Origin: a virus
Strand: one strand, 5' to 3'
IMG/VR virus record: IMGVR_UViG_3300043786_000977
Location: 99,907-163,906 of that record
Length of the DNA stretch: 64,000 nucleotides
Below the pieces are notes generated by a model. That model saw only the letters and a list, made by a program, of their open reading frames with translations. It was not told where the DNA came from and did no database searches. Of the stretch, positions 1-64,000 are shown piece by piece; the first letter of the stretch is position 1, and each line of letters begins with the position of its first letter. The position numbers and the translations under genes are program-made.

Positions 1-1
1 C

Positions 2-193
2 AAACGGGCGCATCCCGGTATGGCCCTGGAACGCTGTAATTGGTACATCGGTGAGGAACGGCTGGCAACAGATATCCGGGACTCGATTGTAAGTGGGAGC
101 AATAAGCTCTACGGTATCCCGGTCGCATTTATGCCGGGCGCTGTCGGCGCGGCACTGCTTCCGCCAGATTATGCAGCGCAACGCAAGGTCTAA
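2..193 (+). CDS. 3' end of an upstream gene, partial at window edge, hypothetical protein
   Basis: Open frame from the window start to TAA at 191-193; its N-terminus lies outside the window. Confidence 0.35.
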   Translation, partial: KRAHPGMALERCNWYIGEERLATDIRDSIVSGSNKLYGIPVAFMPGAVGAALLPPDYAAQRKV

Positions 194-220
194 TACCAAC
201 AATCAACAGGAGAACACACA

Positions 221-331
221 ATGGCGAAGTGCACAAAGTGTGGCAAAGGTGGTCGTGGACGTCCCGCAAAGGACGGTCTCTGCAAGAAGTGCCGTAAGGC
301 TGCAGAGAAGGCCGCCGGCGCCATGAAGTAA
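221..331 (+). CDS. small zinc-ribbon protein (36 aa, CxxC...CxxC)
   Basis: ATG at 221 preceded by AGGAGAA. Translates MAKCTKCGKGG...CKKCRK, i.e. two CxxC pairs. Confidence 0.45.
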   Translation: MAKCTKCGKGGRGRPAKDGLCKKCRKAAEKAAGAMK

Positions 332-391
332 CGCGTCGAAGGGTACGGCTTGTGAGGCCGTACCCCTCACTTAACAAATACAAGATGTGAT

Positions 392-1135
392 ATGGCCCTA
401 CGAAAAACCACAGCAGAGTTTATTGCAGATGCTATTGCTAAACACGCAAAGAGGTATAACTACTCACGTGTAGTCTATGTGAACAACAGAACACCAGTCG
501 AGATATGCGACACAGTTTGCGGTACTTGGTTCTGGCAAACACCACAAAATCACTTAACAGGTTTGGGATGTCCACACTGCGCCCGTTATGAACGCAAGAC
601 AACAGCAGCGTTTATCACAGAGGCTATTGCTGTACATAGTGTTGAACCGGGACGTTATGTCTACTCACGGGTAGTTTATAAGCGGGCCAAGATACCAGTC
701 GAGATATTCGACACAGTTTGTGGTAATTGGTTCTGGCAAACACCACAAAATCACTTAAGTGGGCATGGATGTCCGCACTGCAGTCGTAGTGTTTCTATGG
801 CGGCTAAGATATGGTTAACCAGTATGGGATTACCTGATGATACGCGACACAGAGAAGTAACGGTTGCGGGTCGTTACAAGGTAGATGGTTACGATCCTGA
901 ACATAAGATCGTATATGAGTTTTTAGGGGCTCTGTGGCATGGGCATCCGTCGGTTCCCCACAGACATCCAAATAAACGCACGCATGCTGAAAATTGGTCG
1001 GCGACTGAACAACGTCTATTGGCTATTCGTGATGCGTTACCCGACTGGGAAATACGTTACGTCTGGGGCTTCGGTGCGGTGCGTAAAGGTGCCGTCAGCC
1101 CTATACACGTTTTTGACGGTAAACTGAAAGCATAA
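392..1135 (+). CDS. putative endonuclease with two tandem zinc-ribbon modules
   Basis: 247 aa ORF. An internal ~48 aa repeat YSRVVY..PVEI.DTVCG.WFWQTPQNHL.G.GCPHC occurs twice. The C-terminal region resembles Vsr/DUF559-like nucleases. Function is inferred only. Confidence 0.55.
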   Translation: MALRKTTAEFIADAIAKHAKRYNYSRVVYVNNRTPVEICDTVCGTWFWQTPQNHLTGLGCPHCARYERKTTAAFITEAIAVHSVEPGRYVYSRVVYKRAKIPVEIFDTVCGNWFWQTPQNHLSGHGCPHCSRSVSMAAKIWLTSMGLPDDTRHREVTVAGRYKVDGYDPEHKIVYEFLGALWHGHPSVPHRHPNKRTHAENWSATEQRLLAIRDALPDWEIRYVWGFGAVRKGAVSPIHVFDGKLKA

Positions 1136-1145
1136 GGAACAAAAC

Positions 1146-2270
1146 ATGAACAAGACATTTCCAACACTCTACAAACTCACAGGCACAGGCGAGGTCCAGG
1201 AATGGACGATCATCGTTGAAGGCAACAAGATCTTCACCCGGTTCGGCCGGCACGGTGGCAAGATCCAGGAGTCCGCTCCTGACGTGATTACTGAAGGTAA
1301 GAACACAGGCAAGAAGCACGCCCGTGACCCCGAGATGCAGGCTGCGTCCGAGGCACAGTCCAAATGGGAGAAGAATCTCAAGAAGGGGTACGTTGACTCA
1401 ATCGAAGCTGCCAAGGCAGGTGCCGTCAGTGACCTGGTAGAAGGTGGCGTATGGCCCATGCTGGCGAAGGTTTACAGTAAGGCGGGTAGCAAAATAAAGT
1501 GGCCCGCGGCGTGTCAACCGAAACTAGATGGCCATCGCTGTATCGCAATCGTGGACGCAAAGGGTAAGTGTACCTTGTGGTCACGTACGCGTAAACCGAT
1601 AAACAGCCTACCGCACATCGTACGTGCAATCGAAGCGACCGGCGTACGTAACGTCACGTTGGACGGTGAGGCCTATAATGCCGATTACCACGATCGGTTT
1701 CAAGAGTTGTCGCACTTCATCCGGCAGTCTGAGCCTATTGAAGGTTGTGAGGCGGTGAAGTATCACATTTATGACACAGCAGCATCCGAAAACTTCGCGT
1801 TCAGGACGGCCTGGTTGGCCCAGTGGTTACCAAAAGATACGGACGTACTGGTGCGCGTGGAGACTATACTCGTAGCGAACGAGGATGAACTCATGGCCGC
1901 GTTCGCACATTATCGCTCCCAAAAGTACGAAGGGTGCATGGTACGTAATCTCGGCGGTTTGTACGAGGGGCATCCTACGCACAGGAGCAACGACCTTCAA
2001 AAAGTCAAAGCGTTTCAAGATGACGATTGGCCGATTGTCGGTGTTGTAGCGGGGCGCGGCAAACTAGCCGACTGCGGTATATTCGTATGCGAGACGAAGA
2101 GTGGTAAACGTTTTGAGGCAAAGATGATCGGAGAACTCACTGAACTCAAGCAGTATCTGAAGCACCCGGAGCAGTTTATTGGGAAACTGCTGACGGTGCA
2201 GTATCAGGGATTGACCGACGACGGGTTGCCCCGGTTCCCTGTTGCGTTACGTATTCGCGAAGATCTATAG
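1146..2270 (+). CDS. ATP-dependent DNA ligase
   Basis: 374 aa. Motif I KLDG (PKLDGHRCIAI), motif EGCMVRN and a C-terminal OB-like region. RBS AAGGAA upstream. Confidence 0.9.
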   Translation: MNKTFPTLYKLTGTGEVQEWTIIVEGNKIFTRFGRHGGKIQESAPDVITEGKNTGKKHARDPEMQAASEAQSKWEKNLKKGYVDSIEAAKAGAVSDLVEGGVWPMLAKVYSKAGSKIKWPAACQPKLDGHRCIAIVDAKGKCTLWSRTRKPINSLPHIVRAIEATGVRNVTLDGEAYNADYHDRFQELSHFIRQSEPIEGCEAVKYHIYDTAASENFAFRTAWLAQWLPKDTDVLVRVETILVANEDELMAAFAHYRSQKYEGCMVRNLGGLYEGHPTHRSNDLQKVKAFQDDDWPIVGVVAGRGKLADCGIFVCETKSGKRFEAKMIGELTELKQYLKHPEQFIGKLLTVQYQGLTDDGLPRFPVALRIREDL

Positions 2271-2793
2271 TACCACGGGTACGCAGGTATGCGGCCGCCT
2301 TTTCGAGTAGCTCCGGACTATCTTGTAAGTGACCCATACCTGTGTTACACGTACCGCAGAGTAGTCCTCGTATTTTTCCTGTTTTATGGTCGTGATCTAC
2401 AGCAAGAGGACGTTTACGTGGTTTTCGTCCACATATAAGACACCGATTATGTTGTAAGGCACATAAAACAGCGTAACCGCCTTCGGGTAGGCTGAAAAAA
2501 CGTTCTGTACGTAACTGTAGTACACGTTGCTTATTTTGCTGATACCACAGCCGCGCCTGCTCTCTGTGTCTATCCTTATTAGCTTCAGCCCACTTTCGTT
2601 TATACGCTTTGATGCGTTCAGCGTGTTTCAGGTACGTGCGTTGCGCGTGTGTCTTTGTTAGTTCTGGGTGCGCTTTACGCCATTCTTGTTGATACGTCCG
2701 CATCCCATCGGGGTCAGCGGCGCGTCTACGGCGCATGTAGTCACGACGTTCAATACGTTTAGACTCAGCTGTTTGCCTGGTATGTGTTTTCAT
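2176..2793 (-). CDS. recombination endonuclease VII (Endo VII / HNH-like junction resolvase)
   Basis: Contains CLICGRKPRKRPLAVDHDHKTGKIRGLLCGTCNTGMGHL, the Endonuclease_7 signature. It is the only convincing minus-strand gene and its 3' end overlaps the ligase 3' end convergently. Confidence 0.8.
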   Translation of the reverse strand: MKTHTRQTAESKRIERRDYMRRRRAADPDGMRTYQQEWRKAHPELTKTHAQRTYLKHAERIKAYKRKWAEANKDRHREQARLWYQQNKQRVLQLRTERFFSLPEGGYAVLCALQHNRCLICGRKPRKRPLAVDHDHKTGKIRGLLCGTCNTGMGHLQDSPELLEKAAAYLRTRGTIDLREYVTQQGTGATRRRSIPDTAPSAVSQ

Positions 2794-2857
2794 ATCATCA
2801 ACTATAGTAGCTTTGATGATATGAAGTCAATACGAAAATCACGTAAGGAGGTATCTA

Positions 2858-3017
2858 ATGCCGCAAAGAAAGAAGATTGTGTTACCGCCCACTGACATGA
2901 CGCATGTCACGTGCGGGAAGTCTATTGGACAGTGCCCTGCCTGTAACCTGATGCTTATGCGTCAGGACGCAGGTAAGGTGTGTCCGCGTTGCGAACAAAA
3001 ACTGACGAAAGGAGCAT
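2858..3017 (+). CDS. small zinc-ribbon protein (53 aa)
   Basis: Strong RBS AAGGAGGT then ATG at 2858. Contains CGKSIGQCPACN...CPRCEQ. Not in the ORF track because it is under 60 aa. Confidence 0.4.
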
Positions 3018-3020
3018 GAT

Positions 3021-3614
3021 ATGGGACAGTATTTCATACCAGTCAATCTGGACAAGAAAGAATATATCGACCCGCATACATTGGGTACGGGGTTGAAGTT
3101 GTGGGAACAACTGGCTAATTGGCCGGGTACCGGTGCAGCGTTAGTCGTGTTGTGCGCCGCAGAACGCGGAGCGCGTGGCGGCGGTGACTTTGACATGGAA
3201 GATAACTGGCACGGACCTGAACGTCAGTTTCCCCGTGACAATATGCAACCGGGCCCGATGCCCGAAACATATCAGACAATCGCGCAACGTACTATCGGAC
3301 GATGGGCGGGTGACCGCATTGCCATCGTAGGCGACTACGCAGTGGATAGCGATCTGGCTGCAGAACACAAAGCTGCCAGTATCTACAATCGCTGCATGTC
3401 TGACGAAGAGGCTGTTTCGGCTTTGGAGAAGCTGACAACGAAGGTGGCAGGTGTTACCACCAAGGAAGAAGCAGAAGAAATCCAAGCCGAAGTGCGCGAT
3501 ATTATCACCAATCGCTTCCGTGATATAACCGCGGATGTGTGTGCTGTAATCGGTCACGAGATGCGTGGCGAGTTCACTGGTGGCAGTTGGCGTCAGTTCA
3601 AACAGAAAACGTAA
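3021..3614 (+). CDS. hypothetical protein
   Basis: 197 aa ORF, tightly packed in the + strand array. Confidence 0.55.
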   Translation: MGQYFIPVNLDKKEYIDPHTLGTGLKLWEQLANWPGTGAALVVLCAAERGARGGGDFDMEDNWHGPERQFPRDNMQPGPMPETYQTIAQRTIGRWAGDRIAIVGDYAVDSDLAAEHKAASIYNRCMSDEEAVSALEKLTTKVAGVTTKEEAEEIQAEVRDIITNRFRDITADVCAVIGHEMRGEFTGGSWRQFKQKT

Positions 3615-3617
3615 CAA

Positions 3618-4076
3618 ATGCAACGACAATCATGGGATGAGTATTTCATGATGCTGGCAACCGACGTAGCGACACGGTCGAAAGATCCGTCCACGCACGT
3701 CGGCGCCATTATCGTAGGTCCGGATAACGAGATCCGGGCTACCGGGTACAACGGTTTCCCACGCGGGATTCAGGATAGCGATGCGCGATTAGTGGATCGC
3801 CAGAGTCGGCTTGACTTCACTGTACACGCCGAACCGAACGCCATATTCAATGCTGTACGCATAGGCACATCCACCCGTGGGTGTACCCTGTATGTTGCGG
3901 GATTACCCCCGTGTCACGAGTGTGCTAAGGCAATGATACAGGCTGGTATCATCCGCGTAGTATACAAGAGTGACGACGTACCAGAACGATGGGCTAGTTC
4001 CGTCGCACTGGGTGCGTTACTTCTAACTGAAGCGGGAGTGCGGAGGAGTAAACTAGTATGCCAGCCATCACAGTAA
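3618..4076 (+). CDS. dCMP (deoxycytidylate) deaminase
   Basis: HAEPNAI (HxE) and PCHECAKAMIQAGI (PCxxC) zinc-binding motifs of the CMP/dCMP deaminase family. Confidence 0.85.
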   Translation: MQRQSWDEYFMMLATDVATRSKDPSTHVGAIIVGPDNEIRATGYNGFPRGIQDSDARLVDRQSRLDFTVHAEPNAIFNAVRIGTSTRGCTLYVAGLPPCHECAKAMIQAGIIRVVYKSDDVPERWASSVALGALLLTEAGVRRSKLVCQPSQ

Positions 4077-4405
4077 ATTGGACATGGGAAGAAGCCTTCG
4101 ATAAGTTTGGTTTCGGTGACGGCGACGGTCTTAATATGACCGATGACGTCGCCTCAGCTATCGCGGGTAGGTTTCCTAATTTAGACGTGACAACGGAAAC
4201 CTGGGGTATCCATAATTACATCATCTTCGCAATCACGGAAAAAAGGAACAAGAAGAGTGTCTACAAACCTTGTCCTGATGAGGGTGCTGAATGGAGTATC
4301 GGTTACGATGAGCCCCGTAAATATCTACCCGACAATATCGTGAGGTTCCTGGACAGAACGTTCCCGGATAAACCTGCGAAGAAAGCGAGGAAGAAACATG
4401 CCTAA
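4058..4405 (+). CDS. hypothetical protein
   Basis: 115 aa ORF. Confidence 0.5.
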   Translation: MPAITVNWTWEEAFDKFGFGDGDGLNMTDDVASAIAGRFPNLDVTTETWGIHNYIIFAITEKRNKKSVYKPCPDEGAEWSIGYDEPRKYLPDNIVRFLDRTFPDKPAKKARKKHA

Positions 4406-4850
4406 CTGGTGTTCGAACAGAGTGGCTGTGGACGGTGATCCTATTCTTATTCGTAGGTTTAAGAAGGCTGTTGCCGGCACCCGTAATGACGAGAACAAGC
4501 AGTTCAGTTTCAACCACATCACTCCGATACCACGTGAGTACAGAACAATGACCTGCCCGGTATCGGACAAGGATAAGAAGAAGTCTGCTGCGCTTGCGCA
4601 AAAGTACGGCTCCCCTGACTGGTACGACTGGTGTATAAAGAACTGGGGTACCAAGTGGGATCTACCCGTTGACGAGGACGTACTGGAAGACGAGGAACAC
4701 GAGAAGACGTTTGGTCGTCTGTGTTATTGTTTTGACACGGCCTGGGGACCGCCCTCACAAATCTGTACCAAGCTGCGCGAAATGTTCCCGGATCTGACCA
4801 TCAGTTGGTTCTACGACGAACCGGGTATGGCTGTAGCGGGATACCTATAA
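4398..4850 (+). CDS. hypothetical protein
   Basis: 150 aa ORF. Confidence 0.5.
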   Translation: MPNWCSNRVAVDGDPILIRRFKKAVAGTRNDENKQFSFNHITPIPREYRTMTCPVSDKDKKKSAALAQKYGSPDWYDWCIKNWGTKWDLPVDEDVLEDEEHEKTFGRLCYCFDTAWGPPSQICTKLREMFPDLTISWFYDEPGMAVAGYL

Positions 4851-4924
4851 GATTGCGTGCTACCTGGTCTACAAGGGCCAGGTAGTCACACAACAACATA
4901 AATACAACAGTGTAAAGGAAAACC

Positions 4925-5323
4925 ATGCTAACAAAACAAGAACTCGAAATAGGCTTGAACCAGTTCACAGGTACCACGGCTTATCACAGGATCAGTCCGC
5001 TCTTTCAGAATATCGTAATGACAGACGGGGTGAACTGGCTCTGCAAAGAGGCACGTTGTTATTGGCTGGCGGAAGCCATAGCTTCCCACCAACCCACGGC
5101 AATGAAACATCGGGCACTTAAACAGGCACAGTTCTGGGATCTGTCCCGGGTACCCAGTGGTGCTTCCGCAATGACCCTGACATGTGGTTCCGGCAGTAAG
5201 CGAGCCAAACCCGTGATTACTCAAGAGATTAAGTATACAGATTTCCCGTTGGATACCATTCGCCTGTACTGTATGCCTAACAGCGACGGGCCACAAGTGA
5301 TCCTATTACCATCGGAGTACTGA
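4925..5323 (+). CDS. hypothetical protein
   Basis: 132 aa ORF. Confidence 0.5.
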   Translation: MLTKQELEIGLNQFTGTTAYHRISPLFQNIVMTDGVNWLCKEARCYWLAEAIASHQPTAMKHRALKQAQFWDLSRVPSGASAMTLTCGSGSKRAKPVITQEIKYTDFPLDTIRLYCMPNSDGPQVILLPSEY

Positions 5324-5324
5324 T

Positions 5325-5888
5325 ATGCACAATTTACATCTATGCGTGGTGCGTGCAGCGAGTGCCACGGAAGCAGAAAACGAAGTCGAAAGTTACATCG
5401 CCGGTTGGGGTGACGAGAATAACTGGCGCACGATCTGTGGCTCGGTATCAGCGAAAGACGAAGTCCATATTACCGGTGATGGTCGGTACCCTCCGGATGC
5501 TGATATGACTATCACCAAAATCAACAAAATGTTCGCAGGCTGGGTAGAACATCCGGAGATCGGGATCATGGGTATCGATTTGGGACCCGCGATCAAGGAA
5601 GCCCTGCAAGCGGTTGTAGACGGCCACGTGTTCGAACAGAAAGAAGCGTTCAAACTCTATACCCTGGAACGGTACATCCATGACTTGTACGAACGTGCAG
5701 GCAATGGCCTTAACGCACCCGGTACTATTCCCAACGTCTTTGAGCACGAGTACCATAACGGGGACTTCGACGAGTGCGGTGTCACGCACTGCGGCGATAT
5801 CAGCGATTCAGAACTTAAAGACAGTGAACCACCAGAACTTAAAGACAGGGGCGACCTGTATGTCGTCTTTGTGGATATGCACTCATGA
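5325..5888 (+). CDS. hypothetical protein
   Basis: 187 aa ORF. Contains a short direct DNA repeat ccagaacttaaagaca x2 near the 3' end. Confidence 0.5.
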   Translation: MHNLHLCVVRAASATEAENEVESYIAGWGDENNWRTICGSVSAKDEVHITGDGRYPPDADMTITKINKMFAGWVEHPEIGIMGIDLGPAIKEALQAVVDGHVFEQKEAFKLYTLERYIHDLYERAGNGLNAPGTIPNVFEHEYHNGDFDECGVTHCGDISDSELKDSEPPELKDRGDLYVVFVDMHS

Positions 5889-6283
5889 GTGATACATTAC
5901 ACGACACGGTGCATCTCTTTGATGTGGTTGAGGGCGATGGCCCTCTAATGGAACTTGATGTCACTGTCACCAGCGAGTTCGGAGAAGGTATTGAACTCAA
6001 ACCCCAAGGTTACGGTGACTACTGCTCTGTCATCGGCAACGGCTGTCCGGTGCTGTTAGAAGTGTGCCAAGGACGGCTACGGTTAGTGGTATGGGCTGAC
6101 ATTAATCAGGAAGAACCCACGCATTACATCGACCTAGAGGGCGCACGTGAGGATAAACGGTTACCGGAGTGTGTCTGTAGTATCTGTCACATGGCGTGCA
6201 ATCCTGTGAAAGCACATCTGCATCAGGGTGAATACATCGGCGATGAGTGTTGCTGGGACGATCGGCTGAAAGCAAGTGAGTAG
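5885..6283 (+). CDS. hypothetical Cys-rich protein
   Basis: 132 aa ORF with several Cys pairs. Confidence 0.5.
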   Translation: MSDTLHDTVHLFDVVEGDGPLMELDVTVTSEFGEGIELKPQGYGDYCSVIGNGCPVLLEVCQGRLRLVVWADINQEEPTHYIDLEGAREDKRLPECVCSICHMACNPVKAHLHQGEYIGDECCWDDRLKASE

Positions 6284-6292
6284 GAGGTATCT

Positions 6293-6586
6293 ATGGGTTG
6301 GGGATTGACGATCAATAACGTTTACCTCAGTCGTGTGACAACAAAGGAATTACCTGAACTTGTCGACGAGTGTAAACGGATGGCACTGGACGCACGCAAA
6401 CGGTTACTAACGTTGGCTGCATCCACACCACATACCGTGGACGACGGTGATGGTAACAAGATCGAGTGGCATGAATATGTTATCGGTGAAACCGATCGTA
6501 TCCTGGACCAGCTCGAAGAGGACATAATCAAAGGATACCTGGCTAAATTAGCACAGGACAATCCTGAAAACGTGACGGGGGATTAA
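6293..6586 (+). CDS. hypothetical protein
   Basis: 97 aa ORF with RBS GGAGG upstream. Confidence 0.5.
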   Translation: MGWGLTINNVYLSRVTTKELPELVDECKRMALDARKRLLTLAASTPHTVDDGDGNKIEWHEYVIGETDRILDQLEEDIIKGYLAKLAQDNPENVTGD

Positions 6587-6587
6587 C

Positions 6588-7037
6588 ATGGGCGCTGATA
6601 TGATTGGGTACCTGGCAAAAGGACCCTATAAGATAACGAAGGCACAGAAAAAGGCCGCAGCCCGCGCATTACTAAGTCTGGCACGGACCTGGTTACTGGA
6701 TAACAAGTATGAGTGTCATAACTGCGGTGCTGTCGAGGACGATGTTAAAGGAGCCCTGACAGACCACAGTGATTGTCAGAATTGCGGTCTGCATTATCCC
6801 GTATACCTACAGGCTATCACGTGTCTGACTCATGCGGAAAAGAAGGTGGACGAGTGGTGTGATAATTGGCCACCGACTTGGCGTGACTGCGCACGGCGTA
6901 CTGATCCGGACGATAAGAAACAGGTTCTGGTGTTTGCAGGTGATATGTCATGGGGCGATTCACCTGACGGTGGCGGTTACAAATACCTCGATGAGTTCTT
7001 GAATAGCGGTATCATTGATAAGTTAGGCATACGATGA
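6588..7037 (+). CDS. hypothetical zinc-binding protein
   Basis: 149 aa. Contains CHNCG...CQNCG Cys motifs. Confidence 0.5.
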   Translation: MGADMIGYLAKGPYKITKAQKKAAARALLSLARTWLLDNKYECHNCGAVEDDVKGALTDHSDCQNCGLHYPVYLQAITCLTHAEKKVDEWCDNWPPTWRDCARRTDPDDKKQVLVFAGDMSWGDSPDGGGYKYLDEFLNSGIIDKLGIR

Positions 7038-7237
7038 AACGACTCAAAAGTGTCGAGACCGAGCAGTATGCGCTTGAAGTTGTTGAATGCGATTGCGGTT
7101 TTCATCTCGGTGTGGATGCCTCATATCTTGACCAGGTAGGTGATGTTGTCATAGCCTGCCCGAGTTGTAGCGCACAAATTGACACAACAAAAGTATTCAC
7201 GGAAGACTTTCCGGGTGCCACAAGAAAGGCAACATGA
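7034..7237 (+). CDS. hypothetical small zinc-ribbon protein
   Basis: 67 aa. Contains CDCG...CPSC. Confidence 0.45.
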   Translation: MKRLKSVETEQYALEVVECDCGFHLGVDASYLDQVGDVVIACPSCSAQIDTTKVFTEDFPGATRKAT

Positions 7238-7716
7238 AGATATATCTTGCACGACCGATAAGTGGATGTACGGCTGACGAGGTGTTCACGTACTATGATA
7301 ACCTGTCTAAGCAGTTACGCACGGCCGGATTCACTGTATTCCATCCAATGTACGGTAAGGATCAACTGCGTACCGACGTCAGGTTCAAGGCTGCTGACTA
7401 TCGGCATCCGGCGTCCACCAACCATGCGATCATCGAACGCGACCGTTGGATGGTGACGCAGGCTGATGTAGTCTATGCCAATTTGATGCATGCAACCTGT
7501 GTGTCCATCGGTACAGTGATGGAACTGGCCTGGGCACATCAGTTGGGTAGACATACTGTGTTGGCTATGAATACAAGTAATATACACGCCCATGCCTTCG
7601 TTAACGAGGCCGCGGATGTGATATGGCCGACCCACGAAGAAGCAGTCGATTACCTATATACGTTAGTACCGCCTGCAATATCTACAGGATGCTGTGGTCA
7701 TGGCAACGATCACTGA
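7234..7716 (+). CDS. nucleoside 2-deoxyribosyltransferase / dNMP N-hydrolase (Rcl)-like protein
   Basis: N-terminus MKIYLARPIS plus SIGTVMELAWA, which resembles the catalytic-Glu signature DSGTAFELG of the NDT family. Confidence 0.55.
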   Translation: MKIYLARPISGCTADEVFTYYDNLSKQLRTAGFTVFHPMYGKDQLRTDVRFKAADYRHPASTNHAIIERDRWMVTQADVVYANLMHATCVSIGTVMELAWAHQLGRHTVLAMNTSNIHAHAFVNEAADVIWPTHEEAVDYLYTLVPPAISTGCCGHGNDH

Positions 7717-9280
7717 TATCCTGAGTGACTGGCCCGAAGCCCGGGCACAGGAAGTAATGGAGAAGCGCCGGCTGGCAGCAACCACCGGCGCAGGCTCCAT
7801 CTGTATTCCACAAAATAAACCGTATCCGTCGTACTACCCCTACCAACACGCTGATTATCCGCACAGGAAACAGATCGGTAATTTGGCGCTAGATCCGTGG
7901 CCGCGCATACTGGCACAGAAGCCAGAGGATTTGATCCCCGTGGATCCGTTCACGCCCAGTCAGTATCGTGAGAACGGTTTGCAGATATGGGACGCCGCCG
8001 TCGGTATTCCTACGTCGATTATCCGTCCAAGTAAAGTCATAAAGACAAGGATGGTAGCGGCGCAGCGCAATACCAATACGGCATGGAAGGAACAGATCAT
8101 ACCCGCGTTGAGCCGTGTCGGCCCGTTGGGTCCAGACAGAGAATTCCTTCGTCCATCTGGACCGTTTATCATCGATCTGATGTACCACCCGATGGGTTGG
8201 CGTATACTGGTAGGCGCACACGCTCTGGCTCACCGTGTTGCTGAAATGAAGAAACAACAGTGGAAGGTAAACCAGCAGCACATAGGACCCACGAACTACC
8301 ACTTCCGGCGTTTCGTCACACACCTTACTGTGTGTTGGTTCTATGGCTTGCCTATGGATGTGTGGTGTCTAGACGAGGGACTGAAAGGTACCTCAGATAT
8401 TCGGCAGTACGGAATAGAGATAAAGTCCTCCAGTTATTTCCGGACACCTATCTTACGCGTACCGCCGTTGAGCGGCGAATCGCCGCGGCCGGATGATGTC
8501 ATTGCCTTCTTGAACACGAGCGTGTTTCTGGAACCCCATCCCCACGGATTCACAACTGGATCCAATAAATGGTTCGAGGTGAATAGGTGGTCCTGCAGTC
8601 CTACGATGATAGTTATATCAGGGTGGGAATTGATTGACGTCGTGGCCCATCAAGTGTTATGCTCGTCTGATCCGGATAATCCCAGCGAAACACCTTGTTA
8701 CGGTATGAACCCGCTGGATCTGCAGTCACCCGATACGTTCGGCGCATACCTAGCTTATGCCGTTAAGCATCGTGGTATGCCTATGGTTGACAATAAGCGG
8801 TATTGGTTGGTTGAAGACTGGTTGACGAGTGCCGACTTTAATAATGCTGTTAACGAGGCACCACCGCTTCCGTGCAAGGCCTGCTTGCAGATGAACATGC
8901 GCGCCGATGGTGCGCCTCATCGACCACAGAGCCGTTATCCTGATGACTGGGATAAGAAGAAGGCACAACATGCGCTAAAGAAATACCGCTACAACGCTGA
9001 TGAGCTGGAATGGGTGGAATGGGAGACCCAGTTGGATACGGTGGGTTCAATCATTGAACGGGCCACGATTGCATATGAAACCCGTATCTATGGACACACT
9101 GATGCAATCCGGCGCCGGAGACTACAACAGGTCAATTACCGCAAACGCGTGATACGATTGAAGCAGATACAAACCATAGCCAAGAAGATAAATAAAGCAC
9201 GCCGCAATTCACAGCCCGACACTGCCAGGAAACTGGAAGCTGAACAGACTGCATTACTGCGTGCATTTAGCGGAGGCTGA
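7694..9280 (+). CDS. hypothetical protein (528 aa)
   Basis: Long ORF with no recognisable motif. Confidence 0.55.
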   Translation: MVMATITDILSDWPEARAQEVMEKRRLAATTGAGSICIPQNKPYPSYYPYQHADYPHRKQIGNLALDPWPRILAQKPEDLIPVDPFTPSQYRENGLQIWDAAVGIPTSIIRPSKVIKTRMVAAQRNTNTAWKEQIIPALSRVGPLGPDREFLRPSGPFIIDLMYHPMGWRILVGAHALAHRVAEMKKQQWKVNQQHIGPTNYHFRRFVTHLTVCWFYGLPMDVWCLDEGLKGTSDIRQYGIEIKSSSYFRTPILRVPPLSGESPRPDDVIAFLNTSVFLEPHPHGFTTGSNKWFEVNRWSCSPTMIVISGWELIDVVAHQVLCSSDPDNPSETPCYGMNPLDLQSPDTFGAYLAYAVKHRGMPMVDNKRYWLVEDWLTSADFNNAVNEAPPLPCKACLQMNMRADGAPHRPQSRYPDDWDKKKAQHALKKYRYNADELEWVEWETQLDTVGSIIERATIAYETRIYGHTDAIRRRRLQQVNYRKRVIRLKQIQTIAKKINKARRNSQPDTARKLEAEQTALLRAFSGG

Positions 9281-9782
9281 AGTGCCGAAATATATCATTG
9301 CTATCGATCCTGGAAACATGAACACTGCGTTAGTTGTATACGACTGCGTGACAAAACGTCCGATATTTGCGCAAAAAGCATCCAATGCGGACATACTGAA
9401 CATACTGCACAGCAAGGTAACACGCTACGACGATAGTCAAGTATGTATCGAAATGGTCGCATCCTACGGCATGCCAGTGGGACGCACAGTCTTCGATACA
9501 TGTGTCTGGATCGGTCGATACCTTCAACATATGGTGCCACAGCGTATAGCACGGCTTATCGTCCGTAAGGATGTCAAGATGCATATATGCGGCTCCACAC
9601 GCGCCACTGATGCAAACATCCGGCAGGCGTTGATTGACCGTTATGGTAATACGGCGGCTGTGGCCGTGGGTACCAAGAAAGATCCAGGCCCCTTGTACAA
9701 ATTGGGTAATGATGAACGGGCTGCTTTGGCACTCGCTATCACTGCAGCCGAGACAACAAGCGAATACAAAACGGGAGAATGA
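9261..9782 (+). CDS. RuvC-family Holliday junction resolvase-like protein
   Basis: IIAIDPGNMNTALVVYD (catalytic Asp in DPG), ICIEMVASYG (Glu), and a C-terminal DERAALALAITAAE resembling the RuvC DxxDAxAiA motif. Confidence 0.55.
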   Translation: MHLAEAEVPKYIIAIDPGNMNTALVVYDCVTKRPIFAQKASNADILNILHSKVTRYDDSQVCIEMVASYGMPVGRTVFDTCVWIGRYLQHMVPQRIARLIVRKDVKMHICGSTRATDANIRQALIDRYGNTAAVAVGTKKDPGPLYKLGNDERAALALAITAAETTSEYKTGE

Positions 9783-9783
9783 G

Positions 9784-10545
9784 ATGCGTACAACACTGTT
9801 AGACCACGTGACTCAGGCGTGTCTCCATACTAAGGCACGCTTGCCCGCAAGTCGTGCCCTGTTCGATATTATCGAAGGGACCTCACCGAAGTGTCACCAG
9901 TGGGCGACATGGACACGCCCGCTCGATTACACACCGTTACCTGCACACGCGATCGTATGGCCGGATCCTGTGTTCTGTCTGGAGAGTCTGCATTCGGTCG
10001 TCCCTGATCCGTATGGACTCACGCTCGACGTGGGACATACAGGTCTTGGTTTTGATATATGGTTCAGATCACTGGCGTGGTCTATGCCGGGCTTGCTCGT
10101 CTGCCAGCGCAGTCTAGCCAGCTTCGACGTTATCCCGCTTGTCTTGAATACACCCAAACTTAATCTGTGCGTACCCGAGGTACATCTGCAGTACGCGTAT
10201 GAATCAGGTACGGGTTGGACATGGGGCAAGGTAGAAGGTGTCGGTATCAACACGACTATGCACGATTTCATGTTGGGTCTCATGCAACCGCGTGAACAAC
10301 GTGATGTTACGCAGAACGTGAATGACCTCGCCCTTGCGATTGGTCAGTACCTGGGTGCTTACGCACAGTGGATCCGGCAGCCGGGACACTGGCAAGTGGT
10401 ACCAAGTAAGGCGCCTCGTGTGAAAGAAAAGAATGGAGTCGTCAAGAAGGTATACTCGTATGGTTCGGCAGGATACAAAACGTTTATCCCAGATAGGAAG
10501 GAATCCAATGCTTGCAATTCAGCTTGTAATGCCCAGCGAAGGTGA
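9784..10545 (+). CDS. hypothetical protein
   Basis: Start moved to the ATG at 9784, after RBS GGGAGAA, to avoid overlap with the upstream gene. 253 aa. Confidence 0.5.
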   Translation: MRTTLLDHVTQACLHTKARLPASRALFDIIEGTSPKCHQWATWTRPLDYTPLPAHAIVWPDPVFCLESLHSVVPDPYGLTLDVGHTGLGFDIWFRSLAWSMPGLLVCQRSLASFDVIPLVLNTPKLNLCVPEVHLQYAYESGTGWTWGKVEGVGINTTMHDFMLGLMQPREQRDVTQNVNDLALAIGQYLGAYAQWIRQPGHWQVVPSKAPRVKEKNGVVKKVYSYGSAGYKTFIPDRKESNACNSACNAQRR

Positions 10546-10768
10546 TATGGCTCTGTTGAGTCAGGACGGTGGAACGATCTTGCTTCAACCGATCTTTTAT
10601 GGTAATGAGTGTGCCGGTCCCCACCTAAGGGTGGTGGATGTAACGGTGAAGGACGGTAAACCTACCACTGAAATCACCATAAAGGAGCGGTTCAGATTAC
10701 GGATTAAGCCTGACGGAAAACTGGAACTAAAACGCGGACTCACCGCAGAAACCGGGGCACAACCGTGA
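10508..10768 (+). CDS. hypothetical protein
   Basis: ATG at 10508 preceded by AGGAAGGAA. 86 aa. Confidence 0.45.
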   Translation: MLAIQLVMPSEGDMALLSQDGGTILLQPIFYGNECAGPHLRVVDVTVKDGKPTTEITIKERFRLRIKPDGKLELKRGLTAETGAQP

Positions 10769-11073
10769 GTCTGCCAACAATCCAAGAGCTCGGACTCGTA
10801 TCGCTACAGGTACAAGGTACAAAGGAACGTGTACGTGATAAATCAACTTGGGCAGAGTGTGATATTCAACCAGCATCGACTGGATTGCAGATCTTTCCTC
10901 GTAAGTCGTTTGAGGATAGTCAACAATGGGATCCTCAAACACTTGACCTTGTAAAGGAAATATGCGGTAGAGCAACCGATCTGGGCTATGATGCCTGGAT
11001 GTGTAACAACGATCCGATCAATGGCGGATTTATTCAGGAGAAAAAAGATGAAGATGAACGTACGGCTAAATAA
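10765..11073 (+). CDS. hypothetical protein
   Basis: 102 aa ORF. ATGA overlap with the upstream gene. Confidence 0.5.
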   Translation: MSLPTIQELGLVSLQVQGTKERVRDKSTWAECDIQPASTGLQIFPRKSFEDSQQWDPQTLDLVKEICGRATDLGYDAWMCNNDPINGGFIQEKKDEDERTAK

Positions 11074-11503
11074 TATGCCTCCGGGTGATATCAGAGAAAC
11101 GCCACACGAACTCGCTGTAATGGCGCAGACGGTGGCGACCAAGTTAGCTGAACTGATGCGAATCCACGGTATACGGGTACTGGAAGCACGCGTCACTCAA
11201 ATAGGTTCACGCAGTATCTTGCGTAAATCATATAGTGGTATGGTTACTGAACCGCCACAGGCGTATGTTGATATACGTGATGCCACAGTGGCCACATTGA
11301 CTGACTATATGTCGCTCTTTGGCATTACCATGATCGAACTCGTGCCCTCTGATGATGATGTTAAGGTAATCAAAGCCACGTGGGATAACGTTCAGGAACA
11401 GGCCGAGCTGGCGCGTCAGACAAGTACTGCCGCGGCAAAGACTGCTCCTACAGTTGATCCAACCATGACGCCCGTCACACCCCCGGTACGCGCACCTGTA
11501 TGA
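11048..11503 (+). CDS. hypothetical protein
   Basis: ATG at 11048 preceded by AGGAGA. 151 aa. Confidence 0.5.
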   Translation: MKMNVRLNNMPPGDIRETPHELAVMAQTVATKLAELMRIHGIRVLEARVTQIGSRSILRKSYSGMVTEPPQAYVDIRDATVATLTDYMSLFGITMIELVPSDDDVKVIKATWDNVQEQAELARQTSTAAAKTAPTVDPTMTPVTPPVRAPV

Positions 11504-11832
11504 CGCCACAATGGTCAGAATACCAACGAACACAGGTGGGTAAGATTTACGACACTCTTGCCCGCCTGTTGCCCGTAGAAGGGCGTGATTACACAATCAC
11601 GTTTACGTTCGCGGAGTCCGGTGCACCCCATATAGTAATGCATGGTATCACCCCCTTTGGTAAGTTGTGGACAGACCACTGCATGACGACGATGCGTGCC
11701 ACACTCGGAACTAAGGATCGTGCTAAAGCGGTTGAACCTGCATCGCCTGGAGAAGTAGACCGCCCCACAATAGTGTTCGCTCCGCCACCCATGATACCGT
11801 CGGCAGGTCCATTACCACATATGGTGCTTTGA
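11500..11832 (+). CDS. hypothetical protein
   Basis: 110 aa ORF. ATGA overlap. Confidence 0.5.
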   Translation: MTPQWSEYQRTQVGKIYDTLARLLPVEGRDYTITFTFAESGAPHIVMHGITPFGKLWTDHCMTTMRATLGTKDRAKAVEPASPGEVDRPTIVFAPPPMIPSAGPLPHMVL

Positions 11833-11873
11833 ACATCTGATACGAATAATCGCTACTAAACAAAAAGGATCAC

Positions 11874-12497
11874 ATGAGTGACACACCTGAACAAATCCCT
11901 GAAATCCCGACGTCCGGACCAGAAGCTGCACCGAAACCCATTCGTTTGGAGAGTGCCGCTGTGATTGAGTGGCTTGATGCCGAAGGTAAACCAACCAACG
12001 CGGAGCGTTGTCTGCGCAGTACTGCGGAGTTGTTACGCTTCCTCGTTGAGAAGATTAATACCGGCATCGACCTGAAGACGCAGGTACGTATTACGGTCCC
12101 GACAGTAGGGGACAAAGACGCGGACGGCCAAACAACGTGCCTACACGTGGCCGAAGGTCCGCTGGAAGAAGTCATGCAACGCCTGCAGGACAGCACGCTT
12201 ACACCGCCGTTGGCCTTGTTTGACCTACAGCGCCGCGTCGAGTTCATGGCCGGACATAGTGCGTTGAAGGGTATCATCATCACGGCTATATTCGGCGACA
12301 GTGAAGTTGGTGGTTTCGGCTATATCTCGACGTTGTCCACTGTGACTGCTGCAGATATCACTGCACTGGGTGATGCTGCTACCAACCAGGCAACGCTATT
12401 CAAGGATCAGATGAAGAAGCGCGATCCGGAACTTAAGTTCGCCACTGACGAAGAAAAGAATCCGATTATCCTACCTCCGCGTTTTCGTAGGGGATAA
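11874..12497 (+). CDS. hypothetical protein
   Basis: 207 aa ORF, RBS AAAGGA. Confidence 0.55.
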   Translation: MSDTPEQIPEIPTSGPEAAPKPIRLESAAVIEWLDAEGKPTNAERCLRSTAELLRFLVEKINTGIDLKTQVRITVPTVGDKDADGQTTCLHVAEGPLEEVMQRLQDSTLTPPLALFDLQRRVEFMAGHSALKGIIITAIFGDSEVGGFGYISTLSTVTAADITALGDAATNQATLFKDQMKKRDPELKFATDEEKNPIILPPRFRRG

Positions 12498-12502
12498 TTA
12501 CG

Positions 12503-12895
12503 ATGAAATACATGGTGGCTGCGATCCCAGACCAACGGGGTCTCGTAGAGGCGCGGTACAAACTGGCGGGTGCCGGGGAGCCGGTAATACCGTGGTTCCC
12601 CGCACCACCCCGCAACGTATTCTTGTCCCTGGTAAGTTGGAACTTTGCCGACTACGCCAGGGTAACAGAGAGTACATTCAACCTGGATAAGTTCGTGGGG
12701 GACCTGGCTGCACAGTACCCGGGTCTCCCACGCTGTTTGCACGAACGTTATGTTCTGGAGACCGCCACAGTTGCGGGACAACTACCTGTCGGGACGTTGG
12801 TCCGAACTATTGTTGAACTCAATACAACTTATATACAAGTCCATAATACAACGACCATATTCACGTTGTGGACACAACAGCCTATAAAAGGGTAG
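12503..12895 (+). CDS. hypothetical protein
   Basis: 130 aa ORF. Confidence 0.5.
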   Translation: MKYMVAAIPDQRGLVEARYKLAGAGEPVIPWFPAPPRNVFLSLVSWNFADYARVTESTFNLDKFVGDLAAQYPGLPRCLHERYVLETATVAGQLPVGTLVRTIVELNTTYIQVHNTTTIFTLWTQQPIKG

Positions 12896-12899
12896 ACAG

Positions 12900-13328
12900 A
12901 TGAGTATCGAAACTAAGACCATTCACAATGACGAATTACGCGTGCTGACAGACCTCCTGACAATACTGACGCCAGAGACAACGGACATGGATCCCCTCAA
13001 GTTGACCGTGCTATTACGCCGCGCCGAGGTGTTCCTTGCTGACTGGCGCACGCACCTGCGCACGGAGGCCAACAGCGCCTATGTTCAGTTGCAGGGCTCT
13101 AAGCCCGATCAACGGACATGGCCGATCGAGGACTTGGCGCTCCTGACAAACTATACGCCGGCCGGTAGTTGGTCTTATCCTCCTGACATCGTTAAACTGA
13201 TAGGCGAGGTTAAGGCCAAGCAAGAACTCGCCAAGCAGCAGAAGACAGCCACGATGGTGGCGGCGCCCCGTCCCGATCCGACACAAGTGGCGCTATTCGC
13301 AATCAGTCTCAAGGACACACCCGCATGA
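12900..13328 (+). CDS. hypothetical protein
   Basis: 142 aa ORF. Confidence 0.5.
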   Translation: MSIETKTIHNDELRVLTDLLTILTPETTDMDPLKLTVLLRRAEVFLADWRTHLRTEANSAYVQLQGSKPDQRTWPIEDLALLTNYTPAGSWSYPPDIVKLIGEVKAKQELAKQQKTATMVAAPRPDPTQVALFAISLKDTPA

Positions 13329-14350
13329 GTGACCGACGCCGACTTATGGATATGCCAAGGGACCATTTGATTCATGTGGTCCCCCAGCTTCGTATTTCCG
13401 GCGTCCTGTCTATGCTATGTGACTCAGTACAGGTGCTCACGGGGTATCGGCATACGCTGGTACACGCGACACCTGTTACTGCGCCCCTGGACGAAATCAT
13501 AACACTCTTGCAGTTCTATGGTTTCGACGTACTGCAGACAGACACGATCACACCTGCACAGATTAACGAGTTACAAGGATCGGGCATGATCGTTTACGGG
13601 ACACAGGGTGCTAATATGACAGGGTTGGGCCGTATGTTGCCGTCGATCTACTACGCCTACGGAAACTACGACCCTAAGATAGAGCCTGACATTGTGGTAC
13701 CTTGTTCACCGTATGCAGCACGTGTTGCGTATGATGGGACACCGTTAAAGTTAGATGAACGGGATGCTATTATGCCGTTCGTGGATAGTCGCGGATATCG
13801 ACAGATGGCTGGAGCTCCGGCTTTGTTTACAGTTGGGATATTTTCGAGCAACGAACACGAAAAGTATCCGTACAACCTTGTACGCACACTAGTCAAGCGC
13901 TGGCCGGACAACATGCGTCTGCTGGTGACCACGCCGCCCATTGTAGATCCTGAGCTAAAGGCAGATCTGACACGGCTCGGTTCCCGTGTTGTCCTCTGTT
14001 CACCGCGGCCTATTGGTGCGTTACTGTACACCGTACAGATCGACGTGCTGATCCACGCTACTGCGCCCGGTTACCACGATCCTTATGGGCGTACTGCTGT
14101 GGAGGCATTAGCTCTAGGTAAAGCTGTGTTATGTGAACGTCGCGGACACTTGAGTGAGGTGTTGACCGATAAAATTAACACAGTGATGTACGATACGCCT
14201 GATGAAGCGTTAGAACTTGTTAAGTGGTTGCATGCTCACGACAGTGCGCGTACACAACTCGCCGCTAGTGGTCAGATGTGGGCGTCGTGGCAGGATCTAA
14301 GCACGGCGACACTAAAACTACAACGCACATTAAGATATATCGGTGCATGA
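13325..14350 (+). CDS. glycosyltransferase (GT-B, family 1/4-like)
   Basis: C-terminal VLIHATAPGYHDPYGRTAVEALALGKAVLCE matches the EX7E-like nucleotide-sugar binding region of GT1 enzymes. Confidence 0.5.
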   Translation: MSDRRRLMDMPRDHLIHVVPQLRISGVLSMLCDSVQVLTGYRHTLVHATPVTAPLDEIITLLQFYGFDVLQTDTITPAQINELQGSGMIVYGTQGANMTGLGRMLPSIYYAYGNYDPKIEPDIVVPCSPYAARVAYDGTPLKLDERDAIMPFVDSRGYRQMAGAPALFTVGIFSSNEHEKYPYNLVRTLVKRWPDNMRLLVTTPPIVDPELKADLTRLGSRVVLCSPRPIGALLYTVQIDVLIHATAPGYHDPYGRTAVEALALGKAVLCERRGHLSEVLTDKINTVMYDTPDEALELVKWLHAHDSARTQLAASGQMWASWQDLSTATLKLQRTLRYIGA

Positions 14351-14362
14351 ATATATGCACAC

Positions 14363-15352
14363 ATGAAGTATTGGATACGCCGGTTACGCACGATACCAAT
14401 CTTACCGTCGGTATGCCTGGATGGATCATATTCCATCACTTATACCGACATAGATGGCAGAAAGTCCAATAGAGTTATGCAGTTATTGAAACCATCGTCG
14501 GATCGTAAGACACGTTCTTATGATAGTCAGAAGAACACGTTCGGGTTGTTGCCTGGACCAGAAGGTACATGTCCTGGAGCGACTGCAGCCGCAAAGGGTT
14601 GTTGGTTCAAGGCGCCGGGACGCAAAACGAGTACATGTTATGTCGATAACATAATGCGGCTCTACAAAGGTGTATACGGTATTCTGGAGTACAATACACG
14701 TGTACTACGCGAAGCCGCAGCATCAGCGACACCGATTCAGAGCATGGTAGAAATACTCGATGCCGAATTCACACGATTCAAAGATGCAGAGACGAAGCAT
14801 CAAGCCAAAACAGCTGAACCACTGAGTCTGAACTACAGACTTCATTGGGCTGGCGACATATTCAATACGGATTATGCTCAGGCCTTGCATCAGGCAATGG
14901 TCAAGCATCCAGAGATCCACTTTTGGAACTATACGAGATCCTTTTTCGCAGTTCCATACATAATCAACACACCCAACCTGATCCAATATCTTTCCCTAGA
15001 TCCAGTGAACATTACAGAAGGGCTCATCACATATACCGATTGTAACGGCCCGAACAACCCACGATTGCAGCTGTGTTACATGGGACGCGATGAGCCCTCT
15101 GACACAGCACCATTGAAACACTTACCCTATGACAACTTTGAACAAATGCGACAACACACTTTCGAGATACTTACGGCGCGTAATGACGTGCGTAAAATGC
15201 TTGGTCAATCTGTTAAGCAGATTAACTGGCTGGCACAACTGCGTTTCAGCGCGTGTCCAGTCGATATTGGTAAAATCAAACTGGAAAACGGTTGTGTCAA
15301 CTGTAAGCGTTGCACCACCGCAGGTACGGAACCCGTGTGGTTTGCGTCATGA
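14363..15352 (+). CDS. hypothetical protein
   Basis: 329 aa ORF. Confidence 0.5.
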   Translation: MKYWIRRLRTIPILPSVCLDGSYSITYTDIDGRKSNRVMQLLKPSSDRKTRSYDSQKNTFGLLPGPEGTCPGATAAAKGCWFKAPGRKTSTCYVDNIMRLYKGVYGILEYNTRVLREAAASATPIQSMVEILDAEFTRFKDAETKHQAKTAEPLSLNYRLHWAGDIFNTDYAQALHQAMVKHPEIHFWNYTRSFFAVPYIINTPNLIQYLSLDPVNITEGLITYTDCNGPNNPRLQLCYMGRDEPSDTAPLKHLPYDNFEQMRQHTFEILTARNDVRKMLGQSVKQINWLAQLRFSACPVDIGKIKLENGCVNCKRCTTAGTEPVWFAS

Positions 15353-15636
15353 GAGTTACACCTCGTTCAGCCGTTGTACATGTACTTGACATGCTCATCC
15401 TGGCCAAACGGCCTTGTACAGCGGTTGAACTTGGTAGACTTAGCCGGCGCCTCGCACGTCGTATTAATACAACTGAACGACAGCAGCGAGCACTTGATCG
15501 GCGGTGTCTCACGCGACCCTTGCGGTTATTACGTGAACATGGTCTAATAGAACGTCTACCAAATCCGCCGCCCTATGTCTATGTCCCCACAGATTATGGG
15601 CGTAAGTGGTTAATCGATAAGAGGCATTTACCGTGA
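15349..15636 (+). CDS. small winged-helix-like DNA-binding protein (putative)
   Basis: ATG at 15349 overlaps the upstream stop (ATGA). Contains RPCTAVELGRLSRRLARRIN...LLREHGLIER, which is HTH-like. Confidence 0.4.
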   Translation: MRVTPRSAVVHVLDMLILAKRPCTAVELGRLSRRLARRINTTERQQRALDRRCLTRPLRLLREHGLIERLPNPPPYVYVPTDYGRKWLIDKRHLP

Positions 15637-16502
15637 TCCTTATTCATTACAGCCAAAATGGCATGAAGCGAACTGCAGACTTGACCGATCTATACAGCGG
15701 TCAAACGGCCATGCTTGTCGGCGGCGCACCGTCCTTAAAAACACAGGCACTCAACCTGTTGGCACAGCGCGGCGTCCTCACGATGGCCATGAACAATGCC
15801 GGTATGCACTTTCAGTCTAGTTTATGGTGTGGCGTAGATAGACCCGAATGTTACGAACCCCAACTGATGTTGGATCCACGTATCATTAAGTTCGGTAATA
15901 TAGCGCACGCTGAGACGCAACTGAATGCCAGCTACGGTAATCGTAAATTCAGACAGATGCCTAATATGTACTTCTACCTGCTCGAAGAGCGTGTTCCTTG
16001 GGCCGAATTACTATCGGTCAGACGCGCAATTCCCTGGTATAACAACACGCTATTCACATCCATTTGTATCTTGTATCATTTGGGTGTAAGACGTATAATA
16101 TTAGCCGGTTCTGATTTCTCAAGCGGTTATGCACATAACACGATTCTGACATCACTGGAGCAGAAGTGGAATGCTGATCTGTACAATAGTCAAGTACATG
16201 AATTACGTAGATTCAAGCCCATATTCGATAAAGCGGGTCTTGAATTCTTTGACTGTTCCGTCAATAGTCGTGTCGCACAAGTGTACAAGAAAATTACAAT
16301 GGAAGAGGCTGTGGAGTTATGCCTCAGTAGTTTTCCGCAGGTACGCCTGGATTCAACCCAGTTACCTCATTGCTCAAAGTTTGCTAATACAACGATTCAG
16401 GACCAGATTGCAAAGTGGCCCGGCTACAAACTCGTTCAAGGCGAGACTGAGCCAGTACCGCAACCGAACATAACGAATGAAGAACGACGAACTGTCGTGT
16501 AA
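15633..16502 (+). CDS. hypothetical protein
   Basis: 289 aa ORF. Confidence 0.5.
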   Translation: MILIHYSQNGMKRTADLTDLYSGQTAMLVGGAPSLKTQALNLLAQRGVLTMAMNNAGMHFQSSLWCGVDRPECYEPQLMLDPRIIKFGNIAHAETQLNASYGNRKFRQMPNMYFYLLEERVPWAELLSVRRAIPWYNNTLFTSICILYHLGVRRIILAGSDFSSGYAHNTILTSLEQKWNADLYNSQVHELRRFKPIFDKAGLEFFDCSVNSRVAQVYKKITMEEAVELCLSSFPQVRLDSTQLPHCSKFANTTIQDQIAKWPGYKLVQGETEPVPQPNITNEERRTVV

Positions 16503-16516
16503 GGTAGGAGAATATA

Positions 16517-17098
16517 ATGCTAGAACCAAAACACATTGTGAAACTGCAATTGGATCACGTACGACTTGCTGTACATCAGACAATGCCGCAGCCGAGGTAC
16601 GTGAACAAACCGTTGATCGGGCAGTTTACTACGTTGAGTGATACAATATTGACGAGTTTGCTTCAGATTGATCCTGAGGCATTCCGCCAGCAGTTGGAGT
16701 TAGCGCGTCAGTATGGCACCACTTATCTGACTGAGGATTCAGAGAAGCGTCCGATAGGGATTACGGCTACGACGTCACTGATAAAATCAGGTACTGTAAT
16801 AACGAAGAGTTTGATAGTGCCTCAGGACTTTCTTAAGTTCGATCGTCGTCTATCTGATCACCTGATCGTAGGCGTATTTGTACGGGGCCATGTAGATCAA
16901 GCAAGTGGCTTGTTGGCCTACGACGATTCAGTAGAGGTTGCAGGTTGGGCAACTTCGAGAGATATTCAACACATGCAGGCCATTGCACCGCCACCGACAT
17001 TCCAATCGAAGTTGCGCGTGCTAACGGTACCGTGTACAGCGTTACGCCCGATCAATACGCTACTACAACGGTTAATGACCGATAATCTAGTAGTTTAA
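16517..17098 (+). CDS. hypothetical protein
   Basis: 193 aa ORF, RBS GGTAGGAG. Confidence 0.5.
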   Translation: MLEPKHIVKLQLDHVRLAVHQTMPQPRYVNKPLIGQFTTLSDTILTSLLQIDPEAFRQQLELARQYGTTYLTEDSEKRPIGITATTSLIKSGTVITKSLIVPQDFLKFDRRLSDHLIVGVFVRGHVDQASGLLAYDDSVEVAGWATSRDIQHMQAIAPPPTFQSKLRVLTVPCTALRPINTLLQRLMTDNLVV

Positions 17099-17110
17099 CC
17101 TGGGGGTAAT

Positions 17111-17998
17111 ATGAAACTTGTTGAATATAACTTCAACTGTGCATCACGGTCCGATGAATTCACTTTCTACGTACTTGGCGACGTACATGTTGGCGCGTCC
17201 AACTGTGCCGAGGATAAGTTACAGCGGATCGTAACACGGATCAAGAACGAGCCTAACGCCTATTGGTTTGGCGGCGGCGATATGTGTGATGCCGTAATCC
17301 TGGGCGATGCTAAACGGTTTGATCCGTCAACATTACCTGACTGGTTACTGAAGGGGCGTGACCCGCAGGAGGTTAGGCATAATCTCACGGACATTCTGGA
17401 CGCACAGAAGCGTAGATTATTCAAATTCCTGGCGCCTATCAAAGATAAGTGTTTAGGTCTGATAGAAGGCAACCACGAATACACGATCATGAAGCACCAC
17501 AACCGTGACTTCATGCAAGAACTGTGTAAACACTTCAATGTGATAAACCTGACAGACTGTGCGTTTATGCGATTCAAGTTTAAGCGCACGACCGGTTGTA
17601 ATGCGGTAGCCGTTGTCCGTGCCTTCATAAGTCACGGGCACGGTGGTGGGCGGACGTCTGGGGCAGAACCCAATAACCTGTACAGGTTGGCAGCCGACAA
17701 GGAATGCGAGATCATCCTGAAAGGGCACTCCCATTCATTCTGTATCCACCCGCCGATTCCCATGCTGTCAATACCTGCACGCGGTGACCTTCCGGCCAAT
17801 CCGATAGTATACGACAAACACGCAGCCAATTGGGGCAGCTACGTCTACACGTATCAGACCGGACCATCCACGTATGCAAGCAGGGCAAACTACCCAGTGC
17901 GCCCGATGTATACGTGTCAGGTAAAAGTAAAGCCACATCATATGACAAGCCAGAAGACGTTACAACCTCAGATTGAAATGAATGCCATACGACTATGA
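17111..17998 (+). CDS. calcineurin-like metallophosphoesterase
   Basis: Motifs GDVHVG, GGGDMCD and GNHEY. Confidence 0.7.
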   Translation: MKLVEYNFNCASRSDEFTFYVLGDVHVGASNCAEDKLQRIVTRIKNEPNAYWFGGGDMCDAVILGDAKRFDPSTLPDWLLKGRDPQEVRHNLTDILDAQKRRLFKFLAPIKDKCLGLIEGNHEYTIMKHHNRDFMQELCKHFNVINLTDCAFMRFKFKRTTGCNAVAVVRAFISHGHGGGRTSGAEPNNLYRLAADKECEIILKGHSHSFCIHPPIPMLSIPARGDLPANPIVYDKHAANWGSYVYTYQTGPSTYASRANYPVRPMYTCQVKVKPHHMTSQKTLQPQIEMNAIRL

Positions 17999-18345
17999 GA
18001 CCTAAACTTAGTACGATAACTAAGCGATCTACACCACACAAGATGCCACGCAGTCGGACAAAAAAGCCGGCGACTAATGAGCGCCTTGTGCTGGTGTATG
18101 CGGGGTTAAGTACCGCTTTCCGTGTGTGTGAATTCAATAACTGGGCCACGATGGCTCAGTTCATAGCACGTAATAAGCTTACCAAGGATGAGTTCATGGT
18201 ACTTCAGGGTACCATTGTCAGTGTGACCGCAGCATACAGAGATAGACTAAACCACCCGGTCGATCTGATCGACGTGGACGTACTGGAGGATATGAATGCA
18301 GAAACCAAAGTGGCCGACCCGGAAGCGTCGCCAGGCGATGATTGA
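17995..18345 (+). CDS. hypothetical protein
   Basis: 116 aa ORF. Confidence 0.5.
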   Translation: MRPKLSTITKRSTPHKMPRSRTKKPATNERLVLVYAGLSTAFRVCEFNNWATMAQFIARNKLTKDEFMVLQGTIVSVTAAYRDRLNHPVDLIDVDVLEDMNAETKVADPEASPGDD

Positions 18346-18619
18346 TGCTGTGGAGGCATGGGCACAAGACAACGACACTACAGTAATGCTTATCGGTACT
18401 GATGATGATAATGTTGACTACGCTCCTGCGATAATCGGTGTCACACACGAACCCCGTATGGCAGTCGTGTACAGCATGTCCAAGTTGATTGCCTGCTTTA
18501 TGCACGTAAATAAATGGTCGCACGAGACCGCGACGGAGTGGGTAGATTTCAACGTAGTCCGTTCTCTACCTTACTACGGCAACAACGGACCGATATTAGT
18601 GGAGGATCTGGATGTCTGA
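18296..18619 (+). CDS. hypothetical protein
   Basis: GGAGGA 5 nt upstream of the ATG at 18296. 107 aa. Confidence 0.45.
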   Translation: MQKPKWPTRKRRQAMIDAVEAWAQDNDTTVMLIGTDDDNVDYAPAIIGVTHEPRMAVVYSMSKLIACFMHVNKWSHETATEWVDFNVVRSLPYYGNNGPILVEDLDV

Positions 18620-19394
18620 TAACGAGTCACCACCTAACCATATCGCAGAAGCCGTTGCGAGGCTAATGCAAACACACGTAGCACTAACCAATGCCATAAT
18701 AGGCACGGCAAACTGTTTGGCAGGTGGCCTGTTACAATTGCGCGCCCACGAACGTGGGATCGAAGGGCACGATGACATCGTTGTCATTATCAAAGATGAG
18801 TTGATGGCAACAGTGAAGACCATATATTCAGATGCCCTCGACTGCCTGACCAGTGGTGTGACGTCTAAAGATACGCAGGTCTTACAGGCGCAGTACACGG
18901 CTATGTGTGCCGTACCTATACGGGACCGCCTGGTAGCAGTGGTTACCAGGTATAAACCTGCCTTCAAGAAATCTAAGGCTGTACCGGCGATTATGGATGC
19001 GTACTTATATAATCTGGCACAGTCATTAGATTCAGATATCAAAGCTATCATGACCTTGTTCGCGGTGTCGCTCTACGCATCTGAAGTAGGTGCAATCGAA
19101 AACGCAAAAGATTCACTACCCGAGATCGTGAAACAGAGCATTAATGACGGTATGCCGTATATCGAAGGCGAGATTGATAAGGTATTTGACCTGGTATCAC
19201 CTGAGTTGGATGCCATTGCTCAACTCGAGCACCAGATGTTTGAACAACTCGTAGGCGACGGTATCTCCGAGTCAGATGCCTTGGTAACGATTCATAAACA
19301 GACAGGCGATCGGGTACGCGCACTCTTGTTTGAAAACGGGGCGCCTGACAACGACGAGAGTGCCGGGACCATCAACATCAACGATACGGAATAA
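18612..19394 (+). CDS. hypothetical protein
   Basis: 260 aa ORF. Confidence 0.5.
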   Translation: MSDNESPPNHIAEAVARLMQTHVALTNAIIGTANCLAGGLLQLRAHERGIEGHDDIVVIIKDELMATVKTIYSDALDCLTSGVTSKDTQVLQAQYTAMCAVPIRDRLVAVVTRYKPAFKKSKAVPAIMDAYLYNLAQSLDSDIKAIMTLFAVSLYASEVGAIENAKDSLPEIVKQSINDGMPYIEGEIDKVFDLVSPELDAIAQLEHQMFEQLVGDGISESDALVTIHKQTGDRVRALLFENGAPDNDESAGTININDTE

Positions 19395-19523
19395 CAGCAA
19401 CAACGGCGCAGTGACATCGCGGGACAAAACAAGCACAAGTTCGACGTAACAGCGTGCAGGGGATTGGCGTCTCGATAACGATATCACTGCGACATCCGAA
19501 AAACCCAATCCCCTTCTATTTAA

Positions 19524-19560
19524 GGTCCTGGCAGTGATCCTGTCAGGACCTTCTTACTTT
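19524..19560 (+). terminator. rho-independent terminator
   Basis: Hairpin ggtcctg...caggacc followed by ttcttacttt. Confidence 0.5.
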
Positions 19561-19744
19561 GGGAGACATTATGGCTATCAAAGTCAAAAAATTGAGAAAG
19601 TGGCTGGATTCACTTAACGGAAAAAAAGTAGCTATCAACGAAGATGGATCATGTCTTGTTGAGCTCAACACCAATGATGCACAAACAGACGCTTATCTGG
19701 AAGTAGGCGGTATTCCAGATACCGAGGAGGATGAAGATGCCTAA
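19559..19744 (+). CDS. hypothetical protein
   Basis: 61 aa, RBS GGGAGA. Confidence 0.45.
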   Translation: MGDIMAIKVKKLRKWLDSLNGKKVAINEDGSCLVELNTNDAQTDAYLEVGGIPDTEEDEDA

Positions 19745-19991
19745 GATTCATATAGGTTACGTTATTGTATGTCGTGGTTACCCACCTGACAGTAATCCCT
19801 ACAAGGGTAGTTCTGCAGGTCTGTCATTGTTAGGGCAAGAACGTCGGCTAGCTTTGCGCGGGTTTATGAATGGGGATGCAACAGAAGATTATACATTCTG
19901 GTATGCCCCCTGTCACGGTGGTGCGCGCTTATGTACCCGGGATGAAGTTAACTGGGATGCGAGCGATCTTAAATTAAAAGACAAGGAATAA
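19731..19991 (+). CDS. hypothetical protein
   Basis: 86 aa, RBS GAGGAGGA. Confidence 0.45.
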   Translation: MKMPKIHIGYVIVCRGYPPDSNPYKGSSAGLSLLGQERRLALRGFMNGDATEDYTFWYAPCHGGARLCTRDEVNWDASDLKLKDKE

Positions 19992-20005
19992 GGGAGAAAC
20001 TAAAC

Positions 20006-20371
20006 ATGCGAAAAGCGTGTCTTGAATGTGTGTACAAACACTTAGGTGATGCAGCCATATGGGAGATCGAATATCACCTAGGGTATCCGGGATTCAAACT
20101 CTACATCGTCGGAAGTCTGAATCACGCCTCACACGAGGCATATGCAGCGAATAAGGAACTAGCATGGTTACTACGTGAACATCGCATTAACTGGTGGGCG
20201 GACCCTAACAACTACCGTGTACCCTACGAGGCCTTAGCTGCGTATGTGGCCATCTGCCTACAGGTACCTGAAGGTGACGCCATGCCGGGACTACCCGAGG
20301 ACTGTGTTGCTGGAATAGCACCTACTATGAGCGGCCGGATTGTCTATAGTATGGACACACGTCCTGACTAA
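20006..20371 (+). CDS. hypothetical protein
   Basis: 121 aa, RBS AAGGGAGAAA. Confidence 0.5.
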   Translation: MRKACLECVYKHLGDAAIWEIEYHLGYPGFKLYIVGSLNHASHEAYAANKELAWLLREHRINWWADPNNYRVPYEALAAYVAICLQVPEGDAMPGLPEDCVAGIAPTMSGRIVYSMDTRPD

Positions 20372-20514
20372 ATAATGACACCCTACACGTTATAACAAAT
20401 GTGTCGGGATTGGTTTACTTTCTGTCGCGGTAAGGAGCCGTGACGTAGAAGTAGATCATACCCGGTGTAAATTGTATTTAGCGTCTAGAGGGCGCTACAA
20501 AGGAGAACGGCAGT

Positions 20515-21561
20515 ATGGCAAGTATAATGAATGAAGCATTGTCGGAAGCTCTCCAAATCGCTGCGGCTGAAGGTCGGAAACTCCGCCTCCCGCCAGCAGT
20601 CAAGGTGGTCGAACGCCCACCAGAAGAAGATCACCGCCTGGTCCTCGCCATGGTGCGCACGCACCGCAAGGCCCACTTACGCGGCCAGATGACCATCAGT
20701 GCCCGGGAACGGGTATCAGGTGACATTATCCTCGGGCCGTACAGCAATCGGCGGGAGACCCCGACGGAAGAGGGGCTGGACCTGCTTATGCAGGCGCACC
20801 GCTGGGTACTCAATCCCATTCACATGGGTGACGGTAACCGGCGCCCCCTGTACACGATTGTCGGGCCGCCAACCATCACTTTGATGCATCGTATCGAGAC
20901 GCATTGCGATGAGACCGGCTGCGGGAACACGGACCGGGAGTGGAAAGACATCGTCATCATGCGTTCGAGGGATGAGTCAAATCCTCATGAACGTGTCAAT
21001 GGCTGGTCACCTGACCTGTATACGCCCTGCAAAAAGTGTGGAAGGCCCGTAAGCCAGCGGAAACTGTGGTGCACGGCGATTCGTAGCCGGCCGGACAGTC
21101 AGGACGATCCCGTCGTTTTAGAGAAGGATGCGGCGGCCGTCACACGCACATTCCTGGAAGCCTGGAAGCAAGGGCCTCCAGCAGATGGTCAGCCCACCCT
21201 AGGCCTACCTCGGATCTGGGCTGTGTATCGTAAGGACGATGTGCCTGATCAGAGCTGGCAACCATCGGACGCACGGGCGGCCGCTTTGGTTGAGAAGGCT
21301 GCCACGTTCCAGAAGAAGATCGAAAACGGTGGCGTGGTGTCGTATCAGTCATACCCACTCGGTATACTGCCGTATGCTGTCGCCAAACAGTTCCATCAAG
21401 CGCCCGAGCCTCAATCGAAAGAGATTCGGGAGTGGTGGCTGGAAAACGATACGGCAAGCATCGGATGGGTTCGGCGCTCTGACCTCTTCCCGAACGAGAA
21501 CATGGGATGGCGCCGGCGTCTCTGGCACGACAACAGACAGACGACCGAACTGTTAGTCTGA
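20515..21561 (+). CDS. hypothetical protein
   Basis: 348 aa ORF, RBS AAAGGAGAA. Confidence 0.55.
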   Translation: MASIMNEALSEALQIAAAEGRKLRLPPAVKVVERPPEEDHRLVLAMVRTHRKAHLRGQMTISARERVSGDIILGPYSNRRETPTEEGLDLLMQAHRWVLNPIHMGDGNRRPLYTIVGPPTITLMHRIETHCDETGCGNTDREWKDIVIMRSRDESNPHERVNGWSPDLYTPCKKCGRPVSQRKLWCTAIRSRPDSQDDPVVLEKDAAAVTRTFLEAWKQGPPADGQPTLGLPRIWAVYRKDDVPDQSWQPSDARAAALVEKAATFQKKIENGGVVSYQSYPLGILPYAVAKQFHQAPEPQSKEIREWWLENDTASIGWVRRSDLFPNENMGWRRRLWHDNRQTTELLV

Positions 21562-21572
21562 CACCAGCAGCG

Positions 21573-21654
21573 TGGTGTAAAAAAATAGCGTTTGCACTAT
21601 TTCACCTTCACTAGGACGGTGGTGTAAAAAATTAGTGCAAACGCTATTTCACCT
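21573..21654. promoter_or_regulatory. pair of ~35 bp GGTGTAAAAAAWTAG...ATTTCACC elements whose 12 bp cores are reverse complements of each other
   Basis: 21573-21607 ggtgtaaaaaaatagcgtttgcactatttcacc and 21619-21654 ggtgtaaaaaattagtgcaaacgctatttcacc. The flanks are identical and the central 12-mer is inverted. They lie in the 285 bp intergenic region upstream of the XRE regulator gene. Confidence 0.5.
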
Positions 21655-21730
21655 AGACCATGCCCGTGGTATAGGTAAAATAGGTACATGAGGTAGTACG
21701 GGCTGTCTCAGTATGCTGAAAAGACTAGAA

Positions 21731-21827
21731 GTGTGGTGTTAAAAATTAGTCATAGGTACGGGTGCTGTAGTCGTAATAGGCTGTGGTTACAACGATTTAT
21801 ACTAATTTTCAACACTAACACCATGGT
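21731..21827. promoter_or_regulatory. further copies of the GGTGTTAAAAATTAG motif in inverted orientation
   Basis: 21733 gtggtgttaaaaattagtcat and 21796-21827 ttatactaattttcaacactaacacca, which is an approximate reverse complement. Confidence 0.4.
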
Positions 21828-21846
21828 CATAGTGTGCTTGAGCTAA

Positions 21847-22161
21847 GTGACTACCGAGGTGGATTCTGTGAGTAGACCTAAGAAAACGAAAGTGATAGGA
21901 TTTGGTAGATTCCTTAAGGACAAACGTATTCACTGTGGTATGTCACAATACGCTATAGCAGCATCTTTGGGTGTTACTGTACGTAGTGTAAGATACTGGG
22001 AATACGACAGTAAGGTACCTTCTGTAGAACATAGACAACGTCTAGAAGAGTTTCTACAGTTTACCTTACCTGACTCTATTCAAGCTACTAGGTTACTACG
22101 TGGCTTGCCTGTACAATCTCAACCCTTTTTCACAGACCTAAACCAGGAGGAAGACGGATGA
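21847..22161 (+). CDS. XRE-family helix-turn-helix transcriptional regulator
   Basis: MSQYAIAASLGVTVRSVRYWE is an HTH_3-like motif. Confidence 0.6.
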   Translation: MTTEVDSVSRPKKTKVIGFGRFLKDKRIHCGMSQYAIAASLGVTVRSVRYWEYDSKVPSVEHRQRLEEFLQFTLPDSIQATRLLRGLPVQSQPFFTDLNQEEDG

Positions 22162-22952
22162 GTATGCTGCCTAAAGTTGAATGTCCCGAGTGTCACGGAC
22201 TGTTCGATCCCAGGGGTCTCGGACCTCACATGAAGAAGCACGGCATCACTGCCAGTGTCACTGTAACACGAGCCGGCTGGTCGGATGATCAGCTGAACAG
22301 TATCGCAACTGAATTCGTGTTGCTGCGTATGGATCAACCGTTGGCTGACGCCCACGAGTTGTTACAGACGGCCGTGAACAAAGCACTACCTCCGGCAGAG
22401 GTACGGCCGGTGCGTATGACGTCTGGGTTGATCGACGCGGTCACTAAGGCGTGGCAGACGCTTAACGATAACACGGTCGAGGTACCGATTGTCGTCGAGC
22501 GCCAGGTACCGCCCCCGCCCTTCAACTACCGAGTCGAGTTGAGCAAGATTCCCTTTGAGGATTTGCTGCAGGTGTTTGGGGCCCGCATGGGCGCCATCAT
22601 CGATCACATGGGTACGTCGAGAGCGGTCATCGAATCTTATGCGAAACCGAAGGTTGTTGAACCGACGCGGCCACGCAAGCCGCGGGTTGCGATCATCGGT
22701 TTGTTGTCTGATCAACAACAGGCTATCAGCGCGTCTGCTGAGGCTGGCGATTTCGATCTGCGCTTCATCAACAAGGAGCGTGCCAACCAGTCTATCAATT
22801 CGGCCGTAGATTGGATTGTCGTGCAGAAACACACTGCACACGGATGGTGGAACAGCGCCCGCGACAAGATCGGAGCTGACCGCGTACTATTCGCGGCCGG
22901 CGGTATCTCGTCGGTGTTGGAGTGTCTGCGTAATGTGAAGAGCCGTGCATAA
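22158..22952 (+). CDS. hypothetical protein
   Basis: 264 aa ORF, RBS AGGAGGAAGA. Confidence 0.55.
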   Translation: MSMLPKVECPECHGLFDPRGLGPHMKKHGITASVTVTRAGWSDDQLNSIATEFVLLRMDQPLADAHELLQTAVNKALPPAEVRPVRMTSGLIDAVTKAWQTLNDNTVEVPIVVERQVPPPPFNYRVELSKIPFEDLLQVFGARMGAIIDHMGTSRAVIESYAKPKVVEPTRPRKPRVAIIGLLSDQQQAISASAEAGDFDLRFINKERANQSINSAVDWIVVQKHTAHGWWNSARDKIGADRVLFAAGGISSVLECLRNVKSRA

Positions 22953-22999
22953 AACGACTTGTGCCCCAGCAGCGCATGTCGTATAGTCAACTAATTCAG

Positions 23000-23075
23000 A
23001 GTCGGGTAACTCAGCTGGGAGAGTGCCAGGTCTACACCCTGGATGTCGCAGGTTCAATCCCTGTCCCGACTACCA
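23000..23075 (+). tRNA. tRNA, probably tRNA-Val (anticodon TAC)
   Basis: Cloverleaf: acceptor agtcggg/cccgact, D arm actc/gagt, anticodon stem ccagg/cctgg with loop tctacac, T arm gcagg-ttcaatc-cctgt, encoded CCA. Position 33 is C, which is atypical. Confidence 0.55.
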
Positions 23076-23278
23076 TTTTTGAAGTCAAGGCTAGTGCAGT
23101 AGCCGGTAAGGAAAGGTAATGCCACAAGGCAAATTCCTCAGCAGGTGGTCGTCATACCCAGTCAACAACCGCAAGGTTTCCAAGACTGCATTTTCTTGGT
23201 AGTTGGCGGATTGCCGGTAGTGCTAAGAGCGACCTGGTTGTATGGGTGGGGAATCCATACTTGATTTCAAATTTCTAT

Positions 23279-23363
23279 TGCGGGGTGTCGAGAAGTTGGT
23301 ATCTCAGCAGGCTCATAACCTGCCGCGTAAGCCTCGTGGGTTCAAGTCCCACCCCCGCAACCA
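23279..23363 (+). tRNA. atypical tRNA-like gene with CAT anticodon (Met/Ile2-like)
   Basis: Acceptor tgcgggg/ccccgca plus CCA, anticodon stem gcagg/cctgc with loop ctcataa, T arm gtggg-ttcaagt-cccac. Irregular: 4 nt between the acceptor and D stem, and a 12 nt variable region. Confidence 0.4.
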
Positions 23364-23479
23364 TCTTACTTGGGCGGTAAATTACAGGTAAGTGTTCAAC
23401 GCCCGGATACACATGACCCCGGGTACAGATAGAACACTATATCTGGCCGCCCATCTATTTTTACAACAAGGAGAGTCTG

Positions 23480-23809
23480 ATGGCGACATATCGTTACGTT
23501 GCGCGTTCGAGTTATGGTAATCGGTGGGAAGGCCAGCTAACTGCACGTAGTTCCGAATCTGTTGCAGCTGCATTAACCACTGCAGGTTGGATCCCACTTT
23601 CAATCGTTATGGTGTCACGCACTAACGCGCCCGACGTACCTAGTACACTGACAGTTACGCCTCCTACATCCTCCACTGATGCACGCGTCCGTCCACAGCG
23701 CCCGACCAGTGGTGGTTGGTCAACTGAACAACCTACCTGGTTTGATAAACTGTGTGCGCGCTTGCGCCACATATTCCTGGTCGATAAGTCTAACAAGCAA
23801 CTCATGTGA
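23480..23809 (+). CDS. hypothetical protein
   Basis: 109 aa, RBS AAGGAG. Confidence 0.5.
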   Translation: MATYRYVARSSYGNRWEGQLTARSSESVAAALTTAGWIPLSIVMVSRTNAPDVPSTLTVTPPTSSTDARVRPQRPTSGGWSTEQPTWFDKLCARLRHIFLVDKSNKQLM

Positions 23810-23818
23810 AAGGTTAGT

Positions 23819-24106
23819 ATGTCTGCAGAGGCGATAGCGAACAGTATACTTGCTGGTAGATTTACGGATCAACTGGCCGCCGTTGAGGCCGTGTTGATGT
23901 ATTTCTACAACGTAGACCCTGTAGCTCAGATCAAAGGGTTATTCGACAATCCTGCACCGTCGTATATCGCCCAGTGGTCCCATCTCTACCGACAGGGTTT
24001 GACTGAGTGGTGGGGTCATCTTGACGTGGAACACAAACGTGCCTACGTCAGCGCGGCCCTAGATCGTTATGGTGCAGAAGCATACAAGCGCATAGGTGTT
24101 GCATGA
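23819..24106 (+). CDS. hypothetical protein
   Basis: 95 aa ORF. Confidence 0.5.
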   Translation: MSAEAIANSILAGRFTDQLAAVEAVLMYFYNVDPVAQIKGLFDNPAPSYIAQWSHLYRQGLTEWWGHLDVEHKRAYVSAALDRYGAEAYKRIGVA

Positions 24107-25152
24107 AGTTCTTATTTTCTGGGGCTAAAGAGCTACTCACGTCGGCCGTTGTGCCAGAAGACGTATTCGGTCCCGCCCTTGATGAAGTTGAGAGTGCTTA
24201 CCGTGCACTAGCAATGGTCACACATCCGGATAAGCACAAAGGCTCTGCCAAGGCCGCGGATGCGTTCCAACTCCTACAGACTTGGAAAGCCAAAGCTGAT
24301 ACCAAGATAGCCAACGGTACCTACGGAGATCGTAACGCTCAAGCCGCGGTCACGATCACACACGGAAAGCACACCTACGTGGTGACTAACCGTATCGACT
24401 CGGGTGACCTCGCTGAAGTGTACGGCGGCGTGGATGCTGCGAAGAAGCCCATCATCATCAAGGTTGTGCGTTCGCCTGCCAATAATGACCTGCTTGTCAA
24501 TGAGGCCAAGGTGCTGGAGGACATTCATGAACAGGCTGAAACTGCCGAGTCTGTGCTTCTGGTGCATTTGCCTAAACTGGTATCCGCGTTCCAACTCGTT
24601 GAGGGTGCGGCACGCCGTCAGGTGAATATCTTCGAGGTGATTCCGGACACCTGTACGCTGGCGGATGTCATCAAGGCCTATCCTGAGGGTATCGATCCCC
24701 GTGACGTGGCGTGGATGTTCAACCGTATTCTAGGCGGTTTGGTCCTGACACACAAATGTGGCTACGTGCACGGCGCACTGACACCAGACCATATACTGAT
24801 CGTACCCGAGACGCATAACGGTATACTGATCGATTGGAGCTACTCGGTGCCGGTCGGCGAGAAGATCAAGGCCATATCACCAAAGTGGAAAGGTTACTAT
24901 CCTGCTGAAGTACTGACGGGACATCCGTCAACCTTTGGTGTGGATCTGTACATGGCGGCACGTTGTGCCTCTGCGCTACTCGGTACACAACCGCGTCCGC
25001 GCTTGTTAGCTGGTTTTCTACGTGCGTGTTTGTTGGGTCCGCGGCATAGACCGCAGAACGCCCACGAGACGTTCGTAGAATTCAGAGAGTTGTTGGCTAC
25101 CCTGTTTGGTAAGCCGACGTTTCGTAGGTTCACATTATCAACAACAAAGTAG
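24103..25152 (+). CDS. J-domain (DnaJ-like) protein fused to a protein-kinase-like domain
   Basis: J-domain with HPD motif (YRALAMVTHPDKHKGSAKAADAFQLL). Downstream: kinase-like Gly-rich/Lys region (VYGGV...IIIKV), catalytic-loop-like HGALTPDHILIV, and DFG-like ILIDW. Confidence 0.6.
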   Translation: MKFLFSGAKELLTSAVVPEDVFGPALDEVESAYRALAMVTHPDKHKGSAKAADAFQLLQTWKAKADTKIANGTYGDRNAQAAVTITHGKHTYVVTNRIDSGDLAEVYGGVDAAKKPIIIKVVRSPANNDLLVNEAKVLEDIHEQAETAESVLLVHLPKLVSAFQLVEGAARRQVNIFEVIPDTCTLADVIKAYPEGIDPRDVAWMFNRILGGLVLTHKCGYVHGALTPDHILIVPETHNGILIDWSYSVPVGEKIKAISPKWKGYYPAEVLTGHPSTFGVDLYMAARCASALLGTQPRPRLLAGFLRACLLGPRHRPQNAHETFVEFRELLATLFGKPTFRRFTLSTTK

Positions 25153-25157
25153 GGAGA

Positions 25158-25391
25158 ATGACTATGGGCGCTGCAGCACATGACGATTCCGCAGAAGTGA
25201 AGAATGTTGCGATTCCGGTGCCTCTGGCACCACAACCGGCGGAGACCCCCGTGGCTCCGGTTCCCTCCTGTGGGTCAGTGGCATGTCAGTGTCGTCCGCA
25301 GGACATGACCATCAAGGATGTGCTCACCGAGATACGTGAGCGCCTGATGTCCATTATCAGTGACATCAACGACGAGTTGGCGGCACTGTAA
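25158..25391 (+). CDS. hypothetical protein
   Basis: 77 aa, RBS AGGGAGAA. Confidence 0.45.
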   Translation: MTMGAAAHDDSAEVKNVAIPVPLAPQPAETPVAPVPSCGSVACQCRPQDMTIKDVLTEIRERLMSIISDINDELAAL

Positions 25392-25418
25392 CAATCACAA
25401 CGAATACGGAGGACTACT

Positions 25419-26447
25419 ATGGGTGGTGGATCTTATAGCGACGCAGCCTATACGGCACGTTCAGTGCATCACGCGAAGACGGGCACGAGTTTCTTCAAGC
25501 ACGACGCCGACATACGATCGGGCCATGTCGCCGCCACGGTGCACGCATCTCTGGATCCCGCGGGTCTGAATAAGGCCGGCGTGAAGATCCGGGAGAGCCG
25601 TGATAGCGACGAACATCCGAACAGTCGGGCCGTCGCCGTCATTTTTGACGAGACCGGCAGTATGAGTGAGGTACCGGGTGTCTTCAAGGACGCCTTGCCT
25701 AAACTCATGGCGTTGCTCGTGAAGAAGGGTTATCTGGCAGATCCACATGTTCTGTTGGGTGCCGTCGGCGATGCCTATTCCGACCGTGTGCCCCTACAGA
25801 TCGGCCAGTTCGAGTCGGGTAACGAGATGGACGAGGCGTTGGCCAACATCTACCTGGAGGGTAACGGCGGTGGTCAGCAGCACGAGTCGTACGCGTTGGC
25901 GATGTACTTCATGGCCAAGTATACGGCGATGGACTGCCTGGAGAAGCGCGGACAGAAGGGCTACTTGTTCATGTCGGGTGATGAACTGCCCTACGGTCTG
26001 GGTGTATACCGAAACCTTCCTGCCGTCGAGAAAGCCCAGGTGAAGCGCCTCATTGGAGACGATATCCAGGGTGATCTGACGTTCGACGAGGTTTGGAAGA
26101 TGCTCAACGACAAGTTCGAGGTCTTCTGGATCTTCCCCAAACAAGGGAGTTACTTCAATCATCGCAACGTCGTCGAGCCGTTGAAGAAACTGTTCGGTGA
26201 ACGTTTCATCGCGCTCGACGAAGCCAGCGATATCTGCGAGACCATCGCAACCGCCATCGGTGTGGCCGAAGGTTATGACGTGAACGACGTCACGCAGGCC
26301 CTGGTCGATGTCGGCGCCGATCCGGCCGCGGCCAAACGTGCGGGTAAGGCACTCGCACTCTACTCCAAGAGTGGTGCAGTGATGAAGGGCGCCAAAGCCG
26401 ATGGCGCGCTCGTCGCGACGGGCAGTGATGCCGTCGAACGTTTATAA
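25419..26447 (+). CDS. von Willebrand factor A (vWA) domain protein
   Basis: MIDAS motif AVIFDETGSMS (DxSxS). RBS ACGGAGGA. Confidence 0.6.
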   Translation: MGGGSYSDAAYTARSVHHAKTGTSFFKHDADIRSGHVAATVHASLDPAGLNKAGVKIRESRDSDEHPNSRAVAVIFDETGSMSEVPGVFKDALPKLMALLVKKGYLADPHVLLGAVGDAYSDRVPLQIGQFESGNEMDEALANIYLEGNGGGQQHESYALAMYFMAKYTAMDCLEKRGQKGYLFMSGDELPYGLGVYRNLPAVEKAQVKRLIGDDIQGDLTFDEVWKMLNDKFEVFWIFPKQGSYFNHRNVVEPLKKLFGERFIALDEASDICETIATAIGVAEGYDVNDVTQALVDVGADPAAAKRAGKALALYSKSGAVMKGAKADGALVATGSDAVERL

Positions 26448-26519
26448 GCGGCACAACCCGGTAATCTAGTACCCTACGTCGGCCCTAGGGTCGGCGTAGG
26501 GGAACCAACAAGGAGCGAT

Positions 26520-27785
26520 ATGCCTTTTGTTCTATGCGTGATAGGACTTGGTTTCGGCGACGAGACTAAGGGTGCTACAGTAGACGCGCTCTGTCGACAT
26601 ACAGGCGCCGATGTGATTGTACGCCATAACGGTGGGGCACAGGCAGCGCACAATGTGTGTCTTCCTGACGGCCGGCATCATACGTTCGCCCAGATTGGCA
26701 GTGGGAGTTTCGTACCCAACGTACAGACAGTTCTATCCAAGTTCATGTTGGTGAATCCATCTACGTGGCTGGTGGAGGCAGAAAGTTTCTGTAAGCAGGC
26801 GAGTAGTGTACCGACGGTGTTAGGCGCACGTACATGGGTGGATGAACGAGCTGTCGTTACAACACCGTTCCACGTTGCACTCAACCGAACACGCGAATAT
26901 GCCCGTGGAGTTACAAAGCATGGTACGACGGGTATGGGGATCAGTGAGACTGTGCTCGATAGTCTATCCCGCTCGGATGTGATGCGTTGTGGTGATTTAC
27001 GGGGACCGAGAGGTCAGATCATGAGTGGACTACTGCGCACGCGTGAGGCGTTGCTGCCTGAGATCAAACGATTGGGCGCGGAGATAGAGTTCGATCGGTT
27101 GAACCCGGATCGGATCGTGGATCGTTTTATCAAGTTCGCCAACATGACTCATATCGTCTCCAATGAACGTTTGGCTAAGCTTACACAGGCCGCCAATGGC
27201 GTAATCTTTGAAGGTGCACAAGGCTTACTGTTGGACGAAAACTACGGATTCCACCCGCATACGACGTGGTCGACTACGACAGATCGTAATGCCCGTAACT
27301 TGTGTTTTGATTACGGTATTAGTTCACCTTACGTTATTGGTGTTACACGGACCTACGGTACCCGTCACGGTGCAGGGCCTTTTCCAGGCGAAGAGCCTAA
27401 AATGGGTTTTCCCGAACTGCACAATAACGACTCTGGTATGGCGGGAACCTTCCGTCAAGGATACTTGCATCTGCCCCTACTGAAGTATGCGGCGGTATGT
27501 ATGGGCCAGCTCAACGGACTGGCTGTCAGTCACCTGGATTGCCAACCATTTCGCTACTGTGATCTGGATACTGAACTGGTTCTTTCTATGCCGTGTACTA
27601 TACAGGCACAGGAGGGCTTGTGTCGGCAGGCTTGGCGTAGTAAGCCGACTGTGCGTTTGCACGACGAACAAGCAGGCGAGTTTCCGCGATTCCTTGCAAG
27701 TGAATTGAGTGTGCCGTTGTGCATGACCAGTGACGGACCTACACATCTGAACAGACAGGTCACACTACCCGCCGGCGTAGTGTAA
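26520..27785 (+). CDS. adenylosuccinate synthetase family protein (PurA-like, possibly PurZ-type)
   Basis: Collinear with E. coli PurA motifs: GFGDETKGA (QWGDEGKGK), VVRHNGGAQAAHNV, GTTGMGIS, FEGAQGLLLDENYGFHPHTTWSTT, RTYGTRHGAGPFPGEE. 421 aa. Confidence 0.85.
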   Translation: MPFVLCVIGLGFGDETKGATVDALCRHTGADVIVRHNGGAQAAHNVCLPDGRHHTFAQIGSGSFVPNVQTVLSKFMLVNPSTWLVEAESFCKQASSVPTVLGARTWVDERAVVTTPFHVALNRTREYARGVTKHGTTGMGISETVLDSLSRSDVMRCGDLRGPRGQIMSGLLRTREALLPEIKRLGAEIEFDRLNPDRIVDRFIKFANMTHIVSNERLAKLTQAANGVIFEGAQGLLLDENYGFHPHTTWSTTTDRNARNLCFDYGISSPYVIGVTRTYGTRHGAGPFPGEEPKMGFPELHNNDSGMAGTFRQGYLHLPLLKYAAVCMGQLNGLAVSHLDCQPFRYCDLDTELVLSMPCTIQAQEGLCRQAWRSKPTVRLHDEQAGEFPRFLASELSVPLCMTSDGPTHLNRQVTLPAGVV

Positions 27786-27957
27786 GCTGAATTGATCCTG
27801 ACGACCTAGGTAAAAACGGTGACCTACCAATCGTGAGCTTAGTCGACGGGGTACCCCAACTCGACGGGCAGGGAAATGTGACAAACAGGCACCGCGGCTT
27901 ACGCCGGATGGAGAGTAATCCGGCACTCAAACTAAAACAAAAACAAGGAGAAATCCC

Positions 27958-28725
27958 ATGTCGAAATTGCATGAAGTATTGGCGGTAGAGGGTGAGTTGG
28001 CGGGCGTGTTCAAGAACATCCTGCAGGAAACGGCCACCACGTTTGACAAGAAGCCAGATCACTTCCAGGGTCACGACAAGACGCTGGAAATGTTCGCGGC
28101 CGAACGCAAACCGGAAGAAGTGACCGAGCACAAGGAAGTGACCGAGACTGTACCCAGCAAGCTGGCGTATATGTTTGGGCATGCGGTGCGGTTCATCGAT
28201 TGCAATCTCCAGAAGGAAGCTGCGAACCAGGTGGCATTCGCCGACGTGGTCGTCACCGATGAAGTGACGGGTGTCACGACGACCATTGGTACGAGTCTGC
28301 CAGCCACGTTCCTGCTTGGGCTCGAAACCAAGCTGAAGTTGATTCGCGACGTACTCCAGACCATCCCGACTGTGCCTCCCGGGTTCACATGGACCGCCGA
28401 AGCCAGCGCAGAGAAAGCGGGACTGTGGCGCCGGAACGAGATCGAGGTTCGGCAGAAGACCGAGAAGGTCGTCAAGCCCGTGGTGCTGTATCCGGCGACG
28501 GACAAACATCCCGCGCAGGTCAAGGAACTGTCGGAAGATGTGCAGGTTGGGAAGTTCACCACCGTGCATTATAACGGCATGCTCACGCCGCTCGATAAGA
28601 GTCGACTGCTCGGCCGCATCGATGCGCTGGCCCGTGCGGTGAAGCAGGCACGTCAGCGTGCCAACTCGGTTGAGGTGCCACAGGTCGCCGTCGGTAAGGC
28701 GATCCAGGACTTCATTCTGGGCTAG
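27958..28725 (+). CDS. hypothetical protein
   Basis: 255 aa, strong RBS AAGGAGAAA. The overlapping minus ORF 27760..28569 is rejected. Confidence 0.55.
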   Translation: MSKLHEVLAVEGELAGVFKNILQETATTFDKKPDHFQGHDKTLEMFAAERKPEEVTEHKEVTETVPSKLAYMFGHAVRFIDCNLQKEAANQVAFADVVVTDEVTGVTTTIGTSLPATFLLGLETKLKLIRDVLQTIPTVPPGFTWTAEASAEKAGLWRRNEIEVRQKTEKVVKPVVLYPATDKHPAQVKELSEDVQVGKFTTVHYNGMLTPLDKSRLLGRIDALARAVKQARQRANSVEVPQVAVGKAIQDFILG

Positions 28726-28731
28726 ACTTTC

Positions 28732-28768
28732 GCGTCCGGTAGTTGTATATTACCGGACGTAATTTGAT
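28732..28768 (+). terminator. rho-independent terminator
   Basis: cgtccggta...taccggacg followed by taatttgattt. Confidence 0.5.
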
Positions 28769-29104
28769 TTCAGGTAAGTTCAGCGTATGTTGTAGTTGTT
28801 AGGGCGTCTGCCCATCATCGTCATCGTATTGCCTGAACAGCTTAAGCAATCCTTACGTGGAGTAGTGGGCTGACGTGCCTACAATAATACCAGATGTTGC
28901 AGGTTCAACTCCTGCCCCCGCTCCCATTAAACTATGGCGGGGTACCTCAATGGTTAGAGGGCTGGTACACTTCAAATTGAGCACGTTAGAGCTGCCAAAC
29001 ACAAACAAGGAGTCATGCTCTTGACTGAGCAGTTGTTATTTTATAACAATGACAAGGGGGGCCGGGAAAATAGGAACATCGACCCGGTCCCCCTTTCTTT
29101 TTTC
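28769..29104 (+). ncRNA. candidate ~330 nt ncRNA with a circularly permuted tRNA-like module (Y-RNA/YrlA-like tRNA mimic)
   Basis: No ORF, and the region is bounded by terminators at 28732-28768 and 29056-29104. Module at 28889..28966: accag (anticodon 3' strand), atgtt, T arm gcagg-ttcaact-cctgc, acceptor 3' ccccgct, c, CCA, 9 nt loop ttaaactat, acceptor 5' ggcgggg, ta, D arm cctc-aatggtta-gagg, g, ctggt (anticodon 5' strand). Every tRNA stem is complementary, but the gene order is permuted. Confidence 0.45.
29056..29104 (+). terminator. strong rho-independent terminator
   Basis: gggggg-ccggg ... cccgg-t-ccccc followed by tttcttttttcc. Confidence 0.7.
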
Positions 29105-29126
29105 CGACTCAAACAAGGAACACAGT

Positions 29127-29438
29127 ATGGCCACGACTTCGCCCGAGCCTCAGATTCCCCAGATTCTGCTGTACAGAGGTAAGATTTCCCTTACTGATGC
29201 CCAGCTCCAGGAGTTGCGTGATGCCGGTTACATACCCATCTGCGTGGATGACTTTTCGGATATATCCGTTATGAACGCTACTGGTATGGTCCCCGTAGCC
29301 ACCATCTGGAACTCTGCGATGGACGCAATCAACGGCGCTGATCAGACGGAAGGAGCTCGGTCACGTTTCGGCCGTTTGCTGTCACAGCGTCTCACGGACA
29401 TCTTTCTCAAACCGAAGAGTGCGGAGCCTAAACGATGA
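29127..29438 (+). CDS. hypothetical protein
   Basis: Start moved to ATG 29127 (MATTSPEPQ), after RBS AAGGAA and downstream of the terminator. 103 aa. Confidence 0.5.
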   Translation: MATTSPEPQIPQILLYRGKISLTDAQLQELRDAGYIPICVDDFSDISVMNATGMVPVATIWNSAMDAINGADQTEGARSRFGRLLSQRLTDIFLKPKSAEPKR

Positions 29439-30418
29439 AAGTGCTTGTTACTGGCGGTGCCGGATATATCGGAAGTGTTACCACGGAACTATTGCTCGAT
29501 TCCGGACACGACGTGGTTGTGTTCGACAATCTAGAGCGTGGTCATCGTGAGGCCGTTGACAAACGGGCCACATTCATCGAGGGGGATTTACGTGAAAAGC
29601 ACGACATCTTCCAGGCGATGCATACGGTCAAGCCGGATGCCGTTATGCATTTCGCAGCCTATGCGTTGGTCGCTGAATCCATGGCAAGACCCGATATCTA
29701 TTTTCGGAACAACGTGGTCGGCGGTATCAATTTAGTCGAGGCTATGTGGGCCGATGGTGTGAAGCACATCGTATTCTCTTCCACGTGCGCGACTTACGGT
29801 CAGCCCAAATGTGTACCGATACCCGAGTTTGCATTACAGCAGCCCGAGAATCCTTACGGTGAAACGAAGTTGATGCTTGAAAAGACCTTGTCGTGGTATC
29901 AGCAGTTGCATGGCATACGATCGGTGTTTCTCCGTTATTTTAATGCCTGTGGTGCCACGGAAAAGTTCGGTGAAGATCATACACCTGAAACGCATCTCAT
30001 CCCTCTGGTATTACAGGTAGCGCTGGGTCAACGAGACAAGGTCACGATATGCGGCGATGATCACGTAACGTTAGACGGCACGTGCGTCAGGGATTATATC
30101 CACGTCGTAGACTTAGCCCGAGCGCATATTCTTGCACTGACATCAGACGCCACCGGAGCCTTTAATCTCGGTACCGGCAAAGGAAAATCAGTGCAACAGG
30201 TAATTGCGACAGCACGAAAGATCACGGGACATCCGATTCCCGTGGAACTCGGTCCGCGTCGCCCTGGCGACCCGTCAAAGCTGGTTGCGAGCGCCGATAA
30301 AGCACGCAAGATTCTTGGATGGAAACCGACATTCACAACGCTCGACTCGATTATACAAAGTGCGTGGAACTGGCATAGATCCCACCCGAATGGTTACGGG
30401 TCACTCCCACGGGCTTGA
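29435..30418 (+). CDS. galE: UDP-glucose 4-epimerase (NAD-dependent epimerase/dehydratase)
   Basis: MKVLVTGGAGYIGS Rossmann motif, SSTCATYG, and the PYGETK YxxxK catalytic motif. 327 aa. Confidence 0.85.
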   Translation: MKVLVTGGAGYIGSVTTELLLDSGHDVVVFDNLERGHREAVDKRATFIEGDLREKHDIFQAMHTVKPDAVMHFAAYALVAESMARPDIYFRNNVVGGINLVEAMWADGVKHIVFSSTCATYGQPKCVPIPEFALQQPENPYGETKLMLEKTLSWYQQLHGIRSVFLRYFNACGATEKFGEDHTPETHLIPLVLQVALGQRDKVTICGDDHVTLDGTCVRDYIHVVDLARAHILALTSDATGAFNLGTGKGKSVQQVIATARKITGHPIPVELGPRRPGDPSKLVASADKARKILGWKPTFTTLDSIIQSAWNWHRSHPNGYGSLPRA

Positions 30419-30461
30419 CATGTAGAACGGATCTGGTATTCTTAACAGTGCAATCATTTTT

Positions 30462-30852
30462 GGGGCCATATTGGTTTCGACGTGATGACTTAGTTCGATA
30501 GATGCATGCCGTGGATTCTCGTTGGCCACGTTAATAAACGGGAAACAACCTTCAAAGGCCGAGCCAATGAAGCTGGCTGCTTAATCACAGCCATAGGAAC
30601 CCGGTGAGCGAGCAGTAACCGGCAGTACGACTCATACAGCTCTAAGCCTGTGAACCGGGCAAAAAGCGGGCGCTGACGAGCCTTGGGCGCAAGTCCAGAA
30701 CGGTCAGTGGTGGAGGGTGACGTAACCGTCGCCCCTGCACTCCTGGGTAGCACGCTTGGCGTATCCCAGGTTTTATTAACGCGAAGCAAGCATGTAGCAT
30801 TCTGTTGAGCGGTTTTTTACGGACGCGGGTTCGATTCCCGCTGGCTCCACCA
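30462..30852 (+). ncRNA. ssrA: tmRNA (SsrA), one-piece
   Basis: 5' ggggccatattggtttcgacg and 3' ggacgcgggttcgattcccgctggctccacca with a G3:U70 pair. Internal tag ORF ...GCC GAG CCA ATG AAG CTG GCT GCT TAA (ends ...MKLAA*). Confidence 0.85.
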
Positions 30853-31189
30853 TTTTGTATACGGTTGGTTAGGCTTCACCCTTAGCGGGGCGACTGTGGA
30901 ATCGGGATCAAGCCAGAGGTAGGGATACCAATGACGGCCTAGCTCGGTTATCCGTATACTTCATCTTTGGGTAAACGTAGTTAAAGGTCTGCGATCACAC
31001 TTTACAGACACTGCGGCCCGCAACGTTGAACGTCAGGTTATGTGTGCAGTGAATCGTTGCGGGTTACCCATCTTCTACGCTGAATGGTTTGCCCTTGTGG
31101 GCCTGTTGTTACGTTAACTGGTTATCCAGTCTACTCCGTCGTGCTTCGGCACGCATTATTACTAAAACAAGGAAATGAGGAGGTTTCAC

Positions 31190-32839
31190 ATGTTCGCATT
31201 TGTATTCGGTTGTCTGCTGATTGTTGCTGGATTGATCGCGCCACTGTTGCTCAGTGACGTGCTCAAACCAGTTGGGCGTACGCTGCTGGCGATTATCCTG
31301 GTGATGCTTGGCACGGTGGCAGTTGTGTTTTCGACATCGCTGTGGGTCAACACCAACTCTGGTGGTCTTATCACCAAGAAGTTTGGTGAAGGCCTGAAGG
31401 ATGGCCGGATCATCGCTGTTAGTGGTCAACGCGGGGTGCAGGCAGAGATTCTGTCGCCGGGTTGGTCGTTCGGATGGGCTCCGTGGCAGTACAATCTGGA
31501 GTCCGTACCTAATGTCGAGATCAAGGCAGGTACAGTCGGCGTAGTTACCGCCATGGATGGTGATCCATTACCCGCTGGCGAGATCTATGCCAAAGCCTGG
31601 GCGTCGCCTACGTTGATGCTGGATGCGAAAGCATTCCTCACCCAAGGTGGTCAGAAGGGTCCGCAACTTACCGTGCTGCCTCCGGGCCAGTATCGCTACA
31701 ATCCGAAACTGTTCCAGATTACACCGGCGCCGTGTATTGATGTGCCGATTGGATTCGCGGCTGGGGTTCGTGCAAATGCCGGCCTGCCCTTCAACGGTGA
31801 TGGTACTAACCAGACGGACGTCGTGAACGGTGTCCCGCTGGTACCGAATGGTTATAAAGGTTTGTGGTGTGAGCCACTCCTTCCCGGGCAGTATTACATG
31901 CATCCGCAGGCGTATCAGGTTATTTTGGTTCGGACCACCAAGCGCATGTACAGTTACACAGGCGTGGCGGGATCTGAAGCCAATACGGCCAGCAAGAAGG
32001 AACCGGAAGGCGATAATAGCATTCATGTGCGTTCGCAGGACTCGTTTGAGTTCCCTGTGGATGTGCGTGTAGCCGTGGCGATTTCGGCCAAGGACATACC
32101 CTATGTGGTGGCAAAGATTGCTGATCCGGACGCCGATTCAGACAAGAATGGCTTTGATAATATCGAGGAACGTGCCATTCTACCGTCAGTCAGAGCGATC
32201 CTGCGGAATACGGCTGAGGGTAAGAAGGCCATGGATTACGTCAACTCCCGCTCGCAGGTCGAGAAGGAGGCTCTGGCACGCTTCACTGTGGACATGGCCA
32301 AAGATCGGCTCGAGGTCGAAGGTTTCTATCTGGCCGATATCGGACTCAGCCGTACTGCAGCCGGTAAGGAATTGCTGAAGACGCAGACCGACAAGGAGAT
32401 TGCGATGCAGCAGCAGGACATGTACATGAAACAGGTCTTGGCTGCGAACGAACGTGGCAAGCAGGTTGAGGCTGAAGAGAAGGCCAATCAGCAGAAGGGT
32501 ATCCAGGCGTCGCAGGCTGGTATCAAGATCGCGGAACAGGATGCTGAGGCTGCCAAGCGTCGGGCTGAAGGTGACGCGGCACAGGCCTTGGTCTACAAGG
32601 CCAAGATTGATGCCCTGGGTGGCCCGGAGGCGTTCACCAAGTTCGAAGTGACCAAGATGATCGTGGAGAAGATGGCAGACGCGCTTAGTACCTGGAAACC
32701 CGCATTGCCACAGACCGTGGTTATGGGCCAGGGCGGCGGTGCCAACGGATCCGTTGATGGTATCTTGGCCGGAATCCTGGGCCAGATGAACACGGCTGCA
32801 ATGAAGCCCGCCGTGGTAGCGCAACCCACAGGAAAGTAA
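31190..32839 (+). CDS. SPFH/band-7 (flotillin-like) membrane protein
   Basis: RBS GAGGAGG, N-terminal TM helix, and a long coiled-coil EA-rich C-terminus typical of flotillin/YqiK. Confidence 0.55.
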   Translation: MFAFVFGCLLIVAGLIAPLLLSDVLKPVGRTLLAIILVMLGTVAVVFSTSLWVNTNSGGLITKKFGEGLKDGRIIAVSGQRGVQAEILSPGWSFGWAPWQYNLESVPNVEIKAGTVGVVTAMDGDPLPAGEIYAKAWASPTLMLDAKAFLTQGGQKGPQLTVLPPGQYRYNPKLFQITPAPCIDVPIGFAAGVRANAGLPFNGDGTNQTDVVNGVPLVPNGYKGLWCEPLLPGQYYMHPQAYQVILVRTTKRMYSYTGVAGSEANTASKKEPEGDNSIHVRSQDSFEFPVDVRVAVAISAKDIPYVVAKIADPDADSDKNGFDNIEERAILPSVRAILRNTAEGKKAMDYVNSRSQVEKEALARFTVDMAKDRLEVEGFYLADIGLSRTAAGKELLKTQTDKEIAMQQQDMYMKQVLAANERGKQVEAEEKANQQKGIQASQAGIKIAEQDAEAAKRRAEGDAAQALVYKAKIDALGGPEAFTKFEVTKMIVEKMADALSTWKPALPQTVVMGQGGGANGSVDGILAGILGQMNTAAMKPAVVAQPTGK

Positions 32840-32845
32840 GGTCAT

Positions 32846-33112
32846 ATGGGCGAGTTCGTCGCAATTGCAGTAGTTCTGTCGCTTATCATCGGTGCGACAT
32901 TCCTGGTCATCCTCGTTCGTGCGGGTAACGCACAGAGGGTCACGAAGAATGTGGCCGAGGAGGATATGGTTAACAGGGTCAAGATTACCCTGACACCGGA
33001 CAAGGCCACGGCGTTAGCGAAGCAGCTGACAGACGCGGCTAAGAAGCAACTTCCGTGCGTAATCGATTTGTACGAGAAAGACAATCGGTTGGTGCGAATC
33101 ACGGTAGTGTGA
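32846..33112 (+). CDS. small membrane protein
   Basis: 88 aa with an N-terminal TM helix (FVAIAVVLSLIIGATFLVILV). Confidence 0.5.
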   Translation: MGEFVAIAVVLSLIIGATFLVILVRAGNAQRVTKNVAEEDMVNRVKITLTPDKATALAKQLTDAAKKQLPCVIDLYEKDNRLVRITVV

Positions 33113-33209
33113 GATCTCAGGGGACATACGGCAATGAGGACGCATCCCTCCACTCGGACTGTTTGTTTCCGGGTGTGCCGTATGTCCCCACTTATTCTGG
33201 AGTCAATAT

Positions 33210-33674
33210 ATGTCGTTACGTGTTTCAGCGTCAATAGGCGCGATGCAGCTCTGTAATATTACAATCGGTCGGATTGATGGGTTGAAGTCGGGTAAGGATA
33301 TGTACGCGTATCGTGTTCGTTTTAGTTCGAAGGAATGGCGCAAGGGTGTTGAAGTTGTCACCACACCATTCCACGCGTACTATTCGCACGGATCGTTGGA
33401 GTTGATTCAACGTGCGATGTCCCATCTCCTAAAGGAGTTTCCTGAACTCCGCGCTGGTAGATTCGGTGTTCCTCGCAACCGTGCTAAGTGCCGGAAATGC
33501 GGGGACATTGTGTGGTCCACGCACAGGCATGATTTTACCTCTTGTAGTTGTGGGGCCATTTCACTCGATGGTGGTTACGACTACAACCGTGTAAGTGCCA
33601 AGAATCCCAAGGATGTCATCTATCTTCCGGAACCGTGGCAGGAGCCTGTACCTAAGAAGAAGGTCAAGAAATAA
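33210..33674 (+). CDS. hypothetical protein
   Basis: 154 aa ORF. Contains CRKCG...CSCG. Confidence 0.45.
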   Translation: MSLRVSASIGAMQLCNITIGRIDGLKSGKDMYAYRVRFSSKEWRKGVEVVTTPFHAYYSHGSLELIQRAMSHLLKEFPELRAGRFGVPRNRAKCRKCGDIVWSTHRHDFTSCSCGAISLDGGYDYNRVSAKNPKDVIYLPEPWQEPVPKKKVKK

Positions 33675-33695
33675 CGCATACCACGTACGTAGATT

Positions 33696-33727
33696 GTTCT
33701 TGATGTTCGTCCATATCCTGGTATACT
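33696..33727 (+). promoter_or_regulatory. putative sigma70-like promoter
   Basis: ttgatg, a 16-17 nt spacer, then tatact, upstream of the HNH gene. Confidence 0.35.
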
Positions 33728-33749
33728 GTAACCAATTCTCATTAAAGGA

Positions 33750-34337
33750 GTGGTTATGAGCAAGCACCAGTACGGGACGACGAATCCAAACTATCGACAA
33801 GGTACGTTTTGTAAGAAACATTATTGTGCCTGTGGTAGGGAACGTGATTACCGAGCAAAGCAGTGTGCCTTGTGTTCACGGCGCGGTTTTTCAAAATCGG
33901 GTGAGCGTGTAGTTGCTGATACGAAACTGCGTAAAGCTGTCCTCTCGTGCACTTCATTCTTAGCAGTAGCCAAGCGGTTAGATACAAGTCGACATCTTGT
34001 GACCCAAGCTATCCGCAGACTCAGACTCGACATTGCACATTTTAAGTCAGGACGTGGACGTATTCCGTCCGATACAGACTTGTTTAGTCGCAACGGTTAT
34101 CGTTGTCGTCAGCAACTACGTAAACGTTACTACGGTAAAGATCCGGGAGCGTATCTATGTGCTTGTTGCGGATTGAAGCCCGTGTGGCACGGTAATAGTT
34201 TGACGTTAGAACTTGATCATATAAACGGCGATAACAGGGATAACAGATTGATGAATTTAAGATGGTTATGCCCAAATTGCCACTCACAACAACCCACCAG
34301 TAAGGGCCGTAATATTGGACGGTACAAACTGACATAA
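33750..34337 (+). CDS. HNH homing endonuclease
   Basis: LELDHINGDNRDNRLMNLRWLCPNCH, the HNH motif. Confidence 0.75.
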   Translation: MVMSKHQYGTTNPNYRQGTFCKKHYCACGRERDYRAKQCALCSRRGFSKSGERVVADTKLRKAVLSCTSFLAVAKRLDTSRHLVTQAIRRLRLDIAHFKSGRGRIPSDTDLFSRNGYRCRQQLRKRYYGKDPGAYLCACCGLKPVWHGNSLTLELDHINGDNRDNRLMNLRWLCPNCHSQQPTSKGRNIGRYKLT

Positions 34338-34443
34338 CGAAAGGGGTGATCTATGGCAGATCTTTGGTTCTTCATGGATCCGCATTTTCGGTCACGATAA
34401 TATTCGCAGACACTGTAATCGTCCATTCAAGACGACACAGGAG

Positions 34444-35082
34444 ATGGATGAGACGTTGATCGCCAACTACTGTAGTTTGGTAAAGCCGCAGGACACCGTC
34501 ATAATTGGTGGTGACTTCGCGTGGTATAACCATGACAAGTACTTGGCGCAGTTACCGGGTAAAAAGACACTTGTGTGGGGCAATCACGATAACATGCCCC
34601 TGTCGGCACAACGCAATTTTACACGCGTGGTCGGCAGCAGGGGACAACCGGGCATACTTGAGTTATCGATCAAGCCGTACATGTTGACGGTATGTCATTT
34701 CCCTTTGATGAGTTGGAATGCCTCATTCCACGGGAGTTGGCATGTCCACGGGCATTGTCACGGGCGGCTCGTCGAGCCGATGGATATGTTTCGTACAGAT
34801 CTAGGTGTTGATGTGACGGATTATTGTCCGGTCAATTTCGATGTAGTCGTGCGCAAGTTTGAAAATCGTAGGGCAGCATGGAGAGCACGACGCATTCGTT
34901 TGGCTGCAGAACACGCTGGTGAAGTGGCAATTGATGCCAGCATACCCAATCGCAACGAGAACAGAATACTAATTGCTCAATGGCAAAACGATGTAAAGGA
35001 AGGACGTATTTCTGGTGACTACCCGACCCGCTATCTGCGTAATGCACGCCTGCTGGTCGCAGAGGATCCAGATTCATTATGA
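34444..35082 (+). CDS. metallophosphoesterase
   Basis: IIGGDFAWYNHD ... VWGNHDN motifs. Confidence 0.6.
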   Translation: MDETLIANYCSLVKPQDTVIIGGDFAWYNHDKYLAQLPGKKTLVWGNHDNMPLSAQRNFTRVVGSRGQPGILELSIKPYMLTVCHFPLMSWNASFHGSWHVHGHCHGRLVEPMDMFRTDLGVDVTDYCPVNFDVVVRKFENRRAAWRARRIRLAAEHAGEVAIDASIPNRNENRILIAQWQNDVKEGRISGDYPTRYLRNARLLVAEDPDSL

Positions 35083-36110
35083 AAGTCACATTACTCGGTA
35101 CAGGCGGCATGTTTACACAACGTCTGTTTCATACAAACCTCTTAGTCCGAAGTCAGCAATCGGGCAATAGACACTGTTTGCTTGTTGACTGCGGTACTGA
35201 TATCAGATTCTCGCTGGCCTCGATAGGCCTGCATATGGCGGCCGTCGATGCCGTCTACATCACACATACGCATCCTGACCATGCAGGCGGGTTGCACTAT
35301 CTGGCGTATCATTCGCTTAGTCGTTATCAGCACGCGAAGCGCATCACACTATACGCAACGGCACCAATCTTGCGCGATATATGGGACATGATGCGTCCGT
35401 CGTGTGGGATTTACAACGGGCAGGTGCGGGGTTTGTCGGATTACTTCGACATCGTTACGGTACCCTATCCAGACGGTAACGCAATATGGCGGGACATTCT
35501 GCTGACGCCGATCGCGTGGGAACACATGACTACAGCCAGCGATATGCCACAGGACTGTAAGCCTGTGATGTTATCATACGGCCTTACGCTCTACGAACGG
35601 GATACCAACATTCGTATTCACTACACAGGTGACGTGGCGCCGACGCAACTAACAGCACTGCGTAAGTTTATCGCGCAGGATTACATCGATCTGGTGCTGG
35701 CCGATTGTTATACGGGACCAGGTTACTCAGGAGTTCCAGTCCACGTGACATACGAGGACTACGCACAACTGCCTGCAGCTGTGAAGGCGAAGATTCGACT
35801 CACACACTACGGCGACGAGGTTGTAAACAAGTACCCGGAGACCCGAGAAGGTCATCCGACGATTTGTCAGGCCTGGGCAGAACGGGCCGCCAAGGATGGT
35901 TTGTTATTCGCAAACATTCATGATACATACGATACATCAACCATGCGTCAAGTACTAGACGCACAAGTAAAGAAGGAGCAGCAGGATGTCAGACCCACTA
36001 CAGGAACCGGCCGAGATGTCGGACGCGATGTCACAGAGGCCAGATGTACCCATTGCGCCGCAGGACATGACACAACTGCCAAGCGCGGCCGCAGCGTCGA
36101 AACCATCTAA
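35079..36110 (+). CDS. MBL-fold hydrolase, RNase Z (tRNase Z / RNase BN)-like
   Basis: MKVTLLGTGG...LLVDCG...ITHTHPDHAGGL (HxHxDH), collinear with the RNase Z N-terminus. The C-terminal tail overlaps the next gene by 125 nt. Confidence 0.6.
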   Translation: MKVTLLGTGGMFTQRLFHTNLLVRSQQSGNRHCLLVDCGTDIRFSLASIGLHMAAVDAVYITHTHPDHAGGLHYLAYHSLSRYQHAKRITLYATAPILRDIWDMMRPSCGIYNGQVRGLSDYFDIVTVPYPDGNAIWRDILLTPIAWEHMTTASDMPQDCKPVMLSYGLTLYERDTNIRIHYTGDVAPTQLTALRKFIAQDYIDLVLADCYTGPGYSGVPVHVTYEDYAQLPAAVKAKIRLTHYGDEVVNKYPETREGHPTICQAWAERAAKDGLLFANIHDTYDTSTMRQVLDAQVKKEQQDVRPTTGTGRDVGRDVTEARCTHCAAGHDTTAKRGRSVETI

Positions 36111-36453
36111 GCGTACCCGCAAACCGAGCCCTGACAAAGGTAAGGTTCGTGGTAAACGCACTACGAAACCTGTCAACGTTAAGCCCGGGCCGAAGTGCGC
36201 ACGCAAGCTCTACTACCGCCTGTTATCACCAGAGATGGTAGAAGGCCTGGATAACGCATCGTTTCTTGCTGATGGGTTGCGTCCGTTGGCGTCAGTGACG
36301 CCCAGCGACGCAGTACGTGAAGTTCTTGCGCTAAGTCAGCTCGATGAAAACAGGGATACCCATCTGGGACGTGCTTGTCAGATCATCGGCCTGTTGGACA
36401 AGTTCACGATCGCCGGCAAGGTACACGTACAAGTAAAGGCAGAGCGATGCTAG
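35986..36453 (+). CDS. hypothetical basic protein
   Basis: Strong RBS AAGGAG 7 nt upstream. 155 aa, K/R-rich. Confidence 0.5.
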   Translation: MSDPLQEPAEMSDAMSQRPDVPIAPQDMTQLPSAAAASKPSKRTRKPSPDKGKVRGKRTTKPVNVKPGPKCARKLYYRLLSPEMVEGLDNASFLADGLRPLASVTPSDAVREVLALSQLDENRDTHLGRACQIIGLLDKFTIAGKVHVQVKAERC

Positions 36454-36671
36454 TTGACGTAGTCATACTTTTTGGTGTATGGTTCTGGGGTTATTGCGCG
36501 GGGCAGAAGAGTAAGCTGCAGGTAGATGATGTACCGACGTTTACTGACGCACCGCCTAAACAGTGACACCCAAAACAATAGTTGAATGAGTTATCCATAG
36601 TGCTACGATCTGGCTGGTCGTAGCACTTGAGTCCTTTGAGGACAATGCCGGAATTTTTCCGTGCTTGTAGA

Positions 36672-36745
36672 TGCCGAATAGTGTAATGGTAGCACGGGGG
36701 CCTTTGGAGCCCTCTGTCTAGGTTCGAATCCTAGTTCGGCAGCCA
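36672..36745 (+). tRNA. tRNA-Gln (TTG)
   Basis: Full cloverleaf, anticodon loop ctTTGga, T arm ctagg-ttcgaat-cctag, CCA encoded. Confidence 0.8.
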
Positions 36746-36758
36746 GTAGTAACAATGT

Positions 36759-36835
36759 TGTCGGGTGGTGTAATTGGTAGCACAAATGACTCTGGATCAT
36801 TTAGTTTCCAGGTTCGAATCCTGGCCCGACAGCCA
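36759..36835 (+). tRNA. tRNA-Gln (CTG)
   Basis: Anticodon stem aatga/tcatt with loop ctCTGga, T arm ccagg-ttcgaat-cctgg, CCA. Confidence 0.8.
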
Positions 36836-36861
36836 AACGAGAACGAAAGCGTAGGAATAAC

Positions 36862-37353
36862 ATGTCATCAGACAACAAAACACAGGCGTTTTATCTGAAA
36901 ACGCAGGTAGTCGACGCAGAAGGCAAGCAGGTTGATAAGAAGGGCGTACCGCCCGCGGCATGCATCGTGTATGCTTGGAATGACGCAGGTGATGTAGCCC
37001 GCGGCGTGGCGATCTGCTCCGAGGCCGACAACTGGAACAGGCAGGACGGTCGTGAGCGTGCTACGGCGCGTGCGCGCAAGGCGCTAGGCACCAAGAAGTC
37101 GTCTATGCCGATCGGTGTTGCCGTAACCGCCAAGGATGATGCAGCGACAATGCTGGTCCGTCAGGCCGGGTTGGAATTCCTGTATCTCTGGCAAGACCGT
37201 TTCGGTGTTGCCGATCCGCTGCCCGGTTTCAAGGTGTCCTACAATCCGGCGCTGAACGACTTCGAGAAGAAGCTGGTTCAGACTGCGAAGGATCGTGTCG
37301 CCGGAGTTAGAACACCAGATGCACCGCAAGTCACCGCTCCCGCTGTTGGCTGA
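36862..37353 (+). CDS. hypothetical protein
   Basis: 163 aa ORF. Confidence 0.55.
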   Translation: MSSDNKTQAFYLKTQVVDAEGKQVDKKGVPPAACIVYAWNDAGDVARGVAICSEADNWNRQDGRERATARARKALGTKKSSMPIGVAVTAKDDAATMLVRQAGLEFLYLWQDRFGVADPLPGFKVSYNPALNDFEKKLVQTAKDRVAGVRTPDAPQVTAPAVG

Positions 37354-37525
37354 GTGTATCTTATACATCGAAAGTAGTGGCTGGACATATAGTCACCGAT
37401 CTGTTATACGTACTTATGTGTTTACCAAGAAGAGTGATCGGTCGCATCATGCAGGCGAGGTTGCGTTCACGCTCCGTGAGTTGCGTGATGCGTTCCGTGA
37501 CGGTTGGTGATTCGTTATAGATGAT

Positions 37526-37600
37526 GGGTTGTTAGCACATCGGCTAGTGCACCGGATTGTCGATCCGGCTAGGCGAGTTCGATTCTCGCACAACCCGCCA
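37526..37600 (+). tRNA. tRNA-Asp (GTC)
   Basis: Acceptor gggttgt/acaaccc, anticodon loop ttGTCga, T arm gcgag-ttcgatt-ctcgc, CCA. Confidence 0.85.
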
Positions 37601-37788
37601 CTTGACAAGTACGAGGGAATCTGACATAGTGTGTCTCATGCATACATCAGGTACAGAATTTAGTGGGAGTTGGTTGTCCTCGAAGGGACCGCCAATGTAG
37701 CCGCATTCTGTCACCATGACACGCCTGCGGCTACCCAGTGGCCGTAGGCGTTTTTGTTTTGTGGATCTTTGACAACTGAATATATCTA

Positions 37789-37878
37789 GGAAGCGTGGCA
37801 GAGTCTGGCCTATTGCGCAGGTTTGCTAAACCTGTGGGGGTCACACCTCCGAAGGTTCAAATCCTTCCGCTTCCGCCA
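37789..37878 (+). tRNA. tRNA-Ser (GCT)
   Basis: Acceptor ggaagcg/cgcttcc, anticodon loop ttGCTaa, long variable arm, CCA. Confidence 0.8.
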
Positions 37879-37879
37879 C

Positions 37880-37953
37880 GTGTCGTTGACCTAGTGGTTG
37901 GGTACCAGCCTTCCAAGCTGGTCACATGGGTTCAATTCCCGTACGACACTCCA
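37880..37953 (+). tRNA. tRNA-Gly (TCC)
   Basis: Acceptor gtgtcgt/acgacac, anticodon stem ccagc/gctgg with loop ctTCCaa, CCA. Confidence 0.8.
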
Positions 37954-38411
37954 TTTTTCAAGGAAGGAAGTACTCCTGACCAGACTGGATGGGACGTGGA
38001 TGGGCTCACTCATATACTACGTACAAAGGTCCTCAGAGTGGCTAACGACCGGTGAGCGCTTGTTAGCCCCTTCCTCACTTCACGTACTCAACTGTTCGTC
38101 TGACGTACGGTCGTATTATGATGAACTAAAGTCCTGGTGTGCTAAAAAACTTGTGGTGATGAAATCAGGATAAACCACGGTATTATTTGACGATATCAAG
38201 AGGTTGCTCCCCGGGCTGGGGGCGGAAAGCGGTCATGGATACATTAGTCCTCTGCGAGGACCGCACAGCCACCTGTGTTCTGCAGAATTAGTGTGGTTAC
38301 CAGTCCACCATTTTGAGTAACGAACTTTGCGACGCCCCTCCCGACGTACTGCTGGGCTTAACCCAGTAAATCGAGGGTATAGATTAGAGGCGTATGGGGC
38401 GTCGCATTTAA

Positions 38412-39128
38412 TTGAAAGGAATCCGTATGCGACTTAAGGCACACCAATACCACTGTACTGTACTCTCTAAGGATTGGCAAGCAGCTGAAGTATCTGTTGA
38501 CGCCAAAGGGGTATTTCGTATTGTGGTACCCCAGCGTATCCAGAAGTTGATGGCGCGACCCCAGAAAGACGTCACAGGGTCGACGCTCGTTGAAGTAACC
38601 AAGGCGTTCGACGTTATTGTGCGATCCATCGAGCAAGCAGCCATCATTCGTCGCCGTATTATTGCATGTCGTTTTGAAGCAACCCTGATAGTCGACGATG
38701 CCGGTGGTAAGACGGTGCTCCATCGTGACGACATTTCATTTCAGACAGGCGCGGCTGTCGCTTTCGCTTGTAACGTCCTCGATGAATTGCAGATCACGGG
38801 AGCCGACGGTTTTGTATGGCACCGTTACGAGGATGTCTACACTAAAGAGAATCATCCGTTCCCTTACTCATTCCGGCGAGCTCATGGGCAGTGCGCCCAT
38901 TGGGACCTTGATGGCACACCTGATCGGGACTTCAGTAGCAGGGCTAACCATAAGACCATTGTTCTGCCTTGGTCACAGGCACTCGAAGATTTCTTCGCCG
39001 AGTCGTGTAAGTCATTCTGTGCACTTGCTCTTCGTCTGGACCAGACGTTCACCGGTGGGTCAGAGAAGGTACTCAATACGATCAATCAACACCTGCTTGG
39101 CGCAGGCGGATACGAGGTGCAGCCATGA
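38412..39128 (+). CDS. hypothetical protein
   Basis: 238 aa, RBS AAAGGAA. Confidence 0.55.
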   Translation: MKGIRMRLKAHQYHCTVLSKDWQAAEVSVDAKGVFRIVVPQRIQKLMARPQKDVTGSTLVEVTKAFDVIVRSIEQAAIIRRRIIACRFEATLIVDDAGGKTVLHRDDISFQTGAAVAFACNVLDELQITGADGFVWHRYEDVYTKENHPFPYSFRRAHGQCAHWDLDGTPDRDFSSRANHKTIVLPWSQALEDFFAESCKSFCALALRLDQTFTGGSEKVLNTINQHLLGAGGYEVQP

Positions 39129-39355
39129 AGTCTGTTGTTCTCCTTGCAGTATCGCTTCTTATTTGCGGCTGCACCACTCCGGTATACGTGCATCGCGATC
39201 CCCAGAGCCTGCACGTCATCCGCATGGAGCGCAACGGCGTGTCGGGCGTCTGGCTGCCCGATGCCTGGTTCAGATCCATCAGGGCCAACGCTTCCACCAT
39301 GCTTGATCTCATGCACGAGGCCGAAGTCGAGGCCAACCAGAAGGTGAAGCCATGA
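39125..39355 (+). CDS. lipoprotein (possible o-spanin-like)
   Basis: Signal peptide plus lipobox LLICGC (MKSVVLLAVSLLICGCTTP). 76 aa. Confidence 0.45.
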   Translation: MKSVVLLAVSLLICGCTTPVYVHRDPQSLHVIRMERNGVSGVWLPDAWFRSIRANASTMLDLMHEAEVEANQKVKP

Positions 39356-39510
39356 ATAATAAGCATATACCGCTGATTTCGACCATTGTGGTAACCGTGG
39401 CAATTCTCTGCATGTACCTTGCGGGAAAGTTAGCTGGGGACCTTGCTATCGGTATGCTAATAGGTAACGTAGCTACCGGGTGGATCACCAGCCGGATGAT
39501 ACGATTTTAG
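39352..39510 (+). CDS. small two-TM membrane protein (holin-like candidate)
   Basis: ATGA overlap with the upstream gene. 52 aa, hydrophobic: MNNKHIPLISTIVVTVAILCMYLAGKLAGDLAIGMLIGNVATGW. Confidence 0.35.
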   Translation: MNNKHIPLISTIVVTVAILCMYLAGKLAGDLAIGMLIGNVATGWITSRMIRF

Positions 39511-39529
39511 CAGGTTGATGAAACGATTT

Positions 39530-39606
39530 AAGGTACCGTAGCTCCAATTGGCAGAGCGCCTCGTTGAAGCCGAGGGCGTTAGTGGTTCAAATCCATTCGG
39601 TACCAC
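39530..39606 (+). tRNA. tRNA-Phe (GAA)
   Basis: Acceptor ggtaccg/cggtacc, anticodon loop ttGAAgc, CCA. Confidence 0.8.
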
Positions 39607-39708
39607 CATGACGATGTGTTGCAACAAAAGCCACCACCTTTAGCGGGGTGTCCTACCAATCGTGGCGATCTAGTATGGTAGTGAACTAGCCAATACGATA
39701 CGCACTGT

Positions 39709-39799
39709 GGAAGCGCAAGCCAACAGCCGGCGATGGCATCGGTCTTGAAAACCGACGATCCGAAAGGACTTGGGCGTTCGACCCGCTCCGCTTCCGCCA
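39709..39799 (+). tRNA. tRNA-Ser (TGA)
   Basis: Acceptor ggaagcg/cgcttcc, anticodon stem tcggt/accga with loop ctTGAaa, long variable arm, CCA. The D arm is irregular. Confidence 0.65.
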
Positions 39800-39846
39800 T
39801 TTAAGATATTGCCTGATACATACAAGGAACTTATGGAACATAAACA

Positions 39847-40608
39847 ATGTCAGACGACACACTCGCTAAACAAGTACAACAGTACAGACACAAGCCGATG
39901 GACCCGAACCGCAAGGCACGTGAACAGATTCGCCTATTTTATAGAGCGATCCTAGACGCTGCAGGCGGCGAGATATGGTCACAGGAGTTGACGCAATCCA
40001 AGTCCATGCTGGATATACTCCGACCTCACATGGAGGACACAGGGCCCTGGGATATCATATGTGGCTGGTGGAATAATCGGAACCCAGTCGATCTCATTCA
40101 ACAGGCCGAAGCGTGGCACACGCCAGGTGACGATGGGCCTATCCGTGTTTACTTCCTTAGTAATTCGCACCTCAAGACCTGGGTACTTCGGGATCAGATG
40201 GGAGCGGTAACTTACTGGGAAGGTACAGCTAATTTCAAGGAACCTTGCCAGGCAAACCGCATGACACGCGTCGATGGCGAGAAACCACAGGCGTGGATTG
40301 CTGAAGATCTGGCGTACTTCCGTACCCTACTGACACCTTATCATAAGGGTATGACGGGTGACGAGATCCGGCGTGGTCCTGTTTGTGATGGTCATGTCGT
40401 TGCACGTGAAGGCTCGGTCACGAGTATCGGGCGGTGCATTTACAGCTACGAGCGCGATCAATGGGCGCAAGGACGTTTCATAAACGCACCCCAAGTCACT
40501 GCAACTGGTCCAAAGGTACCAGGTGGCACACCACCGCCGCCGGTATCACCTAACAGCGTAAACGTATTCGGTGGTCACGTTACGATTGAACAAGTAGGAG
40601 AACGATAA
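39847..40608 (+). CDS. hypothetical protein
   Basis: 253 aa ORF. Confidence 0.5.
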   Translation: MSDDTLAKQVQQYRHKPMDPNRKAREQIRLFYRAILDAAGGEIWSQELTQSKSMLDILRPHMEDTGPWDIICGWWNNRNPVDLIQQAEAWHTPGDDGPIRVYFLSNSHLKTWVLRDQMGAVTYWEGTANFKEPCQANRMTRVDGEKPQAWIAEDLAYFRTLLTPYHKGMTGDEIRRGPVCDGHVVAREGSVTSIGRCIYSYERDQWAQGRFINAPQVTATGPKVPGGTPPPPVSPNSVNVFGGHVTIEQVGER

Positions 40609-41018
40609 TGCAGTTCCTAAAACAAAGCACCACGAGTCCACGTTCGTTTGTTGCCCGGGTCCCGATAGCGTATACTACACCAGCGCCCGAGAAGGCACCG
40701 ACGCATATGAAGGTCAGCGTATGCTACGCCCTAGGTGGTGTCAACTACTTCAATGGTAGTACGGACAGACGTGGTTATCGTGTGGATATACGGCCTGTAA
40801 CGTGGGCGCCGAACAGCGGTTGTGAGTCGTTCATGCTCTTCGGAGATCGTAAGCAGAGTGGCGGTTATCTGCTATTGAAGGCAGCAGACCGGTACAATGC
40901 ACGCCAACTACAGGTACTGGCCGAGCGTATCGACCCGTTGGTACCCAAGATCATTGAGGCGTTCAACAACAACGTTGATTGTGAGGGGTTGCGTAGAATC
41001 GTAGGTGTAGAGCAGTAG
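40608..41018 (+). CDS. hypothetical protein
   Basis: 136 aa. The stop overlaps the start of tRNA-Arg by 10 nt. Confidence 0.5.
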   Translation: MQFLKQSTTSPRSFVARVPIAYTTPAPEKAPTHMKVSVCYALGGVNYFNGSTDRRGYRVDIRPVTWAPNSGCESFMLFGDRKQSGGYLLLKAADRYNARQLQVLAERIDPLVPKIIEAFNNNVDCEGLRRIVGVEQ

Positions 41019-41085
41019 CTCAACTGGAGAGAGCATGGGATTTCTAATCCCAGGGTTCCGAGTTCGAGTCTCGGCTGCTCTACCA
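41009..41085 (+). tRNA. tRNA-Arg (TCT)
   Basis: Acceptor agagcag/ctgctct, anticodon stem tggga/tccca with loop ttTCTaa, T arm ccgag-ttcgagt-ctcgg, CCA. Confidence 0.8.
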
Positions 41086-41091
41086 GCATTT

Positions 41092-41167
41092 AGGATGGTA
41101 GCTCAATTGGCAGAGCACCGGTCTCCAAAACCGGTTGTTGTCGGTTCGATGCCGGCCCATCCTGCCA
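41092..41167 (+). tRNA. tRNA-Trp (CCA)
   Basis: Acceptor aggatgg/ccatcct, anticodon loop ctCCAaa, CCA. Confidence 0.85.
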
Positions 41168-41178
41168 ACAGGAGGAAT

Positions 41179-41475
41179 ATGGCGAGAAACAAGTTACCGT
41201 ATATCGACGAAGAGATTCCCGTGACGATTGATATGAGTAAGGTCGGTCTGCGCAAGTTTCAGATGCTGATCAATGCTCATTTCTGCAGTAAGGGTAAGAT
41301 CCCCATGGATGAACAGACGGCGGCAGACTGTCGCAAGGCGCAAGAACGTCTGAACATGAATCATATCCACAAGGTGGTCATCCGTGTATACGCCGACGGT
41401 ACACAGGAGATGTTAGGACCACGGCACAGGAATCGTGCTGAGATGCGGCGTAAGCCAGCGCGTTGGACTATTTAA
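41179..41475 (+). CDS. hypothetical protein
   Basis: ATG at 41179 after AGGAGGAA. The upstream part of the listed ORF overlaps tRNAs. 98 aa. Confidence 0.5.
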   Translation: MARNKLPYIDEEIPVTIDMSKVGLRKFQMLINAHFCSKGKIPMDEQTAADCRKAQERLNMNHIHKVVIRVYADGTQEMLGPRHRNRAEMRRKPARWTI

Positions 41476-41500
41476 CAAGCGGAGCATAACGAGGTGATAC

Positions 41501-41663
41501 GTGAAAGTAACAGAGGCGAAGAAACGTGGTTTCGATTTGTCGGAAAAGGTACCTGATGAACAGGATGTCGTAACGATAGCCTGTTCGCAGTGTGCGGCCG
41601 TTGTGATAAACGGTGTACCGTGTCATGAAACAGGTTGTCCAAACAGGAACCACCACAAATCAT
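41501..41663 (+). CDS. small zinc-ribbon protein (GTG start)
   Basis: GAGGTGA followed by GTG. 54 aa with CSQC...CHETGC. Confidence 0.3.
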
Positions 41664-41844
41664 GAAAATACAATTGACGTTTAAGACCCCTGATGTTATA
41701 GACACGGTGATGGATGAGTGCCCAGTCGAAGATATCAGGGATGAGGTACAGGCGGCGATTCGTAAATGGGTCTGCCATGACGAGTATATCACTGTCGAGA
41801 TCGACACGCAGGCTGGTACCTGTGTCGTGATGCCCGTGTCATAG
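41662..41844 (+). CDS. hypothetical small protein
   Basis: ATGA overlap. MKIQLTFK..., 60 aa. Confidence 0.4.
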   Translation: MKIQLTFKTPDVIDTVMDECPVEDIRDEVQAAIRKWVCHDEYITVEIDTQAGTCVVMPVS

Positions 41845-41850
41845 TTTAAT

Positions 41851-41927
41851 CGGGGTGTAGCGCAGTCTGGTAGCGCGTCTGCCTTGGGCGCAGAAGGCCG
41901 TGAGTTCGAATCTCGCCGCCCCGACCA
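41851..41927 (+). tRNA. tRNA-Pro (TGG)
   Basis: Acceptor cggggtg/cgccccg, anticodon loop ctTGGgc, CCA. Confidence 0.8.
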
Positions 41928-41944
41928 GTTCAATTCAACAATGT

Positions 41945-42019
41945 GTCCCCATCGTCTAACGGTTAGGACAGCAGGCCTTCAACCTGCGAATCGGAGTTCG
42001 ACTCTCCGTGGGGACGCCA
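41945..42019 (+). tRNA. tRNA-Glu (TTC)
   Basis: Acceptor gtcccca/tggggac, anticodon loop ctTTCaa, CCA. Confidence 0.85.
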
Positions 42020-42200
42020 ATCAAGGAATACAAGCACGGCTACGAAACGCGAATCTGTTAATAATCTCAGGCTGGTCTGTCCGCATCATGCGAGCGCCGA
42101 ACGTGCTGCGACGCAAGCAGCGCTGACTGCAGGTAAGCTAAAACTTGCTGTCGGTGATTTTGTTAAGCGCGCATTCCATCAAGGCGGGCGTACCGAACAC

Positions 42201-42356
42201 ATGTGGATCAAACTCGATAAGATCAACCGCAAAACGTTAAGCGGTAAATTGGCTAATGACCCTGTGTGTATAACCAATGTCAAATGTGGTGATACGATCA
42301 AATTCAAATCGGAAGATGTTTCAAACTACCTTCCAGGAAAAGGAGCATGCAAATGA
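42201..42356 (+). CDS. possible small CDS or pseudogene
   Basis: Open frame running from inside tRNA-Glu to 42356 (...FHQGGRTEHMWIKLDKINRKT...VCITNVKCGDTIKF...). The only ATG is at 42201, so a truncated gene or non-ATG start is possible. Confidence 0.25.
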   Translation: MWIKLDKINRKTLSGKLANDPVCITNVKCGDTIKFKSEDVSNYLPGKGACK

Positions 42357-42637
42357 GTGAAGCAAACGAAGTGAATCCTGACCCCGTCGTTGAAGCAGCG
42401 CCCAGTGTTGTAGTGGAGCCCATCGTCCAGACGCCGCGTGAGTACCTGCTCACGGTACAGCGCCGGTTCATCGCTGTAGACCATGTCGAAGCACGGCGGT
42501 TAGCCTGTGAGCTGCTGTATCGGATGAACTATGTCGCGGTGGAAGGCGGGCCAATCACGACAATCCCTGAGGAACAGGGTACGATCAAACTGCAGGCCGT
42601 GAGCGCGACCAAACCGCCGGAGAAGGTCACGCTGTAA
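42353..42637 (+). CDS. hypothetical protein
   Basis: AAAGGAG 8 nt upstream of the ATG at 42353. 94 aa. Confidence 0.5.
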   Translation: MSEANEVNPDPVVEAAPSVVVEPIVQTPREYLLTVQRRFIAVDHVEARRLACELLYRMNYVAVEGGPITTIPEEQGTIKLQAVSATKPPEKVTL

Positions 42638-42653
42638 GTCGTCAGATTTCATC

Positions 42654-42729
42654 GGGGGTGTAACTCAGTCGGTAGAGTAGCTGACTCTTAATCAGTTAGT
42701 CGGGGGTTCGAATCCCTCCACCCCTACCA
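42654..42729 (+). tRNA. tRNA-Lys (CTT)
   Basis: Anticodon stem gctga/tcagt with loop ctCTTaa, T arm ggggg-ttcgaat-ccctc, CCA. Confidence 0.75.
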
Positions 42730-42838
42730 GTCACGGAATCAAGGCTTTCGTACTTGCGAGTCAGGCCACGAGTCTATGCAGTGATGTACGACTGCGATAG
42801 TGGATAAACCAGACCGCCCATTTAATAGGAACGAACGC

Positions 42839-43567
42839 ATGAGCAAACTACAAAAATCACACGGAAATATGTACGATTGGGTTTCGCACGTCCACGCGCA
42901 CATCGGTGGTGAGTGCCCCCATAAGTGTACATACTGTTATGTCGCCGGCCCCGAGGGGGATATGCGCCCGGAACAATTCCGAGGTCCGGTACGCATGTTG
43001 GATGGCGCTCTCGCCGTCGATTACGGTACCGGCAAGACCATATTCATTGATCACTGCCATGATCTGTTCGCGGAGCAGGTACCGGATGAAATGATCCGGG
43101 ATGTCTTGCTCCACTGCCATCGTTACCCCAAGAACACGTACGTGTACCAGACAAAGAATCCGCTCCGTCTCTGGCGTTTCAAATTATGGATTCCAAAAGG
43201 ATCGTGGTTGGGTTGTACGATCGAAACGAACAGGGATACCAAAGCAATCAGTACGGCGCCTGCGCCCTACGATCGCATGTGTCAGATTGGTTCTAAATCA
43301 TTCGGAGAGTTCAAGCGTTTCATTACGATTGAACCTATTCTCGACTTCGATCCAGATCCGTTTATAGCCTGGATCGTTTACGCAAAACCCGACTTCGTGA
43401 ACATCGGTGCAGATTCGAAGCGGCACGGGCTGGACGAGCCGTCACCCGATAAGATCCGAGCGTTGGTCAAGGGACTGCAGGACGCGGGCATTACGATCAA
43501 GAAGAAACACAACCTGGTACGGTTGGTACCTGAATACGCGGGGGTGTCTGTTGAGGACCCTCAGTAA
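42839..43567 (+). CDS. radical SAM domain protein
   Basis: CPHKCTYC (CxxxCxxC). ATG at 42839 after AGGAACGAA. The listed ORF begins at 42800. Confidence 0.55.
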   Translation: MSKLQKSHGNMYDWVSHVHAHIGGECPHKCTYCYVAGPEGDMRPEQFRGPVRMLDGALAVDYGTGKTIFIDHCHDLFAEQVPDEMIRDVLLHCHRYPKNTYVYQTKNPLRLWRFKLWIPKGSWLGCTIETNRDTKAISTAPAPYDRMCQIGSKSFGEFKRFITIEPILDFDPDPFIAWIVYAKPDFVNIGADSKRHGLDEPSPDKIRALVKGLQDAGITIKKKHNLVRLVPEYAGVSVEDPQ

Positions 43568-43573
43568 TCATAT

Positions 43574-43649
<76 letters not shown>

Positions 43650-43783
43650 CTTAATGTCGGTTATACTTGACACTAACCACGCTTACGTCGATCATACAAT
43701 ACATAACAAGGACATGCATATGCGTACACGACGGAACACTGTGTTTTAGATTGCCAATAACGGCAATTGAAAGGACAGGTAAC

Positions 43784-44077
43784 ATGAGTAGGACGTACCG
43801 GACAAACGAGGAATGTTCCAGGGCTTATGCCCACGGACATTACTGGACCTGGGACGAGGAACGGCTTCTGTGCGACCGTTTGGGTGTGTGGACCATGGGT
43901 TGGAAACGTGTGTACATGGTTAACCGGCAGGCACGGGATCGTAAGCACTGGGATAAACCGCCCAAGTGGTTCAAACAACAACGGCGCCGTGAAGAACGCG
44001 CACGTGTCAAGGTTGCCATGCGTAGCGGCAGGGAGATACCCATTTTCAAGAAAAGCGACCAATGGGACTGGACATGA
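43784..44077 (+). CDS. hypothetical protein
   Basis: ATG at 43784 after AGGACAGG. 97 aa. Confidence 0.45.
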   Translation: MSRTYRTNEECSRAYAHGHYWTWDEERLLCDRLGVWTMGWKRVYMVNRQARDRKHWDKPPKWFKQQRRREERARVKVAMRSGREIPIFKKSDQWDWT

Positions 44078-44361
44078 ACAACGACAGAACGAAGAAGGAG
44101 TGGGCGACAGTTATCCACCGGCGCAAATACGCACTCCAGAAAGTGGCGGAGCGCCTGGGTAAGGAACATCCGCTTACACAGATGATGGGTGCGATGGCCT
44201 GGGGGCGGAACGAGGCTGAACCCGGGCCTAATCACACTCTGCGTAAGGTGATCTACGAAGCCGCCTTCTTGGAAGGGGCTTATACGGTTTTGAATACGTG
44301 GGCCAGAGACAACGATGTGTCTGCACAGAATGTACTGATTAAGATCTGGCATGAGGGATAA
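44062..44361 (+). CDS. hypothetical protein
   Basis: 99 aa ORF. Confidence 0.45.
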   Translation: MGLDMNNDRTKKEWATVIHRRKYALQKVAERLGKEHPLTQMMGAMAWGRNEAEPGPNHTLRKVIYEAAFLEGAYTVLNTWARDNDVSAQNVLIKIWHEG

Positions 44362-44500
44362 TCAATGGGTGAGGGAGCCCGGAGGGCCTCGTAAGTCCGC
44401 ACCGCTTGCCTGGTTAGGCAGTGGGGCTGCCGTTCGAATCGGCGTCCCGGCGGTGTTACGAACCGGGTTCCCAAGCCCACCAGTCGCTGATGCTCATAAT

Positions 44501-44577
44501 GTGCCCGTAGCTCAACTGGATTGAGCGTCAGCCTACGGAGCTGAAGGCTGCAGGTTCAAGTCCTGCCGGGCACGCCA
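44501..44577 (+). tRNA. tRNA-Arg (ACG)
   Basis: Acceptor gtgcccg/cgggcac, anticodon stem tcagc/gctga with loop ctACGga, CCA. Confidence 0.8.
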
Positions 44578-44592
44578 ACAACGAAAGGGTAT

Positions 44593-44865
44593 ATGGCTTT
44601 TAATAATGTGACACCGTTCGACCCGTACGCAGCGCTTCTGCATGCACGTTGGACGGCAGGTAAAGGACCGGCTGAGCTCGTGGGTTACTGGGCCGAGGAC
44701 GGTAACGAATATGCGATCCTGGTACCACCACAGCTACGCGACACGCTGCTCGAGTTGCAGAACGTGTTAGCAGACCGTTATGATCGTATACGGACTCTCC
44801 GTGTGCAACTTGCGAGAGCGGAAGCGGACGCCCAGGCTCTTCTCGGAGATAAGTCCGGTGTCTGA
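44593..44865 (+). CDS. hypothetical protein
   Basis: 90 aa ORF. Confidence 0.45.
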   Translation: MAFNNVTPFDPYAALLHARWTAGKGPAELVGYWAEDGNEYAILVPPQLRDTLLELQNVLADRYDRIRTLRVQLARAEADAQALLGDKSGV

Positions 44866-45084
44866 ACAGGTACGCCGGGTACAAGTAACTCTGGATAAGA
44901 TAGGCATGGCGCTTTGGCCTTCAGATGTTTTGCTAGAGTATTGCGACGACGTCTGGTATGATACTGCCTGTTTGACACGAGGTGCCGACCGATTGAACTG
45001 GGTTGCCATGGATTGTTTGTTGGGCCGGCGTTTGCGTCCGGGTGAACGCATTGTTTTGTCGGTAAAGGAATTGATAGACGTTGC

Positions 45085-45161
45085 CCAGGTGTAGCTCAGT
45101 TGGTTGGAGCGCGTCCCTGATAAGGACGAGGTCGACTGTTCGACTCAGTCCACCTGGACCA
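45085..45161 (+). tRNA. tRNA-Ile (GAT)
   Basis: Acceptor ccaggtg/cacctgg, anticodon loop ctGATaa, CCA. Confidence 0.8.
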
Positions 45162-45178
45162 TTTTTGAAGTGGGTAAC

Positions 45179-45262
45179 GGGCGAGTGGTGGAATCGCAGA
45201 CACGTAGGCCTTAGGAGCCTATGCCGGAAGGCGTGTGGGTTCAATTCCCGCCTCGCCCACCA
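45179..45262 (+). tRNA. tRNA-Leu (TAG)
   Basis: Acceptor gggcgag/ctcgccc, anticodon stem taggc/gccta with loop ctTAGga, long variable arm, CCA. Confidence 0.75.
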
Positions 45263-45308
45263 TTTTAATGTAGCTTTACACGGAGTTGGTTTGTGAGCTG
45301 TTTTCCTC

Positions 45309-45345
45309 GGGTGGTGAAATTGGCAGACACAAGGGACTTGATTGA
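45309..45345 (+). pseudogene. truncated tRNA-Leu-like 5' fragment
   Basis: gggtggtgaaattggcagacac resembles the 5' acceptor/D arm of the adjacent tRNA-Leu (gggcgagtggtggaatcgcagacac). No downstream 3' half is present. Confidence 0.3.
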
Positions 45346-45398
45346 CATACGATAAGTGACCGTTGACACTATGCCTACCGTTCTGTTATGATGTTGTT

Positions 45399-45863
45399 AT
45401 GCGACGACATTACAAGCAGTATACGGACGACGACATAGTTCAAGCAGCAAAACAGGTCAAGTCAATAGCTGGTCTATTACGCATTTTAGGATTACGGCCT
45501 GTCGGTGGAAATTACGGTAATATTAAACGGCATCTAAAACGTTTAGATATTGACTGTGCACACTGGACAGGTCGGGCTTGGAATCGTGGTAGCAGGGTTA
45601 AAGATTGGGTGCAGTACAGGAAGATAGAACATTTGAAACGTCATATGATCAGACTGACGGGTCATCGGTGTCAACGATGTAGACGACGCCAGTGGCAGAC
45701 GGTTGATATACCGTTGGAAGTACACCATATTGACGGGGATCGATGTAACAATCGATTAACAAATCTAGAGTTATTGTGCCCCAACTGTCACGCGTTGACA
45801 GATTATTATCGTGGTCGCAAATTGAGCACCGTATCGGTGACGATAGGAGTGAATCCTGGCTAA
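45399..45863 (+). CDS. HNH homing endonuclease
   Basis: LEVHHIDGDRCNNRLTNLELLCPNCH. Confidence 0.7.
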   Translation: MRRHYKQYTDDDIVQAAKQVKSIAGLLRILGLRPVGGNYGNIKRHLKRLDIDCAHWTGRAWNRGSRVKDWVQYRKIEHLKRHMIRLTGHRCQRCRRRQWQTVDIPLEVHHIDGDRCNNRLTNLELLCPNCHALTDYYRGRKLSTVSVTIGVNPG

Positions 45864-46041
45864 GTCGGTAGAACCTAGGCTGTGGTAATGCCGAGCTAGG
45901 TCGAAAGACCGAGTGTAGAGACTTTACACCAGGCACCTCGGGAGAGGTGAAGACAAAGTCCAGACCACAATGTGAAAACGATGTGGCAGGAAAATCCCTT
46001 ATCCGTATGGGTGTGCGGGTTCAAGTCCCGCCCCGAGGACC
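45849..46041 (+). ncRNA. candidate structured RNA ending in a canonical tRNA-like T arm/acceptor/CCA
   Basis: The 3' end gcggg-ttcaagt-cccgc + cccgagg + a + cca pairs with cctcggg about 110 nt upstream (45923). No complete cloverleaf exists, so this is either a tRNA with a large insertion or a tRNA-like-ended sRNA. Confidence 0.25.
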
Positions 46042-46261
46042 AATACAGCACGTATTATTACGAGAATGACAATGAGTTTGGACAAGTCAATTGAATCTGG
46101 GCGTGAACGACGTCGTCAGTTCCGCGGTGTAAAAGCTGTCGATAGGACATGCCGGAATCATGGTACCTGTAATTGGTGCAAATCAAACAGGGGTTTCGCG
46201 AATAAACAAGACGAAGAGGCTGCGGACGAACAACTCCGTGCCTGGAAACGAGGAGAACTAG

Positions 46262-47284
46262 ATGAAGACTAAAACGAAAATTGACAACTACATCAACCAT
46301 GTGTTGTTTGTGTTGGACGAAAGCGGTTCCATGGGGTCCCTGGCGGACGCAGTCGTACAGGTGTTTGATGCACAGGTTGCGCATCTGGCCAAGCGATCAC
46401 AAGAACTGGATCAGGAGACACGGGTAACGGTCGTGGTATTCAACGACTCGCAGTATACGCGCACGCTCATCTACGACAAGGATGTACTGCGGTTGCCCAG
46501 TCTGGCCGGTTACTATGTTCCGTACGGCGGGACGCCTTTGATTGACGCGACGCTGACTGCGGTGGCCGATCTACGTATGACGCCTGAGAAGCATGGTGAC
46601 CACGCCTTCCTGGGTTACGTCTTGACGGACGGGCAGGAGAACCGCAGCACTAACACGCCAGCGGCCTTGGCGAAGATGATCCGGGACCTCCCGGACAACT
46701 GGACACTGGCAGTGTTGGTACCCAACCAGTACGGCGTGCACGAAGCGAAGCGTTTCGGGTTCCCTGCTGACAATATCGCGATATGGGATGCTACAAGCGC
46801 CAAGGGTCTCGACGAGGCCGTCGCAAAGATCCGTACTACGACCGAGACTTTCATGCAGGGTCGTACCCAGGGTATCCGCGGTAGCCGCAGTATCTTCAAG
46901 GTCGACACTTCGAACCTCAAGCACAGCACAGTCAAGCAGGTCTTGGACAAGTTGCCTGCGACTGACTATTCGATCTGGGATGTGCGTACGGACGCCGAGA
47001 TTCGCGATTTCGTCGAGTCACGCACCAAACTCCCTTACAAGAAGGGGATGGCGTTTTACATGCTGACCAAACCCGAGATTGTGCAGGCGCGTAAGCGCGT
47101 AGCTGTTCACGAGAAAGCGACGGGCGCCGTGTACAGCGGCGATTCGGCGCGCCAGTTGATAGGGCTACCCGCGGACAAAGCGCGTGTGGTACCAGGTGAC
47201 TTCAGTGCCTACGATATCTTCATACAATCCACAAGTGTAAACAGACGTTTGCTCGGTGGTACCAAGTTGTTACTGATTAGTTAA
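46262..47284 (+). CDS. vWA domain protein
   Basis: MIDAS motif VLFVLDESGSMGS. 340 aa. Confidence 0.6.
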   Translation: MKTKTKIDNYINHVLFVLDESGSMGSLADAVVQVFDAQVAHLAKRSQELDQETRVTVVVFNDSQYTRTLIYDKDVLRLPSLAGYYVPYGGTPLIDATLTAVADLRMTPEKHGDHAFLGYVLTDGQENRSTNTPAALAKMIRDLPDNWTLAVLVPNQYGVHEAKRFGFPADNIAIWDATSAKGLDEAVAKIRTTTETFMQGRTQGIRGSRSIFKVDTSNLKHSTVKQVLDKLPATDYSIWDVRTDAEIRDFVESRTKLPYKKGMAFYMLTKPEIVQARKRVAVHEKATGAVYSGDSARQLIGLPADKARVVPGDFSAYDIFIQSTSVNRRLLGGTKLLLIS

Positions 47285-47290
47285 GTATGG

Positions 47291-47376
47291 GGCCGGCGTG
47301 GCGGAATGGCAGACGCGATAGACTCAAAATCTATTAGTGGTAACACTGTGGGGGTTCAAGTCCCTCCGCCGGCACC
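47291..47376 (+). tRNA. tRNA-Leu (CAA)
   Basis: Acceptor gccggcg/cgccggc, anticodon stem ataga/tctat with loop ctCAAaa, long variable arm, CCA. Confidence 0.8.
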
Positions 47377-47465
47377 AGCATGCAGACTCATAGGGCTTCC
47401 AGTATTTTGAATTGACACTTTTCGCAAGAAGTGATATTGTAGTTTCAGAAATGGGAGGAACCATA

Positions 47466-48137
47466 ATGAAACTACAAGACAGCGACATACTTGACGATGT
47501 GCGACGCGTTAGAGTTATGCTCGGTAGAGTTCCGACAGGAAATGACTACAAAGAACACGGACGATTTTGTTTAAATTCCGTGCGCCGGAGATTCAGTAAT
47601 CAATGGAATAAGTGTCTGTTGAAACTCTTCGGAGAAGTTGTGCATACCCAACAGAAAGCGTGGGTAAAGTCTGAATGTGAATTCTGTCATAAGCCGATAA
47701 CTTTTCCTCGGAGTTCTTCGAAACGCTTTTGTTCAAAGTCTTGTTCCTGCAAGGGAATCAAGCGGCGCAAACGGAAGGTATGGATTTGCGTGGAGTGTGG
47801 TAAAGAAGCACCGTCAAGGCGCTCACGTTGTGCTGCGTGTTTTGCTGGTGCCGGAATAGCGCGTAAGACGATCGGGGAATACAGAAGTAAAAGGAATGAC
47901 TCAAACCGGTACGCAGAAGTACGGGAACATGCGAGAAGGGTCGCACATGTGTTGCCAGATAAATGTCTCGTGTGTGGCTATGATAAGTCTGTGGTTGTGT
48001 GTCATAAGATTCCGATACCGGAGTTCTCTGATGATACGCTTGTGAGCGTAGTCAATGCATTGTCAAATCTGGTGAAGTTGTGTAGGAATCATCATTGGGA
48101 GTATGACAAGGGATTGCTTAACATTAAGGGCTCGTAG
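47466..48137 (+). CDS. HNH-like endonuclease with N-terminal zinc-binding region
   Basis: GGGAGGAA RBS, ATG at 47466. Contains VVCHKIP...LVKLCRNHHWEYD. 223 aa. Confidence 0.5.
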   Translation: MKLQDSDILDDVRRVRVMLGRVPTGNDYKEHGRFCLNSVRRRFSNQWNKCLLKLFGEVVHTQQKAWVKSECEFCHKPITFPRSSSKRFCSKSCSCKGIKRRKRKVWICVECGKEAPSRRSRCAACFAGAGIARKTIGEYRSKRNDSNRYAEVREHARRVAHVLPDKCLVCGYDKSVVVCHKIPIPEFSDDTLVSVVNALSNLVKLCRNHHWEYDKGLLNIKGS

Positions 48138-48204
48138 CACAATAGGTTAGTGCTGTAGTCCCATAAACTACGGGTTCTCAGTTCGAGTCTGAGCGAGCCC
48201 ACCA
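48128..48204 (+). tRNA. tRNA-Met (CAT), elongator-type
   Basis: Acceptor gggctcg/cgagccc, anticodon stem gtagt/actac with loop ccCATaa, CCA. Confidence 0.75.
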
Positions 48205-48221
48205 ATTAACGGGAGAATACA

Positions 48222-48509
48222 ATGGGATGGTTCATGGTTGATCGCTGTCATCACCACAAGTTGACACAAGTCCAGAAAGATGGATACCAGTATTGCGAAC
48301 AGTGCGGTAAGGCAATTGTACCTCCGCCTCTACCTCAGGTTCAGCCCACGTTGTGTAAACACAAACTTGAAACGACTGAGAGAGGTGTGCAGATCAAGAC
48401 AAGTGCGGGTGCAACCCAAGTACAACATGTACAACGCTGTACCGAGTGTGGTCGTATGTTTACGTATAACGAAACAGTGGGGGCGTATAACGAGCGTAAC
48501 GCTCCGTGA
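48222..48509 (+). CDS. zinc-ribbon protein
   Basis: RBS GGGAGAA. Contains CEQCGK...CTECGRMF. Confidence 0.45.
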   Translation: MGWFMVDRCHHHKLTQVQKDGYQYCEQCGKAIVPPPLPQVQPTLCKHKLETTERGVQIKTSAGATQVQHVQRCTECGRMFTYNETVGAYNERNAP

Positions 48510-48608
48510 TACAGCAAAGCCAGTTGATTACACAACGGGTCAACTGGTATACGAATAACCGTTGCAAAACCACAAGCCGGTGACAAAACGGCTGGGACGA
48601 CATGACAG

Positions 48609-49361
48609 ATGAAAGATAAATTAGAAGAACAACCGAGTTTGAAGACGCTTACCGGGCGCACACTGATGCTCGTCGACACGCTGCAGGCGACAGTGAAGGC
48701 ACTCAACGAGTTCAGTACACGGGTGATGGCCACGCTGGTTCTCGGCGCGGAACAGGCTGATTCTGAGATCGAGGCCCTAGTTGACCTTGGTTCGATAGGT
48801 AAACTCTATACGCAACTGCTGGAGGAACTGGATACGCTGCAGCTCGAAGAGTGCTGTAAGCAGGAGGTTATTACGGCTGCGTCGCACATGTGTAAGATAC
48901 CTGATCCTGGTAGCGTAGGTACAGGTGTCGCACGGGCCTTGTTCCGTGGTAACCCGCGGAGCCGGCGATATGCTGTGGCGTTGAATCGACTCTTAGTCGC
49001 CGCACATGATCGGCAGCTACCGAATGCGGAACCAGCACCAGCAAAAGCACAGGCGCCTGCCGCTGCACCCGCGGTGCCAGCAAAAGCATCAGTGCCTGCA
49101 GCTAAACCCGCAGCGCCAGTGAGTAAGGCAGCCGGAGCAGATAAAGCTTCAACACCTAAGGCTTCTGTCTTGGCACGTCTGAAAGAAATCAAGATGGCCG
49201 GCCGCCGGACGAAGGGTGCGTTGACGCTGATTGTCACGGACCTAGAGGACAAAAAGCCCGTCACCGATAAGCAACGGAAGTATCTCACAGAGTGTGCGAG
49301 TAAGATGGTTGAACTTGCACCGTTGAAGACCGAACTTGTACGTCTTGCGCAGGCGACGTGA
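48609..49361 (+). CDS. hypothetical protein with Ala/Pro/Lys-rich repeat region
   Basis: 250 aa with a low-complexity AQAPAAAPAVPAKASVPAAKPAAPV segment. Confidence 0.5.
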   Translation: MKDKLEEQPSLKTLTGRTLMLVDTLQATVKALNEFSTRVMATLVLGAEQADSEIEALVDLGSIGKLYTQLLEELDTLQLEECCKQEVITAASHMCKIPDPGSVGTGVARALFRGNPRSRRYAVALNRLLVAAHDRQLPNAEPAPAKAQAPAAAPAVPAKASVPAAKPAAPVSKAAGADKASTPKASVLARLKEIKMAGRRTKGALTLIVTDLEDKKPVTDKQRKYLTECASKMVELAPLKTELVRLAQAT

Positions 49362-49437
49362 ACTGTGGTACCCTGACCCTCTGCCGTAGTTGGGTCAGGG
49401 TCCAACTAATACCAGTTAATCCTTCAGGAGTATTCGT

Positions 49438-51357
49438 ATGTCTACCCTTCCTTCGCTTTATTCGCAGTTTATTCATGTATCGCGGTATGCCAAATGGCAA
49501 GATTCCGTTATGCGGCGTGAAACATGGGATGAGACTGTTACTCGATATCTTGACTTCATGTGTGAAGAACAATGTTCGGGTAAGATAGATGCAACGACGA
49601 AGAGTGAATTAAGAGATGCTATCGGCTCGTTGGCTGTGATGCCTTCTATGCGGTGCATGATGACAGCAGGCAAGGCACTGGCCAGGGATAACGCGGCTGG
49701 CTTCAACTGCAGTGCTGTGGTGATTGATAATCCCGTAGCCTTCGACGAAATGATGTACCTATTGATGTGTGGCGTTGGTGTGGGTTTCAGCGTCGAGCGC
49801 CAGTTCATCAATCAGCTACCTAACGTACCAGCGCTGCGTCGTTCCAAGACCGTAATCAAGGTCGAGGATTCGCGTATTGGTTGGTCCAATGCATTCCGTG
49901 AACTGTTGAGCATGTTGTACTCCGGCCGGATCCCCGAATGGGATACGAGTGAGGTACGACCAGCCGGTGCACGTTTGAAGACCTTTGGTGGACGAGCTTC
50001 TGGCCCGGCCCCATTGGAAGACCTGTTTCGCTTCTGTATCGGCATATTCCGTGGTGCCGAGGGTCGCAAGCTGAATTCGCTGGAGTGCCATGACATATGC
50101 TGCAAGATCGGCGAAGTGATTGTCATGGGCGGTGTCCGGCGTTCGGCAGAGATCAGTCTGACGAATCCGTCTGATGATCGTATGCGTTACGCTAAGTCAG
50201 GTAATTGGTATGAGACTGCACCGTGGCGGCGCCAAGCCAACATATCGGCAGTGTATACCGAGAAGCCGGGTATGGATGTGTTTTTCCGAGAGTGGCTGGC
50301 ACTCTATGAGTCCAAGTCAGGAGAACGCGGGATCTTCAATCGTGAAGCTGCCCAGGTGCATATGGCCAAGTGCGGGCGACGGGATAACACACACGACTTC
50401 ATCGTTAATCCCTGTGGTGAGATCCTCCTGCGTTCGGGACAGATGTGTAACCTGTCCGAGGCAGTTGTACGTAAGGATGACAATGCGAAGACCTTGAAAG
50501 AGAAGGTGCGCCTTGCAACAATCCTAGGTACCCTGCAGGCTACCCTGACTAACTTCCGGTATCTCCGGCCACACTGGCAGGATAACACACGGGACGAAGC
50601 ATTACTTGGTGTGAGCCTGACAGGTGTCATGGATAACGCGCTGATGTCGGGGCAGAAGGGTAAGACGGAATTGGCAGGTACGTTGGAGGATCTGCGTAAG
50701 TCAGCAGTCCACGTCAATAAGCAGTGGGCTAAGACGCTTGGAATTAATCCAGCTACTGCCATCACAACCAATAAGCCCTCGGGTACTGTCAGTCAGTTGG
50801 TTGACTGCGCCAGTGGGTTGCACCCACGGTTCAGTGAGCATTATATCCGTACGGTACGTGGCGACATGCACGATCCTGTGACGAAGTTGATGCAGGCCTC
50901 AGGGTTTCCGCATGAACCTGATGTAACGAAACCCGATCATACTGTGGTCTTCAGTTTCCCGATAAAGGCGCCTGAGGGTTGTGAAACTGTGGCCGATGTG
51001 GATGCGATCGCCCAGTTGGAACTCTGGCGTACCTACCAGGAACACTGGTGTGAACACAAGCCGTCCATGACTGTCTATGTAAAGGAACATCAGTGGATGG
51101 AAGTCGGTGCCTGGGTCTATAAGCACTTCGATGTGATCAGCGGTGTTACATTCCTGCCTGCATCGGATCACTGCTACGCTCAAGCCCCTTATCAGGACAT
51201 ATCTGCGAAGGAGTATGAAGCACGCGTGGCTAAGATGCCCACGTCTGTGGATTGGGCGCAATTAGCCCAATACGAGAAGGACGACTCTTCCGTGAACACA
51301 CGCGAATATGCTTGCAGCGGTGATAGTTGTGAGACCGTTGATTTGACTTCGAAATGA
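49438..51357 (+). CDS. nrdJ: ribonucleotide reductase, class II (B12-dependent)-like catalytic subunit
   Basis: NPCGEI thiyl-radical Cys/Glu motif (NxCxE). 639 aa with no ATP-cone. C-terminal Cys pair. Confidence 0.6.
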   Translation: MSTLPSLYSQFIHVSRYAKWQDSVMRRETWDETVTRYLDFMCEEQCSGKIDATTKSELRDAIGSLAVMPSMRCMMTAGKALARDNAAGFNCSAVVIDNPVAFDEMMYLLMCGVGVGFSVERQFINQLPNVPALRRSKTVIKVEDSRIGWSNAFRELLSMLYSGRIPEWDTSEVRPAGARLKTFGGRASGPAPLEDLFRFCIGIFRGAEGRKLNSLECHDICCKIGEVIVMGGVRRSAEISLTNPSDDRMRYAKSGNWYETAPWRRQANISAVYTEKPGMDVFFREWLALYESKSGERGIFNREAAQVHMAKCGRRDNTHDFIVNPCGEILLRSGQMCNLSEAVVRKDDNAKTLKEKVRLATILGTLQATLTNFRYLRPHWQDNTRDEALLGVSLTGVMDNALMSGQKGKTELAGTLEDLRKSAVHVNKQWAKTLGINPATAITTNKPSGTVSQLVDCASGLHPRFSEHYIRTVRGDMHDPVTKLMQASGFPHEPDVTKPDHTVVFSFPIKAPEGCETVADVDAIAQLELWRTYQEHWCEHKPSMTVYVKEHQWMEVGAWVYKHFDVISGVTFLPASDHCYAQAPYQDISAKEYEARVAKMPTSVDWAQLAQYEKDDSSVNTREYACSGDSCETVDLTSK

Positions 51358-51366
51358 TACCCTTGA

Positions 51367-51410
51367 GGCAGAGTCAGTAATATTGGTTATTGACTCTGCC
51401 GTTCTTTATA
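51367..51410 (+). terminator. rho-independent terminator
   Basis: Perfect 10 bp stem ggcagagtca/tgactctgcc followed by gttctttata. Confidence 0.6.
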
Positions 51411-51484
51411 TCTATAGTAAGCGCCATGAATAGGAAAAAACCTAGTTGTGTCTGTGCTTACTGCGGCGAGTCATCTGATCGACG

Positions 51485-52117
51485 ATGAAGAGTGGCAAAC
51501 TTACAATGGTAGAGGCCGGGCGATTGGGGCAGGCGAAATCGCGTGTTACGCAAGCTGCGCAGAAGATAGCGCGTATTCAGGCATATGATGCGCTGGGTAA
51601 AGGTTGTTTGCATTGTGGGACTAAGATACCGTATGTACGCCGGGACACGAAGTTTTGTAACCAGTCATGCGCGGCAAGTTATAATAACCGAGGGGTAAGG
51701 CGCCATGGAAACGCGCCTGCCGTTTGTAAGCAGTGCGCTAAACCGTTGGCGAAAAGTAAGAGGGAGTACTGTTCGGCAGGTTGCCATAAAAACCACATCT
51801 GGGTACAGACCAGGTTATTGATAGAAAAGCGCGGGGACGTTGCCATAAACAAGGTGGCCAATTCCAAATCGGCGCGTCGATATTTACGTGAAACACGTGG
51901 CGCGTGTTGCGCAGTCTGTCGCACAACCGAGTGGTGCGGGCGGGAAGTACCGTTAGTACTCGACCATATTGACGGGAATGCAGATAACTGGTTGCTCGGT
52001 AACCTGCGCCTTATTTGCGGGAATTGTGATATGCAGACAGCGACTTATAAAGGGAAAAACCGTGGGCATGGGCGATTTGCGCGTCGGCAGCGGTATCACG
52101 ATGGGAAGAGTTTTTAG
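51485..52117 (+). CDS. HNH homing endonuclease
   Basis: LVLDHIDGNADNWLLGNLRLICGNCD, with N-terminal Cys clusters. Confidence 0.7.
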   Translation: MKSGKLTMVEAGRLGQAKSRVTQAAQKIARIQAYDALGKGCLHCGTKIPYVRRDTKFCNQSCAASYNNRGVRRHGNAPAVCKQCAKPLAKSKREYCSAGCHKNHIWVQTRLLIEKRGDVAINKVANSKSARRYLRETRGACCAVCRTTEWCGREVPLVLDHIDGNADNWLLGNLRLICGNCDMQTATYKGKNRGHGRFARRQRYHDGKSF

Positions 52118-52118
52118 T

Positions 52119-52194
52119 GCTCCTGTAGCTCAATTGGTAGAGCGGCTCACCTGTAATGAGCGGGTTGGGGATTCAATTTCCTCCGGGAGCTCCA
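52119..52194 (+). tRNA. tRNA-Thr (TGT)
   Basis: Acceptor gctcctg/cgggagc, anticodon stem gctca/tgagc with loop ccTGTaa, CCA. Confidence 0.7.
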
Positions 52195-52209
52195 ATACGA
52201 AAGATTAAG

Positions 52210-52512
52210 ATGACACAGGATGACGAATTCACGTTAGTCTGCGAGGCCGGTGATACGGATGGCAGACCGGCCGAGACGAAGTTGTTGAGCCGCAGTGGCA
52301 AAGTGTATAAGGTGCTGGCTGCGACTGTACCTAGTATGTTTCGTCGTCTGAGTCCGGAAGACGAACGTGAGTTCATCGCATGGGCACGGAGCCACGCAGA
52401 TCATGAGATCCGTGCGATCTACCATCCAGTTATCCAGAATGAAATGTTTTTGATACGACAGAACCGCGCCTCTTTACAAGGACAAACTCATGGGAACGAT
52501 AACGCTGAATAG
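52210..52512 (+). CDS. hypothetical protein
   Basis: ATG at 52210 downstream of the tRNA. 100 aa. Confidence 0.45.
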   Translation: MTQDDEFTLVCEAGDTDGRPAETKLLSRSGKVYKVLAATVPSMFRRLSPEDEREFIAWARSHADHEIRAIYHPVIQNEMFLIRQNRASLQGQTHGNDNAE

Positions 52513-52653
52513 CAAGGGATCACGGAACCGTGTACGCAACCGCGACCAGTACCGTAAGAATTTCGACGATATAGACTGGAAGACCAAAGCACCAGTCAGC
52601 GGTAATGATTTGACTTCTGAAGCCGAACAACGTAACATGAAAAGGAAAACTAA

Positions 52654-52938
52654 ATGAGCACGATCGCGTTGGCTGTTATCTGTGGGTTGATCGGGTACGT
52701 AGTGGCTGTGGCCACATGCCTGTGGTTAGGACAGCGGTTATACTGGTTTCGGTCACCGGTGACGCTGTGGTCCCTTAACATGACATTCACCAATGATAAT
52801 GGGCATGTGGCGGCCGGCGCCCACGGAATCGGTGGCTCGACGCATATTGTGTTCATGGACGAGCATAGTCGGACTTGCCTTGTGCCGATCGAGGAAGCCG
52901 AGAACGATCCGTTGATGTTCAAGTACATAGCAGGGTAG
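52654..52938 (+). CDS. membrane protein
   Basis: RBS AAAAGGAAAA. N-terminal TM helix. Confidence 0.5.
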   Translation: MSTIALAVICGLIGYVVAVATCLWLGQRLYWFRSPVTLWSLNMTFTNDNGHVAAGAHGIGGSTHIVFMDEHSRTCLVPIEEAENDPLMFKYIAG

Positions 52939-52945
52939 GTGACAT

Positions 52946-53404
52946 ATGAGCCAGATAGTGCGTGCACGATATCAAGTAGAGGTTTTGTGTGTAGATGCCG
53001 TGGGTGTCATGAAGAACCGTTGCATTAAAGCCACGGCTTCTGGTATCTTGACTGTGCTGGCCACTGATGCCGTATTCGTGGTAGGTACGGGGTCACTCGT
53101 GGCACAGTTGGAATTGACTGCCCTTAGAGATCCGGACGGTGCGGATATACTGAATAAGGTACCCGCTGACAAACGGAAGACAGAGAGTAGCACGTATATG
53201 ATCAAGGATCAGGTACTAACACTCGATACATCGATCATGGACGGTGCAGTAGATCTCGCTATTAGTGTTCGGCTTGGAACCAAGGGTGAGACCCTGGATG
53301 ATGGTAAGGTAACTTGTACCATCAACAAATGGCTGTGGAAACTCATGTTGAAGAGTGCGACCGCTACCTTTACAGGGACGTGCAAGGAATTTATGGGGGC
53401 ATAG
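52946..53404 (+). CDS. hypothetical protein
   Basis: 152 aa, RBS GGTAGGTGA. Confidence 0.5.
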   Translation: MSQIVRARYQVEVLCVDAVGVMKNRCIKATASGILTVLATDAVFVVGTGSLVAQLELTALRDPDGADILNKVPADKRKTESSTYMIKDQVLTLDTSIMDGAVDLAISVRLGTKGETLDDGKVTCTINKWLWKLMLKSATATFTGTCKEFMGA

Positions 53405-53470
53405 CTCAACTGGTAGAGCGCCAGCTTTGCAAGCTGGATGTTGCGAGTTCGACTCTCGCTGCTTCCACCA
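53395..53470 (+). tRNA. tRNA-Ala (TGC)
   Basis: Acceptor gggggca/tgcttcc with G3:U70, anticodon stem ccagc/gctgg with loop ttTGCaa, CCA. Confidence 0.85.
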
Positions 53471-53476
53471 ATCTCT

Positions 53477-53562
53477 TGAGGGGTATGCCAAACGGCTGAA
53501 GGCAGCGGACTGTAAATCCGTGACGTAAGATACACTGGAGGTTCAAATCCTCTCCCCTCAAC
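53477..53562 (+). tRNA. tRNA-Tyr (GTA)
   Basis: Acceptor tgagggg/cccctca, anticodon stem gcgga/tccgt with loop ctGTAaa, long variable arm, CCA. Confidence 0.8.
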
Positions 53563-53578
53563 CAATCAAAGGAACAAA

Positions 53579-53812
53579 ATGAACTCGAAATTACAAATCA
53601 CGCTATGTGTGTTGGCTTGTGGTGCCTATGTACTCATAACGGCTCTGGCCAGCGCCATGCTGATGAGTGCACGCAGTAATCGTGCGCTGCGTTCGGCTAC
53701 GCAGACGTGCAGTCTGACTATCAGTAACCTCACGGTACGCGCTGCCGAGCATGAATACGTGTTGCGCGCATTGGTTCAGTTAGAGGCCCAGCGTGAGGTA
53801 CAGAAGCAATGA
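53579..53812 (+). CDS. hypothetical protein
   Basis: 77 aa, RBS AAAGGAA. Confidence 0.45.
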   Translation: MNSKLQITLCVLACGAYVLITALASAMLMSARSNRALRSATQTCSLTISNLTVRAAEHEYVLRALVQLEAQREVQKQ

Positions 53813-54324
53813 TTAAGGCGATAGACATATATTCACGGATGGAAGTAAAGCGTCTTGTGCAGTCTGCATCTATTGTTCCTGTAACGCCGCTACCTTTTAC
53901 TTGGCATCTGATTTCGGTATACACGGAGCCCCACGCAGAAATGTTGGTACCCGAATCCGTTATTCGTTTGAAACAGCTGGGTTTAGACGAGTCGCTGTCA
54001 CTCCGGTTCAGCGATATTACAGACGTGGCCGATTATGAGCGCCGCAAGGAAGAGTATCCCAGTTATGTGAACCTGTTCGACACGACTCATGCCCAACAGG
54101 TTGTAGATTTCCTGCTGCGCATTCAAGCACGGCCCGGACCCGAAGTATTGTTCGTGCATTGCGACGCCGGCATATCGCGCTCGGGCGCAATAGGTACCTT
54201 TGCACGTCAGTTGTTCAATCTGGATATTGAAAAGTTTCTTCGACGCAACTCACAGATTCTGCCTAACGAGTATGTGCTTAAGTTGTTACATGCGGAGTTG
54301 GACTCACGAGGCGGTGCAGTATGA
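53809..54324 (+). CDS. dual-specificity / tyrosine protein phosphatase
   Basis: VLFVHCDAGISRSG, the CX5R P-loop (HCxxGxxRS). Confidence 0.75.
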   Translation: MIKAIDIYSRMEVKRLVQSASIVPVTPLPFTWHLISVYTEPHAEMLVPESVIRLKQLGLDESLSLRFSDITDVADYERRKEEYPSYVNLFDTTHAQQVVDFLLRIQARPGPEVLFVHCDAGISRSGAIGTFARQLFNLDIEKFLRRNSQILPNEYVLKLLHAELDSRGGAV

Positions 54325-54449
54325 GTAGCGGTTACGGCACCGGCCTTGAAGGTCTGGTTGTGATGGCATTCGTTGGTGTGACGCTCGGCGTGTGGAAGAT
54401 CGTTGATATCATTATCTGGATCTGTCGTCATGTGCATGTGAGTTTCTAA
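54321..54449 (+). CDS. small hydrophobic peptide (42 aa)
   Basis: ATGA overlap. MSSGYGTGLEGLVVMAFVGVTLGVWKIVDIIIWICRHVHVSF. Confidence 0.3.
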   Translation: MSSGYGTGLEGLVVMAFVGVTLGVWKIVDIIIWICRHVHVSF

Positions 54450-54453
54450 TTAC

Positions 54454-54529
54454 TCCAGGATAGCTCAGTTGGTAGAGCGCCTGACTGTTAATCAGGTGGT
54501 CGCAGGTTCGAGTCCTGCTCCTGGAGCCA
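54454..54529 (+). tRNA. tRNA-Asn (GTT)
   Basis: Acceptor tccagga/tcctgga, anticodon stem cctga/tcagg with loop ctGTTaa, CCA. Confidence 0.85.
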
Positions 54530-54537
54530 ATCAATCT

Positions 54538-54614
54538 GCATCGGTGGTCGAGTGGTTTAAGGCAGCGGTCTGCAAAACCGCTTTTCACAGGTTCGAACCC
54601 TGTCCGGTGCTCCA
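54538..54614 (+). tRNA. tRNA-Cys (GCA)
   Basis: Acceptor gcatcgg/ccggtgc, anticodon stem gcggt/accgc with loop ctGCAaa, CCA. Confidence 0.8.
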
Positions 54615-54829
54615 TTATGAGAAACGTGAAATGCCATGGTTGTAATGCACAACTGACAGTCGAGAAGCGTGCCTACCCTAGTCACTACTACTGTACAGCG
54701 CGCTGTCATGCCCCCGCATGTAAGTTACGCCAGTTCGAACAATTCGCTGGACAGCAATTACGCCGCGGATGGTGTTATAACGGTACTCGAATAGTTCGCA
54801 TAACATGATGTTGAACGACTCAATTTAAC

Positions 54830-54904
54830 GGCGGTTATTGTTTAGTGGTAGAACGACAGATTGTGGATCTGTCCGCACGAGTTCGATTCTCGTTAACCGC
54901 CCCA
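54830..54904 (+). tRNA. tRNA-His (GTG) with G-1
   Basis: Extra 5' G pairs with the C73 discriminator. Anticodon stem acaga/tctgt with loop ttGTGga, CCA. Confidence 0.85.
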
Positions 54905-54937
54905 CCTGCCTTTCCCTCTTTAATACTTCGTGATACT

Positions 54938-55906
54938 ATGTACGTACAAATAACAACCAAATGCAATTTCGCCTGCGACCATTGTATGTTCTCGTGCCGA
55001 CCCGGCAAGGGTCAACACATGACCATGGATACCGTGCGGGCAACTGCGCGGTTCATTAGGTGGCAGGGTAACGAACACTTCTTTATCGGCGGCGGTGAAC
55101 CAACCCTCCATCCCAAGTTCTGGGATGTCGTCGATATCGTTAAGGACTGCAACGCTGACTGGGCAGAAGAGAATGGCTGCCCGCCTGTTCAGTTGGTTAC
55201 GAACGGCAGCAAGACCAAGACAGTGATGCGTCTGGTAGAGATGGCTGATAAAGACGAAGCCTCCGTGCGTTTGAGTCGTGATCAGTTTCATCTCAAGTAC
55301 CCGATCGACCCGAGCGTCATCGCAGCTTTTCCGAAGCATTCGCACTTGTCTATCGGTTCGTACATCCATAACGTAGTGAACACGGGCCGAGCCCAGCGTT
55401 CCGTTTGGGCTGCAAATCCACGACCCGGTTGTGACGCCTGTGGACCTGTCGTTACACCTAACGGAAAGATCTGGCGTTGCACTTGCCGTCAGGAATGCAT
55501 CGGTGATGTGTTCCGTGGTTACGACTGCGACTCAGAGTTGATCGACTACGACAGCGCAATCGGTTGTACTATCAGGGACGGTAAACTGGTCCGTGACCCC
55601 CGTAGCAATCTCTTAAGGCACAGGCACGAAATGGAAGCAGAAGGTTGGATCTTCAATCCAAACGTGTTTGAAGGCCAACTCGAATTTGATCTTAACAGCG
55701 AACTATTCAAGGATACGCACCATGGGACGAATAACAGCACTAGGACTGCAGGATCCAATCCTGAAGTTAACGTTGACGGAACAAATACGGATGCATCTGC
55801 AGGGGAACCATTACCCGCCGGTGTCCAAGGTGTTCGTGCCGCTTTGCGTGAAGGCAATACGATTTGCGAACCGGGGAGCGGGGGAACACAAGTTGCGATT
55901 GCCTGA
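54938..55906 (+). CDS. radical SAM domain protein
   Basis: MYVQITTKCNFACDHC (CxxxCxxC) and GGGEPTLHP. Start set downstream of tRNA-His. The C-terminal 60 aa are low-complexity and overlap ORF 55668..56000, so a frameshift is possible. Confidence 0.6.
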   Translation: MYVQITTKCNFACDHCMFSCRPGKGQHMTMDTVRATARFIRWQGNEHFFIGGGEPTLHPKFWDVVDIVKDCNADWAEENGCPPVQLVTNGSKTKTVMRLVEMADKDEASVRLSRDQFHLKYPIDPSVIAAFPKHSHLSIGSYIHNVVNTGRAQRSVWAANPRPGCDACGPVVTPNGKIWRCTCRQECIGDVFRGYDCDSELIDYDSAIGCTIRDGKLVRDPRSNLLRHRHEMEAEGWIFNPNVFEGQLEFDLNSELFKDTHHGTNNSTRTAGSNPEVNVDGTNTDASAGEPLPAGVQGVRAALREGNTICEPGSGGTQVAIA

Positions 55907-55996
55907 GGGCTATAAGACGCGTGACGGCAAGCGACTTACTACAGTGAGTCATGTGATCGAGGTATATCACTTAGACTCGTGGCTGAAGGAGGCAGA

Positions 55997-56353
55997 ATGA
56001 CACACGAACAATGGATGGAACTAACGACCGAAGAACAGAGGTTCAAGGTGGCTGAATCGTTGGGGCTTGCACCTTTCTACTGCGGGGATGGAACCATGGG
56101 TAGTCGTCCACCGGATTTACTCTATCGGGCGAGCCACGACGAATTGAAGCCAGTTCCCAATTTCCTTGCTGACCTCAACGCCATGCATGCGTGTATGTTA
56201 ATGGTACGGAATAGGCGTTTGTTCGCAAATTATTACAGGCATCTGCGAGATGTGTTTGCGCAACGCCGCTTGGATTTCAGTACTTGGGACGAACATAACA
56301 CGAGTGCAGAGATCCGCGCAGAGGCCTTTGTAATGACCATGGAGGAGCAATGA
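55997..56353 (+). CDS. hypothetical protein
   Basis: GAAGGAGG 5 nt upstream of the ATG at 55997. 118 aa. Confidence 0.5.
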   Translation: MTHEQWMELTTEEQRFKVAESLGLAPFYCGDGTMGSRPPDLLYRASHDELKPVPNFLADLNAMHACMLMVRNRRLFANYYRHLRDVFAQRRLDFSTWDEHNTSAEIRAEAFVMTMEEQ

Positions 56354-56487
56354 CGAAGCGTGGAATGCAGGAAAAAGGGAAGAAGGGTCAGCTGTGCATT
56401 AAGTGTGGCAAGGAGCGCGCTTCACGTACGGGCATGGGTGGCCGGTTACTCTGCAACAAGTGTTTCACAAAAGAATGTGGACTATAA
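56350..56487 (+). CDS. small zinc-ribbon protein (45 aa)
   Basis: GGAGGAG RBS. Contains CIKCGK...CNKCF. Confidence 0.4.
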   Translation: MTKRGMQEKGKKGQLCIKCGKERASRTGMGGRLLCNKCFTKECGL

Positions 56488-56488
56488 C

Positions 56489-57265
56489 ATGATATATCCA
56501 AATGACATTGTACCTGTCGAGGTACAGCAGGAGATCGGGCCGCCGTATGACTGGTGTGTCCTGTCAGGTTACACAGGCAGTCACGCGTACGGTACCTATG
56601 TCCCGCCTGAACACGAGTTCGGTACGGATGACGTAGACATAATGGGTGTGATGATCCCGCCGGTTGAGTATTACCTGGGGTTCCGCAAGATGGATCACTG
56701 TCTCTACCAGAAGGGTAAGTGGGATATCCTGCTTTACGAGTTCAGACATTTCGTTAGTCTGTTACTCAAGGGTAATCCAAACGTCATCGGTATGCTCTGG
56801 TTACGACCTGAGGACTACCTGATCAGAAGTCCAGCGATGGATGAACTAATTGCCAATCGACATCTGTTCTGCGGGAAGCATGTCTTCGACTCATTTCGTG
56901 GTTATGCCTCAGGCCAATTATATAAGATGCAGCATGCTGTACGTGAAGGGTACATGGGCGAGAAGCGGCGTAAACTCGTTGAGCGTTTCGGGTACGACGT
57001 AAAGAATGCTGCGCATATGATTCGGCTACTGCGTATGGGCCAGGAGTTCCTCAAGACTGGCACGTTACAGGTGTATCGTACAGACGACGCACAGCAGCTG
57101 ATCGAGATCAAGACAGGGCTGTGGCCGTTGGATCGTGTGATGGACTTGGCGCATGCTGAGTTTGATTGGTTGGATGCTGCCTATGCAGCAAGCACATTAC
57201 CTGAGAAACCGCAAACAGCGGAAGTTGAAGCAAGGGTGATTAGCATACTGAAAGGTCGTATATGA
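56489..57265 (+). CDS. nucleotidyltransferase (Pol-beta superfamily, MNT-like) domain protein
   Basis: GSHAYGTY...GTDDVDIMGV, the GS...DxD motif. Confidence 0.45.
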   Translation: MIYPNDIVPVEVQQEIGPPYDWCVLSGYTGSHAYGTYVPPEHEFGTDDVDIMGVMIPPVEYYLGFRKMDHCLYQKGKWDILLYEFRHFVSLLLKGNPNVIGMLWLRPEDYLIRSPAMDELIANRHLFCGKHVFDSFRGYASGQLYKMQHAVREGYMGEKRRKLVERFGYDVKNAAHMIRLLRMGQEFLKTGTLQVYRTDDAQQLIEIKTGLWPLDRVMDLAHAEFDWLDAAYAASTLPEKPQTAEVEARVISILKGRI

Positions 57266-57660
57266 GTTCGTTGGTAAAGTTGACAACATCCAAGGGTAGG
57301 GAGATTAATCTTGATGAGATTGACGGCTTGGCGGATCGCATCGAGGAACTGACAGACATGCTGGCCGCACGTAGTGAACAGATCACAGAGTTGCGGAGTG
57401 TAATTCACGATCGTTCAACGTCTGTACCAGACCCGATCGAGTTACCGGCGGTTGCTGAGATCAAACGGGCGTTGGCCCCGGAAGTGCAGCACCAAGCTAT
57501 GTACAGGAAGGTTGCTGTCGAGAAGTACAAGAAGAGCGGTAGTTTCAGCGACGGGGATATCGACTTCGACGCTGAGCCCGAAGTTAGTGCAGCTGATGCT
57601 GATGCAGACGGCGCTTACGTCGCTGCTTGGGTGTGGGTAAGTAAAGACGAAATCGAATAG
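57262..57660 (+). CDS. hypothetical acidic protein
   Basis: 132 aa ORF. Confidence 0.5.
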   Translation: MSSLVKLTTSKGREINLDEIDGLADRIEELTDMLAARSEQITELRSVIHDRSTSVPDPIELPAVAEIKRALAPEVQHQAMYRKVAVEKYKKSGSFSDGDIDFDAEPEVSAADADADGAYVAAWVWVSKDEIE

Positions 57661-57668
57661 AGGTAAAT

Positions 57669-58757
57669 ATGGATCAAGGTCTTAGTCAGGTTGCTATACA
57701 GGGAATCATTCGCCGTAAGATAGGAGATTGGCTGGAGTCGATTGACAACATGGAGTTGCGGCTCTTCCTGTCTGATAAAATCATCGTTACGGGCGGCGCG
57801 ATCGCATCGTTGCTTCGCGGGGAGAAGGTGAACGATTACGATGTCTACTTCACAACGCGGGAAGCAGCCACACGCGTAGCCAGTTATTACTTGGCACGTT
57901 TCGCAGCGAATCCGCCAAAGAGTATGCAGCAGTCACCCGTACGTATGTACGTGGATGATAAGTCAGATCCCGACCGTGTACGTATTGTTATCCAGTCGGC
58001 CGGTGTGATATCTACCGACGGTGATGGCGGCAAGTACGAGTACTTCGAAACGACACCGCCCGCGAATGCCGCAGATTACGTTGCTGACGTGGTAGCCCCG
58101 GTCGTGGATGAAGACGAACAGCGGCTTACCAACGAACTCAGGGACTCGACTACGGATGCCGGTATACCCGACAGTGATAATCCCGAGCTCATGCGCCTCG
58201 TCGAACAGGCAGCCACTGAGGACCTGCCGCCGATGGCGACAGGTCCAGGGGCCAAGGCAAAGAACAGGTATCGGCCGATCTTCCTGTCCGGTAATGCCAT
58301 CACCTTGAGCGACGAGATTCAGCTCATCATCAGGTTCTATGGCCCCGCGGAGGAACTCCACAAGAACTTCGATTTCGTCCACTGCACGAACTACTGGCAG
58401 TCAGAGATGCGTGTCGGCGCGAAGTTCGGGGGTACCCTGGTGGTAAACACGCCAGCCCTTATGAGCCTGATGTCCAAACGTCTGGGGTATATCGGTAGCC
58501 GGTATCCGTTATGCAGTTTGATCCGGACCCGTAAGTTCGTCCGGCGCGGTTGGACGGCGCCGGCCGGTGTGTTCATCAAGGCGATGCACCAGTGCCTGGC
58601 CCTGGACTGGAATAAAATCGAAACCTGGAGAGAACAGTTGACCGGGGTGGATACCGCCTACTTTGCTGAAATCATCGAGATCCTCAAGCGGGATCAGGCA
58701 GCAGGGAAGTCCATAGACTCGGCATACGTCGTTGCCTTAATCGATAGGTTAATTTAA
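57669..58757 (+). CDS. CCA-adding enzyme / poly(A) polymerase-family nucleotidyltransferase-like protein
   Basis: KIIVTGGAIASLLRGEKVNDYDVYF resembles the head motif of class II tRNA nucleotidyltransferases (LVGGAVRDLLLG...DIDI). Confidence 0.45.
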   Translation: MDQGLSQVAIQGIIRRKIGDWLESIDNMELRLFLSDKIIVTGGAIASLLRGEKVNDYDVYFTTREAATRVASYYLARFAANPPKSMQQSPVRMYVDDKSDPDRVRIVIQSAGVISTDGDGGKYEYFETTPPANAADYVADVVAPVVDEDEQRLTNELRDSTTDAGIPDSDNPELMRLVEQAATEDLPPMATGPGAKAKNRYRPIFLSGNAITLSDEIQLIIRFYGPAEELHKNFDFVHCTNYWQSEMRVGAKFGGTLVVNTPALMSLMSKRLGYIGSRYPLCSLIRTRKFVRRGWTAPAGVFIKAMHQCLALDWNKIETWREQLTGVDTAYFAEIIEILKRDQAAGKSIDSAYVVALIDRLI

Positions 58758-59381
58758 CGCGTCTTCGCGTTATAACATATTGTTTAAGGATAGCGTTAGC
58801 ATCCTGATGACCAGGGGTATAACCCCTTCATTTCAGGACCAGTGCACCCTGACAGGCAGGTTTCGAGCTGACCCCATGCGGCGGCCGAGTAGCTGTAGCC
58901 GTGGCGGTGCACTGGTCTCTGATCTGACACCAACCCCTTCCCCGAGGCTGTACACATTCAGTTTGACCCCTATACGGGGCTCGGGGAGTCCTCGCCCGGT
59001 TGGCCCGCAGGGGCTTACCACAATATGTGGAGCCGGGTTACTTTCCTAGGTGAGCGACTGATGGGAACCGCATCTTCCTGTATCGTGCGTGTTCCTGATC
59101 GGCAGTCGCTCACTCCCGGTTACCGCGGGGTTCGTCTCATACGTACTCCTCCCCGCGGGTAACCGGGCTCCTTCTCTTCCTCCCTGCCCCTCAGGGGTTT
59201 GACCACAATACGTGGGTGGGAGACGCTATTACACCGATGATCCCACGATCAAGCGACACCGTCGTGGGGGAGGTTGGGCCATTAGTTGGGCGGTCGATTG
59301 GTAGCGTTAACTGACCTCGACGCTGCTTAAAGTCACGGACCGTGAGGTCATTCTTTCCCTCTGTCAACGCTGTAAAAGGTG

Positions 59382-59411
59382 TTGACAAGGGTTCATGCCC
59401 TGTGTTTTAAT
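59382..59411 (+). promoter_or_regulatory. sigma70-like promoter (TTGACA-17-TGnTTTAAT)
   Basis: ttgaca at 59382, a 17 nt spacer, and extended -10 tgttttaat. A palindrome gtcaacgctgtaaaaggtgttgac lies immediately upstream. Confidence 0.5.
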
Positions 59412-59418
59412 ACACACG

Positions 59419-59753
59419 TTTACCCACTATAGGGCACCGATCTTTCATATTTTAACATGCGGATAGTAGGAGTCAGGCAGCAGCATAAACTACAGGACCT
59501 AGATGTCGTTGGTTCAAGTCCAACACCCTGCGCCAATACAGTTGCAGGGTTAGCTCAGTTGGTAGAGCACCAGGAAAAAACTGATTCTGTAATCCGCACC
59601 ATCTTCGAGGTTGTTAAGAGTGGCACAGCAAAAACTCGTCCTCACGGACATTGCTTTCCCAGCAAACCAGAGTCCACTCTGTATTTTTCATTTTAGCTTC
59701 GGACTGTAGAATTCGTACAGCAAACAACTACCTCCTGCATAAGGAGGTTTTCG
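59419..59753 (+). ncRNA. candidate ncRNA with a circularly permuted tRNA-like module (Y-RNA/YrlA-like tRNA mimic)
   Basis: Module at 59495..59571: T arm gttgg-ttcaagt-ccaac, acceptor 3' accctgc, g, CCA, 8 nt loop atacagtt, acceptor 5' gcagggt (7/7 complementary), ta, D arm gctc-agttggta-gagc, a, ccagg. Promoter upstream; candidate terminators at 59668-59697 and 59731-59753. Confidence 0.45.
59731..59753 (+). terminator. rho-independent terminator
   Basis: cctcct-gcata-aggagg followed by ttttcg. Confidence 0.45.
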
Positions 59754-59805
59754 CCCTCATATGCGAAAACTATATCGAATTCGTAGTCCTCTTTTTCTCA
59801 TCGTT

Positions 59806-60090
59806 CGTAAGGATAGCGCAGCAATCAATCGCCCTTCGGGGCACTAGCCTGTTAAGCTAACCACAGTCTATCCTGTGACCTTTCATTTTCGTACACTCTG
59901 TGACTTCAGCAACTATCGTAGGGATAGCGCAGCAATCAACCGCCCTTCGGGGCACTAGTTATTGGAACTAACCATAGCCTATCCCGTGACTTTTCACTTT
60001 TCAACGCACTCTGTGACTTAAGCGAGCACCGTAGGAATGAGTCGGCAGTCGGCCCTTAACCGGGCGCTACTTCGTCCGAAAGGATGCATG
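59806..60090 (+). repeat. tandem ~112 nt direct repeats (2.5 copies) encoding structured RNA elements
   Basis: Copies at 59806, 59917 and 60030. Each has a closing helix aggatag/ctatcct (copy 1) or gggatag/ctatccc (copy 2), i.e. compensatory A-U to G-C changes, plus a conserved gccc-UUCG-gggc tetraloop hairpin. Confidence 0.6.
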
Positions 60091-60264
60091 AAAAACTGTG
60101 GTACCGGGCACATATGTGTTAACGGGCCACGCGGTGTGATCATTGATTACGCACACTGATATAATAAAAGGTAATCCGTTGCGCACGAGTCGTTATCTTG
60201 GGCGGTCCCGCCGAGGGACTTAAATAACCGTGCAAGTATTCTGTGGTGCTAGCTTATCTGTTCT

Positions 60265-60417
60265 TGTTAAGGATGACGCAGCAAATATCACCCCGCAAGG
60301 GGCGATGGGTTCGATTCCCATAGAGCCCGTTAGGGCTTTGTCAATGGCGACAAATAAGTCATCCTGTACTTTGTTATGTAAGGCCTCGTCCGAGTGGACG
60401 GGGCCTTTGCCTTTTGT
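60265..60417 (+). ncRNA. structured sRNA of the same family, immediately upstream of the Ro60-like gene
   Basis: Shares the 5' aaggatgacgcagcaa / 3' gtcatcctgt closing helix with the tandem repeats. Has a GNRA hairpin cacccc-gcaa-ggggcg, a T-arm-like hairpin atggg-ttcgatt-cccat, and a terminator at 60382-60417. Confidence 0.45.
60382..60417 (+). terminator. rho-independent terminator
   Basis: ggcctcgtcc-gagt-ggacggggcc followed by tttgccttttgt. Confidence 0.6.
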
Positions 60418-60443
60418 AGACGACAACAATAAGGAGACGATGA

Positions 60444-61937
60444 ATGCGTAAGACAACGTCAATGATCAGAGGTCACAATTCAGATCCCTTGCACGCGCAC
60501 AGCGGGGATCATCACCTGGAGTTCTTCTCGAAGGCGGGTTCGCTCTTCGTGAAGGGCAAGGGTAAGAAAGGCGCCAGCTACTACGGTACCAGTTCCGAGA
60601 CGACAGCCCTGTCACTCTTCCAGCCCATGTGGATGTCGCCAGGCCTGGAGAACAAGACACTGGCCATGCAGTTGCTGTTCTGGTTACGTGATCCCCGCGG
60701 TGGCGCCGGCAATCGGTCGGGTTTCCGGGAAATCGTGCGCTGGTTGGCGCAGCAGCCTGAGACGTCGGTTGATCCGTCGGGTGCCACTTGGCTGGGTGTC
60801 AACCTGTTGCGGGTTCCGGAATGGGGACGCTGGGACGATCTGGCAGAACTGTACGGTACGTCACTCGAGCCGCTTGTCGCGGGCGTCTGGACAGAAGCGA
60901 TCATGCGGAAGGAGCACCTGGCTTGTAAGTGGGCCAAGGTTGATATGGTACCGCTGCAGCGCGCCCTGAAAATCAATGAGCGTGGGTTGCGGATGTTGAT
61001 CGTACCGCCCCGTGCCACGATCGTTGAGCGTGCTATGTGCGCGGGTGACTGGACTGCCGTGGACTACTCGAAGATTCCGAGTAAGGCGATGTCCATGTAC
61101 ACGAAGGCGTTCCGGATGCACGACAAGCCCCGGTTCGACGAGTACAAGGCGGCACTGGTGCGTGGGGATAAAGGCGTGAAGATTAACGCTAGTGTGTTGT
61201 TCCCGCACGACTGTGTGAAGCAGGCGAAGACTGGTGATCAGATCATCGCTGAAGCGCAGTTTAAAGCGTTGCCCGATTTCATCGGTGGCACGGATCGGCG
61301 TATCATCGTGTTGGCTGACCGGTCTGGTTCGATGGGTGCTATAGCGCAGGATACGATTACGAACGATAATGTGGCTGTGGCCTTGGCGCTGTATTGCAGC
61401 GATCGGCTGGGTCCGCAGAATCCGTTCTATCGGCAGTATCTGGAATTCCAGAGTACACCGTTCTGGGTGGATTGGAAAAACGAGACGTTTGTGCAAGCCT
61501 GTCGGTCCGGTCAAGGATTCGCGGGTAGCACGAACTTACAAGGGGCGCTTGACGCTATATTGAAGCAGGGCAAAGCTTGGAGAGTCCCTCCGGCACAGAT
61601 GCCTACGATGCTTCTGATCGTCAGCGATATGCAGTTCGATAACCACGTTACTGGGGGAACCCGGATGATAGCCTGTCACGGAACTGAACAGACTGTGGTT
61701 GAGAAATGTATGCAACAGTGGGAAGCTGCTGGTTATCAGCGGCCGACTATTGTTTTCTGGAATCTTGCAGGCTACGCAGGGCAACCTGCGCAAGCACAGA
61801 CACCGAACACTGCCCTTGTGTCCGGTTTCTCACCTGCCATACTGAAATCCATACTGTCTGGTAAAGAAGTTTTACCCCGAGAGGTCATGCTCCGGGCAAT
61901 AGCTAAATATCAGGTAGAGGTCCCCTGCGTGGGGTAA
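60444..61937 (+). CDS. Ro60/Rsr-like protein (TROVE-like N-terminal region with C-terminal vWA/MIDAS domain)
   Basis: 497 aa, RBS AAGGAGACGA. C-terminal vWA with IIVLADRSGSMG (DxSxS), AGSTNL and VSDMQF, which parallels human Ro60 LAVDVSASM / AGGTDCS / FTDNET. N-terminal GASYYGTS resembles Ro60 GGTYY. Lies directly downstream of the Y-RNA-like sRNAs. Confidence 0.5.
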   Translation: MRKTTSMIRGHNSDPLHAHSGDHHLEFFSKAGSLFVKGKGKKGASYYGTSSETTALSLFQPMWMSPGLENKTLAMQLLFWLRDPRGGAGNRSGFREIVRWLAQQPETSVDPSGATWLGVNLLRVPEWGRWDDLAELYGTSLEPLVAGVWTEAIMRKEHLACKWAKVDMVPLQRALKINERGLRMLIVPPRATIVERAMCAGDWTAVDYSKIPSKAMSMYTKAFRMHDKPRFDEYKAALVRGDKGVKINASVLFPHDCVKQAKTGDQIIAEAQFKALPDFIGGTDRRIIVLADRSGSMGAIAQDTITNDNVAVALALYCSDRLGPQNPFYRQYLEFQSTPFWVDWKNETFVQACRSGQGFAGSTNLQGALDAILKQGKAWRVPPAQMPTMLLIVSDMQFDNHVTGGTRMIACHGTEQTVVEKCMQQWEAAGYQRPTIVFWNLAGYAGQPAQAQTPNTALVSGFSPAILKSILSGKEVLPREVMLRAIAKYQVEVPCVG

Positions 61938-62032
61938 CACCATGATTCAGATTACATGACCAGGAGATGCGGGCTCATCCGAGCCCGCACTCCTCTTATC
62001 TTTCAGAGTCCAACCAATAACAGGAGAAGAAC

Positions 62033-62554
62033 ATGAGAAGTATGAAGTGGCTCAGTGGCTGCGTGTTGATTACCGTCATCGTCGGACTGTTGTTCGCAGG
62101 CGGCTGTACATCGAATCAGAAGACAACGATCGCTCGGCACGCGGGCATGGCCTCGGCCGTGACGTGGCTCGGTGTGGACAATCCAACGACCGAGGAAATC
62201 GCAGCGGTTCAGGGCATCGTCAATTTGATCCAGACCAACGTGGCGCGTGTTGCCGTCGGCGGCTCGTACTACACGGTCATTATGCCCATCGCGCAGGATT
62301 ATATCACGGTCTATGCGAAACCGAACATACAACCGATGTGCTCGTTGGGTGCCGCGTGGTTGTTATCCGGTATCGATCTCGTGTTCGCTTTGAATCCGTC
62401 CTGGGCTACAGAACAGCAGGAAGTGTGCGCGATTGCACAGGCATTCTGCGAAGGTGCCAAGCAGGGATTGGCGCTGGCTCCGGATAGCCCGGCAGTCATG
62501 GCAGCCAAGGGACAGACCGACGTACGTGTGGTGCGCAAGCGCCAGTTACGCTAA
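62033..62554 (+). CDS. lipoprotein
   Basis: RBS AGGAGAAG. Signal peptide plus lipobox LLFAGGC. 173 aa. Confidence 0.55.
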   Translation: MRSMKWLSGCVLITVIVGLLFAGGCTSNQKTTIARHAGMASAVTWLGVDNPTTEEIAAVQGIVNLIQTNVARVAVGGSYYTVIMPIAQDYITVYAKPNIQPMCSLGAAWLLSGIDLVFALNPSWATEQQEVCAIAQAFCEGAKQGLALAPDSPAVMAAKGQTDVRVVRKRQLR

Positions 62555-62653
62555 TCTAGAAGCACAGGATACAGTATCGATGAACGTGCCTGGGCTTCTG
62601 TACAACACGCGGGCACACACATGCCCGCGGTCCATGCCGGGTTAGACCCGGTG

Positions 62654-62680
62654 AGAGCCTACGGGCTCTCTTTACCTATT
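62654..62680 (+). terminator. rho-independent terminator
   Basis: gagagcc-tacg-ggctctc followed by tttacctatt. Confidence 0.45.
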
Positions 62681-62762
62681 GGGGTTAATATCGTACATTG
62701 TTACGTTATAACATACTGTTAGAGAATAGGTTTAGTTACCATCACAACAACAGGAGGTTCAG

Positions 62763-63032
62763 ATGAACGATGAACTGCGTATCGAGATTCAGCAGATGAT
62801 GGCCACTGAGCGCCAGGCGATTTTCGCGGAGTTGGACCGGAAAATGCCGGCGTATCTGCAGTCGCCGCAGGTCGCGAAGGGCATCGTGAAGGTGGGCCTG
62901 GTTGCGTTGGCGAAAGCCGGCGTGCTGTACCCCATTGTCACGATCAAGTCGCTGTTCGGGGTGATGCCGAAGCGAGTGTCCGCGGCACAGCCGGCGGATG
63001 TAATGCCTGACGGCGTGCCGCTCCCGGCCTGA
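62763..63032 (+). CDS. hypothetical protein
   Basis: RBS ACAGGAGG. 89 aa. Confidence 0.5.
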   Translation: MNDELRIEIQQMMATERQAIFAELDRKMPAYLQSPQVAKGIVKVGLVALAKAGVLYPIVTIKSLFGVMPKRVSAAQPADVMPDGVPLPA

Positions 63033-63061
63033 ACACAATACAAGGGTTACCTTGTCGAGTG

Positions 63062-63097
63062 GCCCCCACCCGCGTGGTGGGGGCGCTCGTTTCATTT
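63062..63097 (+). terminator. rho-independent terminator
   Basis: gcccccacc-cgcgt-ggtgggggc followed by gctcgtttcattt. Confidence 0.5.
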
Positions 63098-63118
63098 AGT
63101 ATTGACTGGAGTATCACC

Positions 63119-63553
63119 ATGATCATGAAATGGATGTTGATTGCGCTATTGACAGCGACGTACAGTATGGCTGACATGCTGCCGTACCAAGAGAGACAGA
63201 TCCTGGAGTCAGTCGCGGCGCAGGTCGGGCTATCGCAAGATGGCACAGAACTGTTGCTGGTTATCCGTAAGATAGAAAACGGTGGACCAGGCCGGGAGAT
63301 GGGCGTAATGACACCCAGGGCACAACGGTATAAAGGTAACTCCGAGCGCTCATTGCGCCTGCAAGCCCAGTGGGCCGCAGGGACGATCAAGCGACATTAC
63401 CGGGGTGACGTCCTTAGTTTCGCCAAACGTTATTGTCCACCACGGTGGGCATGGTGGAACAGTACAGCGCAGCAGTATCTGCGCGAACTACAGAACACAG
63501 ACGCGGATACGATAAACCCGCGACTGCCTGACAGTGTCATGCGTAGACAGTGA
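63119..63553 (+). CDS. secreted protein with signal peptide
   Basis: ATG at 63119 (MIMKWMLIALLTATYSMA), downstream of the terminator. The listed ORF start at 63059 lies inside the terminator hairpin. Confidence 0.5.
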   Translation: MIMKWMLIALLTATYSMADMLPYQERQILESVAAQVGLSQDGTELLLVIRKIENGGPGREMGVMTPRAQRYKGNSERSLRLQAQWAAGTIKRHYRGDVLSFAKRYCPPRWAWWNSTAQQYLRELQNTDADTINPRLPDSVMRRQ

Positions 63554-63616
63554 TAGTAAAGTGTAGTAGGTGCCCCGGGAAACGTGTACTACCCGTACGC
63601 GTTTCTCTTAGATAAC

Positions 63617-64000
63617 GGAGGTCTGATGGCGTATTATTGCGAGGCATGTCGTGCAAAACGCAAGTTGATCACACGGTCTGAGCACCAAGTGTGTCATTGT
63701 GCGTTTTGTGGTGAAACGCATATCTGTCATAACTCAGATTCGCTTGAGTTATCTCAGTGTAGTTCAGAATACGTTGTAGCTTACTGGGTGCCTAGTCGCC
63801 CTGTCAGCCCCGACAATACAACAGCAGACGATACGCAACCAGACGAAATAAAACGAAAGGAAGACCCAAAACATGATCACATTCAAACTCGTGCCGAGGA
63901 GCAAGGATATCCACGTCGTCGTAGGCGCCGCCGTGGTGGGAAGCGTCACAAGGAAAGACTTGAACGAGCCCGTTTACGTGCCCAAGAAGCTGGTGCCGTT
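63617..64000 (+). CDS. zinc-ribbon protein, 5' partial (continues beyond the window)
   Basis: RBS ACGGAGGT. MAYYCEACRAKRK...CHCAFCGETHIC. No stop codon before the window end. Confidence 0.5.

What the first reader, a model, noticed from the sequence alone, without database searches (positions are those of the whole stretch)
58760..61937. Candidate phage Ro60 (Rsr/TROVE) ribonucleoprotein system: Ro60-like gene preceded by a ~1.7 kb ncRNA locus with a permuted tRNA-like module
The gene at 60444..61937 has the C-terminal vWA/MIDAS arrangement (DRSGSM ... AGSTNL ... VSDMQF) and the overall size of Ro60/Rsr proteins. Immediately upstream is a 1.7 kb region with no ORF but a promoter, terminators and several structured RNAs. 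One element (59495..59571) contains every tRNA stem in circularly permuted order: anticodon 3' strand, T arm, acceptor 3' strand with CCA, an 8 nt loop, acceptor 5' strand, D arm, anticodon 5' strand. The acceptor pairing is 7/7 and the T and D arms are canonical. This is the architecture reported for bacterial YrlA-type Y RNAs, whose tRNA-mimic domain has the acceptor stem closed by a loop and which bind Ro60. A phage carrying both an Ro60-like protein and tRNA-mimic Y-RNA-like RNAs would be a notable non-coding RNA surveillance or decay module.
Basis: partly seen in the sequence, partly recalled or inferred. Interest (0 to 1): 0.92.

Follow-up and report, generated by a model that had tools for sequence, protein, structure and literature searches.

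The report
Phage Ro60-like protein with modular RNA array
A large phage encodes a ring-shaped Ro60-like RNA-binding protein just downstream of a tandem array of about seven small RNAs, and the shared "handle" of these RNAs also matches the enigmatic Class I RNAs of social amoebae, so a testable protein partner can now be proposed for those RNAs.

Summary

The element at 59495-59574 is a permuted tRNA-like module (T arm, closed 7-bp acceptor with GCCA, D arm). It gives a sub-threshold Rfam YrlA hit, and its stems covary in relatives.

Each clear unit has a closing stem, a single-stranded CAGCAA next to the 5' strand, a variable insert, and a 3' (C)YGU. The inserts are tRNA-elbow mimics, anticodon-loop-like hairpins or other hairpins.

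This handle recurs beside DUF2828 genes across diverse phages: 99 units lie in the 500 nt upstream on the gene strand, against 1 on the other strand.

The handle matches Dictyostelium Class I RNAs, which were reported as unique to dictyostelids. A model built only from amoeba sequences finds 27 gene-strand hits beside phage DUF2828 genes, the best at 37 bits.

Verdict: a new variant of the Ro60/Y-RNA system. Protein-RNA binding and function are inferred, not shown.

The parts
58775..59380 (+). GC-rich, highly structured non-coding stretch between the upstream gene and the RNA array. Its role is unknown and it is not clearly part of the system.
   Evidence: MFE -268 kcal/mol, z -6.4 on the + strand against z -4.0 on the - strand. 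No Rfam match. Absent from the closest relative L164, whose Ro-like protein is 93% identical. The equivalent 1-kb stretch in L156 is also structured, z -4.5.
59381..59412 (+). Promoter-like site for the RNA array: TTGACA, 17-nt spacer, TTTAAT (inferred).
   Evidence: Read from the sequence. L156 has a similar TTGACG-17-TTTAAT ahead of its array. The consensus scan did not list it because the -10 hexamer lacks A at position 2.
59459..59597 (+). Unit 1, a long Y-like RNA. It has an outer helix GCGGAU/AUCCGC, closing stem P1 GGAGUCAG/CUGAUUCU, CAGCAG next to the 5' strand, a permuted tRNA-like core (T arm, 7-bp acceptor with encoded GCCA and an 8-nt loop, D arm), an A-rich linker and a 3' CUGU.
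   Evidence: Rfam YrlA 32.8 bits. Model R1 92.4 bits. Fold z -4.0. Conserved with stem changes in L164.
59617..59682 (+). Unit 2, a short unit of 66 nt: P1 AGAGUGG/CCACUCU, CA-CAGCAA, two small hairpins, 3' CUGU.
   Evidence: Unit rule. R1 28.8 bits. Fold z -2.5. Conserved in L164.
59701..59789 (+). Unit 3: outer helix GGACUG/(U)AGUCC, P1 GAAUUCG/CGAAUUC, UA-CAGCAA, two hairpins, 3' CGU.
   Evidence: Fold z -6.3. In L164 the stems are kept while the hairpin loops change.
59810..59876 (+). Unit 4, a short unit of 67 nt: P1 AGGAUAG/CUAUCCU, CG-CAGCAA, a UUCG hairpin, a hairpin UAGC-CUGUUAA-GCUA whose 7-nt loop equals a tRNA-Asn anticodon loop, and 3' CCUGU.
   Evidence: 98-nt direct repeat shared with unit 5. 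The Dictyostelid model R2 gives only 8.4 bits.
59921..59987 (+). Unit 5, a paralogue of unit 4 (80% identical): P1 GGGAUAG/CUAUCCC, CG-CAGCAA, 3' CCGU.
   Evidence: Fold z -2.2.
60030..60160 (+). Possible degenerate unit 6. It starts GUAGGAAUGAG like the others, but has GGCAGUCGG in place of CAGCAA and only a weak closing stem.
   Evidence: Read from the sequence. Fold not better than shuffles, z -1.1. Not found by R1. Low confidence.
60270..60367 (+). Unit 7, a long Y-like RNA: P1 AGGAUGAC/GUCAUCCU, G-CAGCAA, a GCAA-capped hairpin, T arm AUGGG-UUCGAUU-CCCAU, an acceptor-like stem closed by GUUA, a degenerate D arm, 3' CCUGU.
   Evidence: R1 60.2 bits. Fold z -4.4. A homologous last unit occurs in L156 at 5825-5935.
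60380..60417 (+). Intrinsic terminator between the array and the protein gene: a 12-bp GC-rich hairpin followed by a U run.
   Evidence: z -4.2. Conserved in L164 and present at the same place in L156.
60444..61937 (+). Ro60-like protein of 497 aa: an N-terminal helical repeat domain plus a C-terminal vWA domain with a complete MIDAS motif. It belongs to the DUF2828/DUF7788 family (PHROG 850).

Best explanation
The locus encodes a divergent Ro60-type ribonucleoprotein system. A promoter near 59381 drives a polycistronic array of six clear small RNAs and one degenerate candidate (59459-60367). The array ends at a terminator (60380-60417) that is partly read through into the gene for a Ro60-fold protein (60444-61937).

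Every clear RNA has the same handle: a 6-8 bp helix joining its 5' and 3' ends, a single-stranded (N0-3)CAGCAA next to the 5' strand, an A-rich 3' linker and a 3' (C)YGU. By analogy with the stem plus CGAA module of Y RNAs, this handle is the docking site for the Ro-like protein.

The variable insert is the working end. In units 1 and 7 it is a circularly permuted tRNA elbow (T arm, closed acceptor stem, D arm). In unit 4 it includes an anticodon-loop look-alike. In the other units it is made of other hairpins.

The RNAs would act as interchangeable adaptors or gates. They would tether the ring protein, through tRNA mimicry and the protein's MIDAS face, to tRNA-handling enzymes, exoribonucleases or host tRNA-targeting defence nucleases during infection. 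The locus sits at the end of the phage's tRNA/tmRNA island, next to an RlaP RNA-repair nucleotidyltransferase.

Shown: the protein fold, the RNA structures with covariation, and the genomic linkage. Inferred: transcription and processing, protein-RNA binding, and the cellular role.
For: Protein fold:
- AF2 model pLDDT 90.
- The MIDAS residues are invariant.

RNA structure:
- YrlA hit.
- All four helices of the long units covary: 97% of cells paired against 70% in shuffles, 17 of 23 pairs with compensatory changes.
- All 68 matches of model R1 lie on the gene strand.

Linkage of the handle to the gene:
- In 159 loci, 238 rule-defined units lie on the gene strand, against 65 on the opposite strand and 39 in shuffles.
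- 99 units lie in the 500 nt just upstream of the gene, against 1 on the other strand.
- 40 of 71 IMG/VR loci and 29 of 55 GTDB loci have at least one unit by a strict rule, against 3 and 3 on the other strand.
- This holds across proteins only 25-45% identical.
- Cultured phages also carry units: LeBron has 3 units plus a terminator just after gp53; Listeria phage AG20 has a promoter and 3 units before the gene, with RtcB 1.2 kb downstream; Felix-O1-like EC6 also has units.

Architecture and inserts:
- Canonical Y RNAs have the same layout, a terminal stem flanking a loop that carries the CGAA motif (PMC4201824; PMC12135203).
- Inserts are enriched in tRNA-type 7-nt loops: 26 YU-NNN-RN loops against 0.3 expected, 17 of them CU-NNN-A(A/C).
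- RNA-repair neighbours: RlaP at 56360-57265, and RtcB in AG20.
Against: - No experiment and no transcript data. Binding is inferred from adjacency and analogy.
- There is no sequence-level link to TROVE.
- About 45% of family loci have no unit by the strict rule. This could mean motif variants, such as Aeh1's UGCAAUAA, or a looser association.
- The units' position immediately upstream of the gene also fits a cis-acting leader.
- The promoter is non-canonical.
- Unit 6 and the stretch 60160-60263 are not explained.
- The functional proposal (adaptor or decoy for tRNA-acting enzymes) has no direct support.
Confidence: 0.65

Rival explanations
1. The repeated stem-CAGCAA-CUGU elements are cis-acting leader or operator sites in the 5' UTR of the DUF2828 mRNA. 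For example, they could be autoregulatory binding sites or attenuators, rather than stand-alone small RNAs.
For: Most units lie within 500 nt upstream of the gene on the same strand. In the window the only strong terminator sits between the last unit and the start codon, which fits attenuation.
Against: - In LeBron, L099, L028, L006, L025, L074, L150 and EC6, units lie downstream of the gene.
- Arrays reach about 13 units over 2.6 kb.
- Unit number changes between close relatives without loss of the gene.
- Units carry elaborate tRNA-like inserts that covary.
- The equivalent amoeba RNAs are abundant free-standing transcripts (PMC7919456).
Confidence: 0.1
2. The RNAs are real trans-acting tRNA decoys or regulators, but they work with another partner or alone, for example with RlaP, a Gad2-like nucleotidyltransferase or host factors. 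On this view the adjacent vWA/MIDAS protein is not their binding partner.
For: RlaP and a Gad2-like gene are neighbours in this clade. In Dictyostelium the only proven direct Class I binder is an RRM protein (PMC7919456).
Against: The association was measured relative to the DUF2828 gene across very different phages whose other neighbours differ. The protein has the fold of the one protein family known to bind such stem-plus-loop RNAs.
Confidence: 0.15
3. The region is debris of the neighbouring tRNA island: rearranged or decaying tRNA genes and repeats with no function of their own.
For: 26 tRNAs and a tmRNA lie just upstream, at 23000-54904. The elements contain tRNA arms.
Against: - The permuted order and the non-tRNA handle are conserved, with compensatory changes, across distant phages.
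- Strand and position are tied to the DUF2828 gene.
- Short units have no tRNA arms at all.
Confidence: 0.03

Closest known systems
Bacterial Ro60 (Rsr) with YrlA/YrlB Y RNAs (Salmonella, M. smegmatis; Rfam RF02553; Chen et al. 2014, PMC4201824)
   Same: - A ring-fold protein with a vWA/MIDAS domain.
- Several small RNAs encoded within a few kb on the same strand.
- The RNA is a terminal stem with a conserved loop motif, plus a tRNA-like domain in the order T arm, closed acceptor, D arm.
- Some acceptor stems are 7 bp with an encoded NCCA. In M. smegmatis YrlA that form is cut by RNase P.
- Linked to RNA-repair genes (RtcB).
   Different: - The protein has no TROVE sequence match and belongs to DUF2828/DUF7788.
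- The RNA scores 32.8 bits against a gathering score of 69.
- The conserved motif is CAGCAA in the loop next to the stem, not GNCGAA.
- There is a conserved 3' CUGU.
- Arrays have 7 to about 13 units, against 1-4.
- Many units carry no tRNA elbow. Some of those have anticodon-loop-like hairpins.
Thermus phage phiLo phiRo60 with Yrl1/Yrl2 (Hu et al. 2025, PMC12135203; PDB 9l5y)
   Different: phiRo60 is a TROVE-annotated protein and its RNAs use the CGAA motif. It has only two RNAs, and no tRNA-like inserts or arrays were reported.
Dictyostelid Class I RNAs (Rfam RF01414; Aspegren 2004; Avesson 2011; Kjellin et al. 2021, PMC7919456)
   Same: [quoted passage not shown]
- A conserved 5' G.
- A single-stranded ...ACAGCAA motif directly 3' of the 5' strand.
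- An A-rich stretch before the 3' strand, and a 3' CUGU.
- Length about 45-65 nt, a variable interior and many paralogous copies.
- Some amoeba members carry a T-arm hairpin (DpuR-22, ppa_can_99) or a T arm followed by a GCAA-capped stem (asu_can_20), like the phage long units.
- A covariance model built only from 35 amoeba sequences finds 27 gene-strand hits beside phage DUF2828 genes, up to 37.3 bits.
   Different: - The amoeba RNAs are eukaryotic nuclear genes with their own DUSE promoter, dispersed rather than arrayed.
- U3 of the 11-nt motif is not conserved in phages.
- The window's own, GC-richer units score only 8.4 bits or less with the amoeba model.
- No protein of the DUF2828 family has been linked to Class I RNAs. 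The known direct binder is the RRM protein Rnp1A/CIBP.
Phage genes annotated 'Ro-like RNA binding protein' or 'RNA-binding protein' (PHROG 850; mycobacteriophage cluster L such as LeBron gp53; Felix-O1-like, Listeria P100-like and KVP40-like phages)
   Same: The same protein family: 693 GenBank phage records match, and PHROG 850 matches at E 6.5e-83.
   Different: These are name-only annotations. No associated RNAs are annotated in the records examined.

Membership tests
Ro60 / TROVE protein family | Sequence match to the TROVE domain (Pfam PF05731) | tested here: not met
   No TROVE hit for the window protein at E <= 0.01, nor for any of 41 family members at E <= 10. PDB sequence and profile searches do not reach Ro60.
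Ro60 / TROVE protein family | Fold: helical (HEAT-like) repeat domain closed by a C-terminal vWA domain | tested here: met
Ro60 / TROVE protein family | MIDAS motif (DxSxS ... T ... D) in the vWA domain | tested here: met
   D292, S294, S296, T363 and D395 are invariant in 41 sequences.
Ro60 / TROVE protein family | Binds Y RNAs on the outer surface and misfolded RNA ends in the central hole | not testable with these tools
   Needs RIP, EMSA or a structure of the complex.
YrlA Y RNA (Rfam RF02553) | Score at or above Rfam's gathering threshold (69 bits) | tested here: not met
   32.8 bits at 59480-59593 and 38.3 bits in L001. The outer stems of the model are poorly matched.
YrlA Y RNA (Rfam RF02553) | tRNA-like domain in the order T arm, closed acceptor stem, D arm, enclosed by a stem formed from the 5' and 3' parts | tested here: met
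   Sequence, fold and covariation in 17 homologues.
YrlA Y RNA (Rfam RF02553) | GNCGAA(N0-1)G motif near the 5' end, the presumed Ro60 contact | tested here: not met
   The conserved motif in this position is (N0-3)CAGCAA. The last A is present in 85% of 148 units that were selected for CAGCA[AG]. No CGAA occurs at a consistent place.
YrlA Y RNA (Rfam RF02553) | Encoded within 4 kb of, and on the same strand as, the Ro60 orthologue | tested here: met
   Units lie 77-985 nt upstream of the Ro-like gene on the same strand. The same holds across the family.
Dictyostelid Class I RNA (Rfam RF01414) | Short stem joining the 5' and 3' ends, with compensatory changes and a conserved 5' G pairing with the C of the 3' CUGU | tested here: met
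   In P1, 5 of 7 pairs covary and one G-C pair is invariant. The tail is G in 83% and U in 79% of 148 units, and P1 ends in ...CCU. The window units end CUGU, CCUGU, CCGU or UCGU.
Dictyostelid Class I RNA (Rfam RF01414) | 11-nt motif CCUUACAGCAA adjacent to the 5' strand, with U3, C6, C9, A10 and A11 near-invariant | tested here: inconclusive
   CAGCAA (positions 6-11) is present in six window units, as CAGCAG in unit 1. The three or four bases before it vary (CA, UA, CG, G), so U3 is not conserved.
Dictyostelid Class I RNA (Rfam RF01414) | Length 42-65 nt with a variable interior | tested here: inconclusive
   Predicted short units 2, 4 and 5 are 66-67 nt, and the median of short phage units is about 55-65 nt. 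RNA ends are not mapped, and units 1, 3 and 7 are longer.
Dictyostelid Class I RNA (Rfam RF01414) | Significant score with a Class I covariance model | tested here: inconclusive
   Window units score at most 8.4 bits, E 0.23. Units of other phage loci of the same family score up to 37.3 bits, E 9e-6, with 27 of 28 hits on the gene strand. With Rfam RF01414, Listeria phage AG20 gives 22.8 and 20.1 bits, below the gathering score of 41.5. A wider Rfam scan of six loci returned none.
Dictyostelid Class I RNA (Rfam RF01414) | DUSE promoter about 60 nt upstream of each gene | not tested
   This is a eukaryotic promoter element and is not expected in a phage. Here the units are arrayed behind one bacterial-type promoter-like site.

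The most novel reading that the evidence does not exclude
The phage stem-CAGCAA-CUGU RNAs and the Class I RNAs of dictyostelid social amoebae are one RNA family, and their conserved partner is the DUF2828/DUF7788 Ro60-fold protein. If so, Class I RNAs are functional analogues of Y RNAs: modular adaptors for a Ro-like ring. They have been of unknown function for 20 years and were reported as unique to Dictyostelia and tied to multicellularity. They would have a phage or bacterial counterpart or origin, and the uncharacterised protein pulled down with DdR-21 (DDB_G0281243), or another amoeba DUF2828 homologue, would be their Ro-like partner. In phages, arrays of such RNAs displaying tRNA elbows and anticodon loops would be a programmable set of tRNA mimics used in the conflict over host tRNA-targeting defences.
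Probability: 0.4. Interest if true: 0.93.

Novelty: new variant of a known kind. Interest (0 to 1): 0.85.

Why it matters
Ro60/Y-RNA particles are conserved from bacteria to humans, yet how Y RNAs specify function is still unclear. This locus has four implications.

1. A second, sequence-divergent branch of Ro60-fold proteins carries its own RNA handle. The branch is very common in phages (693 GenBank records), including Felix-O1-like, Listeria P100-like, mycobacteriophage cluster L and T4-like phages.
2. The RNAs are modular and arrayed. Their interchangeable inserts mimic different parts of tRNA, which suggests a general adaptor logic that can be tested in cultured phages.
3. The system sits with tRNA, tmRNA and RNA-repair genes, so it bears on how large phages defend translation against host anticodon nucleases.
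4. The handle matches Dictyostelium Class I RNAs. This gives a concrete, testable hypothesis for the partner and mechanism of an abundant eukaryotic ncRNA class of unknown function, and it challenges the claim that the class is unique to dictyostelids.

Tried and rejected
- Nucleotide megablast of the locus against 50,697 phage records found no match.
- Rfam at gathering thresholds found nothing in 58760-60444.
- A PDB sequence search and a profile search of the protein found no Ro60 hit. NCBIfam found nothing.
- A general outer helix (P0) beyond P1 is seen clearly in L156 and in window units 1 and 3, but not across all 148 units. It was dropped as a family feature.
- Rfam E-value scans of six small loci did not return Class I hits, probably because of filters and the larger search space.
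- The Dictyostelid model on the window's own units gave weak scores. I therefore do not claim the window units are Class I members by score. The link runs through AT-richer members of the same phage family.
- I tried to establish whether Dictyostelium has a DUF2828 protein, or whether DDB_G0281243 is one. The AFDB library was unavailable, Avesson 2011 is not held, a full-text search for the gene id found only the preprint, and motif searches in the truncated proteome files of the Kjellin supplement found nothing relevant.
- Burroughs & Aravind 2016 and Sim et al. 2020 are not held. I therefore could not check whether DUF2828 was already placed in their 'Rot/TROVE' group.
- Reading the region as coding is not supported. 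The ORFs of 40-89 aa within 58780-60462 overlap the structured RNAs; they were not themselves searched against family libraries.

Full report
**Setting.** The window looks like part of a large phage genome. It carries 26 tRNA genes and a tmRNA, all on the + strand between 23000 and 54904. It also carries an anti-Pycsar Apyc1 homologue, an SPFH/Band-7 protein and nucleotide-metabolism genes. The finding lies at the distal end of the tRNA island. Its upstream neighbours are a radical-SAM gene (54845-55906), an RlaP RNA-repair nucleotidyltransferase (56360-57265; PF10127, E 5.6e-16) and a 362-aa gene (57669-58757) whose orthologues hit Pfam Gad2. No phage record in the collection is close at the DNA level.

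**The protein.**
- Pfam gives DUF2828 (E 2.7e-18) and DUF7788 (E 9.5e-28), but no TROVE. TROVE does not appear even at E <= 10 in any of 41 aligned family members. Sequence searches of the PDB do not reach Ro60.
- PHROG 850, named 'RNA-binding protein', matches at E 6.5e-83.
- A 41-sequence alignment gave an AlphaFold2 model with mean pLDDT 90 and pTM 0.90.
- Foldseek against the PDB returns Ro60/Rsr as the first nine hits over the full length, with E 6e-7 to 4e-5 and TM up to 0.62.
- The MIDAS residues are invariant.

So the protein has the Ro60 architecture without detectable TROVE sequence similarity. The family is large. More than 1,452 relatives were scored. At least 564 IMG/VR stretches encode one. 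693 GenBank phage records match, and there it is annotated 'Ro-like RNA binding protein' or 'RNA-binding protein'. Carriers include mycobacteriophage cluster L, Felix-O1-like, Listeria P100-like, KVP40-like and Campylobacter phages.

**The permuted tRNA-like element.**
- Rfam's YrlA model matches 59480-59593 at 32.8 bits, with E 9e-5 for the 2-kb search and a gathering score of 69.
- Orthologous loci were recovered by exact-protein look-up: L001 (protein 73% identical), L156 (62%) and L157 (54%). Each has a 2.4-3.7 kb gene-free stretch before the gene, and L001 has a YrlA-like hit there at 38.3 bits.
- I aligned 17 such elements from the window and ten loci with MAFFT. RNAalifold recovered a 7-bp closing stem, the T arm, a 7-bp closed acceptor stem and the D arm, with 17 of 23 pairs showing compensatory changes.
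- Pair counting gave 97.1% paired cells, against 70.3% in shuffles (0 of 500 reached the observed value) and 30-44% when partners were slid.
- Two acceptor forms occur. One is closed by a tetraloop (GCAA, GUAA, GUUA). The other, as in window unit 1, has an encoded NCCA followed by a longer loop. In M. smegmatis YrlA that second form is cut by RNase P and given CCA (PMC4201824).
- In the closest relative, L164, the unit-1 core also contains an intact anticodon-like arm with loop CUGAUGA. There the whole tRNA is present, permuted at position 26/27.

**An array with a common handle.** Reading L156 showed about 13 consecutive units with the same ends, and the window has the same pattern.
- Each unit starts ...A|AGGNUGN(N), followed by 0-3 nt and CAGCAA. 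It ends with an A-rich stretch, the complementary strand ...NCANCCU, and GU(U).
- In 148 non-redundant units, the base before the stem is A in 82%. The closing stem is 6-8 bp in 129 of the 148, and the tail is G in 83% and U in 79%. These units were selected for CAGCA[AG], so that part of the motif is fixed by construction. Among them the last A is present in 85%.
- The window units are 59459-59597, 59617-59682, 59701-59789, 59810-59876, 59921-59987 and 60270-60367, plus a degenerate candidate at 60030-60160. Units 4 and 5 are a 98-nt tandem duplication.
- A terminator follows at 60380-60417, 27 nt before the start codon.
- The array is dynamic. L164, whose protein is 93% identical, has only four units, and its last unit is a recombinant of the window's units 4 and 7.

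**Linkage to the gene.** I applied a deliberately strict rule: an uninterrupted stem of at least 6 bp with at most one G-U pair, 0-3 nt, CAGCA[AG], and N?GU after the 3' strand.
- It finds 238 units on the gene strand of 159 loci (1.22 Mb), against 65 on the other strand and 39 in shuffled sequence.
- 99 units fall in the 500 nt just upstream of the gene and 30 in the next 500 nt, against 1 and 2 on the opposite strand.
- Among loci with enough flank, 40 of 71 IMG/VR and 29 of 55 GTDB loci have at least one unit, against 3 and 3 on the other strand.
- A covariance model of the long units (R1) gave 68 matches at E <= 0.01 in 0.74 Mb. All are on the gene strand. A few are ordinary tandem tRNAs.
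- Cultured phages have units too. LeBron has three units and a terminator right after gp53. Listeria phage AG20 has a promoter and three units right before the gene, with RtcB 1.2 kb downstream. EC6 has several units after the gene.
- None of these RNAs is annotated in the records examined.

**What the inserts look like.** Among 103 units of 130 nt or less, 46 of 134 predicted hairpins have 7-nt loops, against about 8 in shuffles. Of those, 26 loops fit YU-NNN-RN, against 0.3 expected. Nine are T loops and 17 are CU-NNN-A(A/C), the anticodon-loop signature, with varied 'anticodons' such as CAU, GUU, GAA and UUU. Window unit 4 has UAGC-CUGUUAA-GCUA. The same hairpin frame with other triplets occurs in L004, L005 and L020.

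**Comparison with canonical Y RNAs.** The layout is the same: a terminal stem, an adjacent loop motif, and an effector module that may mimic tRNA (PMC4201824; PMC12135203). The motif differs (CAGCAA instead of GNCGAA/CGAA), and so do the 3' CUGU and the scale of the arrays.

**The Class I connection.** An Rfam E-value scan of the AG20 units returned Dicty_Class_I_RNA (RF01414) over the full model, at 22.8 and 20.1 bits. Its consensus, GaUcuC-CUUACAGCAAU...GagAuC-UG, is the phage handle.
- Kjellin et al. 2021 define Class I RNAs by five features: a stem joining the ends with compensatory changes, an invariant 5' G pairing with the C of a 3' CUGU, an 11-nt motif ending CAGCAA, a variable interior, and a length of 42-65 nt. 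They conclude that the class is unique to Dictyostelia.
- I took curated sequences from their supplement. I aligned 35 from six species and built a model from them alone.
- Searching the window and 99 phage or MAG loci (0.9 Mb, both strands) gave 28 matches at E <= 1. Of these, 27 are on the gene strand, and all 27 lie within about 1.2 kb of the DUF2828 gene.
- The best scores are 37.3 bits (E 9e-6), 33.4, 31.9 and 31.2. These values fall inside the range of scores listed for accepted amoeba members in that paper's tables.
- In cultured phages all seven matches are on the gene strand; AG20 scores 23 bits with E 0.001.
- Some amoeba members carry a T-arm hairpin (DpuR-22, ppa_can_99) or a T arm plus a GCAA-capped stem (asu_can_20), like the phage long units.
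- Limits: the window's own GC-richer units score at most 8.4 bits with the amoeba model, and a wider Rfam scan missed the family.
- I could not verify that dictyostelids encode a DUF2828 protein. DUF2828 does occur in eukaryotes: an Aeh1 annotation note points to an Arabidopsis homologue, and plant papers mention the domain.
- The DdR-21 pull-down recovered GuaB, NdkC, Rnp1A/CIBP and the uncharacterised DDB_G0281243. Whether that protein is the Ro-like one is the key open test.

**Mechanism.** The best-supported model is a Ro60-type RNP. The handle would dock the RNA on the protein, and the insert would select partners or substrates. The location of the locus and its neighbours point to tRNA and RNA repair or protection during infection. 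Fold, RNA structure and linkage are shown. Expression, binding and role are inferred. The rival readings (cis-acting leader, protein-independent decoys, tRNA debris) are weighed in their own sections.

**Remaining unknowns in the interval.** The stretch 58775-59380 is strongly structured (z -6.4) and favours the + strand. It has no Rfam match and is absent from the closest relative. Unit 6 and the stretch 60160-60263 do not fold better than shuffles.

Noticed in passing
window 58775-59380: A 600-nt GC-rich non-coding stretch folds far better than shuffles (z -6.4 on the + strand, -4.0 on the - strand). It has no Rfam match and is missing from the closest relative L164, so it looks like an insertion or a lineage-specific large structured RNA. 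L156 has a 1-kb structured stretch (z -4.5) at the same position.
   Followed up: partly
window 28830-29000 (+): A second permuted tRNA-like element lies far from the Ro-like gene. It has a T arm (GCAGG-UUCAACU-CCUGC), a closed acceptor (CCCCGCU + CCCA ... GGCGGGG) and a D arm (CCUC-AAUGGUUA-GAGG). It is preceded by ...CAGCUUAAGCAAUCC. Model R1 gives 33.6 bits for positions 28-110, and ARAGORN calls no tRNA there.
   Followed up: partly
window 30462-30852 and 31175-32839: A phage tmRNA is followed about 320 nt later by a 554-aa SPFH/Band-7 protein (PF01145, E 1.7e-10). From my own recollection, SPFH proteins have been proposed as RNA-repair scaffolds paired with a tRNA-like RNA, so the adjacency may be meaningful.
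   Followed up: no
window 35079-36110: A homologue of the anti-Pycsar protein Apyc1 (PF23023, E 7.5e-20) sits inside the tRNA island, which indicates an anti-defence gene cluster.
   Followed up: no
window 24103-25152 and 46262-47284: A DnaJ-domain plus protein-kinase fusion protein, and a separate 340-aa vWA-domain protein. Both lie among the tRNA genes.
   Followed up: no
window 57669-58757: The gene just upstream of the RNA locus matches PHROG 4400 (unknown function). Its orthologues in L001 and L157 hit Pfam Gad2 (PF26128), a family named after a Gabija anti-defence protein. The order RlaP, this gene, RNA array, Ro-like gene is only partly conserved.
   Followed up: partly
L156 4812-4934: One unit of the related array carries the tRNA arms in the non-permuted order (D arm, anticodon-like arm, T arm) with no acceptor stem. 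ARAGORN miscalls it as tRNA-SeC. The same handle therefore hosts different tRNA topologies.
   Followed up: partly
Dictyostelid Class I RNAs DdR-66/67 and DpuR-27 to DpuR-30 (Kjellin 2021, supplement file 48): The long amoeba Class I RNAs share an insert, ...UAGGUGGGAG...GUGAAAUACCACC..., which looks like a conserved large-subunit rRNA segment. It may be another case of the handle displaying a mimic of a cellular RNA.
   Followed up: no
L159 (Aeromonas phage Aeh1) 2818-4398 and 7065-7282: The annotated start of the Aeh1 family member overlaps tk by 130 nt and is probably too far upstream. A 122-nt feature annotated 'tRNA-Val' overlaps an R1 match that has a variant handle, UGCAAUAA.
   Followed up: no

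Follow-up and report, generated by a model that had tools for sequence, protein, structure and literature searches.

Known bacterial and phage Y RNAs are encoded within 4 kb of Ro60 and on the same strand, and they are built from a stem that joins the 5' and 3' ends and a conserved motif in an internal loop, with many of them also possessing tRNA-like modules (PMC4201824, PMC12135203). In Thermus phage phiLo, a φRo60 protein is accompanied by two such RNAs, Yrl1 and Yrl2, which carry the canonical CGAA motif and whose binding has been demonstrated by EMSA and cryo-EM; the proposed role of φRo60 is to recruit host PNPase and to evade host defence (PMC12135203). The earlier survey of Chen et al. 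in 2014 searched a TROVE-annotated set, and proteins with DUF2828/DUF7788 domains fell outside of it (PMC4201824). Ro60-like DUF2828 proteins are common in phages, and the family has so far been without an identified RNA partner. One DUF2828 protein of the Felixounaviruses, gp130 of phage Bas63, is reported to counter the Ppl defence system, and the authors speculated that some of the 'tRNA genes' near gp130 are Y RNAs, an RNA partner not being identified there (bioRxiv 10.1101/2024.10.10.617714).

Here we describe a viral locus in which seven small structured RNA units, together spanning 59461-60373 on the plus strand of the 64,000-nucleotide stretch of DNA that was analysed (the window), lie 71-983 nt upstream of a plus-strand gene for a DUF2828 protein (Table 1).

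An array of seven structured units

What the units have in common is a closing module. Its outermost part is a stem of 4-5 bp, followed inwards by a tandem G·U/U·G pair that carries a bulged A (5' GUA facing 3' GU), by an 8-bp inner stem in which a U-A pair is invariant and a G-C pair nearly so, and by an internal loop in which 5' CAGCAA faces an A-rich 3' strand. The enclosed parts vary by unit: there may be a tRNA-like domain akin to YrlA, hairpins with tetraloops, a hairpin that resembles a T arm, or a 213-nt insert. The original prediction had recognized two and a half tandem units and a diverged copy; the repeats are indeed there, but they were undercounted, as they correspond to four of seven units and the family begins upstream of 59806 with units 1-3. 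The tandem units are real (59805-59902 and 59916-60013 are 80% identical, at 111-nt spacing), and the repeat runs on for 32 nt (59894-59925 versus 60007-60038, 81%); the half unit at ~60030 is the 5' end of the long unit 60032-60244. The closing helices AGGATAG/CTATCCT, GGGATAG/CTATCCC and AGGATGAC/GTCATCCT are present as originally written, but they are part of a longer structure of outer stem, G·U/U·G pair with bulged A, and 8-bp inner stem.

Table 1. Positions of the RNA units, hairpin and gene in the window
Feature	Position	Core	Strand	Basis or remarks
Unit 1	59461-59596	59467-59590	+	Motif scan: inner stem 8/8, outer stem 4/5
Unit 2	59609-59688	59615-59682	+	Repeat comparison, motif scan, covariance model R1
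Unit 3	59701-59790	59707-59784	+	Motif scan, folding
Unit 4 (first tandem unit of the original prediction)	59802-59882	59808-59876	+	Repeat comparison, motif scan
Unit 5 (second tandem unit)	59913-59993	59919-59987	+	Repeat comparison, motif scan, R1, folding
Unit 6 (long)	60026-60250	60032-60244	+	Motif scan, perfect outer stem
Unit 7 (last)	60262-60373	60268-60367	+	Folding, R1, orthologues
Intrinsic-terminator-like hairpin, 12 bp (8 G-C), U-rich tail	60380-60417		+	Between unit 7 and Ro-like gene
Gene for 497-aa protein with predicted Ro60 fold	60444-61937		+	Pfam DUF2828 + DUF7788; PHROG 850 'RNA-binding protein'

The module can be expressed as a signature, TA-N-G-NN-T-NNNN-CAGCAA, and a scan of the window that allowed at most one mismatch and required a downstream complementary arm followed by GT returned six matches, all in 59467-60367, with none elsewhere on either strand of the 64-kb window. 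The unit pattern in the window exceeds chance. Relaxing the signature to two mismatches gives ~15-20 matches per strand, a background like that of shuffled sequences, and these matches were discarded with the exception of 60032-60244, which has a perfect outer stem. The ~111-nt tandem units were not reported by TRF at a minimum score of 30, and promoter-like matches in the array region are at chance level only.

In unit 1 the closing module (outer GGAU/AUCC, GUA, inner GGAGUCAG/CUGAUUCU, then CAGCAG) surrounds a circularly permuted tRNA-like domain that consists of a T arm, GUUGG-UUCAAGU-CCAAC, a D arm, GCUC-AGUUGGUA-GAGC, and a 7-bp acceptor-like hairpin with GCCA within its loop, and both closing stems are found in the free minimum free energy (MFE) fold. 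An Rfam scan (E<=10) places YrlA (RF02553) here at 59480-59593, sub-threshold at 32.8 bits against a gathering score of 69 (E 5.6e-5); units 2-7 have no YrlA match. Two further Rfam matches, to ctRNA_p42d at the terminator and to PhotoRC-I at the UUCG hairpin, were taken as chance hairpin matches, and neither ARAGORN nor Rfam RF00005 called a tRNA in 59400-60450.

Unit 2 has an inner stem AGAGUGG/CCACUCU that is present in the MFE fold, CAGCAA at 59626 and two small interior hairpins, and unit 3, which also has two interior hairpins, is closed by outer GGACU/AGUCC (5/5) and inner GAAUUCG/CGAAUUC stems with CAGCAA at 59718, and has an orthologue at 1011-1087 of the related locus L001. Unit 4 (inner AGGAUAG/CUAUCCU, CAGCAA at 59819) contains the UUCG hairpin GCCC-UUCG-GGGC at 59831-59842 and a second hairpin, UAGC-CUGUUAA-GCUA, with the family fold lying 1.2 kcal/mol above the MFE. 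In unit 5 the inner stem GGGAUAG/CUAUCCC shows a compensatory A-U to G-C change with respect to unit 4, the UUCG hairpin recurs at 59942-59953, the second hairpin is altered on both strands (UAGUU/AACUA), and the MFE fold is the family fold. An anticodon-loop reading of the second hairpin was dropped because it is inconsistent between the unit 4 and unit 5 copies.

The least certain family member is unit 6, with an outer stem GCACC/GGUGC (5/5), an inner stem GGAAUGAG/AGUAUUCU (6/8), a degenerate CGGCAGU where the others have CAGCAA, and an insert of ~190 nt. Its MFE fold pairs the two ends, with a z of only -1.55, and the related loci L006, L008 and L009 have long penultimate units (238-322 nt) at the matching array position. 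Unit 7 combines an inner stem AGGAUGAC/GUCAUCCU (8/8) and CAGCAA at 60279-60284 with four interior hairpins: the GCAA hairpin CCCC-GCAA-GGGG at 60291-60302, a T-arm-like hairpin at 60305-60321 that includes GGG-UUCGAUU-CCC at 60307-60319, and hairpins at 60324-60337 and 60339-60352. The UUCG, GCAA and T-arm-like hairpins are all as the original prediction had them. The MFE of unit 7 is -42.8 kcal/mol as compared to -28.1 for shuffled sequence (z -4.4), and its orthologues are the last units of L008 (2011-2126) and L009 (3823-3937).

Conservation of the closing helices

Covariation was assessed in an alignment of 43 units, drawn from the window and from six related loci (among L001-L010), units longer than 140 nt being left out; the automatic choice of 3' arms mispaired several long units and some IMG/VR units. 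CAGCA(A/G) stands at the motif position in 43/43 units, and 12 of the 15 closing pairs have changed on both sides. Closing cells are paired in 83% of cases, as compared to 63% for shuffled alignments (0/500 shuffles reach 83%) and 33-42% for slid partners, the inner-stem contribution to these percentages being inflated because 3' arms were picked by complementarity. The outer helix played no part in picking units, and it is paired in 73% of cases versus 51% shuffled and 33-48% slid, with covariation in all 5 of its pairs. RNAalifold independently recovers the same closing helices, and the closing stem is present in the free MFE folds of six of the seven window units. The structure is also strand-specific, because the closing G·U pairs become A-C mismatches on the opposite strand. 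Heavy two-sided covariation across homologous loci, together with this strand specificity, shows selection on RNA structure, as the original prediction had proposed from the covarying helices.

The downstream gene

The product of the gene downstream of the array contains a vWA domain with a DxSxS MIDAS motif, and the motif residues D292/S294/S296 are invariant in 17 homologues. A Pfam search with the 497-aa protein finds DUF7788 and DUF2828 only, with no TROVE match; phmmer against PDB finds no match, and a profile search reaches Ro60 sequence only at a marginal E of 0.21. An AlphaFold2 model (pLDDT 84.4) was compared with PDB using Foldseek, and the nine best matches are all Ro60/Rsr structures (1yvr, 9nfa, 2i91 and 2nvo among them), at E 3e-7 to 2e-5 and TM 0.43-0.61 over ~580 aligned columns and the full length. 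The predicted structure agrees with the Ro60 architecture, in which HEAT-like repeats form a ring and a vWA domain with MIDAS comes after it, and the model indicates a Ro60 fold for a protein that is 31% identical to FelixO1 ORF42 and is the presumed partner of the RNAs. The terminator-like hairpin that separates unit 7 from this gene is 92% conserved in L001, and L009 has a terminator-like hairpin at the equivalent place (3943-3969).

Related loci in other phages

A search of 59400-60450 at the DNA level against 50,697 phage records (distant mode) found no match, and homologues were therefore sought through the protein. By tblastn, Ro60-like DUF2828 proteins are found in 693 of the 50,697 phage records, typically beside tRNA clusters. 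A search of viral contigs with the single protein gave no related loci; an alignment-based protein query did yield them, and linkage was assessed in 36 distinct IMG/VR loci with proteins 30-47% identical. In these loci unit density is 0.82/kb adjoining the gene, falls to 0.11/kb on the rest of the gene strand and is 0.05/kb on the opposite strand, and 39 of 102 unit matches fall within 500 nt directly upstream of the gene; a strict detector found no unit in 13 of the 36 loci. CAGCAA units on the gene's strand also flank the DUF2828 gene in Salmonella phage FelixO1, Klebsiella phi1_175008, Listeria LP-125, Campylobacter F370, Staphylococcus S-CoN_Ph6, Bacillus FADO, Mycobacterium Acquire49 and Aeromonas AsFcp_4.

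A covariance model, R1, was seeded with distant loci only, using no sequence from the window or its close relatives and leaving out six misaligned sequences. Over the whole window, R1 matches only 59612-59687 and 60265-60372, the best match being unit 2 (22.8 bits, E 0.0033 for the whole window), with 15.3 bits for unit 7. With filters off in a 1.8-kb region, additional matches appear at 59805-59881, 59916-59992 and 59709-59782, the scores of the tandem units 4 and 5 being weak at 11.1 bits (unit 4, E 0.078 for the 1.8-kb region) and 9.1 bits. R1 also picks up unseen units in FelixO1 and in phages of Listeria, Campylobacter and Staphylococcus (E 1.5e-7 to 7e-3), and in seven GTDB loci it gives 15 matches with E values as low as 1.6e-11, 15/15 of them on the gene strand. 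The RNA family is thus widespread, and is tied in position and strand to DUF2828 genes.

Proposed function of the array

The repeats are probably an array of seven small non-coding RNAs that are Y-RNA-like partners of the downstream Ro60-fold protein, a reading to which we assign a probability of about 0.7. It is the best reading because a Ro60-fold gene lies directly downstream and the module accompanies its homologues across phage groups, and in this the suggestion of Ro60-bound Y-like RNAs in the original prediction survives, with the amendment that the protein is of a non-TROVE type and the motif is CAGCAA. From sequence and predicted structure we infer that the units are transcribed, processed, and bound by the protein, and that they act as adaptors. 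The array would probably be transcribed as a single precursor that ends at the terminator-like hairpin and is then cut into units, and the closing module would dock on the Ro-like ring in the way that known Y RNAs dock on Ro60 through their GNCGAA/GGUCCGA helix. Several alternative adaptor or gate RNAs may in this way serve one Ro-like protein, with each RNA linking it to, or titrating, a different host factor, such as an exoribonuclease or tRNA-binding enzymes.

An alternative is that the module is a leader-trailer signal for the processing or maturation of tRNA-like genes in the phage tRNA cluster, recognized by an RNase or the neighbouring nucleotidyltransferase-like protein, with the Ro-like gene a mere syntenic neighbour. 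The module does enclose complete tRNAs in L006, L008 and L009 (Cys-GCA, Gly-UCC and UCA), which could point to tRNA processing, and not docking, as its role; units sit among tRNA genes in the Klebsiella phage and in FelixO1, which has four unannotated CAGCAA units so placed (L012 4654-5500), and in three lineages the array is preceded by a syntenic nucleotidyltransferase-like ORF. This alternative is nevertheless unlikely, as the window's 26 tRNA genes (23000-54904) carry no closing module, a tRNA-like part is missing from units 2-5 and from most of the short IMG/VR units, and the module is found beside DUF2828 genes with no nearby tRNA cluster (Acquire49, L018, L020).

Because most units lie within 500 nt directly upstream of the gene and on its strand, they might instead be cis-acting leader elements or operators of the Ro-like mRNA that control read-through or translation when the protein itself or another factor binds this 5' UTR, rather than free small RNAs, and the terminator-like hairpin between unit 7 and the start codon could then be an attenuator. 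However, units are also located elsewhere, either downstream of the gene or between tRNA genes, in FelixO1, in phages of Klebsiella, Staphylococcus and Mycobacterium, and in L020, L063 and L065; the array of one relative has ~13 units spread over >2 kb, which is excessive for an operator; and there are tRNA mimics and entire tRNAs among the modules, all of which make a leader function quite improbable.

It is far less probable still that the repeats act only at the level of DNA, for instance as miniature mobile elements or recombination sites, and have no function as RNA. Unit copy number does differ between close relatives; in L001, 59831-60325 of the window is missing and a hybrid of units 4 and 7 is present, and the repeats therefore recombine. 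Yet their orientation strictly follows the gene strand (in the GTDB loci as elsewhere), the opposite strand offers no complementarity at their G·U pairs, the invariant tandem G·U/U·G among them, pairing is conserved where sequence is not, and neither terminal inverted repeats nor target duplications are present. A protein-coding or CRISPR-like array, which the original prediction had already argued against, can be dismissed, since the ORFs of 69-80 aa that mechanically overlap the array are short, overlap one another, have no PHROG match and are interrupted or deleted in L001, and the repeats are not identical, the spacers are not uniform, and pairing is kept while sequences differ, with substitutions preserving base pairs rather than codons. 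A ToxI-like reading was rejected along with the coding, CRISPR-like and DNA-repeat readings.

Returning to the Y-RNA-like partners, a broader and more tentative possibility is that DUF2828 constitutes a large phage branch of the Ro60 fold with its own, undescribed CAGCAA-stem partner RNAs, forming an expandable adaptor set in which the docking module stays constant and the cargo is swapped by recombination. The cargo could be hairpins, large domains, whole tRNAs, or tRNA mimics that differ in their anticodon-like loops, and could retarget the Ro-like ring to different host RNA enzymes or, alternatively, make the ring a decoy or sensor directed against host defences, those aimed at tRNA included. 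If true, this would account for the countering of Ppl by Bas63 gp130.

What is new here is a covariation-supported RNA signature, the closing stem plus CAGCAA, which no Rfam family and no paper in the literature searched describes. A covariance model finds candidate RNAs beside DUF2828 genes in well-studied phages that are open to genetics, namely FelixO1/Bas63, Listeria LP-125, cluster L mycobacteriophages, and Staphylococcus and Campylobacter phages, and the idea that phage Ro-like proteins act as RNPs can thus be tested directly. The findings extend the Y RNA concept to a second, putative docking motif and to arrays that reach ~13 candidate adaptors with exchangeable, often tRNA-like cargo, and many deposited phage genomes likely contain mis-annotated 'hypothetical proteins' and unannotated RNA genes of this kind.

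Comparison with known systems

The array resembles YrlA/YrlB loci in lying a few kb from a Ro60-type gene on the same strand, in the stem of the 5' and 3' ends with a motif 5' in an internal loop, in a modular design and, to an extent, in the tRNA-like domain (T arm, closed acceptor-like hairpin and D arm) of at least one RNA per locus, and in having several RNAs per locus, probably from one precursor, with shorter hairpin-only companions comparable to YrlB. In the window the tRNA-like domain is found in unit 1, unit 7 has a T-arm-like hairpin only, and units 2-6 are without the domain and resemble the YrlB-type companions. The differences are that CAGCAA replaces the canonical GNCGAAN0-1G, a motif near the 5' end that is the presumed contact with Ro60 and which on reading the window units is found in none at the corresponding place; that the putative docking helix has invariants of its own; that there are 7 units here and ~13 in one relative as compared to 1-2; and that the presumed partner is a DUF2828/DUF7788 protein, with whole tRNAs enclosed in some relatives. 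Fifteen related loci contain no YrlA match at gathering score.

With phiLo the locus shares a phage-encoded protein of (here predicted) Ro60 fold and Y-like RNAs encoded just upstream, but phiLo has two CGAA RNAs with demonstrated binding, whereas the present, putative Y-like array is larger and has a different motif. Metazoan Y RNAs (RF00019) likewise have a terminal stem with a bulged helix that is the Ro60 site, a variable loop that is the effector module, and several paralogues per genome; unlike the units, they are Pol III transcripts without a tRNA-like module, and the two show no sequence or Rfam similarity. ToxI and CRISPR arrays are also tandem RNA-coding repeats beside the gene of a binding protein (binding here being putative), but their repeats are near-identical, whereas here only units 4 and 5 are alike (80%), the other units share the docking module alone, and it is this module and its pairing that are conserved while interiors differ; the window's presumed partner protein, moreover, is outside of their nuclease families. 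Bas63 gp130 and FelixO1 ORF42, by comparison, belong to the same protein family as the protein of the window and adjoin a tRNA cluster.

Seven RNA units upstream of the Ro-like gene

A 1.7-kb ORF-poor gap immediately 5' of the 497-amino-acid ORF 60444-61937, which encodes a protein with a predicted Ro60 fold (the Ro-like protein), contains an array of small structured RNA units, all on the + strand. The units were located by a scan for TA-N-G-NN-T-NNNN-CAGCAA together with a 3' arm complementing the 8 nt that follow the TA, and then GT; with at most one mismatch no further units were found on either strand of the 64 kb, and with two mismatches the match count in the 64-kb window equalled the shuffled background. 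The array is counted as seven units because one two-mismatch match, unit 6, was retained beside six scan matches, and the two ends of this unit close on each other in its unconstrained MFE fold.

Core coordinates of the array units and the hairpin that follows them
Feature	Position	Strand	Basis or remark
Unit 1	59467-59590	+	motif scan
Unit 2	59615-59682	+	motif scan
Unit 3	59707-59784	+	motif scan
Unit 4	59808-59876	+	motif scan
Unit 5	59919-59987	+	motif scan
Unit 6	60032-60244	+	two-mismatch match kept; perfect outer stem GCACC/GGTGC
Unit 7	60268-60367	+	motif scan
Terminator-like hairpin	60380-60407	+	3' of last unit; equivalent hairpin in the same place in related locus L009

The original prediction described two and a half tandem units and a third copy at 59806-60417. 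Those elements are indeed present: 59805-59902 and 59916-60013 are 80% identical at 111-nt spacing, with the repeat extending 32 nt more, and the closing helices (AGGATAG/CTATCCT, GGGATAG/CTATCCC and AGGATGAC/GTCATCCT) and hairpins (GCCC-UUCG-GGGC, CCCC-GCAA-GGGG and GGG-UUCGAUU-CCC) lie where they were claimed. The extent had to be revised, as the array comprises seven units and the half unit is the 5' end of unit 6. The 5' signature of the units also recurs at 59611 and 60264 in a repeat search (family D2). Spacers between the tandem units (59877-59918 and 59988-60031) hold fragments resembling unit ends, among them CACUCUGUGACUU, which is similar to the unit 2 3' arm plus GU and has a stray CAGCAA after it at 59907; the fragments seem to be relics of earlier duplications.

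A common closing module and its linkage to DUF2828 genes

Homologues of the Ro-like protein with 93-54% identity were fetched (loci L001-L011), and at every locus 1-3.6 kb of ORF-poor DNA 5' of the gene carries 4 to about 13 like units. In 43 units the paired ends form a closing, or docking, module consisting of a 4-5 bp outer stem, a 5' G-U-A facing a 3' G-U (possibly G·U and U·G pairs in tandem, with the A bulged out), an inner stem of 8 bp that includes a U-A pair (42/43) and an almost invariant G-C pair (40/43), and, inside it, one variable nucleotide and an invariant CAGCA(A/G) facing an A-rich 3' strand.

A generic detector (CAGCA[AG], a 7-bp stem and an A-rich 3' strand) was applied to 36 distinct IMG/VR loci whose proteins are 30-47% identical. 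Unit density was 0.82 per kb adjoining the gene, 0.11 elsewhere on the gene strand and 0.05 on the opposite strand, and the 500 nt directly 5' of the gene hold 39 of the 102 matches. Similarly built, unannotated units flank DUF2828 genes in the deposited genomes of phages FelixO1 (four units, among its tRNA genes), Klebsiella phi1_175008, Listeria LP-125, Campylobacter F370, Staphylococcus S-CoN_Ph6, Bacillus FADO and Mycobacterium Acquire49. Flanking details vary between clades (GUA/GU in the window, AGA/G in FelixO1, GU/AGU in Acquire49), with CAGCAA constant. The reading of the units as a cis-regulatory leader of the Ro-like gene is disfavoured, because units also occur 3' of the gene and among tRNA genes.

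Short GenBank "hypothetical protein" CDSs overlap CAGCAA units in Klebsiella phi1_175008 (L055 4506-4966; on the strand opposite to the units) and Staphylococcus S-CoN_Ph6 (L059 4345-4692), and are probably spurious. In Listeria LP-125 (L057 2639-2912, 2980-4503, 5834-7045), the DUF2828 gene has three units on its 5' side and, 1.3 kb to its 3' side, a gene for an RtcB-like RNA ligase, a layout that recalls the rsr-yrlBA-rtcBA RNA-repair operon of Salmonella.

Variable interiors

What the module encloses varies from unit to unit. In unit 1 it is a permuted tRNA-like domain, made up of a T arm, an acceptor-like hairpin of 7 bp whose loop contains GCCA, and a D arm. Each of units 2-5 has a pair of small hairpins, and unit 6 has an insert of ~190 nt. 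Unit 7, which folds far more stably than shuffles (z -4.4), contains four hairpins, the GCAA tetraloop and the T-arm-like hairpin among them. In relatives, ARAGORN and Rfam identify complete tRNAs nested within CAGCAA closing stems (L006 404-478, L008 1006-1077 and L009 2843-2914): Cys-GCA, Gly-UCC and one with anticodon UCA, called "SeC". Should such a tRNA be freed by RNase P and 3' processing, its leader and trailer could persist as a two-piece docking duplex. Aeromonas phage AsFcp_4 possesses a 117-nt tRNA-like gene (L013 6915-7031; Rfam tRNA, 54 bits) in which the anticodon arm is replaced by A-rich-GAAUCU-GAGA-AGAUUC-UUUA-CAGCAA, which amounts to a circularly permuted docking module. That the module is a tRNA-processing signal is nevertheless disfavoured, because the 26 tRNAs of the window are without it and many units are without a tRNA-like part.

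The closest relative, L001, is without window positions 59831-60325 and at 1110-1187 has a hybrid unit that begins as unit 4 (5' arm and half) and ends as unit 7 (3' half), its stem carrying one mismatch. This hybrid shows that the array is dynamic, with units lost or gained through recombination between docking modules.

Covariation and an independent model

The original prediction of covariation was borne out when related loci were included. In a gapless alignment (A2), the paired fraction of cells is 83.3%, a value that none of 500 shuffles attains; shuffling gives 62.7% and sliding the partners 33-42%. Of the 15 closing pairs, 12 show two-sided changes. Because inner-stem complementarity had selected the 3' arms, the outer stem provides the unbiased test: it pairs at 73.0%, a level reached by 0/500 shuffles (50.6% on shuffling, 33-48% on sliding), with covariation in each of its five pairs. 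RNAalifold recovered the same helices from a MAFFT alignment of 11 full-length short units, the closing stem appears in unconstrained MFE folds of 6/7 window units, and the family fold of unit 4 lies 1.2 kcal/mol above its MFE. Compensatory changes distinguish unit 4 from unit 5 both in the closing stem and in the second hairpin. That the constraint acts on RNA rather than DNA follows from the G·U pairs and the exclusively + orientation; for the same reasons, G·U pairs and strict strand bias, DNA-level repeats are a disfavoured reading. Coding or CRISPR-like repeats, which the original prediction had discounted, are rejected.

A covariance model (R1), seeded with 28 short units from IMG/VR and Klebsiella loci only (alignment A5; 99.5% stem pairing, 7/7 pairs covarying), was built without the window or its close relatives. 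Over the whole window R1 matched only 59612-59687 (E 0.0033) and 60265-60372 (E 0.25); with filters off, 58700-60500 added 59805-59881 (E 0.078), 59916-59992 (E 0.26) and 59709-59782 (E 2.7). R1 also recovered unseen units in Listeria, FelixO1, Campylobacter, Staphylococcus and Bacillus phages, and seven GTDB genome loci yielded 15 matches (E 1.6e-11 to 1e-3), 15/15 on the gene strand. The units are a real, strongly covarying RNA family.

The Ro-like protein and its neighbours

The Ro-like protein matches Pfam DUF7788 and DUF2828, with TROVE not among its Pfam matches, and belongs to PHROG 850, named "RNA-binding protein"; PDB sequence searches were negative or marginal. Its AlphaFold2 model (pLDDT 84.4) has as its nine best Foldseek matches Ro60 and Rsr, at full length (E 3e-7 to 2e-5, TM up to 0.61), and the MIDAS motif DxSxS is invariant in 17 homologues. 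In the mechanism put forward, the array would be transcribed on the + strand up to the terminator-like hairpin and cut into units, each of which would dock on the Ro-like ring through the constant module, leaving the variable module to tether, gate or titrate a different host component. The analysis establishes the RNA structure, its linkage to the gene and the protein fold; transcription, processing, binding and function are inferences.

Farther upstream, ORF 57669-58757 (+, 362 amino acids) carries a pol-beta-type nucleotidyltransferase signature (GG...S...DYDVY) and matches PHROG 4400 (unknown function), plus a weak nucleotidyltransferase match. In L003 and L010 the array is likewise preceded by a syntenic homologue (58% and 45% identity, respectively), each with a precomputed Pfam "Gad2" match; the product might have the array RNAs as its substrates (CCA addition or tailing, for instance), or the ORF might be an anti-defence gene. 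Between this ORF and unit 1, the ~560-nt ORF-poor stretch 58804-59360 (+) is missing from L001, folds at MFE -258.5 versus -216.3 for shuffles (z -6.1), contains two copies of ACCACAAUAYGUGG and has no Rfam match at E<=10; it could represent a mobile insertion or else a large structured RNA. The window also carries 26 tRNA genes (23000-54904) and a tmRNA gene (30462-30852; tag GKQPSKAEPMKLAA), all on the + strand. It has no nucleotide match in the phage collection, and its source is therefore an uncultivated tRNA-rich phage lineage.

Comparison with known Ro60-Y RNA systems

A survey confined to TROVE-annotated genomes places the bacterial and phage Y RNAs YrlA and YrlB on the strand of the Ro60 gene and no more than 4 kb from it; their terminal stem bears the motif GNCGAAN0-1G, and a tRNA-like module is often present (PMC4201824). 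The Ro60 of Thermus phage phiLo binds two upstream Y-like RNAs with a CGAA motif and recruits host PNPase (PMC12135203). Within the DUF2828 branch, Bas63 gp130 is reported to be Ro60-like and to counter Ppl defence, with a Y RNA identity for neighbouring tRNA genes raised as speculation only (preprint 10.1101/2024.10.10.617714); the literature searched makes no mention of DUF2828-associated RNAs. The units differ from YrlA in two defining respects, the motif and the Rfam score: in Rfam 15 no family matches the units, and unit 1 gives a sub-threshold YrlA match (59480-59593; 32.8 bits, gathering score 69). Set beside these systems, the units therefore resemble Y RNAs in all features open to checking, though they are not YrlA members; a divergent phage Ro60 probably has them as its partner RNAs. 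New with respect to known Ro60-Y RNA systems are the distinct docking motif and the large recombining arrays, in an RNA family spread through phages of many bacterial phyla.
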